From Marsupella aquatica (taxonomy: Eukaryota; Plantae; Marchantiophyta): DNA of 64,000 nt. The translations under genes and the position numbers were made by a program. Below are positions 1 to 64,000 of this stretch, in pieces. The notes beneath the pieces were generated by a model. The model saw only the letters and a program-made list of their open reading frames with translations, was not told where the DNA came from and did no database searches. The stretch covers positions 11,089,792-11,153,791 of the forward strand of contig OZ316894.1 in the NCBI GenBank assembly GCA_973895155.1, given 5' to 3'. Positions within the stretch are counted from its first letter, which is position 1, and each line of letters starts with the position of its first letter.

Positions 1-548
1 TGCTTGACGCTCCTTCAAACAATGAAAGTGCCACATGGTGGGACACCTAACACAGTGGACTATGTCCACCCAGAAATCTTCATCGTGCTGACCACATGCC
101 TTGCACTTATGAAGTGGGCAAGCTGTGGCAAGATCGGGCAAACATGAAAAACAAAAGAACCTCACACAATATCTGTCAGGGCATTTCCTAACAAGTGGTG
201 GAGCATCAACAGAGCCCTCATAAGACCCCAACTTCCCACACTGTGCACACTTAGCCTGCTTCTCCAAACAATCAGTGCACATCCAGCCTCCTTGGTGTGC
301 TGACGGGAGGCCCACCCCTGGACAGTTGTTTTCTGCAGCAAGGTCAGACTCCGGGTTGAGGTGGAAATGCCTCATGCAAGGGCCCTCACATATGGCTAAG
401 TCACCACCATCATCACAAATGGCACAACAATGAGCTGCCTTCTGGAAAATCTGACTTGCGGAGAAGTTACTACCATCTGGCCCAACTACACCTGTGTTGC
501 TCACCTCTGTCCCCCGCTTCTTGGCTCGGATTTTAGGGCGTGCCATGC
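1..548 (-). CDS. Exon encoding an EDM2/NSD-like tandem PHD-finger region (frame open off the left edge)
   Basis: Manual minus-strand translation of 1-450 has no stops: CAICDDGGDLAICEGPCMRHFHL...WMCTDCLEKQAKCAQCGKLG...CPDRYCVRFFCFSC...ACPLHKCKACGQ...VHCVRCPTMWHFHCLKE. The Cys/His spacing matches the EDM2-type PHD cluster. Candidate AG acceptor at 550-549. Confidence 0.8.
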
Positions 549-1215
549 CTACGCATGAGACAGATAGTACAATTTAGCAGAGTGCACAGACAATACAATT
601 TAGTGCAGTGTACAAAAAGTACAGTATAGCATATAGACTAGAGTGGCAATTGCTACTGCAATGAAATGTTCACACACATGTGCAGAGTAGACATACTTTT
701 TGGTTTGTTGAGCCCACACTAAAAACTGATCCCCTCGTACAATAGCTCCACCTACACCTCAATTTTGTGGCTATGATTCACCAAAGGAGATCTGCAACAA
801 GATTTAATGCATTTGAATCACATATAACAGTCGTGACATGTAAAACAGGCATTTTTTGAACAGGATTGGTATCAAGCAGTGTGATCAGGGTTGTAATTTA
901 TACATCCTAAATAGGCTATGATAGTGAATGAGACAAATAAGTTAGGCATAAATCACTTTTTCCAGGTTATCACATGGCCCATTAATTCCAGTCTTTGAAA
1001 GGAGACTTTTAAGTGAGCTTGCTAGCCTCTTAAATTAGGATATTGTACTTAGTGCAGCCATAATAGGATAAGTTATGTACTGTTGACCCTAAACCCTGGA
1101 CCCAAAATTGGTCATAATTCAAAATCTTAAGTAAATATCCTCTCTGTTCAAGTCAAAGTGTTAAGTTATAGGTCAATGGTCTCTGGTTTGTGCATGCGGT
1201 GTGACAAGTGGTCCT

Positions 1216-2771
1216 CTAGAGCGTGTGATCCAAACATGTGTAGACACCAAAGTGACCGGTGGTGGGGTCTGGGAGGGCAGGACAAGTGACATTGCCAGGC
1301 ACACTGCAGGATGGCGAGTGGTTCCAGATGATACATTGTGCTCTGTGAAAAAACCGACATCCAAGAGAACGGTCATCCAACTCTAGGCCAGAAGCCCTAC
1401 AGGCAGGACAGTCATATTGGCAACTGTGCACACACCCTTGGGCCCTAATTTGTGGCGGGTCATGTACAAGAGACAGAAATACCAAGGATGTTGGGAAGGG
1501 TGGAGAAGCAGGTACAGGCCGACTGTAGTTGTTCCTGGCAACAACTGGGTACTCAAAGTACCATGCAGACTGGGCTGGAAGGATCCCAAGTCTGACATAC
1601 TCAAGGCGCAACATCTCTGCCTTGCGTGCAAGCCGCACATGTTCAGCGTTGCGGGTCCTCACCATAAGTGTTGCTTTTGTGGAGATGTCGTGTGTTCACG
1701 TCCTCTGATAAGCACCTTCGATCAGCAAGGTGAGCAGGAGCTGTACTTGCCTCACCAACAGCAACCAACCTTAAATTATCAGTTCCCACTCACTGTGTCA
1801 TTCCATTGGTTCCAGCTAGGGGTCACAGTGTAAACATAGCATGAAACACTCCTAATCAACTTGCTTACAAACTACAATATCCAGAAAGAGTGAAAGTCTC
1901 ACCCTCCAGTGAGCAGCAGAGAGGTAGTTCACTAGATGTGTTGATGTGCAGTTAAACCTCCACTATTGCTTACTTCTGGTGTATGCTGCTCAGAAGAAGA
2001 CATATTAGTAGCAGCAAATTGCAAATAATGGCCATAAGCAAACCGTGAGAGTTTGCAGAATGCTACGACAAATCCATCACAGCAGTGCTCCACAGGAATG
2101 AAACCAAGCAAAATTTGGTGACCTCGGCCAATGACAAGGCCAATGTAGTGAACAATCCTTGACCGATCAGGATATGGATTGGAATTACAATTAGTCAGCT
2201 CTTCTTCTTTGTTTTCTAACTCTGGGGGAAATGAGCATGACCAGGGAATTCTCTGAGAAATAGAAGTGCACAGGGAAAATGAAATTGGCTCATTCAGCTC
2301 TGCAAGATGGACCATTGCAGCATACTTGGACAGTTGTTCCGCAATACATAAAATACCCTGACTTACATGCAATTGATACAATCTGCTTCTGTTGGCTGTC
2401 CTACAGCTCATGGCAGTGCCGTTGGGACAGGGTAAGTGAATATTGCCATAGCTGAAGCACATTGAGCTTGCAGCAACAAGTGAAGGAGCATGGCCAAAAG
2501 CAGAAAAGACAGACAGGTTTTACAAGAAGAAACTAACAACCGCCAATCTGCTCAAATCCGCTGCATAGATCAAACCCTCCGAACTACACAGCCCTCCTTT
2601 GAAAACAATCCAATGTGCTTTGGCTGGTGGATGACAAGGACTGGGAGAAGAGGAAACGTCTGCACAATCAATCCAAATGACGGTACACAGAGACCAGGCA
2701 CAGAGAGGATTTGTGCTTAGACAAAAACCACAAATTGTAGCATGGGCGCCATAGCATTCTAGACAAAGCAC
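1216..2771 (-). pseudogene. Degenerate Cys-rich coding-like segments inside the CACTA element, product unknown
   Basis: ORFs 2520-2771 and 1932-2462 are in the same frame, separated by one stop. ORF 1216-1665 has CVHSCQYDCPAC. Both are on the same strand as the PHD exon. No family was recognised. Confidence 0.3.
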
Positions 2772-5090
2772 AAAACATAGAATCTATGAATCTATGACTC
2801 ATGGACTAACAAAATGATTGGGTAGCATGGCAAAAGGAAAGACAAATTTCAAAATGACAACATGGCCCATTTCCACCATTCATTTGACGTTGCTAGGTGT
2901 CCGTAAGATGACTGACCCACAAACAATCCCGACAACCTCATCCGACAGACTGCTTTTCTAGTGTGAAGAAATACATGATTACAAGCAACACCACGCCTCA
3001 TCCAAGCAGGGAATTGAAAACATAACCATGTCATTCCTATATTGGACAGTGTCCTCTGCCATTGCACTGCATAGTTGTTATTCCATGTTGGTTGTCAACA
3101 GTTTGTTGGCTTGCCACAACCTAGATAGAACAATAAAATATTGTACATGAATACAACAAGAAAAATCTGCATACAGCGATGGCCCGGTCACTTGAGGAAA
3201 AAACAAAACTAAGAAGGCAGGCACACGGGCAACCGAGAAAAAAAGCTAGTGGCGCCTCGCGGAGAATCCAGAATGGTAATGCCCTCGCCCAGAAGCTTGG
3301 GAAACAAAAGAGAAAAAAGCAAAAACGAGCTACCGACCACCGTCTTGACCAGGCCTGCCACAAGGTATGGCTGGAGGCTGTGGTCCCCCCCTCAGTAAAG
3401 AAAAGGATGCAGGTTGGAGCACGGGGCACAAGGCATGTTTGGATCCAGGAGGAGCAAAACAGTAATGTCAAGCAGGAAGTGTGGAGAGACCAATCAGTAA
3501 ACAAAAATAGGGGAGAACAAACATACATCAGCAGCAACAGGAAACGAGAAAGTTGATTTAGGAGGGATTGTAGGGAGAGAGCTTTTGGTGGGCTCGGCTG
3601 TGCGTGAAATATCGGGAGATAGATGCGCGAGAGAGTGAGGAGGGTGGCAAGCGGAAGACGGGTTGGGACTGGACCCTTGGTGCCGGTGGGTAATATATGG
3701 GGTTTCAGCAGACTTGGGGCCAGTTTGAGGAGGATTGAGAAGCGCGCACCCCACGTTCTTGGGTGGTGGTTGGGTGGGGTTTTGTTTGATTGAAGAAGAA
3801 ATCACCATTCTCTTCTAGAAGAAAGAAAATCACAGGAAATAGTGGACGGGAGAACAAGGCATGTAATAGAGAAAAACAAGGCATGTAATAGAGACAGTGC
3901 GCAGCTCAGCTCCGAGGTCACACTTTACGATGCACAGGGGGTCCTTGGTTGCACGTAGGAGAAGGACTGAATCACTGTGGCTGCTCTTCTCTACTATCGA
4001 AGCACCCGGCTGGCAGCTCCGCAAACACTGATCGTAGCTACAATCTCTACACCGTTGATTGAAGAGCAGCTGCAGCACAGTAAGGAGCTCCCACAGCCTC
4101 CCTCTTCAAAGCTCGGTTGACCTAGCTCTACGATCGACGGAGCATGGGCGCCAGACAAAGCACAAACTGTACCATGGAGCTGGAGAAAAACACAGAGTAA
4201 TTGAAGCCTAACAATACCCTTCTCAGCTCCTGATTGAATGAGGAAAAACACATTACAAGACACATTGCAGGCAATAGGATTTTAACAATGAAGTCTCACC
4301 TGTGCTGACAGAATACCTGCTTACAGCCACGCGTTGCTCATCCTCCCACAGTTCGGTGGCACACTATCCAGATGGCATGACGCATGCCTTAACTTATGAC
4401 GATTTGCGCAGCTCAAATCAAGTAGGTTGTCCCCACAAAAAGACAGAGGACAACAAAGAAAAGCAATGTAGCCGTGATGTCTTACCAGCCCTGACAATGG
4501 GAGCTTCAAAGGCGGTGCACTATGGCTGAAATGGCAGCACGCTGCTCGAACACTAAAGCAACACAAAACTTGGACTCTCACCTTATGCAACTCCTGGCTT
4601 GTATTCAGCTGGCGTTGGCCCACTCTAAGCTCCTGCGCCGCTCCGACTGCCAGTCGTTCTGTAGACGGTCTGTATCCTCCCTGACTGCAGCTCCTCCCCG
4701 CCCCCAGCTCGTCACCCGCGTCTTCTCCCCAATTTGTGGTGAGCTCCTCCTCGACCACAGCACCCTAAACTGCTTTGCCCAGCCTCTGATGGCCTTCACG
4801 TTGTTACCGATTGTCGCTCCCCACAAAGTCCACAATCCATAAACCAGGCAGATAGTGCGCCCGTAGAACAGATGCAACCCGCATGCAGCTTCACCAGCTC
4901 AATGGCAGCTCAACAGCTTAAGGGTGCAGCAAAAGGGCGTTGAATAGGTTGTCTCACCTCACCCTTCGAGAGCCGGTCATTGCAGCATCCCTAAACTCCC
5001 GATCCCTCTTCTCGGATTCCACAGAGCCGACCACAAGAAAATGGGAACACTAAACCTCACTGTAGAGACGTTCCCACCAAGATTACACGG

Positions 5091-5205
5091 AAAACCTTGC
5101 TCCGATCCCTAAGCTCCCAATCCCATCGAGAGAACACGATAAAACCTTGCTCCAATCCCTAAACTCCCGATCCCACCAAGAGAACACAATAAACCTTGCT
5201 CCGCA
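5091..5205. repeat. ~50-bp tandem repeat (2-3 copies), CACTA subterminal
   Basis: The unit AAACCTTGCTCC(G/A)ATCCCTAA(G/A)CTCCC(A/G)ATCCCA..AGAGAACAC is repeated. Confidence 0.7.
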
Positions 5206-5519
5206 AGTTGGGAATGTGGCGGGATCCCTAAACACATCAACAACCTGCTAAGTGTAAGCAAAGTTGCATAACCGGCTTGTTCCCTTCCAACGGTCGCGCG
5301 ACTCGGGTGTCCAAACGGTACTGCAAGCGGTACAGGCCCCTAGCTTGGGATACCCTTACCAAAGTCACTGGTGTTGCCGACATGGTAACGGCAAGATTAT
5401 CCTGACCCTCCATAAACCCCCTCCATTCACTCAAGTGTTGTGAGTGACAACTTAGTGTAGTGTCGCTAAACAAATACTTTGGCCTTAGCAAATATCTGTG
5501 GTGATCGAACTTCATTAAA

Positions 5520-6255
5520 CCAAACCTCTTTTGGTCACAAATAAGGCCATTTAATGAGTGATGCCCCTTGTCATCACCCTCTTAATTTATGCAATTACCC
5601 CTCCTGAACACAATTGAACATTGTCCAAATTGCCTACCCTCATGAATAATTTGTCAATTATCTTTCCCGACATATATGATGTCAATGGACATGATGGGGA
5701 ACATGATGTCAATGGACATGATGCCAACGATCCAATGGTTCCTAAACCCCCATCCCCTTAACATGCAACCCCCGACCCTTGACATCAAACCCCCCTAAAC
5801 CCCCTTTAGTGAAAACCCAGCCACCCCCTAGCCTTGACATATAAACCCCCTAAACGTCTTCACAACTCGACTGTGGCCAGACTATCTTTGCAATGCCAAG
5901 GGCCATTTTTAGAGTGCATGCCGCTTGCAAGCTCAGGCTCTCAAGATCCTCCCAAGGCAGCAAACAAGTTAGGGTCCCTAAACATGTTCCTTTACCCTAA
6001 ACCATTGCGTCACTATTTCAATCGAGTGTTCTTTGCCTGGACAACCCCCTAACCCTAAACCCACACCCCCTTGAGACCGGTACAAATCTACCTTTGTGCA
6101 TCTTGGCCTTTTATTGATGGAGTTAGTAATCGATCCCTCCGTAGTCCACCCTCCATGAACCTCACTCCAAAACCTTTTTTGTCACAAATAAGGCCATTTA
6201 TTGAGTTATGCCCCTTGCTATCTCCCTCTTTACAGAATTACCCCTCCTCAACATA
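5520..6255. repeat. Dispersed ~90-bp direct repeat pair (5520-5612 and 6168-6255), CACTA subterminal
   Basis: Shared core GTCACAAATAAGGCCATTTA.TGAGT.ATGCCCCTTG...AATTACCCCTCCT. Confidence 0.7.
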
Positions 6256-6471
6256 AGTGAACATTACCCATGATGTGCTAGACTATTCACCGTTCACAAA
6301 GTAGCAAGGTTACTTCTCATAGTCTTTTAGTGAACCATAAAACACTAATAGTCTTTTGTAGTCTTCAACAAAACTGGTGCAATGGGTGCGAGTCGTTTCA
6401 AGTATGGAAAAAGGACTTAGTGGGCTTAGTCCTATAAGGTATGGTCTAAATTGCCCCGGTTTCTACTAGTG

Positions 6472-6846
6472 TCTGTTGCTTGGGCCATTGGGTGCATAAA
6501 TGGATCCAATGTTGAGAGGCCCCTTGTTGGATTCAATAGTGATCCAAGCACAGGTTCTGTCACCCTTGCTACCCTTGCTAATCACTTTGATCGAGCTTGG
6601 AGTGACCACCGCAGCTCCAACTCTTCCATCAGCTCCATAGTCTACAACAAAGTTTCCCCCTGGCAATAAATTAGACAACATGAAGTCACATTTATTCACT
6701 TTGACCTTGCATTCTTGAAGACAGAGTACGTGTATGTCAGGTTGAGCTCTTTTAATCCAATTCCCAAGAATTCTGGATCTGTTGGGATCGCCCAGACGAT
6801 TAACGTTCCATGATCCGATCTTGATGTCATCAATCATCAAGCACAA
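6472..6846 (-). pseudogene. LINE ORF2 N-terminus, APE-type endonuclease (truncated)
   Basis: IGSWNVNRL...PDIHVLCLQECK...GAAVV...GDRTCAWITI...LNIGSIYAPN are canonical EEP/APE motifs. Confidence 0.9.
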
Positions 6847-9227
6847 TTGTTGAGTGGCTTAACCTTTGCTGTGGGTTTTCTCATAGTGGCTTTGACTCCA
6901 AGTTTGGTGATGATTTCTCCCTTGAGTCGTTCCTTGAAAGCACGTGGTGCTTTGTGAACATTTGGATCAAGCTTCTGTAACGTTGGGTCATTGACTGGTT
7001 CGGGTAAGAGTACAGGCGAAAGCAGCTTGTCAGGGATAGGGGATTCCACAGTGCTTGATTCCTGTGGTTCCACTCTAGCAAAACCAGGCCGGTAATCTTC
7101 CATCAGTATCCTGATGCTAGAGTCTCCTTGCATAGTGTTGCCTGTCGAATCTGGAGGGTCAAGATCAAGGTCTTTCATGCTGGCGCTTCTGTCAGAGTGG
7201 GGAGAATGATGTTCTTCTTCATCCATCTGCATGGGGGATCCATCCGGGAGATCCGCTCCAGTTGCAGTCTTGATTTTCTTGTGAGGTCCGTGTGCGGGTG
7301 TGGTTGACCCAGGATCATTGAGAGCAACTGCTGTAGTGTTTGCTGGTGCTGCAAGTGCCTTTCGAGTGTTTTTGATGGAGGTTTGTTTTGCTGCTTCAAC
7401 AGTTGATGCTGTCAGTTAGCTATCCATGGCTTGCTTGTGGTGTTTGATTGGTGTGAGTACAACGGTGCCCTGGGTGGGATTGATGTCTCTCTGTTTCTGA
7501 TTCTTCGTGGGTGTTCTGACGTCCATGTTGGTCAGTTTGCTTGGATGTGGCTTTGTTGGCGTCTTAGACTGATTCTCAGTATCATTTATAGTATCTGTTG
7601 CTTCCTCCAGTGCTTCGAATGGGTTGCTTGTGGTTGCAGGTTGTATAATGCAAATAGTGTTAGCCCTGTCTCCCTTGTGCCCCTGTGCTTTACTCTTTAC
7701 TGTCACGAATCCAGTGTCATCTCCTGTCATATCTCCAGCCAGGTTGGTCTTCGTGACGACTTGATCAGGAGACAGTTGTAGTTCAGCTTCAGGGTTCCTG
7801 TCAGCTGTTGTTGTTTTCTTCTTTGTGGGGCAGTATCTAGCCTGGTGTCCTTGTTTCCTGCATACAAAGCAAGCGTCTGGCATTGATCTGTACTCAACTG
7901 CTATTTTAAAATCTCTAATCCCTGGTAAGCTAAAGATTATATATTCAATAAGATCTTGATTCAAATCAATCAGCACACATCCACGTATGTGTGGAAATCT
8001 GCTCCGGGAACTAGTGGTGGCAGCATAAACTACTATGCCGACAGAGGCCAGCAGTTCGTTGGCATAAATCTCTAATGACGGATGTACCATAGGCAGATCA
8101 ATCCAGACGGGAGCCAGTGATCTCTACATTGACTGGGCGTCAAAATCAGCAGCCCATGGCATAGCCATAACGAGCTTGTTCCCCATGTGGAATGGTACCT
8201 CTGCTAGAATTTGATTTTGTTCTTCATGAGTTGAGACGACAAGTAAGAAAGTACAGCGCGCAATCACCTTTACTTGCTCAACTCTGATGTTCATATTCTG
8301 TACTAGCACATCGTCTACCCAAGCTTCAAAATGATCTCTCGAGGGATTGAAATCAACAGTGTAGATTATAATACCCCTATCTTGGAGATGCAAGACTCTG
8401 CTTTTGATGGTCGTGGGGTTCCCTTCAAATCGCACGGCACGCATTCCGGGTGCAAGAGCTTCTGGTGGATCAGGTAGATGATTGAGAGCCGCAATGAGTT
8501 CTCCATCGGAAATCATTTCTCCTGCCTTGATATCAAAGTTTCCATCTTCGTATGGATTAGCTGTAGCTTCAATTGATGGTGGGTTGCGTGTTGTGGGGTC
8601 ATTTCTGCGAGCAATGTGGTTGTAAGTTTTGCCAGTAGCCGCGATTGCAACATACGATTTATCTGTGTGGCTTCTTCCTTGTTGGTGTTGCTGTTTGCTG
8701 TTCCTTGGTTCAGGCTGATTTAGCTGCGCTTGGAGCCATTCTCCGGATTGCCTGTGGGCGGTGAGAGCGTTGTGGTGGCTTTGCTGCTTAGTCTCGTCAA
8801 TCTCCATTGCTTTTCCGGGGTGCTCCGTTTCCTCCATCTCGGTGCTCGATTTTTGCCCTAAATTGCTTTGTCGTGAATCTTTGATCTGCTGTTCAGAACA
8901 GAGGGCATCAGCGTCGTGGTTGAATACTGGAAGCAAATCGCATTGCTTTTTGTATACAATTTTAGCTTCCAGGTGTTGCCGGCCAGTTGCTTCAGATCCA
9001 ATGGTCTGTTGCTTTTCTGCTTTTTCCATCTCAATGTCCATTGCCCTGCTGCAGCTTGGGAAGCGACGCTGATGCACTGCTGCCTCCGACTCACTCTGTT
9101 CTTTTCTGATGTGCGATCTATCATACCAATCTTGGTGTACTTCATCGTTCCACTGGTCATTATCGTATGCAGGTCCTGAGTCAACGAGAGTCTTTGGAGC
9201 TTTTTTGTTTGTGCTTGATTTTGCCAT
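6837..9227 (-). pseudogene. LINE ORF1 (DUF4283/RRM-like plus CCHC zinc knuckle), disrupted
   Basis: 8124-9227 and 7416-8090 are in frame across one stop. Motifs include PFHMGNKLVMAMPW, IRGCVLIDLNQDL and VEYRSMPDACFVCRKQGHQARYC. The low-complexity tail is broken by further stops or a frameshift. Confidence 0.8.
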
Positions 9228-10429
9228 TTTGCGAGCTGCTTAGGTCGTTGATCAGTGTGAAGAGAAACTTGATAGGGCCACTGCTTGGCCTGCGTTTGAT
9301 TTTTGTCTCTTTGTGTCTACGTTCCTGTTAGCAGTGTGCGTCTCAGTCGATCTGGCCATGACTACCATAGCCCGCAAGCTCCAATGCTGTGCCCATTCAG
9401 TTTTCCCTCAAGCACCTAATGTCTCATCCTAGCCATTCTTATGTGGGAACTGGCCACACTTCACTTTACATGAACTTGGGGGCACAATCAAACAAAAGCA
9501 TTACCCAACCTAGTCATCTGTCAGTGAGCCCCTTGTGGGTCCCTTTTTTGCTGATGTGTGCAAGCTTTTTTGTCAAAAACTTAGACCTAGTCTTGAGGAC
9601 TTGAGGTGGTCTAAAACCTGGAGCAAACGGCAGCTTAATTATTTGCAGAGAATTGCATTGATTACTTCCAAACCTGACACATTTTGGCTCCGGCATTTTA
9701 ATTTTTGTATAAGGAAATAGCCATCGGCTTTGCTTTGGATGGAGAGACACTGAACAGCCTCCACGTCTTGTAAAGTGCCCCTAAGGATAGCAGTCTGAGT
9801 AACGGGTGTGCGGCTAGGTGGGATGTAAAACTACAGTAGCCAATCTATGACAAAAATAGACTTGTCGAGAGGTAAAATTTAGCTAATTTATGCCAATATT
9901 AAAGAAGCTTCTTTACAGTACCAGGCTAATTTTAAAGTTTTTTTTGCCGGGTTTGCCAATGCCACCTTGTGTGAAGGAGAACATGCTGAGAATATCTTTT
10001 AGGTAATTTTATTCAAGGCTTCTTTCTGACTGTTGTATCCTGGCTATTGGAGAGAAAGCATTGTATCTAATGCAAGCAAAGAGTCTATAATTTTTGCCAA
10101 AAGTGGCAAGCCTCTTTTTTGTCTTGAACTTAAATGAGAAAGAACACTTATTAGTCTCTCCCACCCAAATAGTGACATACTCTCATTGTAGGGCAGGCTA
10201 CGGACATACGCAAGAGGGGGATGCCTGGGAACGGGTAGTGTGTATGTACACACAAATTTGGCCCTAAACTAACCCAAAAACAACAAATTTGGCCATTTTC
10301 AAAACCAAAAGACATAAGCTAGACACCTTGCTGGACTCCCAAGAAGAAAAGTGATAGCCACCAACAGGAACAAACACCTAAAACATGTGAGAACAAACCC
10401 CTAAAATACTAAGTGGTTCCCCAAGGAAT

Positions 10430-11305
10430 GACACAAACTTTGATTCATCCGCACCACGGATGAATGTGTGACCATCAACATGTTGTCTCGTTCAATCTAG
10501 ATCATATCCCAACAGAAAGCCCTTGCACTAATCTATTTGCTAAGCCCATCACATCCAAGTTTCATGAGAAAAATCTCCAAATAACTACCAACACTTAACA
10601 CTAGAAAAATGTCACAATCTCCTAGGAATGCTCATATACCAATCTTTGAGCAAAGATGGCATTCACCTTGACAAGCCCATGATCATCCAATGCAGAACTA
10701 GTCGACCTAGAGAGGTATGTGGTTCACCTTGGCTAATGTTGAGCAAAGACGACATTCACAACGGCTTGCCCATAGTCATCCAATGATGAAGTAGTCAACA
10801 TAGAGAGATGTATGTGGTTCACCTTCTCATGAGGCTATGTCCAACAGAACACACAAGAGCTTTACTACACGATAGGGCGACCAACCATACTGAACATCCA
10901 CAACACAAGCTCTCCTTATCTCTCAATTGGCCCCGTAGCAATGAGCCTGAGTTCCTCCTAACCAAGGAAACACCGCTTGGGATATAGAGTGTGCAAAGCA
11001 TGACTAACCTAGTCTGTGACTAAGGTTAGCCCAAGTAACTATGGTAAAGTCGTAACTCATAGCTAAGGCCACATTTCTGGGAACACATGAGAGCTTTCCT
11101 GCACTCTAGGCCAGCCGGCCATACCGGGTCTCCACAACACAAGTTCTCCCTATCTTTCAACTGGCGCGGTAACAATGAGCCTGAGTTCCCCCTATCCAAG
11201 CAAACATCATTTTCATTGGATATAGTGTGCAACCTAGTTAGCCTAACCTACTCTGCAACTAAGATCACCCCTAACTATGCATGGTTACAATCATAACCCT
11301 AGACC
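10430..11305 (-). mobile_element. Decayed copia 5' end (leader, degenerate PBS, LTR with internal tandem duplications) related to the 41570-49177 family
   Basis: 10430-10640 aligns by eye with 48635-48835 (CAAACTTTGATTC.TCCGCACCACGGAT). GCTCATATACCA at ~10630 is a PBS remnant. LTR motifs GTGGTTCACC and AATGAGCCTGAGTTCC are each present twice. Confidence 0.75.
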
Positions 11306-12293
11306 TAAAAGTAAATGTCTAATAATAACTCCCATTCACTACCCACAAACCTCATCCCACCCACACACATATACCCTCCACACCCCTGTGTGTGGAGGGG
11401 GATTGAATCTGGGACCTTTGAGTTCCAAGCTAATCCCCTAGCCAACTGACCTAAGCCAACAGTGGCAAGACTTTTAGTGAGGTGTAGTTTGGCCAAAGCA
11501 AGACTTGATCATTGGCGCCATGAAACGTGCCAAGAATGCTCATACTTTTATAGAACAAAATATTTTACTGAACAACAAAATGAACTCTAATTGTGATTGT
11601 TTTGTGACAAAAGAAAGAAGTCTTGCACACTTCCCCCTCTTATATGGCTGCTGGCAGTTTAAGTCAAGCTACCTTTTGACAAAAATTGGGATATGTGGGA
11701 CATCTCCAACACTCATCTTTTACCCTCACAAACCTTTTTTTCACAAAGTGTAATCTACAATTTGGCACTTTGCTTTAGTGAGCAAAGTTAGAGCCAAAAC
11801 TAAGCTAGTGGCTGCTTCAAATAAGGAACACATTCTAAGTAAAGTGTAAGAGTATTATGTTCTTACGAAAGAAATTTCTAAGAAAAAAAAGTGCTCTTAA
11901 AGTGTTATTCCAGTTTGTGAAAAAATTATATTTGAGTATACAAAATTGAATGTTAGAGATGTCCAAAAGCCCCAATTTTCCCCATAGGTAGAAGCTTGCA
12001 ATATTAGATTTAACAAAGTTTGCATTCTGCATGTTCAGTGATGCCCCAAGTTGCGGTGGGGCCATGTGTTGTGGAGGCAGACCCAACAGTAGATGTTGTG
12101 GATTTCCTGTATCTTCAGTATTTAAAACTTCCTGGTCAAGTCACAAAATCCATATTTGATGTTTATCAAGTCCTAAAGATGTAGAAAAGGCCCGTTAAGT
12201 CCTTTGTAGTTTGGCAAAATTTTGTAATTAAAAAGAAGGCTAGTTTACACCCTCACGCTCTCCCACCAAGGACAAGGATTAAGGTACAGTGTG

Positions 12294-12487
12294 ACACAGT
12301 AACTAACTGCAGCCTTGATAAGAGGAATCCCTTTGTAACGTGCAAGGCCAGAGCTTCCTCCCTTTCACCACGGCAGTTAAACAGTTACCTTACACAGTGA
12401 TTAACTGCAACCTTGATAACAGGGATCCCTTTCTAACGTGCAAGGCCAGAGCTCTCTCCCTTTGACCACGGCAGCTAAACAGTTACT
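12294..12487. repeat. ~99-bp tandem duplication
   Basis: TAACTGCA.CCTTGATAA...AACGTGCAAGGCCAGAGC...CCACGGCAG.TAAACAGTTAC occurs twice in tandem. Confidence 0.8.
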
Positions 12488-15189
12488 ACAGTACAACTTC
12501 ATGACTGCAAAACCCCTTGGTAAAACACAAGTTCCTGTCTAAGAAGGTACTCTCGATCACTGTACTTTTTGGTGTTTCTTCTTTTTTTCCAGTGTGGCCA
12601 ATGTCGCCTTGTGTGAAGAGAAGACACTTAATATTTGTTATCTGATCTTTCCTTATTACTTTCTGAAATCTCCCTCCATATATATATATATTTATATATT
12701 TATTTATATATTTTTGGCAAAAGGCCTAAAGCCCAAAACTTTATTCCATAACATTGGACCAAGAGAGCCAACAAAATGATTGCCTGGGAGGAGGAGGAGG
12801 CAGGAAAGAAACGAACAATTAAGGGGGCAAAAGAGGGGGCACCCCCGGAGAAACGGAGAATGAGACCCCCATCCAATCTGCCAATAGGGGAGGTTCCCTC
12901 CATACATTTAAGGTTGATCATTAGATTTTGGCTATTTTGAGTCAGGGTAAAACTATCCTTATAACTTTCTAAAATCTCCCTACATATATTTAAGGGTGAC
13001 CATTAGATTGTTGCTATTTTGAGTCAGAGTAACACAAATTTTTGTCTGTTTTCAGAATATTTCTTTCCCACGTTTGTTCAGATTTTTAGTAAAAAATGGG
13101 TGATGTTGATTCTAAAGTAACACTATTTCATTCCAAGGAAAGTAACACTATTTCATGAGCGCGGAAATAGTGTTATGACAATATTTAGGTTGACTAACAG
13201 TAATTCATGTGTAGACGCTGAAAATTGGCACTCTCAAATTAGTGTTAGTCACATTAATTAAGGTGAAAAGTGTAGCTAATTTTTGTCAAATGTGGCCGAC
13301 ACTTTTCACAAGGGACTAAACTAGTTTTTGTCACAAGTGGCAACTACTTTTTCACACAAGTGGAATCTAGTGAATTTTAGCCACTAAAAAAATAGCTGCT
13401 CTGAGTAACCTGTAGCGTACATTGTGTATCACTGAATAGCATTTCATATTTTTTGGAAATCCTAAGTACCGTCTGACCTCATTAGTTCACCATAGGGGTT
13501 GATCTACTGCTCAAAACATAGATCTATCTGAGATATACTGCCACTAAGGTCCTAAAAAATAAACAATTCATATTTTCTCACAAATCACCAAAAATAGGGT
13601 AAGAGGGTCCTATGATGCAAAGTGAGAGGGAGAGGCTGGAGGGGATTTCTGTTCACCTTGGCAAATCAACTATGGTGGGTTAGACTAATTAAGCTGTGGT
13701 TTGTAAGATAAGATATATGAGGACAAAACAACCCTCGTTTCTACTTTGTTTAGAATCATATTTCTGACTGATTATGGTAACCTGGATCCACTAAATTTTG
13801 GTTGAGGTTAGTGGCAGTGTTTTATAACAATTGTAAATTAAAGAGCTGTAAGCTTGGACTGGATCTACATCCAAACCTTTGGTCTTATTGGCTTTCTAAC
13901 CTTACATGGGATCTGCCGAGATGTGGAACTAGCATGCCTATCAAGTGAGAATTTTGACTTCATACGAAGGACATTTTGGGATCCAATCCAAGTTAAATGT
14001 TCCAAGAGCCAACTTAATAGAGACATTGTGAGAGATGGAGATAGAAAAGGGGCACGGCCCATATGAACTTTTTCCATACCTTACCTACACTTTTCTCAGT
14101 CTGATAATTTGCTTAATGTGCTTTTGTATCGTACCAATTTAGAAACAAAGTTGGTGAAGTTGCTTTGATCACAAATATGAACAGTGGTGGAGACAACAAT
14201 CAAGACCATGGTTGTGAAAAAGGACCTCCATCATGGCTCTCATTGTCCATGCCAAACACCCAAATAGAGGACTCGCTACTCTTTGTATGGCCCAGACTTT
14301 TGGTTTTAGAGCCACTAGTCAAATTCCTCTTCATGACCCTCTCTGCATTTTTTTCTCTGAAGCATTACCAAACTTTTCAGTTTGGTGCTCAGCAAGGCCT
14401 TAGTTCTGACATTATTGGGGACTCGTGGGATTTTTGGCTCTGTGGTTGTTCTGTTTCTTTCCCTTGTTTTCACCCCTTTTTAGGTCTTGCCTGTGGATCA
14501 TGTCACCTAGTTAGGCACTTCTTATTCCTTGGGAGTTTGTTATATGTAAGAGATGTGTCCGAAGCTTACAATTATGTTTCTAAGAGGGCAGAGTGTGTGA
14601 AAAATTTATAAGAGTTGGGCTTAAACCTTACACTTATGTCCTGGGGGTCACTATATGGAGGGAAACGGTTTGGGTTATGTATGACACCCCTTAGTTACTT
14701 TAAATGAAGTTGACACCAATCATGTGATCAATGACATCTATTATTGTGTAATTTAGATACCTTATATTTTCAATTAAAATTAGTTTAAAAAAATTCTCTA
14801 AAATGACTAAAATGACCCTGTACTTTGGTGCACATGATGTGGACCTGACCCCCCAAGCTTATGGCTCTAAGAGGGCAGAGTGAACTTATCAAAAAATCAA
14901 ACAATACTTACATAATAGTGCATTAATTGGAATATGCACACCCAATGCTACTATTCAGGTGTTGGGTGACACCCGGCAACAATGAAGGTCACGTCCTATT
15001 TGCACAATAGTTTGCAAATGTTGTTTAGCTTTTTGTGGATACTGGCAATGAAGCATTAACACTAGCGCACATACCGACTTCCTATACATGGTACCATTTC
15101 ATATAAGATTTGAAAATATTTGTCTAGCTACCTTTCCATCTAAGGAGCGCAAAATTACCCCAAAAGCATGTTAGATCATTCAGTGAGAC

Positions 15190-16135
15190 ATGCCCCTAGC
15201 CCCCAAGGAGACACCACTTAACTCATATATGGTTCTGGAGACCTGCCACCCTAGACAAACTTTTCTCCCCTATAATTGGCCCTCAACTTGTACTCCAACC
15301 CGATCACATGGGCACGCAAAACATTTGCTACACCCATAACTTTCTAGTTAGATGCCCATAGGTGAAGTGCCTTAGCCCATTGTAATCGGACCGACCTGGG
15401 GCTCATGCTCAGATCCACAAAACCCATTATATTGTCAATCAAGGGTTCTGGATGGCTCCATCGGCGCCGCATTGTATCTCATGTGCCAAATCTCCATTGC
15501 GCATGAACTAAACTTCTTTGGCCTTGGGCCCAAGAGTAGCTCTCACTCAAGCCCTCAAGACTTAAAGTTTGCTCGGGGGTTTGGACACCCCTTCTCATTG
15601 GGAGCTTGGCCCTTCACATTGGGAGCTTGGCCCTTCCGATGACCCAACCAGCTCCCAATGCTAGTCTAAGTCCTTACTGTCGGTGTGTCACCGGCTTAGC
15701 GTATTGTCTTTGCTAGTGCAACACTTCAATGCCCACTAGTATCCCCATACTTAGTCCCCACTGGACGTTTGGAGGCCTGAACCATAGAGGAGCTCGGCAT
15801 TAGAGTCAACAAGGTGGGAGCTAAGTGGTATGGTAGTCAAGTTCCGTGACTTGCACGCCCCCCCTCCCCCTTAAAAATGGTCAATGTCCGCGTGACCCAA
15901 GTATACGTTCCAACACACCTAGACCACTTTGGGTCTGAAAAACATTGTGAGGTAACAATTGGTTTGCCTATAAGGATGATGCAAACCAGGCTGGAGTGCG
16001 CATTCCAGACTTAGGAAATTCTAACCTAACTTATCCAAGGAGCTAGTCTGTGCGAGTAACCCAACTGAGTTAGCCGCGCTGGAGCTAAGTTGTAGGGAGC
16101 TAAGTGGTAGGGAGTCAAGTTTTGCGATTGACAAC
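15190..16135 (-). mobile_element. Fragment of copia internal leader homologous to 47910-48545
   Basis: Shared blocks GGAGACACCACT..CTCATATAT..TTCTGGAGACC, GTGCCTTAGCCC.TTGT, TTGGCCTTGGGCCCAAGAG and GGAGCTAAGTG. Confidence 0.75.
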
Positions 16136-18416
16136 CATAAACAAATTTCTAGAGACTGTTGCCCCAAATATTAGACCAATGTGGAGTTTGAGAGAAAATA
16201 TGTTGAATCCATGTGAAGCATCTGCACAATTGCTTGATGCAGTGCCAGCACTACGTTAACGAGGGTTCACTTTCAATTCTAAAATCTTACTTAAATAAAT
16301 ACATTTGCAAGGGCACCAGTCTGGCGAGCTATCTGCACTAGTTTTCCTCTGTCATCTATATGGTAGGTCACAAGCATTATTATGTGATTAATTTTAAAAT
16401 TGTTTGCTCATTACTCATATACTTCTCAGAAGGTCAAAGTGGTAACCTCAAGTAACCCAGACCAGACCAGACCAGACCAGGATGTGGAAGCAATTTAATA
16501 CCCTAGTAGTAATTAGGTTTGGGCAAGAGAAATTGACAATGGCTCCCATTGCCAAAATGTGATGCTCCCAAATGCATGGCCTGGAAATATACTCAATCCA
16601 CCACGGAAAGTGGGAAGGAGAAGAAGTCCCAGACAGGACAGCCTGAAAACTTTCTACTGGGAAAAATGCCCCGGAAACTTGTTTTCTCATGAAGTAGGCT
16701 GCAATTTTCCTCTTCAAGTAGGCTGCAAACACATATTTTGGATAGCTACCAAAAAAATACTGGAATAACTAGACTGATAAATACTTTTGGCTGGGAAAAT
16801 TCTTTATGGTCACCTGCAAAAGTCTGGAAGCATGCTAAAATAGGATTTGGGGATCGAGGAGTAACTGTCAAACACATTGATGGACAACATTGGAAGAAAT
16901 CCCCCAATAAATCCTTCATCAGAACACAATTTTGATTGATCTGACTATTTGTATTACTGCATTGATATGACCTACAATGTCTAACATGGAAGTTGGTATG
17001 ATGCACACAAAAGTTGCTTTTGCCTTATGCAAGAAAGATTTTATTCCTGGAAGTTGGCACTTGGTAGTGAGCAAAGTCAATGTGATCTTTAATCATGACA
17101 TGATTTTCATAGGAGTTACTTGCATTTTTAGTTGCCATTACTTTCTTGATGGTAGGATCTCATTTTGTGCCCCAGGTTGTTCAGCCTTTATAGGATTTCT
17201 CTCTCCCTTTGTCCAACAATAAGAAAAATCTTCTTTTGCACGGGTCAATCATTTGGCAAGCTTGAGAGTTAGGATGATAAATCGTTGATATTGACAAGCT
17301 GCATAATTATGAACAAAGATAGGCCTTGGTAAAATATTAGGAGATAAATATTGGGTATAGAGGTCATAGTGGACATGTGTCAATACCAGCCTGGTTTACA
17401 GATAAATAGGGAGGATTTGAGTTCCAGAAAAATATAATGTACAAAATTGATGACCACTAGGATGACAATTACAATGAATTCCAAAAGGTCGTTAAGAGGT
17501 ATTTGTAATCAACTCAATCCCTGATTAGTTGAGATTTATAGTCTACCACTTGTCCAATTGAACACCTAATTTAATTTTAAGTTATTAAACTTTTTCCATT
17601 TTTTCAGAAGGTCATTTTTGGACCAATCAATCTCATCATACTACAGTATATAGTTTGTACATCTTCTTCATAAAGTAAAATAGTGCATCAATATTAAAAA
17701 GAGGGAATATTCTTAGAAAATTAAATTAAAAATATGAATTTATATTGAGTTGTTATGCAAAAGGTATGGCTAGCTTTAGTGAGTGTTAAGTGTCAACAAA
17801 ACTTAATGTGTGAGTCATTCCACATATGCCACTTGGGTGCTTTCTCACTTATAAAGCCTCAATCATTGTCAAAAATCACAAATGATTACACTTTTGCATC
17901 CTAGAGTGAACAGATGCTTGCAATGCAATTTGGCCACCGGACTCAACCATTGGTTGCATCTACATCTCAACTTAGGCACCGACCTAAGGTGTTAACTAAG
18001 TTGCATGAACTATTGTATAGACATAGAGATACTAAAGTAAAAGTTTTGCATGGAGAATTACCCTTGGAAGTATCATGAATGTACTCCTATTTGTCTTTAA
18101 TGAAATTGTACTAACTACCTTTTAAATGTTTTTCATTTAGAGTCCTCCATGTAATATTTGTCCTCTCATCTATTTATTCCAATGTGCAACTCTTCATGGC
18201 TCCAACCCGAGCATACATTCCCAATCTTGTGCAACCCTTTCTAATTCAGGGACAACTTTCCTCTACATTGATACAACGCTCAATTTTTTGAATGCAAGAA
18301 ATTGGGAGGCACAATGCTCTATTAATTTGGGTGAAAAATGATTTTCCATTTGAAACACACTTAGAATGAAAATACTTCATGTTGTGGGTGTTATGGTTCT
18401 CCTTCAATCTTAGAGG

Positions 18417-18745
18417 TGTAGAGCAAAGAAGACCTTCAGAATGACAAGCCCAAGAACCATCCAACACACAAGTAGTTGACAACGAGAGATACATGGTTCA
18501 CCTTAACTGCATGAGGCTACGTCCACAGGAACACTCGAGAGCTTTACAACACTCCAGGCCCATTGGCCATACCAAGTCTCGGCAATACAAGATCTCTCTA
18601 TCTCTTAACTCACTCCGTAACAATGAGCCTGAGTTACTCTTATCCAAGCAAGCACTGCTTGGGATATAGTGTGTAGCCTAGTCAACCTAACCTAGTATGT
18701 GTCTACACTTAGCCTTAACTACAATTACAGTTGTAACCCTAGACT
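18417..18745 (-). mobile_element. Solo-LTR-like copia remnant (same LTR family as 41570-41914)
   Basis: Contains GAGAGATACATGGTTCACC...ATGAGGCTACGTCCAC.GGAACAC...GAGCTTTAC...CCGTAACAATGAGCCT. No clear TSD. Confidence 0.75.
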
Positions 18746-19879
18746 ACGAGTAAATGCCTAACAAGAGGGAGATATAATGTTCAAAAATTAATCTAAGAAA
18801 ATTATAAGGAAGGTTCAACATCTTTTTATTTCTTTTTCTGCATGAACCCCACAAGGGGGAGGACCAAAGAAGGCCATCAATACCAAAAAAGCCCACAAGG
18901 ACAGTTGAGTAAAGCCCAATTACAACCAGGGGTCTCAAACTCAAGGTTCAAAATCTTCTACTTCACACTAGGTGACATTCCTCACATTGGGACAAACTGA
19001 AAACCTTAAGAAATAGGCTGGTAGGGACACTAGGGTTGCTTGGTACCAGGCTGGTTGACAGTGGAGCACTCCAGGTGCTAGAGGGGCTGGGGTTGCAGAA
19101 GATGTGGAGGGGCGGCAGGGACTAGAGGCTGCAACAAGTCACCTTCAAACAAAGGGGCCTTGCGAGGCAGTTTTCCCCTGGATGTCAAGGGACCCCATCA
19201 AGTGTTTTTCTCCTTGCTATTGTTTTGTCCTTTCGGTCTGGGAAGGCTTTAGGTCAAACTTGGTGACACATCTTAAACTGTTACGGTCACCAAAGCTGTT
19301 ACATGACAAAGTAATCACTAGTTGCCAACCACACTTATTTCTTACTTGACTAATTATATATGGTAATCTAGATCACCAAGTTTTGCTTTAGGAATATTGG
19401 CAGTTTAAGCCACCACTGGCCCGCTATGGAAGGACAACAATGACAATTCTTTTCCATTGCTAACAACATTATTGACTAATGATTGTAATATACGTCCACC
19501 AAGTTTTGCTTAGGGTACATGTAGAGTGAAAATTGTCTTATTTTCAAGCCGTCGAAGTAGACTGTAAAAGGGGAAACATTTTTGTCTGGTGTGGACCAAT
19601 CCTACATGGCAAGCATTTGGCCCAAGTAACTGAAGTGGAGCGCTTATTTGCCTATGAGTTTAGACCACCACCTCCTGCGGTTCATCACAAACAATTCCAA
19701 ACTTTGGCTCCTTCATTCAAGGGATTTGCATTTATTGAACTTCGTTCAAAATATCTTTGGTAAGGAGTCTATGTTTAGATTAAGAAGCGGCCCCACATGT
19801 TGCTCCACATGTTGCTTGGTGAAAAAAGTCCCCAAGAGTCTTGTAAAGACACCTTCAGGAGATAATGACAATTGTAATC

Positions 19880-20560
19880 ACCAGTGTCCCTCAAGTTGTG
19901 GGAGGACAAGATAGACACTTTTTGCCCACCGTTAACTTTGTTAAGAACTTTATTGACTAATTATTGTAACCTAGAAGCATCATTAGGGGCCGATTTTGGA
20001 GTTGAAGCCACCACTTTCCCTCTAGATATGGGAGGACGGAACAATCACTTTTTGCCCATTGTTTAGAACTTTATTGACTAATTATTGTAACCTAGATCCA
20101 CCAGGTTTTGCTGGGATAACAATAGCAGGTCAAACCACCATGGTCCCTAAAGCTATGGGGGGACAAAACACTCACTTTTGTCCACCTTTTTAATTTGGTA
20201 AGAACTTTATTGACTAGTTATTTTAACATAGATCCGCCAGGTTTTGCTTGGATGAAAATGGCACTTCAAACCACCATGGTCCATGAAGCTCTTGAGACAT
20301 CCATTTTTAGCCCACTTTTGTTGTTGTGAAGAACTTCTATTGACTAATTAGTGTTACCTAGATCCACCAAGTCTAGGAGACACTGACAGTTCAAACCTCC
20401 ACTATCCCTGACGCTGTTAGAGGGACCAGCTAAACACTTTTTGCACCCTTTTTACTTTGTCAAGAACTTCATTGACCAATGGGCTTCTTGTCCACTTTCT
20501 ACTTTGTGAAGAACTTTATTGACTAATTAGGGTGACTTGGATCCACCAGGAGTTGAACCT
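19880..20560. repeat. Degenerate ~130-bp tandem repeat (about 5 units), with dispersed copies near 13760, 19345 and 19470
   Basis: Recurring core AGAACTTTATTGACTAATTATTGTAACCTAGATCCACCAGGTTTTGCT. Confidence 0.75.
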
Positions 20561-23500
20561 GGGCAATGACGGTTTATCATCAAGCCCACACAAATTACAT
20601 CACATTACCCTATACATACCTACACTGCTAAGGGCCAACTCGCATGTCCAGACCTTTCAGAATGTCGCCCTTACCACTTGCGTCAACTCAACATTTGTAA
20701 CTTATATGTGTTGTGTTTGCCAAGGGGCTCGTGTCCCTGCTGTGTGGTATGTGCAGCATATTATACAAGGCTGCACAAAAATGTGAACCTTAAAATTTTG
20801 ATTTATTCTCTAAATAAAGGTCAAGACTGCAAGGGCTTACCCTTGCTCGTGTGCCCATAAGACCTGCCGTCAGGCCTGTCTAACAAATGGGATACGACAT
20901 GGCAGTATTATCAACTCTAAGAATGACATGTAGCAGTTTAAGGGCAGCTTTCTGAAGGGCCAATAGCATGCAAGTTGGCCCTAAGTCTTGCAACTTTATC
21001 ATGCATTAAAAACCCAAAATGAAAATAGTTTCCAATTAGTACTTCAGAGTTGTAGGTGCATCCTCGAGATTTAGTGGAAGATGGCTGATCATATATAAAA
21101 GTTTCATGGAGAGGAATGCTATTGATCTTTGTGAACCAGAACATGGATGCCAACAGCATGCTTTTCAATTTTGGAAGATTCACTCAATTTTCACTTGAAG
21201 GTAAATTCGTAGTCTCACTGCTTTTATTCATAGCTTGTGTCCACAGGAATCAAACAACTTTTAGGGATATGTGCACAAATGGATGTGCATATGGATCATT
21301 TTGGCCCTTGTTGCAAGGATTGATATCTTTCCCATTAGCGAATCAGACCTTCTGGATTTAAATGATTGTGTTTCTTTAGTACGTTAGTTGTTGATAAGGA
21401 GGATCTTTGGGCTTTGTTTTTTTATCGTCACTCGTAGTACCTATGTCACATGGCCTCCTCATTGCTTGGTTCAGGATAAATTTTGTTTTAATAGGAAGCT
21501 ATATTAACCACTAATACAGCAGGCTCATCGTGGATCATGATTAATAATTTTGTCCTGTAGCAAAGTAAAAGTTAGGGCAATCTAGTGTCACCTAAGTAAG
21601 GTCTTGACCAATACGTTTCACTGCATCGTATGTATGAACATATACATATAGATACATAAGGCAAGTATGTGGTATCTTAGTATATACACTAATTCAGTTA
21701 ATCCTTGAGGTTGTACTTGATTTTCTTTTTACTTGTTGGGTGCTTGTCCTCTTTGGCCCTCTTTTTCTTCCACTTCGTGTACTTTGGTTTTTCCTGTTTT
21801 ATAAAATTTGGTGAAATGTTTTATAAATTTTGGTAAAAGTTCTTCTTGAGGTTAGCTCGGACTTGACACACTTTTGAATGAAAATCAATTGGCTGTAAGA
21901 ATTGAAGTGTCATGGGGCTGGTTCTAGGGGCCTGTTAAGTCCAGCTTTGTCTAGAAAGGGCTGTTAAGTCTTATCATATTTCTCTTAGACATTTACTCTT
22001 GGGTCCGGAGTTATTATGTAACCACAATTAGCTAATCATAGTTAAGTACTTGGTGAAGGTTAGATGTACTATATTCACTAGCAGAACTTAGCTATAGAGT
22101 ATAACTTAGGCTCATTGTTTATGGAGCCATAAGAGATAGGGGGCACATAGGGACAACTTAGAGTTTGTGGAGACATGGTCGACTGGCTCAAAGTTCAATA
22201 AAGAACTCTTGTGTGTTCTAATAGACGTAGCCTTTCAAGAGAACCACATATATCTTCTGTCAATTATTTGTGGATCATTAGATGTTACACATGTGCATGT
22301 CATCTTGAGTAGTACGTGGTTGTTTACTCAACAATCCCCGCAAGAAGCCATGCTTATGTGGTACGACTCTTTTGGCTTCATTCTATGGGTGAGAGCAACT
22401 TCAAAAGGCTCTGTCAATTATGAAGCTCCTATATCCTATATGCTGAATCCACCTTTCAAATTTGAATTAACTTTTGAACCCCTTCAAATTTTACTGAACT
22501 TTTCTGAACTTAAAGTATTTTGAATGTATTTGGCTCCCCTAAAAAAATGCTTAATCTTTCATTTAGAATCACTCCTTAGTGAATTCTCTTTTTTTCTCAG
22601 GAGAGTGAGAGAAATGAATTTGAACAATGTGCACATCTAGTGTACTAAGTTCCCTTTGTGGTTTCCTTCACAAAATTTATGGTTTTAATTGAGTTGATTG
22701 TCATTACCTAGAAGCAAGTGAAAATCTGTACTGTATGTGCACAACTCTTCATTACCTTTTTACTTTCTTGGTCAAAATATGCTTTTCTTTCCATGTGTAC
22801 TTATGGTTTTGTGTGTTATGTCACTCACTCTTAATTAAGATACATTAATTTCTTGGTATATAGTTTACATGTACCTACTTCTTTTATCATAAGTTTTTGA
22901 GCACACTGTTGCATTTAGACCATTGAGAAAATTTAGAAGTATGATTTTTGCAGAAGAAAGCAAGTGTTTGCATATTGGTATCATTAGAGCATGAGTAAAC
23001 ATTGGGAAATAAAAGCATTGGAAAGGAAAACCCCAAGCAGCACGTGGCGCATTGCAAAAGCCCAATGCAACCATGTAAGTTAGTCACGTTCTCAAGTGTC
23101 ATATAGATTTCCAATTATGACTCGGGCAAGGTTGAGGTACAGAGACAGGAGCACCTATATTGGCATGCATGGACCAAAATGGTTTCATGGGTACTCATAG
23201 CTTGGATGTCCGTTGGATGAACCCAAGAGTACAAATGCATCCGGGCTACTTGAGTGCTTGTCCAAGCCTGTCAATTTGTGCAATCGGGCGTAAGGTTGGA
23301 GACCAAACATAGTGGATCAAAGTTGGCTAGGGGATGGCAGGTGCAAAGTATATATGAGGTGAGTGGTGTCTACTCAAGTGGCTCAGGGGCAAGCCCAACT
23401 AAGGTAGGGTCTCTCAAGAATAGGGTCTCTCAAGGGTGTTGTTCTCCATTAGTGTTTATCAGCCATAATGAGGAATTTCCTTCCACAACTGGTCAAAACT

Positions 23501-24271
23501 CAACTCTTGGGCAAACTTAACATGCCTTGGGGGGGGGGGGGGGTTTCAGTCCAGTTTTTTTGTTTGAGACAGGTCACAACACTTGTTTGCAAGTTATCTA
23601 AGCATCATCAAATTTTGAAATCTAGTCATTTTTTAAGGGTGGTGGAGATTGTTGAAGAGTGATGATGCACTTGTATGGCCGAATTTTTTGGTGCAAATGC
23701 TGGCGCACTAATTTCCCAAGTTAGTGGCCGTATAGATTTTTAAAAACCACACAATGTTTCCTGCAATGGGGCCTGCAACATTCCAATTGCGTAAAACATC
23801 CACAAAATACAAAGTTTGAGACAGCCTTATGTGATTGATTCTCATCCACCAGAATTCAGAGAAAGGAAAGGATGCGGCTCTCTCAATGTAGTGCCAAATG
23901 TACAATGTAGGGAGAACTTGATGACAGAGTATCACCAGTAAACAATTCACCCATATTCTGATTTGGTGGATTGTTGCGGTTTTTATTAATATTCCAATTT
24001 AAGTCACATCGCATTATCCAATCCCCAAACAATCAAATTAATGTGATTGGACCGAGATTGGACTTGTCCAATTGATCTAGTATTGGAAGACGCATTTTGA
24101 TTCAAAAGAAATGGCAAAAATGTTCTGATCATTTGAGAATGGCATAACCATTTCCAAGTATTTCCAGATCGGGAATAATTGTGCTATCGTGCTACTATTG
24201 GCCAAGGGGTCCCAATTAGAATCAAATTGGAAAATCATGAAAAAGTGAGCTTTCAAGAATTTACCCCAATG

Positions 24272-24602
24272 TGTAGGATCGAAACGGACAGCATGACGTC
24301 TCATAATCGTCAGTCATACAACACTCCGGTACACCGACACAAAGATACGTGGTTCACCCCATCTGGGCTACGTCCACGGCCGCACCAAGAGCTTCACTAT
24401 GAACATGAAAAGTACATATCACCATAGCTCCATGGTCCAAGCTCTCTCTCTCTCTCTCTTTCTCACAAAGTTCTCAACTAAGTGTTCTCTCTCCATGGGA
24501 CACCAAGAGGGTTATCCCTTCATGAAGAGTCTAGTCAACTAATATTAACTCTGGTTAACTAACTCTAGTTAACCTAGCCAAGGTTGAGTCAAAACCCTAA
24601 CA
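24272..24602 (-). repeat. Copia-1 3' LTR (331 bp)
   Basis: TGTAGGATCG...CCCTAACA, nearly identical to 29769-29867 joined to 39240-39471. Confidence 0.95.
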
Positions 24603-24615
24603 AACTCCCCCTTGA
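24603..24615 (-). other. Copia-1 polypurine tract
   Basis: The minus strand reads TCAAGGGGGAGTT immediately before the 3' LTR. Confidence 0.85.
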
Positions 24616-24635
24616 CTCTAGCCTTGAGCTAGCTG

Positions 24636-27600
24636 CTATCCTTCTGAAGCTAAGATCTGCAGTGAATTGCAATGTCTTGCAAAATCACCATGAGGGATAA
24701 CCTTGGTTAACATGTCAGCTGGATTGAGTTTACCATCAATCTTGACTAGCTCAACCTTTCCTGCTGACACTGCCTCTCTGATGAAGTGATACCGAATATC
24801 AATGTGTTTAACTCTGCCATGTGTCATTTGGTTGGCAGCAATGTGTAAAGCACTATTGTTATCACAATGGAGAAGCACAATGCGTTGTGTAATCCCTAAA
24901 TCCTTCACCAAGTTGCTTAACCAAATTGCCTCCTTAGTTGCTTCAGCTGCTACCACATATTCAGCTTCAGTAGAAGACTGAGATATGCATTTCTGCTTTG
25001 TGGACCTCCAACTCACACATCCACCCGCAAGAGTGAAAGTGTATCTTGAGGTGGACTTCTTCTGGTCCAAATCTCCTCCATAGTCAGAGTCCACATAGCC
25101 AATCAATGATTCTGCATCTTCACTGTGTGCATCAAACAACAGTCCAACAGTAGAGGTTCCCTGCAGATAACGTAGTATCCACTTCACTGCTTCCCAATGT
25201 ATATTTCCTAGATTAGCCATGTATCTGCTCACCAATCCAACAACATGTGCTATATCGGGCCTAGTATAAACCATAAGATACATTAAACTGCCCACAGCAC
25301 TATCATAGGAAACCTTAGACATATGACCTCTCTCAATTGCATCTGTGGGGCAGGATGCAGCTGAAAGCTTAAAATGTGACGCCAAAGGAGTACTCACAGA
25401 CTTGGCGCTTGCCATATTGAACTTGGCAAGAACCTTATTAGTGTACTTACTTTGTGTCAACCACAATTTGCCATTTTGCCTATCCCTATGAATCTCCATG
25501 CCCAATATGCACTTAGCAGCACCCAAATCTTTCATACTAAACTCAGAGCTCAATTGAGCTTTCAGCTTAGTAATGTCAGATTTATTCTTTGCTACTATGA
25601 GCATATCATCCACATAAAGAGCTAGCAAGATAAAACCAAAAGTTTTATCATTCACTCTCTTCATGTATAGACATCAGTCATGCACACTTTGAATAAATCC
25701 AAGTGACAATAGAAAGTCTTTGAACCTCTTATTCCACTATCTTGGACTCTGTTTCAATCCATACAAGGATTTTAACAGCTTGCATACCAGATGCTCCTTG
25801 CCTCTTTTGACATATCCTTCAGGCTGTCTCATGAAGATCACCTCTTCCAGCAAACCATATAGGAAAGCTGTAACAACATCCATCTGTTCCAAGCAGAGAT
25901 AAAAAATAACCATAAGTGCCATGAGTAAGCGAAGGGTAGCTTGTGTGATCATTGGAGAGAAGACATCACTATAGTCCACACCTTTGCGTTGTGTAAAACC
26001 CTTGGCAACCAGCCTTGCCTTGTAAATCTTCTCCTCATGATCACTACCTTCTTTTTTCACCTTATACACCCACTTGCAATCAATTGCTTGCTTTCCTTGA
26101 GGCAGCTCTTCTAGTTGTCACGTCTTGTTGTCATAGAGTGACTTCATTTCCTTATTCATGGTGGCAATCCATTCTGGCTTCTCAAGGGAAGCCATGGCCT
26201 CTGAATAAGTGGACGGTTCTCCATCCTCAATGATCAACACATTCCCAGAATCGTCAGCATCTTCATCATCAATATCTATGTGATCAGATGGAAACCAAGT
26301 TCCAAATTGTGTAGGCTCCTTGTGAGGTCTTGATGAAGATCTCCTTGATGATTTTGGCACTTCAGCAATTGGTTCTGATGTTGCTGGTACTGGTGTTGGC
26401 GCTGACACTGGTTCATGAGCATATTCATGCTCAATCCTGTCAACATTTGGAGTTTCCACCATTTTCTCCCCCTCTTTCAATGAGGAAACCTCATTGAATG
26501 AGACATCGATGCCGACTACCAGCTTTTGTGCCAAAGGGTCCCATAGGCGATACCCTTTCACTCCTTTCTCATAACCAAGAAATATGCACTGCACAGACTT
26601 TGGATCAAGTTTAGTGCGTGATATTGGAGGCAAGAGAGCATATGCCTCATAACCAAACACACGTAGTTTGGTATAATCAGCAGGTCTTTGGTGCCACATC
26701 TCAAAAGGAGTCTTACAACCAATGCTGCTAACTGGAGATAAAGTTAGCAAATAAGCTATCGTATTAACAGCTTCAGCCTAGAAGATCTATGGAAGATCTG
26801 CTTGACTTAACATACTCCGCGAGTGCTCCAACAAGGTTTTGTTGAGCCATTCTACAACACCATTTTGTTGTGGAGTATACACATTGGTCAAATGTCGAGT
26901 AATGCCTTCATGCTCACAATAGAGGTTGAACTCGTTGGAAATATACTCACCACCATTGTCTGAGCGGAGATACTTCACCTTCTTTCTCGTTTGTGTCTCA
27001 ACCTGTGTTTTCCACAGTTTCTTGAAGATTGGAAATACCTCTGACTTCTCACGCATGAAATAAATCCAAATCATGTGTGAATAGTCATCAATAAATGAGA
27101 CATAGTATTTCATGCCTGAAATGGAAAAAACTGGGGATTCCCACACATCAGAATGAATATAATCGAGTATATCTTTGGAGGTATGATGAACAATGTTAAA
27201 ACTTACACGATGCATGCTGCTTGCCAAGAATACAATGCTGGCAAAATTCCAGCTTGCAAGACTTTGCACCGGGCAAGAGTTTCTGCTTACATAGCATCGC
27301 CAATCCTTGTTCACTCATGTGACCTAGTCGTGCATGCCACAAGCGTATCTGGTCCTCCTCTGATGAAACCACATTAACATTGCCAAGGATGGTGTCTCCA
27401 TCCAAGATATATAAATTTCCCTTCTTTTGGGCTTTCATGACATTGAGAGATCCCTTCTTCACTTGCAAAATGCCATCAACTGTACTCCACTAACATCTAA
27501 TAGTGTCCAAAGCTCCAAGAGAAATCAAATTCCTTTTGAGATGAGGAATATGTTTGACATTTGTTAACATTCAAAGAACGCCATCAGACATCTGAATTTT

Positions 27601-28563
27601 TACTGTACCCGTGTCAATTATCTAGCAGGGTTGATCATTCCCCATCAAGACACTTCCGGTAGTGGATTCATAGGAATGAAAAAAAGCTCTTGTCGGAGTC
27701 ATGTGATAAGAACAAGCAGAATCCAAAATCCAATCAAGTTCATGCACGATAGAAGAATCGGTGCACAAAGCAAATCCTTCATCATCAGACACAGCCAAAC
27801 TAGCCTGATAAAAAGCAATCTTTGGTTTGTTTTTGCAATTCCTTTTGATGTGGCCTATCTTGCCACAATTCCAATACTCCACACCTTTTGAATCCAAAAT
27901 CTTGGATCGAGAGCGTTGAGGAATTGATATTTTTGGTTTAAATTGACTCTTTGTTACTGATAAAGTAGAAGAGGAAGCATGAGAGGTTACATGCATTTTC
28001 TTCCTACTATCATCCGTAAGAAGAGTGCTCACCGTCTCATCATAGGAAATCTGATCCTTACCATAGAGTATGGTCTGAGTCAAATGCTCGTACGATTTGG
28101 ACAAGGAGATAAGAAGAAACAAAGCTTTCTTCTCGTCTTCAACTTTTTTATCGAGAGTGGCCAACTCGGACACTATCAAGTTAAAGGTATCAATATGATC
28201 GGCAAGTTTTGTACCTTCCATCATGTGCAGTGTCATCAACTTCAAAGTAGTGTATAAGAGAGTTGCCAAGAATTTCTTTTGGTACATCTGTTTGAGTCGT
28301 TCCCACAGCTTTGTCGGTGAATCCTCAGTCAACACTTGGAGTAGAACATCAGATGCCAAGTGCAACCGGATTAAGCTGAGAGCTCGTGCACAGATGTCCT
28401 CCCAATCCTCCTCAAACATTGCCGATGGTTGACTTTTCAATGCTGCGCCCAAACCTTGCGAAACTAACACGTCTTGCATTTGAACTTGCCATAGCGTAAA
28501 ATTATTGTGGCCGGTAAACTTCTCCACCTCATATTTGGCACTAGTAACTTTTGATGGAGCCAT
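24636..28563 (-). pseudogene. Copia-1 gag-pol (Gag, CCHC, protease, GAG-pre-integrase, integrase, RT, RNase H), disrupted by stops and frameshifts
   Basis: EKFTGHNNFTLW; WILDSACSYHMT; LWHARLGHMS; YLRSDNGGEY; TPQQNGV; [12 protein letters not shown]; LYGLKQSPR; LYVDDMLI; GYVDSDYGGD; SSTEAEY; KHIDIRYHFIRE. Confidence 0.95.
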
Positions 28564-29754
28564 TGTACACCCCTAGGACCTTGAAGTGCCAAAAATCACT
28601 TTGCAGCTTCTCAATTTCACGCAAATTTGCACAACAGCACATGGCAGCACGACAACATCAACCACAAAATGACAAAAAATGAAAGTTGCTGAAATTGAAA
28701 TCCAAGAGCACTCCTGGGTACCCTAGAAGGTATCGGATTTTGTCCCAAAATCCGTTTGGCAAAAACATCTCAGTTGAGATATTTTTACCGCCGAGTAAGA
28801 GGGGGTCAAAACATCAAAATTGGACCCCCGAGGAGAATCAATTCACTCAAATCCGCAAGAAAAGTCGGTTTGACAAATAGTTTGCACAAGCCCCTACTCA
28901 ACTCCCTCAAGTATGCCCTTGCAAAATATTGTGTTGATACAACATCGAATGATTTGCCGAAATTTTGATTCCGTCGCAAAAATGAGCTTGCTGGAAAAGT
29001 ATATTTTCCTTAAATTCCTGCAACCCTTGTACAGGCCTTGTGGGAAATTTTTCAGAGCTGCCCAAGGGCTGCCACGTGCCCTCTTGGCCCCCTCGAACCC
29101 CCTATCACCCCCCTTGACCCTTTTTTCGCGTCTGCGCGCCATCCCGGGCGAGTAAATACTCGTGACAGACTTTTCCCCCGGTGGGATATCTAAGATATCT
29201 TTTTGGGGTTTTAACAAAAAGAAAAACTGATTTCAGATTCTGAAACTAGACTTCAAGGCGCTTCAAATCGATATAAAGAACTCTGAAAACGGTGAAGAAT
29301 TGAGGGAGATAGAATTCAATTAAGATCACTGATTTTGACCTAGCCACCATAGCCGGGAATTTCGAGCTCAACTCAATCCAAGAGTTCTTCGTGACAACTC
29401 AATGAAACACATTGATTTCTTCACCACCACATTCCATAGCAACACCACTCGCACCAACTTTCCTTCAACGATCATGAATGTCTTACAAGAAACCAAAATC
29501 ATATCACGGAAGCCACGTTCCCCTCGGTAATCAAGTCGAGACCTCAAAAACCGTCAAAAAACCGTCTTATATAAAGATTAAAATTGCTCAGCCATATGTG
29601 AACAATCTCTCGACTAAACATGCAAGTTTCTACTCCATAAACCTCCTTATCCGATCACCACTTTGTATGTCAACGTTCACACTTCCATCGTGCCCCCAAA
29701 AATTGTCAATCAATCACAATAAACCGTTAAGACATCAGTTGATCCCGAACCGAA

Positions 29755-29766
29755 GCTCTGATACCA
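29755..29766 (-). other. Copia-1 primer-binding site (tRNA-iMet)
   Basis: The minus strand reads TGGTATCAGAGC, 2 nt inside the 5' LTR. Confidence 0.9.
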
Positions 29767-29768
29767 AT

Positions 29769-29867
29769 TGTAGGATCGAAACGGACAGCATGACGTCTCA
29801 TAATCGTCAGTCATAGAACACTCCGGTACACCGACACAAAAATACATGGTTCACCCCATCTGGGCTA
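29769..29867 (-). repeat. Copia-1 5' LTR, PBS-proximal part (remainder at 39240-39471)
   Basis: Matches 24272-24370 up to TGGGCTA, where the nested element begins. Confidence 0.95.
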
Positions 29868-30196
29868 TGTCACACCATTTAGAGTGGTAGTAAAGTATAT
29901 CGTACTATCTAGGTATAGAGGTTTTGTATGTGTGCTACATGAGCACTATGTTTAGTTTGAGTTGGTGTGAGGGATAGTTATCCCCTTGTGTTGGCTCAAA
30001 GGCCTCATCTTTCAATGTTGAGCCTTTGAGCATGAGCTTGGTGGCTATGGTGTAGCTGACCAGGTTGTGTACATGTAACGTGGATTCCTTGAAGCACAAG
30101 GTGCGTTGGGCTTGACATACATGTGTGATCGCGTCGGATGGGATCGTTGTTGGATTAGCATCGATCGTTGTTTGATTTGCACTATTGAAGAAGATT
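29868..30196 (+). repeat. Split direct repeat A1 (329 bp)
   Basis: Near-identical to 38781-39109 (about 8 substitutions counted by eye, mostly transitions). Confidence 0.95.
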
Positions 30197-30698
30197 ACAT
30201 TGAAAGATCAGCTTCGAATTCTGATGTACGGATCGTGCAAACAGAAGTTTGATTTCGTTGAGGTTTAGTTGTTGACGATTCGTGGTATCTCGGATTGGGT
30301 TTTGTTGTTGAACGGATCGCTGGTATCTCGATCTGTTACAAGTTGGTGTTGAGAAAGCTCGAGTGGATGCGGAGCTTTGAGTTGTTGAGTTGCGCGTTTG
30401 GAGTTGCGATTTGCATCGATCGACATTGCAGCATTTTGGAGGACTGAATGTGCGGTTGATGATCGGAAGTTGCCATCGATTGTTATGCGCGGATTGCTAA
30501 GAGTATTCGCTGCGGTTTTGTGAAGGCAAGTTGGTCGGACTTGTGATTGTTTGTGATTCTGGTTGGGGATGGTTCCAATCGGGGGTTGATAGTTGAAGTT
30601 GTATCTTGCGGATTTGAGATTTGTCAAGCTTAATGTTGACGGATAGTGCATTTCTTTGAAGAAAGCGACATTGGATGTTGACGAATTGTGTCCCCTAT

Positions 30699-30744
30699 GG
30701 CGACGTAGCGCACCGCGGAGAGGCGACGTAGTGCACCGCGGAGA
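30699..30744. repeat. 23-bp CpG-rich tandem duplication in the gypsy leader
   Basis: GGCGACGTAG(C/T)GCACCGCGGAGA occurs twice. Confidence 0.85.
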
Positions 30745-30859
30745 GGCGAGGTGCAGCGATGACCTAGGGCACAAGGAAAACGACAAAGTGAGTGAACAGT
30801 GACTTTGTCCGGGAATTGCGACGGGGTTTTCGCAGCAATAGGGTTGTGAAGGTCTTCCA

Positions 30860-31336
30860 CGGAACATTGTTCCGTTGAGAGGGCATATTGGAGATTGGTT
30901 GACTGCGGAACACCGTTCCATCGTGGTAGTTTTGGGAAGATTGGTCTTCCACGGAACACTGTTCTGTTGTGAGTGCATATTGGAGAACGATCGGGTACAG
31001 ATTACCATTTTGTTGTGATAATTTTGGGAAGATTGGTCTTCCACGGAACACTGTTCCGTCGTGGGTGCATATTGAAGATTGGTCTGCCCCATTACACGTC
31101 TCATCTGCGTTGTGAAGAAGGGTTGGTTGCGGAACATTGTCCCGCAACTAGGCAGCTCACGGAACACTGTTCCGCCAATTAGCTTGGCTATTGGTGATGG
31201 AGGGTTGCAGAACATTGTCCCGCAACTAAGCAGTTTACGGAACACCGTTCCGTCAATTGTCTTGGAGATTGGTGGTGGTGCATTACGGAACATCGTTCCG
31301 CGATTGAGTGATGGGTATCCGCGGAACACCGTTTCA
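30860..31336. repeat. Array of ten 15-bp palindromes CGGAAC-NNN-GTTCCG in the gypsy 5' leader
   Basis: Copies start at 30860, 30906, 30952, 31044, 31130, 31160, 31208, 31238, 31286 and 31322. Some carry 1-3 mismatches. Confidence 0.9.
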
Positions 31337-31389
31337 CCAATCGGTTGATTATTGATAGTGGTGAGTTGATGGTGACCATTTAGGGAAAA

Positions 31390-32781
31390 TTGGTCATCAC
31401 GGAGTCCTCTGGTGATACGGGGCTACCCGAGGGACGACGGTCTGGTTTCACTCGAAGTGGAGTGCAATTTTGGCCGACGACATTGTTAGTGGTTACAAGT
31501 GGGGTTTCAGATAGTGATTCTGATGAGGACTTAGTAGCCAGTTCTCCTCAACATCAAGTGACTGTGCCATTGTTGTGGGATATGGAAGAGATGTATGGGG
31601 CCACGAAAGGACCGAGGAGATACTCTGGTGCAGTTGGCACGATTGATTTGGATGATTTCATCCAAGAGTTTGATACGTGGTGTGATATGCAGACAATGCG
31701 TAATGCCACATTGTTCACACCTTTTATGGCTTGGAAAGGGTTGTTTCAGCATTTGGAGGGGCCACCCATCGATGACTACCATGAGTTTTGAAAGGCTCAT
31801 TTAGTGGATATTGAGGCATGGAGACAGCATTGGTCACCAAACTATGTGTCCATCACTTATGGCACAAGTGCGGTTGCCCAACCCATTGCTACAACTGCGG
31901 CTTCTTCTAGCAGCACTAGCTAGAGTGGCACTCCATCAACATCCACCGCTACTCCTACCGGTGTGATTGTGGCTGGGAGTGGAGCTGCGCCAACATTTAA
32001 CCCTGTGATGAAGTTCTTTGAAGTATTGAAGCAGAACTACCAGGGTTTGAGAACCGATAAGTTGAAGGGTCTTCAGGAGTTCCAGCGCAAGACTAGAGAG
32101 AGCCTACGTGAGGCATACACTCGTATGCGAAGGTTGATTATGGTCACACAAGGAGTGACAGAGGCCCAAGCGGTCCAATTTTGGTATGCAATTCTGGATA
32201 GGGAGTTGCATCGTAGAGTGAGAGATGCCACTCTATTGAGGGATTCAGATCCCACATTGGCTATAGTTTTTGCACTTGCTGAGCGCATTGAGCTCAATAT
32301 GGTGAATGAGATGGTGGTGACTTCCAGATTTGGCAAGGAAGCACCAAAGGTTGCATCAACGCCCACACCGCAACCTACTGCACGTAAGAGCCAGAGAGAG
32401 AAGCCTACAACACGGGAATCTACTAGTCAAAGACATGTGCCTTCTTATGCTGGACAACAGTCAGGATGTTGGACTTGTGGTGGGGATCATGCACAAAGAT
32501 ATTGCCCGGATAATAGGGGGCAAGGAGGGGCATCTACACTTGATCAACGATAGTGTGATCATTGTGGAGTTTTTGGACACACCAAAGATAGGTGTTTTGT
32601 ACTTCATCCTGAACTACGACGGGGAGGACCACGTGCGTATGATCAGGGAAGAGGAGGTAGAGGTGGTGGACGTGGTCGAGGCATGCCACATGCAGGAAGA
32701 CAGGGAGGTGATGTTGCTCCTACCATTACCACAGATCCTAAGGATGCAAAGATTGCTCAATTGGAGTAACAACTAGCTGCA
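31390..32781 (+). pseudogene. Gypsy Gag with two zinc knuckles, in-frame stops
   Basis: LDDFIQEFDTW; FQRKTRESLREAYTRMRRL; CWTCGGDHAQRYC and CDHCGVFGHTKDRC. ORFs starting at 31390, 31963 and 32782 share one frame. Confidence 0.8.
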
Positions 32782-33459
32782 ATGGCTAGTTCTCAAGTTA
32801 GACCTACTGCTAGTGATGGAGCTTCTACATCCTATGGAGCTTCAACCTCTTATGGAGCTGATGAAGATCTTGCCACCATGGGATTTATGTGTGGCACTGC
32901 GCATGTGAATGCATCAGCAGCTTTAACTCGAGGAGCAGCAAAAGCCCTTGAGCCTAGAGGAGCAGTGGTAGAGTTGGATCCTCAGAGAGGGGATATTCGT
33001 CATCAAACGAAGCTTCCCCAATCGTTTACATTGTTAGAGGTAGTTCAAACTACCTCTATGAATCCGGTTCGGACTAACCCAGGTGGGGGTAAGTTGGCGG
33101 ATTCAAGTGATGTTGTGACAGGGATGACAAGTACCATGTTGGGGGCGGCCACTACTATACTGCGCATGCCATTATTTTCAGCTACGGATATGTTAACATT
33201 GGGAGTTAGTCCAGCAGAGGTGTTCAGATTGGCGGCCACATTATGCGAGGACACTCCAGCTGTTGCTTCGCGTGCAGAAGCAACGCCCAATTCTGAAGCA
33301 GTGGAGTTGAATCCACCTATTGCCAGTAATGAAACATGGCATGCAGCAGCGGCAAGGTTGATAGATTTACCAGCGCGCCCTGCTTATGAGAGGACTAGGT
33401 TTAAACCTAGCGTCATATCATTGGATAATCGGAGTGGTATCTTCCGATTAGTTGGGCCT

Positions 33460-33810
33460 TCTGGAGCAATATACCAGCCAGAGCGAGTGTTACTAGATAT
33501 TGGTGCTCAGCCCTTGATGTTGGGTAAGTCTGCAATAAGAGGATTAGGATTGCGTCCTGATGATTTGGAGTGTCCCTTTCCCATTCAGACTTCATTGGGA
33601 GGACCTACACCCACACAGCATATCACTCGACAAGCACTTGAACTTAGGATTCAGGAGGATCATTCAAAGGATAACTCACGGATCCAAGCTCGAGCTATTT
33701 TGACTAAGGCTGAGTCATATGATGTCTTGGTGGGATATACAGTTCTCTATCCTATGGGATTTGTTCTTGATTTTTGGAATGAATCGGTGTCATATCGATC
33801 CGATTGGCAA
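33460..33810 (+). pseudogene. Gypsy aspartic protease domain
   Basis: VLLDIGAQPLMLG (a D[ST]GA variant) at ~33487 and C-terminal YDVLVGYTVL. Confidence 0.75.
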
Positions 33811-34200
33811 TCTGGAGATGCTCGATTGAGCCAATTGCCAGTGCGATTTAGTGGACCTATTGGAGGCCCCAAATTTGCACCATTATCTTTGGCAGCATTT
33901 AGTAGTTTGATTACTGGAGTTGATGATTTGATTGAGGGTAACGCACATGCAGCAAATGTTCCTATGGTGGAGGAGACACATGAGGAACACTTGATGCATG
34001 GATTGCCCATTGATAGTGTTGTGACACCAGTATGGGGTACTGGACAGGCCTTGCCACAAAGTGCGCCCCGATTGATACATGATGCATGGCGTCATACTTT
34101 TACACCGCAATCAGGAGCAGAGCAGTCAACTGCAAATGGACCGGTGACTCTTTCACCACTGGATACTACTCCTATTGCATGGCAATATCCACATGAGGGT

Positions 34201-35160
34201 ATTTGTTTGTTGGATTTATTTGGTGGAATTAGCACTGGATTGGCTGCCATTCTTCAAGCCGGCATTCCTGTGCGCCGTTATTTGTATGTGGAGACTGATG
34301 AGACAGCACGTAGAGTCTCATTACGTCATGTGGCATTGTTGGTCAAACGTTACCCACAATTGTTGCCCGTGGATGCCGTTCGTGGTTATCAACATGCATT
34401 GCCAGCTGATATTTCATTGTTGGGGGCGGATCATCTGGATCGCGTTGGCCCCATTGATTTGGTGATTGCGGGTTGGCCATGTCAGGGTCAATCTAGAGCT
34501 GGAGTTGGACATGGACTTCATGATCCAAGATCTGCATTGTTTTGGGAGATGTTACGGGTGTTGCATCATCTTCAGTTGCATCAGACACATTCCCTTGCCT
34601 ACATTTTGGAGAATGTGCCATTATTGGGTGATGATCGTCATTGACTTGTTGCCAGCGTTCATCAGGTTACTTAAGTTTTGGATTGGACCTGCTGTGTTAT
34701 TGGATGCTGCACGTGTGGGTTCTCGTGCACATCGTCCACGCTTGTGGTGGACTAATTTGTTACCTTGTGAGGTGTTGAAGCGAGCATTTGATAGCATTCC
34801 TCACTCAGCAACCTTGGTGGTGGATGATATTTTGGATCCAGGGCGTCGTGCACAAGGTGTGATCCAGCCTGACAGACCTCCATTGGCAGTGGTCAATGTA
34901 GTTGGTCGCCCACGTTGTGCATTACCCACTTTTGTGAGTCATTCTGCTTCATATGCATTCAGAATAGGTGGGCCTGGACTTGTCTGGGATACAACTCTAC
35001 AGCAGTTAGTGGAACCTACTGCTGATGAAAGAGAGCGTGCTATGGGATTTTTGACTGGCACTACTGCGGTTGCCTCTGTGTCAGAGAGTTCATGCCGCCA
35101 AGTCCTTGGTCAAGCCATGGATTTGAATTGCTTGACTTGGATTATCAGCTTGGGATTAGC
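34201..35160 (+). pseudogene. DNMT3-like C5 cytosine DNA methyltransferase domain embedded in the gypsy polyprotein (one stop and one 4-bp insertion)
   Basis: Motif I LLDLFGGISTG; II YVETDE; IV DLVIAGWPCQG (34471-34485); VI YILENV (34609-34617); VIII LDAARVGSRAHRPRLWWTNL; IX-X ERERAMGF...RQVLGQAM. The order is colinear with DNMT3 catalytic domains. Confidence 0.93.
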
Positions 35161-35499
35161 TGAACAATTGCGGATGCGCTCTTTTGGTGTTACTGATCGT
35201 CCATTGGTGAGCTTGCGGTCTACTAAGACAGTAACGACCACAGTTGGGGGTGAGCAGACAGTCCATGGACCTATGGCAGGATTGGCCAAGGTAGGACAGA
35301 TTGTTGAGCAGGTTGGGACTGCTCAAATTGTTGCTAAATAGCAACCACCGACTATCTCTTCAACCCCAAAGGAAGACATCACAGCTTTGATGGAGAGTTG
35401 GGAGCCACAAATTGGCCCTAAGTTGACAGGGGATGAGAGACGTCGAATGCATCAATTCTTGAAGAGTTACTGGAATTGTTTTGCATTTAGCATGAAGGA

Positions 35500-36835
35500 T
35501 TTGGGAACATTGAAGGGCCCTGGTATTCAGATTGAATTGGCTAGTGATGCGCCAATCTTTTGACGACCATATCGATATAGTGATATGGAGAGGGCATTGA
35601 TCCGGAGTAGAACTTAGGATTTGTTGGAAGCTGGTTTGGTGGAGATTTCATACGGAGAGTATGCATCTGCCACAGTGATGCCAGCCAAGAAGGATGTGCA
35701 TGGCAATTACACGGATAGGCGAATGTGCGGTGATTATCGACCTATTAATCGTCAGACAAAATCTGATCGATATGCCATGCCCACACCGGAGGAGATCTTT
35801 GATGCAGTGGGGCATGCAAGGATTTTTAGGTCGTTGGATCTCAGGGCGGGGTACCATCAGTTGCCAATTAGGCATTCTGACAAGTCCAAGACAACATTCT
35901 AGGGGATTGATTCTTATGGCAAAGATCGTTTGTATCAGTGGTTGTTCTTACCATTTGGGTTGAAGAATGCACCAGCTGAGTTCCAGAGAGTCATGGATCG
36001 AATCCTTGCAGGTTTGGATTTTGTCAGATGTTATATTGATGATATTTTGGTTTATTCTTCTACTGTGGAAGAACATCAGAGACATTTGCAAATTGTGTTT
36101 GAGAGATTGAGGGAACATGGATTGAAGCTCCATCCCGGCAAGTGTAAGTTCTTTCAAGAGAAGATTGAGTATTTGGGCCACACTATCTACCTAGGAGGAT
36201 TGGGTGTGCAACAGACTAAGGTGGAGGCCATTACATAGATTCCTCGTCCTACTAATGTGAGCAGAGTTCGTGCATTCTTGGGATTGGCGAGCTACTATAG
36301 GAGGTATGTTAAAGGATTTAGCCAGCTTGCTAAACCTTTAACTATACTCACTAAGTTGGATCAGGAGTGGATTTGGGGAGACGACCAGGAGCATGCTTTC
36401 CAAGAGTTGAAGGAAAGACTGGCGTCAACACCTATTTTGAGAAGACCCATTTCAGGGTGACCATTTCAGCTTCACACTGATTGGAGTGGAGTAGGACTTG
36501 GAGCAGTGTTGACTCAGAAGGATGATGAGGGGAATGAGTTTGTTGTGGCGTATGCCAGTAGATCCAACAATTCAGCAGAGGCTAAGTATAGCTCTTATGA
36601 GGGAGAGTGTTTGGCAGCAGTGTGGGCTGTGGCACATTTCCGTTGCTATTTGTTTGGTAATTTGTTCACCTTGATCACTGATCATCAACCTCTCAAGTGG
36701 TTAATGGAGTCTGACAAGCTTAGAGGGAAGCTTGCACGATGGGCATTGTTGTTGCAGGAGTATGATTTTCAGGTTGTGCATAGACCTGGAAAAGTGAATT
36801 TGGATGCGGATGGGTTGAGCCGCAATCCATGTACC
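35500..36835 (+). pseudogene. Gypsy reverse transcriptase and RNase H
   Basis: RMCGDYRPIN; LDLRAGYHQL; PFGLKNAPAEFQR; YIDDILVYS; FLGLASYYRRYV; VAYASR; YSSYEGECLAAVWAV; TDHQPLKWL; ADGLSR. Confidence 0.95.
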
Positions 36836-37209
36836 AGTCAAGAGGATGAGACTGGAGCTCGATGGCATGATGAGACAGATAAGGAGATGGTGTCAGGATG
36901 GCATGCATCTGCTTTCCTTTGTTGGGTGCCAGCATGCAGTGGATCCGTACACTTTACTTCATTGGATGGAGTAGATGATGAGTCTTCAGATATGGATGTT
37001 GGTGATGTAGTTTTTGGACAGCAAGATATTCACAACGATGTGAGAGTGTTGGAATATTTGCATGGTGGCTCCATTGGTGGCAATGTTGATGCTAAGGAGC
37101 GTGATAGGGTTCTACAACAAGCCAAGAGATTTCAATGGCAAGGAAACCATCTTTTGAGGGTACTACGTGATGGGAAGGTGTTGGTTGTACCAAAACCGTC
37201 ACAACGAGT

Positions 37210-38310
37210 ACATTTGGTGCGACATGCGCACGAAGAGTTAGGGCACTTTGGTGTAAAGCGCACTTATAGCTTGCTGCAGACACAGTATTGGTGGCGTGGT
37301 ATGCACACTGATGTCCAACAATTGATAGCTAAGTGTGTGGTTTGTGATCGAGTGCGAGCATCGTTCAATGCTAGATCTCCCCAGTTGCATCCGCTACCGA
37401 TCATGGGTTTGGGATATCGATGGAGTTTGGACTTTGTTGGTCCATTGCCTCTTATCCAACGTCACAATCGGTATGTTTTGGTTATGGTGGAGCACTTCTC
37501 CAAATGGATTGAACTAGTGGCATTGCCAGATAAAGCTAGTGGAGGAGTGGCTACCATATTTTTGGATCGAGTACTCAATCACTTTGGAGCACCAGCTGAG
37601 GTGTTGACTGATTAGGGCACGGAATTCCGTGGAGATTTTGAGGGTTTGTGTGAGCAAGCTCTGATTGATCATCGTACTACTTCTCGCGATCATCTTGAGG
37701 CAGATGGATTGGCAGAGAGAGTTGTACAAACTGTGAAGAGAGGATTGCGTAAGTATGGCTTGCAGGTTAGTCATTTGGGAGACTGGGATCTTCAACTACC
37801 TTGGTTAGCTATGGGCTACCGTTTTAGTAGACAAGCATCACTTGCATCCTTTTCACCTTATTTCTTGCTCTATGGTAGAGAACCAGATTTGCCAGCGGCT
37901 ATTCGTCGTGATGTTGAAACTGTTGTGGATTTGGATGATCCAGATGTTTGGGTCAAGGTTTGTTCAGACAGGGCACGAGTTTTTGAGAGAGTCATGCCCA
38001 TGGCCTTTGACAACCTTGCTATTGCCCAACATCGTGATACTTTGCGGTATGCTACTATTCGTGGAGGAGGTTATCGCACGAGGATTAGAAGATTTTATCC
38101 TGGCGATTATGTTTATTTGCAGCAGACAGCACCAACGACGCTTGATGTGACCGCAGGGCGGACAATCTTACGTGTGCGTGAAGTGTTGCCTTCTGGAGTC
38201 CTTATATTGGAAGGACGTGATGGTATGGTTTGGAAGGATCATGTGCGTAATTGTGCGCCATGTCATCTTCCAAACATTGATGGTACTGTGGATCCAAGCT
38301 TGGCACATGT
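37210..38310 (+). pseudogene. Gypsy DDE integrase (HHCC zinc finger plus catalytic core)
   Basis: HAHEELGHFG...YWWRGM...CVVCDR; WSLDFVGPLP; VLTD*GTEF; ADGLAERVVQTVK; SPYFLLYGREP. Confidence 0.95.
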
Positions 38311-38325
38311 TCGTGCTGGCTTGAA

Positions 38326-38467
38326 GTGTATATTGTGTGGGTCTGCTCAAGGAGCAGCTACTATGTTGATTTGTGATCGGTGTTCTAGAGGATGGCACAT
38401 GTCGTGTTTGACACCACCCTTGCACATGATTCCTAGTGGATCATGGTTGTGTCCTCAATGTCGGTGA
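38326..38467 (+). CDS. C-terminal PHD finger of the integrase (C4HC3)
   Basis: CILCGSAQGAATMLICDRCSRGWHMSCLTPPLHMIPSGSWLCPQC lies in frame at the end of ORF 37646-38467. Confidence 0.92.
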
Positions 38468-38652
38468 TGCCGACTAGTTATCATTCGTGTTCTCATGGAA
38501 GATATAGATTGCAGGTAGGTGATCGATGGGGCTCACTTGCACCCGGCCTCCTGATCTTCACACCTAAAAAGGTGTATATCAACCTTGTAGAACTCATGGC
38601 TAGCTAGAGTTAGGGGACCTCACTTCCAGCTAGGGGGGCGATTGTGGGTTTT

Positions 38653-39235
38653 GGGCATGTATGGACATGGGTTCCATTTGTAGATCATTCTCTTAGGTTT
38701 GTGTCGTTAGATTGTGACTATGTTTGGATATGTGTGACAAACGATGTATGTTGTGTAGCGATGTGTATGTGCACGACAGCTATCACACCATTTAGAGTGG
38801 TAGTAAAGTATATCATACTATCTAGGTATAGAGGTTTTGTATGTGTGCTACATGAGCACTATGTTTAGTTTGAGTTGGTGTGAGGGATAGTTATCCCCTT
38901 GTGTTGGCTCAAAGGCCTCATCTTTCAAAGTTGAGCCTTTGAGCATGAGCTTGGTGGCTATGGTGTGGCTGACCAGGTTGTGTGCATGTAACGTGGATTC
39001 CTTGAAGCACAAGGTGCGTTGGGCTTGACATACATGTGTGATCGCGTCGGATGGGATCATTGTTGGATTAGCACCGATCGTTGTTCGATTTGCACTATTG
39101 AAGAAGATTGGGTATGTATGAACATGGGTTCCATTTGTAGATCATTCTCTTAGGTTTGTGTCGTTAGATTGTGACTATGCTTGGATATGTGTGACAAGCG
39201 ATGTATGTTGTGTAGCGATGTGTATGCGCACGACA
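38653..39235 (+). repeat. Right-end repeat block B1 (38653-38778) - GC - A2 (38781-39109) - B2 (39110-39235)
   Basis: B1 and B2 are 126-bp near-identical copies (about 5 transitions by eye), and A2 copies A1. A PPT-like AGGGGGGCGA lies at ~38632-38641. Confidence 0.95.
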
Positions 39236-39239
39236 GCTA

Positions 39240-39471
39240 CGTCCACAGCCGCACCAAGAGCTTCACTATGAACACGAAAAGTATATATCACCATAGCTCC
39301 ATGGTCCAAGCTCTCTCTCTCTCTCTCTTTCTCACAAAGTTCTCAACTAAGTGTTCGCTCTCCATGGGACACCAAGAGGGTTATCCCTTCATGAAGAGTC
39401 TAGTCAACTAATGTTAACTCTGGTTAACTTACTCTAGTTAATCTAGCCAAGGTTGAGTCGAAACCCTAACA
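39240..39471 (-). repeat. Copia-1 5' LTR, distal part
   Basis: Resumes at CGTCCAC, matches 24371-24602 and is followed by the TSD CAATG. Confidence 0.95.
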
Positions 39472-41569
39472 CAATGTTGCCCCCTGATCCTGGTCCTCCA
39501 TGGTTGCATGACACCATTCAAGGTAACTAGTGTGTTAGTGAATTGTTTGGTTTTTGTATGAAGCTGGTTGTGGTCGCCCATCCCAAATGCTACTTCTTTC
39601 ACCGTGTGCTTAACTTGCTAGTTCTTAGCTCTTGCATTGTACATGTAATCTTAGCCACATTTGATGTTTCTTATATAGTGTCTTGGGTTTTGAGTTCATT
39701 TAGAACCATAGTTTGGACCCATTCTTGATAGATTATTATGCATCATGACATTGGATTAATTCTTGCATGGCCTATTATCAAGGATCTATGCTGATCCGTA
39801 TGCCTTGATCCGTATCAGGAAGGACCTTGGCCTTGGCACGGGCCTTGGCAAAGGTTCCAATTCAAAATGAGTTGCAAACACGCTTACAATAACAAAAGAA
39901 TTGGACCACCAGGTCCGTTTCACCAACAATCAGACCAAGATCCCATTCTATCTGGATTGCAAATATGAATTCCATTTCCTAGCACTAGGAAACAATTGTC
40001 CAATCTTGCAAAACTTGGAATATATTACCAATCACTTTTGTCACGAAGACACCTTTTTGCTTAATTTCCCATTGCTCAACAAAAGATCCAATTCAATCCA
40101 CATTGAAAACTTCCAATTTGTGTTGAATGGCAACATACGATTATAATTTGATTGGAAACACCTGCTTAAGCTTTTCTTTGGAAAGGGGTCTTCGATTCAA
40201 TCAGGATCGGAGAAGAATTGGACCAAGCAATCCAATTGTTTTTGGCCTGGACAAGCAATCCAACATTTTGTAAATGACAATGATGGTTTGTTTGTGATTG
40301 GGTTGGAATGGTGATAGGACTCCAATTGTAATTTAATGGCAAAGTCCAAGACGCGTTAAATTGGACGGTCAGGTCGTACATCCAATTATAATAGAATCAT
40401 AAATCTTGGCATAATTGGAAGATGAGGATTGGACCAAGCCCCAAAATGTACTAGTGTATTCCACTGACCATGTAGAATCAGATCAATGCTTTAGAGAAAT
40501 TGTGCTTACCATGTGTTTTGATTTGTGTATCACCAAATGTAACAAATCACCAAAGGTCTTGTCCACTACAATTCTTTATTTGATAGCTATCTTGCAAATG
40601 TGCCTCAAGCGGGGCCTCAAATTCAATCCCACCAAGTTGAATTCTGAATAGAATGTCCATTCAAGTCAACCATTTTCTACTAACATGTCCCCCAATCGAT
40701 TGTAATTTGGTCTTGAATTTGGCACATAATTACCTAGAGTTTGGTAAATGTTTTTGTGTATTTTTGTGGATGTAGCCTTTGGTGAGGTGAATCACTTATA
40801 TCTTGTATAAACTACTTGTGTGTTTGTTGTATGTTGCACATGTGCATGTTGTCTTTGAGTAACAATCATTTACTCAACAACTTTGTGATTCAATTAATAA
40901 ATTAGTTTTTGAGAAATATAGTGCAAGCTCGGATTTTGTGAATAGTGAGTGATGAGCGATCATGACATCTCACAAGGAAAGGGGGGGTTTGGCTATGGTG
41001 GAGTAAACACAGATGTCCCATATTCCACATAGTGTCATCCCTGCCAAATTCTCCTAGCCAAGAGCTATACGAAGGAGCTGGCCCATAGGGAACCCAACCT
41101 GAGTCTTGGTGAGTTGACAACTCTTAGGGTAATATTTTTAATCACACATTCTTGGGCTCAATTTACTTTAAATGTGTGATTCAATGCTCTACATATGTTA
41201 GGCTGTGTTTCTAGCTAACCTATTTACTTCTATAGTACTAGTTAGGCTTCAGTAGACTAGGATAGCACGTGGTTGAATTCAAGGCTCCCAATAGACTATG
41301 GGAGAGGGCATAGGCAAGGGAAATACAAACTTGTGCGCACACATGAAGATTCATTCTCTAGAAGCTAAAAGTGAGAGGGTGAGAGGAGGCTGGAGCTCTA
41401 GCACATTGGCGGTGGCGGGTGTAAATTTTGTTTTATATTATTGGATTCTCTCATGACCGTGGATGCCTAGACGCAGTGAGAGATGTGCTTTCAATGCTGT
41501 TATTTAAATGGATGTTGTTCATATGTGTTGGCGCTGCCTTGTTTGGTCTAGATTATTTCCCAACAATTT

Positions 41570-41914
41570 TGTTGAGCATAGACGACATTCGCAACTGCAA
41601 GCCCATGAACCATCCAACGCACAAGAGTTGACACAGAGAGATACGTGGTTCACCTCCACATGAGGCTACGTCCACGGGAACACACAAGAGCTTTACTGCA
41701 CTCTAGGCCGATCGGCGATACCAAGCATCCACAACGCAAGCTCTCCCTATCTCTCAACTAGCTCCGTAACAATGAGCCTAAGTTCCACTAGGGGCTGGCA
41801 CCAGCCCTTGCAATATACACAATAGCACTACCGCTAACCTTAGCTAAGTCCTAACGCAAGTTAACCTAACTGTGGTTAGCTCATGAGTCACAAGACTAAG
41901 AGCAATACCTAACA
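41570..41914 (-). repeat. Copia-2 3' LTR
   Basis: Direct repeat of 48836-49177. Confidence 0.95.
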
Positions 41915-42110
41915 AAATCCCCCTTGACTCTTGTCTTGGGGATTGGACTAATTGCTACCATATGGAATCCTCAGTGGGAAGTTTTAGACAATCACCTAAA
42001 CAGGTCTCCCCCTAAAAACCACAAGGGTTAACTAGAACTAAGCCGTAGCCAAACTAGAATGAGGAATCCATATACAAATAGTCACACATTGCTAAATAAC
42101 TCTACTTGCA

Positions 42111-45100
42111 CTACAACTGCAAAACCTGCAAAGTAGCATGGTGTCTTGAGAAACTCTCCAAAGGAATCACTTTGGTAAAGGCATCAGCGGGATTGAGCTT
42201 TCCATCAATCTTGACTAGCTCAAAAGTTTTATCAGACACTGTTTTCCTGATAAAATGGTACCTGATATCAATGTGCTTCACCCTGCTATCCATCACCTGG
42301 TTAGCAGCCAAGTAAAGAGCACTCTGACTATCACAGTTTAGAGACATTTTGCCATGCTCTAAACACATCTTCGCGATCAACTTATCTAACCAAATTTCTT
42401 CCTTTGTTGATGTTGCTGTTGCAACATATTCCGCTCCAAGAGTAAACACAAACCCAGTTGTAGACCTCCTTGTATCCAGACAGCCTCCATAGTCAGAATC
42501 TACATAGCCAACTAACGTTCTATCTGATCTGGCATCAAATAGTAATCCATAGTCCTGTGTTCCCTTCAGATACCTGAGAATCCATTTCACAGCTTCCCAA
42601 TGTGCCTTCCCTGGATTTAACATAAATCGGCTAACCTTGCCCATCGCTAGGGCCAAGTCAGGCCTAGTACAAGTCATCAAATACATCAGACTGCATACTG
42701 CCTTCTCATAAGGAATCTTAGCCATCAAACCTTTCTCCATGACATTCGTAGGAGAGAAAGCCGATGATAACTTGAAATGTGAAGCTAAAGAAATACTCAC
42801 TGGCTTACAGTTTTCCATGTTGAATTGTGCAAGTACCTTCCTTGCATACTTGCCTTGACTCAAGCACAACTGTCCAGTATCAGAGTTCCTAAAAACCTCC
42901 ATACCTAAGATCCTCTTGGCCTTACCAAGATCCTTCATCCTGAAATTCAGAACTCAATTTCGCCTTGAGATTGTCAATCTCAGATTGATCTTTAGCCACA
43001 ATTAGCATGTCATCCACATAGATAACCAGAATGATAAATCCAAACACATCATTCTTGACTGATTTCATATACACACAAGGATCATACACCATCCTTAACC
43101 TTGAGCAAGCATGAAATCATCAAATCGCTTGTTCCACTGTCTGGGAGCTTGCTTCAATCCATACAAGGACTTGAGCAATCTGTAAACAAAGTTCTCTTGG
43201 CCCTTCTTCATAAAGCCTACTGGCTGTCGCATGAAGATAATCTCTTCCAAGTTGCCATAGAGAAAAGTAGTAACAACATCCATCTGATCCATCACCAGAC
43301 CAAAAAACACAACAAGTTGACACAAGATCCTTCTTCCAAGATCAAAGTCATATCATCATCATCGGGTGCAATGTCAATATCATCTAGCTTAGATGAGTCT
43401 GCCCATTGACCATACCTGGTAGGAGATCTAGTAGAACGACTGGAAGTTCTTCTAGTAGATGATTCAGGCTGATTTGCTGCTGCTGCTGGAAGAATTTGAG
43501 GTACCCCAGCAACTATCTGCTCCTCTTGTTCCATCACAGGAACCAGCTCCATGCCCGGAGCTTCTCCATCTCTCCTGTCATGAACATCATCATGACTAAT
43601 CTCCCCCTCAACCCGGTCCGGGATGGGAGATTTCTCCTTGTCAGTATGGGAGTCCTGAGAACTCTCCCCCTCCTTTGATGATCTGGATTTATTAAAGGAC
43701 ACATCTCTACTTACAATTAGTTTACAGGTTACTGGATCCCATAACCTATAACCCTTCACACTTTTCTGATAGCCAAGGAAAATGCACTTCTTTGACTTGG
43801 ACTCCAACTTGGATCGAAGTTGGGAAGGTGTAAGTACATAAGCATCATATCCAAAAATCCTCACATGTGAGTAATCTGTTGGACGCCCGTACCTCATTTC
43901 TAATGGCGTCTTGAATCCAATAGAACTGGATGGAGAAAAATTTACCAAATAAGCTGTAGTGTTGACAGCTTCAGCCCAAAACTCATGTGGTAAGCATGAT
44001 TGACTCAACATACTCCTCGAACGTTCCAATAGTGTTCGGTTGAGTCTTTCAAAAACACCATTTTGCTGAGGAGTAACTTGTTGTGAGATGGCGGGTAATC
44101 CTCTGCTCCTTATAATACGTTCTAAATTCACCGGAACTGTATTCATTGCCATTATCCGATCAAAGATATCTCACCTTATTACCAGTTTGATTCTCAATTT
44201 GGGCTTTCCACTCCTTAAAAGTGGCAAAAATATCAGACTTATTGTATAGAAAGTATATCCACACATACCTTGAGTAATCGTCTATGAACGTGACATAGTA
44301 TAACCGTCCAGAGTATGAGGGAGTAGGGGCTGGTCCTCACACATCACTATATACATACTCAAGTACCTCCTTGCTAGTGTGAGTTCCAACTCCGAAGGGT
44401 TTCCTGTGCTGCTTCCCAAGCACACAATGCTCACAGAATTCCAACTTACAAGATTGCAAATTAGAAAGTAATCCCTTTTTCTGAAGAATAGCCAAACCTT
44501 TTTCACTCATGTGGCCCAAATGGAAGTGCCACAGCCGGGCCGTCTCCTCATGAGATAAGGTTACATTGGCTTCATCACAGACTATATTGCCCTCCAAAAC
44601 GTATAGATTTTTATGTCTCTTTCCCTTCAATACAACTTTAGTACCAGTTGAAACCTGAAGGACACCATTAGCAGAACTCCATCGATGGCCATTTTCTTCT
44701 AAAACTCTAAATGAAATGAGATTTTCCATCATGGTGGGAATATGTTTCACATTGCTCAACGTTCTCACAACACCATCAAACATCTGAAATCTAACAGATT
44801 CAAGTCCAACTACTTGACATGAGAAATCTTCCATTTCCCATCAACACTGAACCGTTGGAAACCATGTAAGAACTGAAAAAATCTCTCCTAGAGCAAATAT
44901 GAAAAGTACATGCACTATCCAGAATCCAGTCATCACTACCTGGATTGGACACTACATTGAGAGCATAACCTTGGCATCACAATATGTCATCATCATCGAG
45001 TAAATCTACCTCATGTGTGTTTGATGCCGCATTAGCTGATGCGGTAGGGTCCTTTACTCAACAATCCCTTTTCATGTGGCTAGGCTTGCCACATCTCCAA

Positions 45101-45840
45101 CATGCAAGAGGCTTCCTCTCTTGCAATTTTCCTCTGGATTTAGATCTCCCCCATGATGTAGATCTAAATGTGTTCTGCCCATTCGTGCGTTGCGCTAGTC
45201 TTCCATGGTTCATATTCAGCGCAGTGCCAAAAGAAGATGCTGTCTGTGCTTGACCCAGCTTCTTCTGAGCATCATTAGACAGTAATGAGCTCACCACCTC
45301 ATCATATGAAATGGACTTCAGATCTCTGTACAAGAGCACTTGTTTCAAGCCCTGATAAGATGGCGGTAAGGAGCTTAGCAGAAGCAAGGCCTTATCCTCA
45401 TCTTCAACTCCCTTACCCAGATTTGTCAGACCACCGCTAGACTGTCAAACTCATCCAGGTGATCCTACAGCTTGCTCCCTTCCTTGAGCCTGAGGCTCAT
45501 CAAGAGAGCCTTCTTGTACAGTCGGTCTGACGCATCCTCCCGGTAGTACTTCTCTCTTAGAGCCTTGAACACTGACGCGCAATCCACATAATCATCCAAT
45601 TTCTTGATGATGTGCGGTTTGAGATAAAGCATCACTGCATTGACAGCAATCACCTGCTCTTGTTTCCACTGCTTCTCAGAGATCTCCTCCTCTCCATCAT
45701 ACTGCTCTCGCAAAGAGAGCAGATGAGCTAATCCCATGGCCCGGAGAAAACCCTTCACTTGTTTCTCCCACAACAAGTAATGAGTACGACCATTGTACTT
45801 CTCCACCTCAAACTTTACTCCTCCAAATCTCGCCATCTCT
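42111..45840 (-). pseudogene. Copia-2 gag-pol, disrupted; the RT N-terminus is deleted near 43325
   Basis: FEVEKYNGRT; CWRCGKPSHMKRDC; LWHFHLGHMS; TPQQNGVFERLNRTL; LYGLKQAPRQW; GYVDSDYGG; KHIDIRYHFIR. The YKARLVAKG block is missing at the IN/RT junction. Confidence 0.92.
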
Positions 45841-48835
45841 CTCTTCTTCCCAACTACCGACAACTCTGGTAGTAGAACAGCTTCCTCCACTGTACGCCGC
45901 ATCGGTGATCGTGCCGATGATACTTATTCCTCCTCAAACGGTAGCAGTTCCTCCTTAAACTTTCCGTCTGACCATTGCAATCCTGAAGCTCCACAGATGT
46001 CAGTTCTTCCAGTATCCTCTGAGTCACTCATATGAAACAATCACGAAAAAATGTCTTTTTTTGAAACTTCTCATAAAACTCAAAACTCAACACCGCCGTG
46101 TAGCTCACGAAGCTAGGAGTCCAATACTAAAAGCCAAAATCAAAATCAAAATTCGATAGAAAAATTATTCAAATTTCAGTCGGGGTGGGTAAAACCTTGG
46201 GAAACTCCCCCGTTTTGACCACCTCAGAGAATAACCAAAATACCAAGTACAACTCGTCATCAGAATTGTGATGTGATCGGTGCCTCGCGTTGCTAACTTC
46301 AATGGCTACCATCGCGCAAAAAGAGAACCAAAAAAGTTACCGTTCGGCGGATAGAATCTTTGTCGGACGGCCAAAAAACAGCTCTTTGTTTTTTGGGAAT
46401 ATTCCCACACAGTCCAACAGGTCTCACAAGGGGCCGTTCCCCTTGTCCAAACGGTGAAAGTTGGGGGTGGCAGGTCCCGGCACTCGGCACAATAAATAAG
46501 GAGGAAAGAGGAAAAATAAAGGGCTTAAGGGGGTGCTTAGTGCCCCTTAAACCTAAAAATATGCACGTATATGGGGTGGGGGTACGCCGAGGGGATGTCG
46601 GGTGGCTGCGTACGCATGAGGTGGGGCCGGGGAGCAACGGGGGGGGGGGGTCGGGGTAGGGCCGGCCGGAGGGAATCCCCCGACGTACTAAGGCAGTAGG
46701 AGGGTGGGAGGCGGAGGCGGATTCACGGCTGGCGCCGACAGGGAAAACTTCCACCGCATCGCCTTCACTCCGTGTCAAGTGCTAATCCCAGACTCAAAAC
46801 GACCGCCTTGCCGCGATCAAATCGTTGAGCCATAGCACTTTGCGTTTCTTCCACTGAGTCGGACATCACAAAGAGAAACCCGGTTCAGATGGAAACAAGC
46901 CCCATAGCTTGTGAAAAACCTTGAACGCCTCCTTCTCTTGTCACGACGCACTCGGTTACTACTCGACAGCAACTCAGCTACCAAAGCGACCAGCTCGCTT
47001 CAACCTTCAACTTGAGCTACAACATGCGACAGGTGGTGGACCTAGCCACCCAGCGCCCTCACCAATCCCAGCACATGCGCCTAAGTGCCCTTGGTGCCCG
47101 AACGCCTCCACGGAATACCTCGAGCAAGCATCCAAGTGCCTCTAGCACCCCCGCTAGCACCACCAGCGGCCCCTCCCATACGAAGCCGCACTTGCTCACC
47201 TACACGACTGTTGCTCAACGGTCCTCACTGTCTGCACAAGCAACCAAGCACCTCAGTAAGTAACCCCTCCGGATCTAGAACTCACCAAGTCTAGCATTTT
47301 AACTCAAGCTCAACAGACGTTGGTACATAGGTCAGCGATAGGTCCTCCCGATGCCATAAGCCGGAACCAGAACCCACGCCCACTGTCCGTCTAGGACAGC
47401 TCCTTCCTTGGGCATGGCCCGGGTTCCCCCTCACACCTATCCATCACCAACTGACCGCCCTGACCTCAGGACATGCTCATGGCCCAAATAGTGTAGCTTG
47501 TCCTAAAGCTTGTCCCAAGCTTGTCTCAACACGCCGGGACCAGAACGGTCCCGACTCTAACATGGACTCCCGGTTCGCCCCACTGATGGTCTAGGGACCG
47601 AGCGCCCTTGGGACTCAGCCTCCATACCTACTTGGCCTTGCCTCCCCAACGCAAGCTCCCTTGGGAGGATGAATGCGGTTTGGCTGCTGTTCGGCAGGAT
47701 CCGGCAAATGGGCGAGCTAACTCCCGCAAACCACAAGAACCCATGGCACTCCCAGACCCAGATGAGCTCAGGAGGGCGTAGCCCTCCTCAAGAGATTTCC
47801 AACGCACCTAAGAAGTCCTCCAACGGACTTCCCGTTGGGAAGATATCGCCGTTTCCGTTTGGCGGTTTTCCTTAGTGTCGCGACCGCCGCGGCTCACGAC
47901 TTCGGGTCGCCCTTAGCCCCTAGGGAGACACCACTCCTCTCATATATGCTTCTGGAGACCCGCCACCCCCGGACCAGCTTTGGTCCCTAAACATTTGGCC
48001 CCCAACCCGGATCCCATCGCGCATAATGGGCGCTCCACCAACTGGCAACGCCCATAACTTTCTTGATAGGCATCCGCAAGCGGAGTGCCTTAGCCCGTTG
48101 TGACCGGGCCGACCTAGTGCTCATGCCTAGGCCCTCAGGTCTGATCACCGCTCGGGGCCCCCGACCGACCCAACCCGGCTCGGGCCACAACTTGCGCCCC
48201 AAGCGTCCGTTGCCAATGGCGTCAACTCCATTGGCCTTGGGCCCAAGAGAAGCTCACTTCCAAGTCCTCAGAACTCAAAGCCCATCCGACGGTCCGGACG
48301 GCCATCCATGAGCCCGACCTATTTCCCCTTGACCCGACCAGCCATAGGCTAGTCCAAGTCCTTAGTTTGTGTCCCCAGCTTGGCCCCTTGCCTCGCCAGT
48401 GCCACGTCTCATTGCCCACAAGTCTCCCCATGCTAAGTCCTCCCCGGATGGCCTATCCGGGCCTGGACCATAAAGGAGCTTGGCGTCAGAGTCAGCGATG
48501 ACGGAGCTAAGTGTTAAGGTAGTCTAGTTCCGCGATTGACACCTCCCGCACTGCATAGCTCACACCGTTGAAAAAACACGAACTCTGGTCTCTCCCCCAA
48601 AAACCCGTCGAACACAAATTAAACCCTGAACGACGCAAACTTTGATTCCTCCGCACCACGGATACCGATCAGTGAGTTCTAACCACTGTTAGAAAGCCCT
48701 CTCACTAACCTATCCGCTCAGCCACACACATTCGAGTTTCATGCAATGAAACTCCGAATGTATCACCAACAATGAACGCTGGAAAACCCGTCACAAAAAA
48801 ACCGCGTCACCTCCCAAGCAAGCTCTAATACCAGT

Positions 48836-49177
48836 TGTTGAGCATAGATGGCATTTGCAACTGCAACCCATGAACCATCCAATGCACAAGAGTCGACAGA
48901 GAGAGATACGTGGTTCACCTCCACATGAGGCTACGTCCACGGGAACACACAAGAGCTTTACTGCACTCTAGGCCAATCGGCCATACCAAGTATCCATAGG
49001 GCGCTGTCCCTATCTCTCAACTAGCTCCGTAACAATGAGCCTAAGTTCCACCAGGGGCTGGCACCAGCCCTGGCAATATACACAACAGCACTACCGCTAA
49101 CCTTAGCTAAGTCCTAAACTGAGTTAGCCTAACTGCGGTTAGCTCATGAGTCACAAGACTAAGAACAATACCTAACA
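48836..49177 (-). repeat. Copia-2 5' LTR
   Basis: Direct repeat of 41570-41914, adjacent to the PBS. Confidence 0.95.
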
Positions 49178-52086
49178 AATTTAATTAAACTCTTATGCCC
49201 CATCCAAATCTGGGCTACATAGTCAAAGAGAAAAATCATGAATAGGATAGCAATAATTTTACACAAAAAGACAGCAGTCGACAGTGGACACTACTACGCT
49301 ACAATTGCCAACAACTTAAACATATTTTCAGAGCATGCTCAACTTGATTATCATTTTTCTATCACACAGCGACATTCATTTTTTGAATCCCAGTTTTTGA
49401 TGTGTAGTTATCACACCCTGAACTAATAGCAGTGAAGCATACTAAATCCTAATGTGGGTGAGGGTATAGGTGGCAGTATGAGGGCATGTCAGGGTCTGGC
49501 ATAATATTTAAAGGAAGGAAGGGACTTCAGACTGCCCGTAAATTTGTCTCAATATAATTTAGCTCAATGTCTTATTTCCTTGGCAGATCAATAATGCTCG
49601 ATAACACTTTTACTCAACATCACTTACTATCAACAATATTGTCTTATGCATTGGGCTAGTTTAATTACAACTCTAATGACCCAAGAGAAATACATGACCC
49701 AAGAGAAATTCTTGATGGATCCCATAAAGTTTTGGGTTTGTTGATTTAAGGTCTATGAACAGTCTGGATCACTCATGGGGTCCATCAAACTAAAATCTAT
49801 ATTGTAAAGGTCCAGCAAGCATATCTGTCCTAGTGACCATCCAAATATCGGATACACACTATAGAGAAAATCAGAAATAGTATTGAGGTACAATCTAGGG
49901 TGTCTAAATGCAAGGTCTTGGGAAGACATCCCAAACCTGCGCTTGTCCATGTTGAGCACTATGTCATAAGTGAATGTAATGTCATTAATGCATATCTCCA
50001 TATGTGCATGTTGTACTTTTCAAGAAGTGCACTGAAATTGATTATAGAGTTCTGTTTTGTCATATCATCCACATAGTTCTCCTCGTACCCCAAAAGTGCA
50101 GATATAAGTGCATCAAAGTACCACGCATAGTTGCCACTACACTTATCAAAAATTTCCTTCAACGTTTGCATTGCGGATTGGTAAATGCATGCACACTCCT
50201 ATATCTGTAAGTAATAGATAAATCTAGAGAGATTTAGTAATTTAGTGATTACTCACAATAATAGTAGATGGTGAATTTATTGGTGTATTTTTAAAATAAA
50301 ATACATTATTAGAGAATTACATGATCAACCTGTAGTCACCCATCACCCATGGAATGTATTGATGCAGTGTGCACTTAGACTAAATCCAGAAGTGGAGTGA
50401 GGGTACAGGTGAGCAAACTTCCATTATGTGGCATGCCCGCGTTGGGGATATTATTATTTGGAGGAAGGGGGAGTCCTCGGACTGCCCCTGATCGTGTCAG
50501 GCACATGTAGTGAGTATGGGGTCCGGTGTCGGACCGGCTCAGCGAGTAATGGAACGCACACGACGAGCGTACAAGAGGAGGAAAGATAGGAAAGATCAAA
50601 GATTGAAAGATGGGTCTAATGTCCGATGACGGTCGGTCCACAAATCCGCGCGGCTGACCGTACGTCTGTCCTACACTTGCACGGATTCACTGCGGGCTGC
50701 TGCTCTCTGCCCTCTGCATGCTAATCTGCTGCACTCCTCTGGTCCGGTCCAGTCTCGTCCTCGGCCTGCACGAGCAGCTGATGAGTACATTTTTCCTGCC
50801 CGTCTGCCCGCATTCTTCCTGGGCATGGACGGGAACAGACGGTACCGTGATTCCATCTTGGGAAATACTATTACCTTATTTTGAATCTTAAAATTAGGTG
50901 TACACTGACTAGTCGGTCTGTCGGTGTATACGTCCAGATGCTTGGAATATTCTTCTAAAATGTTACATTCTTGTCCTAGTTTTTTTACTCTACAGAATGT
51001 TTGTATACTGATTAGTCAGAGTTTACATCAAAAACCTTGGAAATTTACGATCACTCTGAGTACAAACGTTTCAGAGTTATTAATTTGTTTGCGCGAACCG
51101 GATGATGTGCTTCTTCGCCTACGGCACTCTAAATAACAAATTGGATTCTGGTCAGTTACTCTGTCGTTGGGGGCGACTGTAGCTCGTACAACCGAATCAG
51201 ATTCGGAGTGACCTGCCCGGGACGATTTACTGGGAGAGCAAAAAATTGTACCTCCAGATCGAACATCACAAGCCGGGCCGGGCAGGTAAGTGTGGGGAGC
51301 AAATCTGGGCGGGCAAGATAGTAAACTTCCCAATTCCCAAAAGATGCTCAACGAATCATCGATGGGTGGGGTACAATTATCTTTTTCGGGCAAGGGAAGT
51401 AAAAGGCCATGCAAATTCTATCTAGTCAGCAGACCGTAGCCAATCTGGGAAATCTGGGGAGGGAGATCTTTTCTGGCACCGTTCTCCAGTAAAGAGACAT
51501 GGTACAGTGTCGTACTCTTATCGTCACTGGCCATTATTTTTCAAAACCTGGCAGATCCGGGTCACCATAATTAGTCAAAAATATTCTTGAACACCACAGT
51601 GTGAGGATTTGGTACTCCCATTTCTGGGGACAGAGGAGATTTAAACCTTGTCAAGTCAGCACCATTTAACAGGCAAAAAAAACTATTTTTTTCCCTCGGG
51701 AATACTTGATTCTGGTCTAGGGTTTACCCCAGTGGTGGGAAGGGGTGAAAACGGAGTTACGCAGTGGGATTCTGTTTTCTGTGCAGCGCGCTGGAGGGAC
51801 GGGGCAGAGTTCACAGACCAGGTCAGTGGACAAAATGTTCGTTGCGAGGCCCGATAATGATGATGGTGATGGGTCCCGGACTCCGGGCAGGAGAAAGCTA
51901 CCAGTCGATTTTATGAGCTGCCCGGGCCAGTCGTCGTTGTTCCTATACGTCTTGCACCGTCCACCATGTCTAAGTGCAGCATGGATAACTGCATTCCGTG
52001 GATAAGTGCATGCTGGCCTCGTACCGCGCGCCATCCAGGTTTGCCACTATAAAACATTTGCGGGAGCAAACCATTTAACAGGCAAA

Positions 52087-52311
52087 ATGGTGCGCGCCAT
52101 CCAGGTTTGCCACTAAAAAGAATTTGCTCTCTCAATCCCTCAGAGTTTGGGTTGAGCATTTGCAATCTGGGATTGCAACGTTAGTGATCCTGCTGTAAGG
52201 TCCCACAATAATGTCCTTGGTACCCTAAAGCCTAGTCTAACCCATTCCAAATCGGATAAGCGCATGTGTACCTTATTTTTTTTAGTGGCAAACCTCAATG
52301 GCGCGCACCAT
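52087..52311. repeat. 33-bp inverted repeat pair (MITE-like), with an extra direct copy at ~52026
   Basis: ATGGTGCGCGCCATCCAGGTTTGCCACTAAAAA (52087-52119) is the inverted complement of 52279-52311 with 2 mismatches. No TSD seen. Confidence 0.6.
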
Positions 52312-53149
52312 GTAACCCTTTCTTTAGTGACAAAAATTTGCCAAATTCCACCTCCCCAAAAATCTTTTGCCACTTTTGGCAAAATCTTGCTACTATTTCT
52401 CTGTCTCATTAGCCAGTGTTTCATCTAATCACAGACCCCATTAGCCAGAATCTAACGGTCAGCCTTAAATCCAGGGAGATCCAACGGTAAGGGAAATTAA
52501 TTGAATAGGGAATCTTTTGAGCATCTTCTCTGTCACACACCATACATTCGCCACTCAGGCCAAAAAGTAAATTCCTTAAAAAATAAGCTGGCAGGGAGGG
52601 TGGCAGCGAGACCTTCAAGGTGTCTCCTGTTTTGTCGCCCGGCTAGTGTCACTTTTGTGGAGGGAGAAGATAGTAGGAAAATTCCTTATCATGAATGAAT
52701 TTCTAACCATGAAATCTCTAAACTTACTGATGATGGTTAGATTTTGGCTACTGGGGTCTATAACTGGTGGAAAAGTGGCTAGTGGGACACACAAATCTAG
52801 CAACTTTTTGCCAAAGTGACCAAATCTTTTTGGAGAGGTGGAATCCAGCTAATTTTAGTCACAAATCTACGCTTTAGCCAAAATGACTAATTAAGACTCT
52901 TTGGAGAGGTGGAATCTAGGGAATTTCCGCAACTAAAAACAGCCCTGGAGTGGGGGGGGGGGGGGGGGTAGGAGGCCGAGGAGGAACGCGGGCAGCAGAG
53001 AATCAGGGGCAGCAGCAAGAAGGCAAGGTGGGAGATTCATGGTGGGAGACTGGGAGAGGGAGGGAGGGCCAGGGGATGGCGCAACCTTGTTTGCTGTGCT
53101 GGCGGCCATTATTTCGCCCCAAACTTTCGGGATCTGCTCGCTATTGACT

Positions 53150-54790
53150 CTCGAGGCTACACTACTAGTAACTACACTCTACTACTACTGCTGCCCCGCG
53201 CTGCCCTGCCCTGCCCTGCCCTGCCCGCCCGGGCGGAGAGGAGGAGATATCGGGAGGAAAGGGCAGAGCGACAACAATCGTCACGAGTGTAGATATTTTC
53301 CTTTTCTGTTCCTGACCAAAACTTCCGTCAAAAGTGGTCCTTGCCCCACTTGGGCATGGATGCAGGATCTCCTCTCCTCTGCTGCTGCTCTAGTAGTAGT
53401 AGTAGTAGTAGTGAAGCAGTGTACAGTGGTAGTGCTGTGAGCTTTTTATATACACCGGCGATCCTGAGGCAGCACTTTTCCACACATTCTTCCCCTTCCG
53501 ACAGTCTCGCGCAATCTCTCGCCTAGCTTTTTTCCCTCTGATCGTCATCATCCGCTGCTCTGCTGCCGAGACTGATGAGTGGGGAGGATTGTGTCGTCGA
53601 TCTGTTGCTCTGCTTCTTTCCCTCTGCTGCTAGTCTGTCTCGAGGACTCCACTGCTCGTGTGGTTGGGTGAGTTCACAATTATTCGCCCAACGCAAGAGC
53701 GGAGAGAAGATTACTACTCCTCTTCAATTCATTCTCTCGCTCTCGCTCTATCTCTCTCATCCGGGATGGAAGGAGGGAGGGACGGGGAGTAAGAGCGGCG
53801 GTGTGGGTGGGATTGTGCTGGGGTGGGCGGGGAGCGTGTGGAGGTACTCATCACTCGTGCGAGCGCGTTATCTGTTCTTGATGAAGAAGCCCTTGCATCA
53901 GAAGAAGCAGCAGGACCAACTTTGAGCAGCTCCTTCTCCTTCAGTCTACCTCTTCTTTTCGTTGCGGTTGTCGTCGTCTCGTTTCACTGCACCTCTTTGT
54001 GCTGCTGCTCTCGTCATCGCCTGAATCCAGCACGTGGGACACAGTTCGTCTCAAGTGGTTTGGGGGTTTTTGGATTCTACGTGCTCCATGCATCTTCGGG
54101 CAGAAGGTTATTGAGGCAGCTCCTGGTGCTGTTACTGGGTCGGTAGGCAAGCAGGCAGGCAGGCTGTCTCTCGCTCGACTGTTTGCCACTGTGGGGTGGT
54201 GGTCGACATGAGAATGATGGACAGGAGAACTAGCGTGCTGCTCCTGTTCTAACGGGAGCGCGATAGAGCGGAAGAAGTCGTTTGGGAAGACGAGAATCTC
54301 GCAGCTGCAGGATTAGTGTAGTGGTGGTGGAGCGGGCGAGCGAGCAATCGAGGAGGGTCGCCGATTATTGCAGCTTGGAGCTACTGGTGCCGCGCGACTG
54401 CTATGTCTTGAGCATCATGCATCGGTTGATGAATGGGTTTCTAAGATAGGTAGGGAGGGAGGGAGACGAGAGACTGATCAACACGGGCAGGAAGGAGCAC
54501 AGTGTAGGATGGGAGCAGCTGGCAGGTTGGGAAGACCATTTCGGCGATGGTGGACGAGAATGGACGCTTGTAACTATGGCAGGGATGAGGGCGAGGCGTG
54601 AATGGATGAGTGAGTGATCGATGCATCTACTGCAGCCGAGCAGCAGCAGCAGCAGCAGCAGCGGCGGCGGCAGCGGCGGCAGGTTCTTGTGGAGGAGCTG
54701 GGTGGCGAGCCATCCTTGCGATCTTGGCCGTGGCCGCTCTCCGTTATGTTTCAAGGAGTTCTGGATTTCCACGTCCCATGAGGTACTATT
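53150..54790 (+). other. Probable long 5' leader region of the host gene, with microsatellites (TAC)n, (GCCCT)n, (TAG)n and (GCA)n(GCG)n
   Basis: TE-free, GC-rich and SSR-rich sequence upstream of the coding exons. The transcription start cannot be determined. Confidence 0.45.
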
Positions 54791-55204
54791 TTATGCCCGC
54801 TTCATCTGTGCCTGAATGTGTTTAGCAAATTTAGTGACTCCTGTCGAGATCCCCACCACCGGGGCAGGACCTCAAAGTAGTAATCTTGATTGATTGCCTC
54901 GTTTAGGTACCCAATATTCCGGAGTTGTCAATTGTGAAGCCGAGCACTTACATGCACGGAAAATCTAAGGACTTTTCAGCTGAAATGTAGCATTTACAGT
55001 CTGGGACTGTTTTGGATCTGTGATATGCAGAATCACTAAAGCGAAGAGGAGTTAGGAGAAGTCACGAAAACCGGGCGCGATTCCACCGTGCAGAGATAGG
55101 TAGTCCAGAATTCTTAACAAGTAATTTGACGGGTCCAAGGGCGAAAGGTTTGGTTATCTTTGTGGGATTAGGAGAGGAGAAACAATAGGGAAGTGAGTAA
55201 GGGG

Positions 55205-55390
55205 ATGAAAAGTGAAGATGGCAATGATGTCAAGAAAGCGTTAGTGGTCCACTTCATAGGAGGAGAGGGCAGTCGTGGTGGAGGGCAAGGCAGTCGTGGA
55301 GTAATAGGTCCTGCGGAGGGCGTGGGTTCATTCCATCCATTCTGTGCTGCCACCGTACGTGGGTTGCTACTTCCGTCTACCGCAAAACAG
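55205..55390 (+). CDS. Candidate first coding exon of the DUF863-like gene
   Basis: ATG at 55205 is open to a phase-0 CAG|GTGAAT donor, compatible with the phase-0 exon at 58303. No homology support. Confidence 0.3.
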
Positions 55391-58302
55391 GTGAATCTTG
55401 TGCTTCCGATCGAGAATCAAAATCTCGCAGACTCTCAATGTGGGCAGCCCTAAGCTTTTCTTAGGGCTCTTGGATGAATGCGTGCACTGGAACCCTTAAA
55501 AGTCGGACAGTGGGAGGAACTCAGATGAGAGGGCTGCCCGAGCATGGGATTGTTACGTGCACCATAGACCACGCTGAAGGGGCATCTCCGATACGTGGAT
55601 TGAGCAAATATCGAGGCCATTTGCACAGAATTCTCGATTGGATAAAGCACTTAAGGGCACTGTTGGGAGACGATGCTCGGCATGCACGATTTTATATTTT
55701 TTCGTAATACAGCCTCAAGAGTGCTGTTACAGTACAGCTAGTCTATCTCTCTAGATGCCGTTTGCAGAAATCTCGGTTCGCTTTGCTAGGACAGGAGTTT
55801 AAACACCGGGTTGCGTGGTCACTCCCGGAACATCCTTCCGCCGCAGATGAAGAACGTCACCCGTTTAGTTTCTCCTTTCAGCCTCTATGTGTTTGTCATC
55901 CTGTGGGTTTTCATGACTTCTGGCGTTTGAATGCCCTGCGAGACGACCTACTGTGATCTTCGTGTTGCCTGTTCGGAGTGAGCTGAGCAATAGAAGGTCC
56001 TTTGATTATCGCTGTTCTCTTCTACTGGCCATCTTCTCACCCTAAAGAAATTTTCAATCTGCAGGTTCCGAGTTGGTGTACAATTAGACTCTCTAATAGT
56101 CAGTCCTCGAAATTGAGTTTGGCAGACGATCTGCCTGTCCCCTAACAGCTGCCAGAAATCTACCCGGGCGCAGCTGCTGAAATCAGCACATTGAAAGGCC
56201 AGGTAACAGGCATGAACCGATGGAAAGGAGATGTCAGGAAACCCGTTGACGTAAGCTCTCACCCTCGCAAATTGAATAGTTTCCCCTCCTTGCTTGACGC
56301 GTTCTGATCTGATAGCAGATCGTGGCCTGTCTGTCAGTTTTTGGCATTCAATTTGAGGAATTGCAATTCCTTCAATGCAATAGGTTCAAGATTGCGAATA
56401 TGCCAGATTTGTGTTATTGAGAAACACATCTGTCATATTCTCAAGCGAGAAGATCGTGTTCTTCAGATGCAAGAGCATATTGAGTGAAGGGGACTTTACA
56501 GAATGATCTTTCTTTCATTCAGGAAATTCGAAGATATCACCTGTCGGTCCACACCCGATTTCTAGGACATGTTGCGTGTCCAAGTGCGTGAATCCGCACC
56601 TGTAGCCTGTAGGAATCTGTCTCATGAGCTCAACAGGAAATGTTTGTCAGCTTAGTTCACACTGTCAGCTGTGGGCAATGTCTTACTGCAGCTGGATGCC
56701 GAATGAATGCCAGACGGTTCTCTGTGAAGGAGTGAAACATTTGAAATTCTCGACAGTAGGGAGGATGTATGTAATCTTTGGACCGGAACGCCCAGAAGCA
56801 GATCTTGTTCTATGTATCCTATGCATCCTATCTCTAACTCTGTTACGCGTAATACTGCTGTGGAGTCGATATGGTTGGTCTCCATGTATGAGCGAACTGG
56901 TCTGGGATGGATTAGTGTTCATTCACGAAATCGACCTTTACCCTTCGTGTCATAATTCATTGACAAAGGCACGTCCTGAGTCTGCACACAATGCTAGGGT
57001 CAGGCTGCATACCCAGTTCTTCAGCAATCCCTGTTAGTGGTGCCTGCTGAAGAGCTTGAAACTCGCGATGCTGTAAAGCCACTTTAATGGTCCTCTACGT
57101 GTTGGTGGAGGGAAAAGCACCTGGTAGTCAACCTTGCCTGTTGGTGATTTCCTCTTGGTACATATGAGCCAGTCTACACGAGGAGCACTTGTATGCAAAG
57201 AATTCTTAGTGTCCCTGGGTTTCTGGTCACATTGTTGGCAAGAATATTTCCGAACCTGTTCCTCTATCAGGTCGCGTCCTAGTTGGCAGCTCCCAATTGC
57301 TGCACAATGAATATTAGATAGTACTATTTTGTACCTGACACACCTGTCTCTTCGTGAAGTGCGAAACCATACTCGAGCAAGGGCATGTGTGCCCGTGACA
57401 AACAGAAACGTCCAGATATAGTCGTTGTAGCTCGATGCACTCTTCGCTTTAGTTCTCTTTTGGTTTGGTACTCAGAAAGGATGTCGAAGATTCGTGACAG
57501 AGAATTCAAGGGGATGGTAGTTGTAATGGCTGAAAACAGATCATGGTTCTTTCCCATGCCTTACATGGACCCATAAACGTATGTACCCTGTTATGTCATC
57601 TGTCCCTGGAGAGGACTTTATTACCCGGAAGCTTTGCTCGTTAGAGGTCTTGGCAGAGAAGGGGCTATGTATGTGGGTTATAGGCAGTGACACGTGCTGG
57701 ATAGTGTCCCAGCCGCCCAGATTGTAGCAAAGACCTTGCTTCATTGACATGAACATAGACTTCAAGGTGTTTTGGCAAAGATATCGTTATTCTAAAGATG
57801 ATTTAGTCAGAAAGATTCGTAAGCCATCCGACTAGTGCCTGCTCCGATTGGATTCGAATTCGATACCTTACGTAGTTGGTAGTCGTGCCCAATTGCGTAC
57901 CTTCGTACTTGTTTATGGCACAACGTCTAGTGGTTCAGCGATGTGTATGTTTTGTTGACTTTATGAACTCCCTAGTTTGTGTCCGCAGGATAACTGGTGG
58001 TAGAAACCCATCCTTATACCCTCTTTTGTGTCCTGAGTAGGAGGTTTTGTGTTTGGTTTACTGCGTGTGTCATGGAGATGTGATGTCAAAGGTCGTGCTT
58101 TATTACTTGGTGACTTTCTCGTTCCTGATGTTTATAGTTAATTGTCCTGTCATTCGATCACTTTCTGAACTCCAAAGTGAATTGGCTTTTCATGCAGCAT
58201 TTTGGATGAGCAGAGATCTGAACGGCCCGTTGATTTGTTGGTAGTCCACTGCTTGTGAGTTTCCACTTCTTTTCCTAACTTATCGAACCTGTACGTCTGC
58301 AG

Positions 58303-58680
58303 ACACCAGACAATGTGGGAGGCAAGGCAGATTCCGCAGACTCGTCATTTGGATCTACCCTTTCAAAAAAGTCAAAGAGTGATTTCAAATTGAGGGCTAA
58401 TCAGGCCTTCAAATCCCAATCTAAGGAGAATTTACCCACCTCAACTTTTAAGCAATCGATGAGTCATAACAATGAGGCTGGGAGTCCAATGGACGTGCAG
58501 CGAGATAGAGATCTTAGAAAGCAAGCAAACTCCGTTTCGAGGGAATCACTTTTCCTGGAGAAGGAGGTGTTCATTCCACAGAAAGGAGAAGCGGAGGAGT
58601 CATTGCCCCTGGAGCCTGTGTTTGATATGTATCACGTACGGAGTATCATTTTAAGACAGGAAGCTGAGTTTCGAGAGCAG
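58303..58680 (+). CDS. DUF863-like protein, coding exon
   Basis: TGCAG acceptor; ends VRSIILRQEAEFREQ|GT, the first half of the DUF863-type motif (L..E..F..QV.ELHRL...Q..LM). Confidence 0.8.
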
Positions 58681-59355
58681 GTGCTGATCTCTCCTTTGAT
58701 ACATATGGACTTGTAGTTGTCACTCAGTTGTCAACGGGTTACCCAGAGTGTACGTAGTTTATTGTCGTGGTGTAGGTGGTCTTCTTTGTTCCAATGTTTC
58801 TCAGAGAATTGATGGCCTGAGGGACATCTTGAGTCTTGAACAGTCTGTTTTACACTTTGAAACCACTCCCGAAAAAACTGTTGAGGACGTCATGTAAATC
58901 AGACCCAACTTTTCCTCTTCGTCCTAGTGTTCCGCGAGGTGATTTCCACGAAAGAATAGTTCGTACCACCAGCTAAGTCTAGGATTGGAGCTCTTCATTC
59001 CTTGGTGAACTCTTATCTCACCTTCCTTCTGCGTCACCTGAGACCTCAGTATCTCAGTGATGAAGCCACCTTTCGCAATAGTTGTTGCAGAAAGCTGAGC
59101 TTTGTATCGTGTAGCAATTTGAGTGCTGATTTGGTCTACAGTTCTCCCATGGTCTGGATGTTTGGCAACTCTTTGTATCATATCAAAGTTTGTTAGAGGT
59201 TTGTAGTTTACCGACTCGTGGACTGGTTCTGTCAATGGTATTGTAACCCTCATGTTCGTATAGTTTCGTTCTTTGGTTCTGGCTTGCAAGATTCGAGATT
59301 GTTAAAAGGAGCGCGGATGAGTATTATTAGCTCCTCACATGTATTGTTATTGCAG

Positions 59356-60219
59356 GTACGCGAACTGCACAGGTTGCATAAGGTTCAGACTCTCCTCATG
59401 GCTGAGATGAGAAGAAAAGACTCTGATCTCATGGCGCAGCGTTCCAGAATAGATATTGGCGGTCCGTCGCAGTCTCCTGCTGCTTTTGCTAAGAACTCAG
59501 GACAAGCGAATCCTCCAAGGGGGCATGGGTTTAGTAATACAGGATTTGATTATCAGTCCTCTATTGTTATGCCAGAGTTTTTAAAAGGCGGGTCTACCTT
59601 TAGGCAGAGAGATTCTCTTATGACCAGACCTCCGCAAGAAGCAAATCTGTTCAAGCAGAGTGCCCGTGTGCCACCTGCTCGCAAAACGTTTGATTTGGAG
59701 CGTCCTCCTGATGAAGACGACGATGAACAGCCAGAACGCACGCACAAACCGGAGGGAAACTGCATAAAGTTTATTGAATCACCCGAGTCCTGCACTAACG
59801 AGCCAGAGCCAGAGAGTGATATGTTTTCGCTAAATCTAAGCACTGGATGGAGCAGGGGAAAGGCTATAAGAGATGACAGTGAACAAGCAAACATCGCTGA
59901 ATATGAAATATCGAAAGCTTCAAAGCGTCCTAGGGAAGAGGCAGCTTTATTTCCATTCCTTGCTGTTAAGTCGGAAAGTTTACGAGAACTTCCAGTGCGG
60001 CCAACGCCAACTATGGCCGGTCAAAACTTTTTAGAAGGTCTGTGGGGACTTCAGTTAGGTGGGAGACTAGACAGCTCATCTACTCCAGATCGAAACAGGT
60101 CTCCTGACAGAACGGAAGCACCAAAGAAGAAAGAACGGCTGTCACTGAATCTTGAGGTCGAAGCGAAGGAAATGGCAGCGACCAGTGCCTCAAATGGTGC
60201 TCCACATTGGCTACTGAAG
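59356..60219 (+). CDS. DUF863-like protein, coding exon
   Basis: TTGCAG|VRELHRLHKVQTLLMAEM completes the motif; also RKTFDLERPPDE and LSLNL (EAR-like). Phase-0 donor AAG|GTATGA. Confidence 0.85.
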
Positions 60220-60364
60220 GTATGACGCAACACCTTCTAAGGCACGAATGCGTCTTTGATATGTTGAGAAACCATCTAAGAATGCCCGGTCCTTCGTTTG
60301 GCCACTTTTTTTGGTGTAAACAATGTGCGCTCTCTAACACCTTTGCGTGTTGGCTCCTTTTCAG

Positions 60365-62863
60365 GCACCAGCAGCAAAACCCCCAAAGAAAACTGTTTGT
60401 CAAACTGAAAGCTCAACTCTAAACTTCCAGGATTCTTTTTCACCTCCCAGGAACAACAGTGACCAAGGAATGATGAAGTCTTCCCCTCAAGGGAGAGGAG
60501 AAATTGGACCAGCTGGAATGGTTTGGGATTCTGAGCGCCGTCTCTCTGAGAATCCGCCAAGGAATCGGTCCCAGTCTTCTAACAATGCTCCTGAGATGTC
60601 AGAGGACAGTATGCAAGCAGGAGCAAGAGGTGCATACCAAGTTCAAATGGTCAATATGGGTCCAGCAGGTAATGAGCGTGCTGGATACGGACCAGTTGAG
60701 CCTGCCCAAGGCGCTCCAGGTGAGGCCCTCACTCCCTATCCTTCCAGGAGGGAACGTGGGGACGCTCCTTCCAATAGTATACCTCAAGGTGTGTTCAACC
60801 AAAGTGTTCCTATTGCTGGAGGCTTTGGAGTTCAACTGAGAACTTTTGATGGACATCCAGGTCTTGCCCCACAGGGGATGGTTCAGGTTGGACATGCAGT
60901 GAATATGGGCACAGGGTCCATACCGTTTGTACCTGAATCTGGTCCAGGGGTGTGGTTCCAGCAAGTGAACTCAGACACGCCGTATCAGCAATTTCAGCCG
61001 CAACAGCAATTAACATCACGACAGACTGGGGTGGTGTCTTCATCTCGACAAGGAGGACAGTGGCAAGCACCTACGAAGATGTCACAAGGTGGAGGATATG
61101 GCCAAGGAGGTGTGTTTGCAATACCCGCAGCCGCCGGACCACCTGTTGGATTTCCTTCGTACAGTGTGCAGAAGGTTGGCGAAGATATTCCTGGACCAAA
61201 TTGGACGCCAGGCAATGTTGGCCCACCGTTTACCCCGTTCTCAATTGTTGTGCGTCCAAAGCCACCCTTCAAGAGGCCGCCTAAGCTAGTTCTGACACAG
61301 GATGGAACAACCATGGAATTGAAGGGCTTCTCTCCAAGCAGGGAGGTTGGAGCCAAGGTTGTCACAGAAAAATCATTCAGTGGGTCTAGCGACGAAGAGT
61401 TGAATGAGAAGAAAGATGGGAGATCGGTTGAGATTGCTTTGTTGAACCAACGACGAGGACAAGAAGAAAGGGATGTTTCCATGCAGTCTAGGGGGAAACG
61501 AGAGAGAGATAAGAGGGCCAGTAGTACTGGTTCTATGAAAGAAAAAGACATTGCAGGAAGTGGAGGAGCTCCTGATTGGATGGCCAAAGTACTTTCAACT
61601 GCTGCACATAGGAGTTCTCAGACCGTGAGAACTGGAATTCAGAATGTCTCTCCTACTGTTGTTCCCATGGCACAACAAGAGGGGATGGATGACGCTGACG
61701 GTGGGAGTAGCGATGCGGGATCAGGTGGATCAGGTGTGGGCGATGTCATCAATCCAGGTGAAGGGGCATCGCCACCTGCTCCTATGGGAACCTTTGTTAA
61801 AGGTGTATCTAAAAGAAACTTGCCCGCTGGAGAAGGAGAGGAGGGTATTAATATGGGTGAGCTTGGCCTTCAGGCCGATTCAGAGTCACAGTCTGGGAGA
61901 TTCGGTAGAAAGGATAAGCCGAATAAGAATCAGGAGGAATCTCAGGAGCAGCTATCTGCTTCTTTGAGTTTGAGGAGTAGTTTGTCAACGATAGCAAGGA
62001 AGATCTCGCGAGGGAGTTCAGATGGTCCAGGGCACGTGGTGGATAATACACAGAAATCTGTTGGTCGTATCGACAGCTTATCTGAAGAAGTTGAGAGGAG
62101 AGCACCTGCGTTTCATCATGTGTTGGAGCAGTCAGGTTCTTCCTCCGGAGGCATCATGAATTTATTAGTCAAGGAAAGCCAGTCTCATGGATTGTGTAAG
62201 CAACAAAATAGGGATGAGTTGAGGAATGCTCAGCGGGAGCTTCCACAGCCCTCCTGTTCAACTTCGCAGTCCAGAGTGGTCCACGCCTCGAAACTGGAAG
62301 ACTGTGAGAATCAAGGTAACGACAGTTCAAAAGGGACAGAGAGCTCTGAGTCAGGCCTGGGAACCAAAGTATCCAGGGCACAACATCGAGGACGAGTACC
62401 CATGGATATTGATGATACAGAGAGAGGGACGAATCACGTGGGTCAGAAAAACACCTGCTTTGCCAACTTTGGTGATGTGTCTAAACAGGAGAGAGAAAGT
62501 AAAACAGGCCACAGCAAGCAACTGTCAGGGGCGAACACATCAGAGAAAGATGGTGTGCAACATAAACCCTATAGTCCTATGTTGCGTCAGGTTTCCAGTC
62601 CATCATCGACAGTGGACATGGAAAGGCACGCTGAAGGCAGCTCAAAGAAAGTGTCACAAGCTTCAGAAACTGATCAGGGAAACGGGAGGAGCCCCCAGAG
62701 AACAACTGAGTGGTTTGTTTCAACATCTATGGAACAACGCCACTTATGTTTTCCAGGGGGCATTGATTCTTCTGGTGAAGAAGTAGATGGGACACTGACA
62801 AGTTGCAATGATTCATCAATCACATGGTCGGAGCTGGAAGAAGAGGTTCAAAGGACTTGGTAG
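60365..62863 (+). CDS. DUF863-like protein, large last coding exon (low-complexity, S/G/Q-rich)
   Basis: Phase-0 TTTCAG acceptor followed by about 830 open codons to a TAG stop. Confidence 0.8.
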   Translation, partial: APAAKPPKKTVCQTESSTLNFQDSFSPPRNNSDQGMMKSSPQGRGEIGPAGMVWDSERRLSENPPRNRSQSSNNAPEMSEDSMQAGARGAYQVQMVNMGPAGNERAGYGPVEPAQGAPGEALTPYPSRRERGDAPSNSIPQGVFNQSVPIAGGFGVQLRTFDGHPGLAPQGMVQVGHAVNMGTGSIPFVPESGPGVWFQQVNSDTPYQQFQPQQQLTSRQTGVVSSSRQGGQWQAPTKMSQGGGYGQGGVFAIPAAAGPPVGFPSYSVQKVGEDIPGPNWTPGNVGPPFTPFSIVVRPKPPFKRPPKLVLTQDGTTMELKGFSPSREVGAKVVTEKSFSGSSDEELNEKKDGRSVEIALLNQRRGQEERDVSMQSRGKRERDKRASSTGSMKEKDIAGSGGAPDWMAKVLSTAAHRSSQTVRTGIQNVSPTVVPMAQQEGMDDADGGSSDAGSGGSGVGDVINPGEGASPPAPMGTFVKGVSKRNLPAGEGEEGINMGELGLQADSESQSGRFGRKDKPNKNQEESQEQLSASLSLRSSLSTIARKISRGSSDGPGHVVDNTQKSVGRIDSLSEEVERRAPAFHHVLEQSGSSSGGIMNLLVKESQSHGLCKQQNRDELRNAQRELPQPSCSTSQSRVVHASKLEDCENQGNDSSKGTESSESGLGTKVSRAQHRGRVPMDIDDTERGTNHVGQKNTCFANFGDVSKQERESKTGHSKQLSGANTSEKDGVQHKPYSPMLRQVSSPSSTVDMERHAEGSSKKVSQASETDQGNGRSPQRTTEWFVSTSMEQRHLCFPGGIDSSGEEVDGTLTSCNDSSITWSELEEEVQRTW

Positions 62864-64000
62864 GGATCGAGCTCACTATGGACTCACACCACCATGATGA
62901 ATACATTTGCCCATTTTGATGCATTCGTTGCTAGGGTTGATAGAGAAGTATTCTTGGCATCTTTTGATCAGGCCTGTTGTTTTCAAGCCAATGGTGGACT
63001 CGGATGGATGTGTTGTAACTTCGAATTTCCCATTTTTGCTCCATATGCAAAAATAAGTCTGTTACTGTCTGGGGGTTACTGAGTGAGTTCCTTGTTGGGT
63101 CTAGCCACTCTGAGTCCCGTCCTTCGGGTATTAGACCTCTAATGAGTTTTTTCACAAAGTATTCAGAGTTACGGAGAAGCTTGACCCAACGCCAAGTTTT
63201 TGAGGAGTGAAGCCTTCTTGCTTCTTGTTTAATGCGGATGGGGAGAAATGAGGTTTTTGTAGATTAAAGTCGGCTGGATGGAGGTTGAGTACTTCCTATG
63301 AGCAGAGTTAGACAGCAGCCGATTTTTCTCTCTTCCCGGAGGCAAGCCATGAGATGACTTGGCTCGTAGTTTCCTAGGCGCAAGTGTCTACCAACTCGGA
63401 TTTGCCCACACAGGCCTCGAGTGCTTCTGACATTCTACTACAGAAAATGAATAGCATTGTTATTCATAAGCAAAGTTCTATTCTTCGATTTTTACGTGCT
63501 TCAATTTGATTTTTGTTTTAGGCGATAAAATAAACTGCTGCCATATTAGTGTCCCTCGTTTCGCACTTGCTGTTCTTGTCAGTTGACATTCAGTGTTGGC
63601 ACGAGGCCTTGGTGTATAATTTTGTAGGATTGCTTTACGAATATCTTAAATTTCTAGTTTCTTGACGGCACTTGAGTTCCGACATTGAATTTAAGTTACC
63701 CTTGGTTGTTAGGTTCGAACCTTGTAATCTTTCTTCGATGCACGCAAATCTTTCTTTATGTTGACGAGGACGTCGTCGTTGCCAATTGAGCATTCGACTT
63801 TTTTATTCTCTTCTGCCTCATATTACATTGTGGATTAGAGTCTTGATAAGTATGGACAGTGGGTAGGTTAAAATAAGGGAGTGTCTCAATATATTGTCCA
63901 AATCCACTATATTGGATGCTAAGATGTAGGGTAGTTCACCAAAAATCTTTCGAGCTCTTGAATAATTTGGGGTGAGATATCATGTCTAGACCTCACTTTG

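Follow-up and report, generated by a model that had tools for sequence, protein, structure and literature searches.

In retroviruses and LTR retrotransposons, linear cDNA is the accepted integration precursor, and LTR circles are regarded as side products. A Gypsy element with a different arrangement of repeats, KnitGypsy-Dnmt3 of Klebsormidium nitens, is described as having a DIRS arrangement in the legend to Fig. 4c of de Mendoza et al. 2018 (PMC5890265), which spells out the DIRS layout as A-coding-B-A-B for its Symbiodinium elements. The passages of that paper on KnitGypsy-Dnmt3 describe neither a target duplication nor a palindrome, say nothing of the priming mode, a PHD finger or a mechanism, and treat the element as specific to K. 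nitens. Split direct repeats of the form A1...B1-A2-B2, in which the joined ends are repeated internally, are also a feature of PAT, TOC1, Ngaro and VIPER in excerpted accounts of these elements. Self-priming is described for Tf1 (PMC7175516) and Tcn1 (PMC6317226), where, according to the relevant sections, the ~11 bases with which the RNA begins are complementary to the primer binding site. LTR circles, in the pertinent passage of PMC4372172, have long been considered dead ends.

Here, we analyzed a 64,000-nucleotide stretch of the genome of the liverwort Marsupella aquatica (contig OZ316894.1, positions 11,089,792 to 11,153,791; hereafter, the window) that contains a split-repeat element at 29868..39235. 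According to our preferred reading, to which we assign a probability of about 0.7, the element is a decayed Ty3/Gypsy copy, its inserted TGTC and GACA ends are the two halves of a palindrome located within B-GC-A, this repeat is likely the LTR that self-primed reverse transcription generates, and the palindrome is likely the site at which the integrase opens the repeat.

Layout and insertion site of the window element

The left end of the element is formed by repeat A alone (A1, 29868..30197; all element features lie on the forward strand), and the right end consists of B1 (38642..38778), a GC spacer (38779-38780), A2 (38781..39109) and B2 (39108..39235). A1 and A2 match at 321 of 329 bases (29868-30196 versus 38781-39109), and B1 and B2 at 123 of 128 (38651-38778 versus 39108-39235); B1 reaches nine further bases upstream of the shared B, up to a polypurine tract. 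The 3′ end of A1 at 30197 and the start of B1 were placed using a joint from a sister copy, 30196>38641, at which one letter is shared, and, in the case of B1, the polypurine tract; this exact join of A's end to B's start is the deepest A-to-B joint among those listed for the window's own family. The outer termini are TGTC at 29868 and GACA at 39235. B1 likewise ends in GACA, A2 begins with TATC where A1 begins with TGTC, and A2 is joined to B2 over a TT microhomology with a loss of ~10 nt. The 5′ leader contains degenerate tandem repeats (30851..31336; units of ~46/92 and 78 bp, repeat families D3-D6).

The element interrupts the 5′ LTR (29769-29867 plus 39240-39471) of a host Copia element on the reverse strand (24272..39471), which has Copia gag, rve, SH3 and RVT_2 domains, an LTR pair identical at 320 of 331 positions and, at ~29755-29766, what we take to be a Met-tRNA-type primer site. 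This host serves as an internal control: its intact sister LTR (~24270-24602) carries a single GCTA at the insertion site and aligns gap-free across it only after removal of the element together with one GCTA, confirming the target-site duplication (GCTA at 29864..29867 and 39236..39239). The split-repeat layout, the GC spacer and the TGTC...GACA ends with a 4-bp duplication, all put forward in the original prediction, are thus real, and the B sequence common to B1 and B2 is 128 bp long, not 126 bp as given there. The internal junction of the window copy, GACA-GCTA-TC, happens to contain the duplicated tetranucleotide; we rejected this match as meaningful and attribute it to a chance G>A change because the relatives carry TG at this position and have unrelated duplications.

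Coding content

The first reading frame, ORF1 (31384..35341), encompasses a gag-like region, an aspartic protease (weak match, E=0.019) and a C5 DNA methyltransferase (DNMT; PF00145, E=2e-9). It is broken by four stops ahead of the DNMT region, one stop inside it and a frameshift; in the relative L005, ORF1 is a single open frame. ORF2 (35342..38467), with six premature stops, encompasses a reverse transcriptase, RNase H, an HHCC-DDE integrase and a C-terminal PHD finger (PF00078, PF17917, PF17921, PF00665, PF00628). The window copy is therefore decayed, with 10 premature in-frame stops plus the frameshift. The stop codon between the two frames lies in a TAG-CAA-CCA context (35339..35347) and is a predicted readthrough signal. 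UAG-CAR-YYA is a readthrough motif, and an in-frame TAG-CAR is found at the same boundary in L004, L005, L016, L035 and L081, with TAA-CAA in L025.

The domain order, PR-RT-RH-IN with a DDE integrase, is that of Ty3/Gypsy, with the DNMT located between the protease and the reverse transcriptase, and the best PDB match of ORF2 from an intact relative is Ty3 Gag-Pol (E=4e-98). The original claim of a DDE integrase unaccompanied by a tyrosine recombinase holds: the rve domain is present, and Pfam detected no tyrosine recombinase in 12 frames of the window element or in six ORFs of the intact relatives L005 and L081. Pfam also yielded no chromodomain at the end of the integrase, where the PHD finger is found instead. 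The DNMT and the PHD finger, which are predicted to act on chromatin or targeting, had gone unmentioned in that note, as had the decay of the copy, the polypurine tract and the self-priming site.

The layout and the target-site duplications are family-wide

The relatives that we examined are short-read metagenome contigs. The A-internal-B-A-B layout recurs in six full-length relatives (L004, L024, L032, L036, L040 and L067, the right end of the latter being placed by eye at an upstream sub-repeat), and L025 is cut inside A2; in the GC-rich relatives L026 and L083-L086, the ends are unreadable. The integrases of the layout-sharing relatives are 49-71% identical to that of the window element. 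Exact 4-bp duplications flank 10 of the 14 two-ended copies, and the tetranucleotides are all different (binomial p ~2e-20); a matching duplication is missing in three copies (L032, L027 and L045), and that of L040 is mismatched. TG...CA ends with 4-bp duplications conform to the Ty3/Gypsy norm of 4-6 bp, and the diversity of the duplications agrees with the DDE-type insertion originally proposed. In addition, 23-44 contigs in each of four runs left B exactly at GACA for unrelated flanks (agreement 0.36-0.38).

Every independent left end consists of A alone (18/18), and right ends are either B or B-A-B (by our count, ~23 and 23, respectively, after duplicate loci were dropped). Two full terminal LTRs were not found, and an A-B-internal left end was seen in 0 of 18 cases. 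Copies of the form A-internal-B, which carry duplications in 5 of 7 cases, would derive either from 1-LTR circles or from B-B recombination, and do not distinguish between the two. Contig depth over B is ~10 times that over A; we set this ratio aside because summed contig depth is no copy number.

These observations bear on the possibility that the window copy is a one-off rearrangement or an assembly artefact of an ordinary two-LTR Gypsy element. The copy is decayed, nested in another element and known without long reads, as would suit such an origin. However, the intact LTR of the host proves its duplication, GACA also terminates the sister copies, several families show the layout at independent loci, as does Klebsormidium by published description, and no A-B-internal left end was found. 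This explanation is refuted and retains next to no probability. The layout, the TGTC...GACA ends and the 4-bp duplication are real and family-wide, with A...B-A-B termini and duplications shared by independent insertions as the original prediction anticipated.

Predicted self-priming site and polypurine tract

As noted originally, no TGG-type tRNA site follows A1; the position is occupied instead by a 12-nt self-complementary sequence, the predicted primer binding site (30197..30208), which differs between related families. Its perfect complement at 30007..30018 (shuffle p=0.003) is paired with it in the minimum-energy fold and is the predicted transcript start and self-primer; in several relatives, the corresponding site lies, by eye, ~25-35 nt downstream of a TATA-like motif. 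A self-priming complement of 9-17 nt was detected at p<=0.05 in 13 of 17 elements, each family having its own self-matching sequence, and the other four did not pass the test. The polypurine tract (38632..38641) lies directly 5′ of B1, and a G-run adjoins B1 in the relatives shown and in 15/15 copies of one family. Judging from these motifs, a primer site after the 5′ repeat and a polypurine tract before the 3′ repeat are both present, as in Ty3/Gypsy. Because the tract adjoins B1 and the self-priming site adjoins A1, self-primed reverse transcription likely generates B-GC-A as its LTR, and the inserted copies would be a permutation of this LTR. In the 5′ LTR, A1 would then comprise the last part of U3 together with R and U5, and B1 would be the start of U3 in the 3′ LTR.

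The combination of a self-priming complement, a polypurine tract and a DDE integrase resembles Tf1/sushi and plant Tcn1. Unlike the family described here, those elements have paired TG...CA terminal LTRs (Tcn1 belonging to the chromoviruses), whereas the window family is distinguished by a PHD finger, a DNMT and an attachment site inside the LTR.

A conserved palindromic junction and a variable junction

The two internal junctions of the right end behave differently. At the B/A junction lies an attachment-like palindrome of the family form GACA-GC-TGTC(A) (38775..38785, with one G>A change in the window copy). Its spacer is 2 bp in all 29 junctions listed (27 once two duplicate loci are removed), and 26 of the 29 depart from GACAGCTGTCA only through C>T or G>A changes. 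The junction is conserved although the A and B probes of different families mostly do not cross-match. By comparison, in one family, the A2/B2 junction occurs as eight sequence types in 15 independent copies, ranging from a 4-nt loss to a 4-nt gain, and most of these types are prefixes of the primer-site sequence; the same 15 copies show no register change at B1/A2 or between the polypurine tract and B1 (15/15). The A/B junction varies by indels between copies, in the manner of joined cDNA ends. When mapped on a tree, junction type requires 10 changes, the mean under the null being 9.2 (pair test p=0.63), a test that is weak because the tree is nearly star-like; in the absence of an inheritance signal, A2/B2 is probably not copied from RNA.

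This pattern argues against the route originally proposed, a PAT/Ngaro-like scheme in which RNA runs from A1 into B2, the A/B junction is copied from RNA, B1/A2 serves as the template for a circle junction, and this new junction is where the DDE integrase cuts. Such a scheme would be in keeping with the layout shared with PAT and Ngaro, as far as the accounts of these elements go, and accounts, without extra assumptions, for the exclusive occurrence of the A-internal-B-A-B form and never its mirror. However, the end of A1 is marked by a primer site and the start of B1 by a polypurine tract, so that B-GC-A would be the LTR and B2 would remain uncopied in the standard scheme, and the A2/B2 junction is indel-variable, contains primer-site and polypurine remnants, and gives no sign of inheritance on the tree. 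We consider this route improbable. The DDE half of the proposed hybrid strategy stands, given the diverse duplications, and its reverse transcription half gives way to a standard LTR scheme; RNA ending in B2, as had been predicted, is unlikely.

Proposed insertion through the internal palindrome

Under our preferred reading, opening of the internal palindrome, RNA would begin near position 140 of A1 and use its initial 11-12 bases, paired with the site after A1, to prime the minus strand, as in Tf1. Plus-strand priming at the polypurine tract would then yield a linear cDNA, [B-GC-A]-internal-[B-GC-A], the ends of which would carry no conserved TG/CA. Within the 5′ LTR, the integrase would cut each strand of GACA-GC-TGTC after its CA, producing two processed ends with 2-nt overhangs; insertion of these ends at varied targets with a 4-bp duplication is seen in the products. 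The true cDNA ends, where A stops and B starts, would be joined imprecisely to give A-internal-B-GC-A-B; the joining could precede integration and yield a 2-LTR circle, or follow it and be the work of host repair.

DDE-mediated opening of abutted CA...TG ends in a palindromic junction has a parallel in HIV-1 and foamy virus: the available passages of PMC1905944 and PMC4372172 indicate that the palindromic 2-LTR junction can be cut by HIV integrase in vitro and that integration can draw on 2-LTR circles. The palindrome cleaved in retroviruses arises where the cDNA ends are joined, and its use is a side path, whereas the window family encodes the palindrome within the LTR, and all copies examined have their ends at it. 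Opening of abutted ends by a DDE enzyme is comparable in IS3/IS30-type circle junctions.

The main difficulty is the one-sided outcome. A symmetric 2-LTR circle has two equal palindromes, so the mirror form A-B-GC-A-internal-B would be expected equally often; it was found in none of the copies, against eight of the form A-internal-B-A(-B) (one-sided p=0.004), and B preceded A at none of 18 independent left ends. The joint listing of sister copies covers 15 of 108 joints and 24 of 1890 loose ends, and rare forms may escape it. The preferred reading therefore requires an unexplained preference for the site in the 5′ LTR; speculatively, this LTR might be the first to become double-stranded. The one-sidedness could also be explained if standard reverse transcription were accompanied by an additional template switch, by dimerization of the cDNA or by the action of a host nuclease, yielding a linear A-internal-B-A-B whose ends the integrase processes ordinarily. 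No new integrase activity would be required, and a dinucleotide could be removed in the normal way from GC-TGTC...GACA-GC ends. Nevertheless, inspection of the junction printouts by eye revealed no second primer or polypurine-like signal at the palindrome, and a site of paired-end cleavage better accounts for the constancy of the 2-bp spacer and the conservation of the two-fold symmetry. We regard this alternative as unlikely.

L081 is a circular-looking contig with one B-GC-A, and collapsed repeats would look alike; in the genome behind it, the element was found only on the two contigs already known. Neither L081 nor L005, a permuted contig, was counted as evidence of real circles.

Relationships and implications

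It seems reasonably likely that these elements represent an old lineage of green-plant LTR retrotransposons in which the integrase attachment site moved to mid-LTR, insertion proceeds only via the internal palindrome and the real cDNA ends are end-joined, so that circle-type integration became the main path and the PAT/Ngaro layout was converged upon without a recombinase. The window family differs from PAT, TOC1, Ngaro and VIPER in that it lacks a tyrosine recombinase, has a DDE integrase and a protease, generates diverse 4-bp duplications, and has a reverse transcriptase nearest to Ty3 among solved structures; the likeness to these elements is probably convergent. Insertion at an internal palindrome would be an unusual route for an LTR element. 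IS3-type transposases work by opening an internal junction, and a family in which all copies end at an internal CA-GC-TG palindrome offers a natural test system for whether an LTR integrase can work mainly in this way. The scheme also suggests how the split-repeat layout of PAT/Ngaro could arise simply from an ordinary LTR, and may explain precise insertion ends in self-priming elements with ragged cDNA ends.

The original suggestion that such elements are overlooked is correct in part. The literature search, with Repbase and most subscription papers outside it, uncovered no published mechanism for the split-repeat Gypsy layout, but the layout itself is stated for a Gypsy element in the Fig. 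4c legend of PMC5890265. As had been foreseen, paired-LTR finders would miss or mis-bound these carriers of their own DNA methyltransferase: REXdb, as its construction is described, was built with LTR-FINDER requiring paired TG...CA LTRs.

The window element shares with KnitGypsy-Dnmt3 the Gypsy domain set, a C5 DNMT in the polyprotein and DIRS-like A...B-A-B repeats, the K. nitens layout being that of the paper's description. The window DNMT is 49-54% identical to the L005 DNMT, which, in turn, is 45% identical to that of K. nitens P0035, a DNMT-RT-IN polyprotein that, judging from its domains, is itself a KnitGypsy-Dnmt3 copy. A scan of viral contigs found no relative of the element. In a quick tree with a weak outgroup, in which L005 and L081 were labelled 'BAB' by default although both show only B-NN-A followed by the primer site, the split-layout loci fall into two separate groups, one of them within a 40-row clade that holds K. 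nitens proteins. In contrast to the K. nitens-only account, the nearest named relatives of the window element are liverwort proteins (Marchantia, Calypogeia); split-repeat Gypsy-DNMT elements occur in liverworts as well as in Klebsormidium.

Structure and insertion site of the element

The element, a decayed Ty3/Gypsy retrotransposon copy at 29868–39235 on the + strand, begins with TGTC, ends with GACA and has GCTA on both flanks. Its direct repeats, A and B, are split around the internal region: A1 (29868–30196) lies to the left, and B1 (38651–38778), a GC spacer, A2 (38781–39109) and B2 (39108–39235) lie to the right, all on the + strand. A1 and A2 are identical at 321/329 bases, and B1 and B2 at 123/128. 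It is inserted in one LTR of a host Copia element (24272–29867 and 39240–39471, − strand), which has LTRs 96.7% identical and a Met-tRNA-type primer site. For the sister LTR of this host to align across the site without a gap, the element and one copy of GCTA have to be taken out, and the GCTA duplication is therefore real. Between the two host LTRs, 11/331 bases differ, approximately the same divergence as between the element's own repeats. Repeat alignments and the gapless sister LTR thus bear out the split layout, the TGTC/GACA ends and the 4-bp duplication of the original prediction.

The split-repeat layout is a family trait

Four public runs, each containing 41–50% of the element's words, were examined. 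On 44, 23, 41 and 39 contigs in the four runs, B stops precisely at GACA and the flanks that follow are unrelated to one another, and joints between the end of A and the start of B are present in several variants among the joints listed. Among 87 related loci fetched from short-read metagenome contigs, with shared flanks used to identify duplicates, the predicted sharing of termini by independent insertions was confirmed: the complete A-internal-B-A-B layout is present in six, and another is truncated within A2; seven have A-internal-B. Ordinary paired LTRs, which would make the window copy a one-off rearrangement, were not seen: B precedes none of 18 independent left ends. The expectation of 4-bp duplications in sister copies held in part. 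Of 14 two-ended copies, including that of the window (and L067, with its right end taken at an upstream sub-repeat), the duplication is exact in 10, contains one mismatch in another and is missing from the remaining three. No two duplications are alike, which indicates that there is no fixed target.

Predicted signals for reverse transcription

Both the window copy and its relatives have a purine run immediately before B1; in one family its register is identical in 15/15 copies. The stretch directly after A1 is complementary to a site at position 140–185 of A. This self-complementary stretch spans 12 nt in the window and 9–17 nt, at p ≤ 0.05, in 13/17 elements; the four in which the test failed are all decayed copies. 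The self-priming sequence differs among families yet always matches its own A. The original prediction was correct that no TGG-type tRNA primer site follows A1, but the place is occupied by this predicted self-complementary primer site. Because the primer site and the polypurine tract jointly bound B-GC-A, we take B-GC-A to be the LTR; its ends have no conserved TG or CA. The predicted leader fold pairs both self-complementary stretches (z = −2.05 for the whole fold), and a TATA-like motif was seen by eye 25–35 nt upstream of the site in A in several relatives.

A constant and a variable junction

In 29/29 rows (27 independent), B and A are separated by 2 bp at the B|A junction. The junction is exactly GACAGCTGTCA in 8 rows; in 18 the sole differences from it are C>T or G>A changes, and 3 contain a transversion. 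If both strands of this palindrome were cut after CA, the two resulting ends would be recessed at CA and have 2-nt overhangs, which is the form that an integrase inserts. Cleavage of the 2-LTR palindrome by HIV integrase, and integration from circles, have been reported (PMC1905944, PMC4372172). It is unlikely that a linear A-internal-B-A-B molecule is instead made without internal cleavage.

The A|B junction, at which the end of A is joined to the start of B, is variable. Fifteen independent copies of one family have 8 sequence types, most of them comprising 0–4 bases of primer-site sequence, and some copies of another family retain bases from the polypurine side. In the window's family, the deepest A-to-B joint among those listed is an exact join, and the window copy has lost ~10 nt over a TT microhomology. 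On a nearly star-like tree, junction type shows no agreement with the branching: it requires 10 changes (null mean 9.2), and same-junction pairs are no closer (p = 0.63). Judged from its sequence, the variation resembles end-joined cDNA termini. In L048 and L053, the B-A-B end lies 245–321 bases behind the integrase end and A2 is reduced to ~80 bases; a large deletion at the site of joining would have this outcome.

A proposed model for replication and insertion

We propose, with a probability of about 70%, that the observed products arise through the following intermediates. Self-primed but otherwise standard reverse transcription would yield [B-GC-A]-internal-[B-GC-A]; the integrase would cleave the palindrome in the 5′ LTR, and the cleaved ends would be inserted with a 4-bp stagger. 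The real cDNA ends would be joined either before insertion, in a 2-LTR circle, or after it. The main difficulty is an asymmetry: a symmetric circle should yield the mirror form, A-B-GC-A-internal-B, equally often, and we found it 0 times versus 8 of the observed form (p = 0.004). A route like that of PAT, a tyrosine-recombinase retroelement (for the PAT/Ngaro repeat layout, see PMC4157794), accounts for the missing mirror form but leaves the primer site, the polypurine tract and the variable junction unexplained, and we consider it improbable. Under cleavage at the 5′-LTR palindrome, the asymmetry might arise if the 5′ LTR became double-stranded first.

Coding content

Pfam domains in the element comprise a weak protease, a C5 DNA methylase (DNMT), reverse transcriptase (RT), RNase H, an HHCC-rve integrase and a PHD finger. 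As predicted, no tyrosine recombinase was detected by Pfam in 12 frames of the element, and the integrase found is of the rve type. For an intact relative, the best match among solved structures is Ty3 Gag-Pol. Among named proteins, those of Calypogeia and Marchantia are nearest, and those of Klebsormidium, Closterium and Chromochloris are more distant; the host is probably a bryophyte.

The window copy is disabled by 10 premature stops and one frameshift. Two relatives, L005 and L081, carry this domain set across two open frames that a single in-frame stop separates. Between DNMT and RT, the window (35339–35347) and L004, L005, L016, L025, L035 and L081 share an in-frame stop that is conserved and has CAR as the next codon; 5 loci show the context TAG-CAR and one shows TAA-CAA. 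TAG-CAR fits a readthrough motif of plant viruses. The conserved stop suggests readthrough control of RT and integrase, with gag-PR-DNMT made in excess.

Relationship to described elements

The system had been expected to be overlooked. No mechanism for such elements was found in the searchable literature (Repbase being outside this scope), but the layout was noted once before: the legend to Fig. 4c of de Mendoza et al. 2018 (PMC5890265) gives DIRS-like repeats and Gypsy domains for KnitGypsy-Dnmt3 of Klebsormidium nitens. The passages of that paper on this element give no ends, priming mode or mechanism; Fig. 4c itself and Supplementary Figs 13–14 may show more. A 2026 preprint (10.64898/2026.05.21.726589) names the group Gypsy-DNMT3, with nothing more on the ends in its accessible part. 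REXdb (PMC6317226) is based on paired-LTR predictions, and its main text mentions neither PHD nor methyltransferase. Searchable papers do not appear to describe the internal attachment site, the self-priming or the end-joined junction of these elements.

Other sequences in the window and among relatives

A second Copia element (41569–49179, − strand) has 348-bp LTRs that are 92.5% identical, and related LTR fragments lie at 10737–11325 and 18414–18764. Stop-interrupted frames at 6837–9239 (− strand) are LINE ORF1-like by eye, with a zinc knuckle; two of them, when scanned, had no Pfam match at E ≤ 0.001. Two long open frames at 59197–62863 (+ strand; 342 and 841 aa between stops), also without a Pfam match, are probably exons of a host gene. 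Degenerate tandem repeats, ~125–130 bases per unit, occupy 19394–20550.

The contigs L081, L082 and L083–L086 derive from eukaryotic retrotransposons and fall in prokaryotic genome bins; contamination is the most likely cause. L081, which is intact, has a circular assembly with one B-GC-A.
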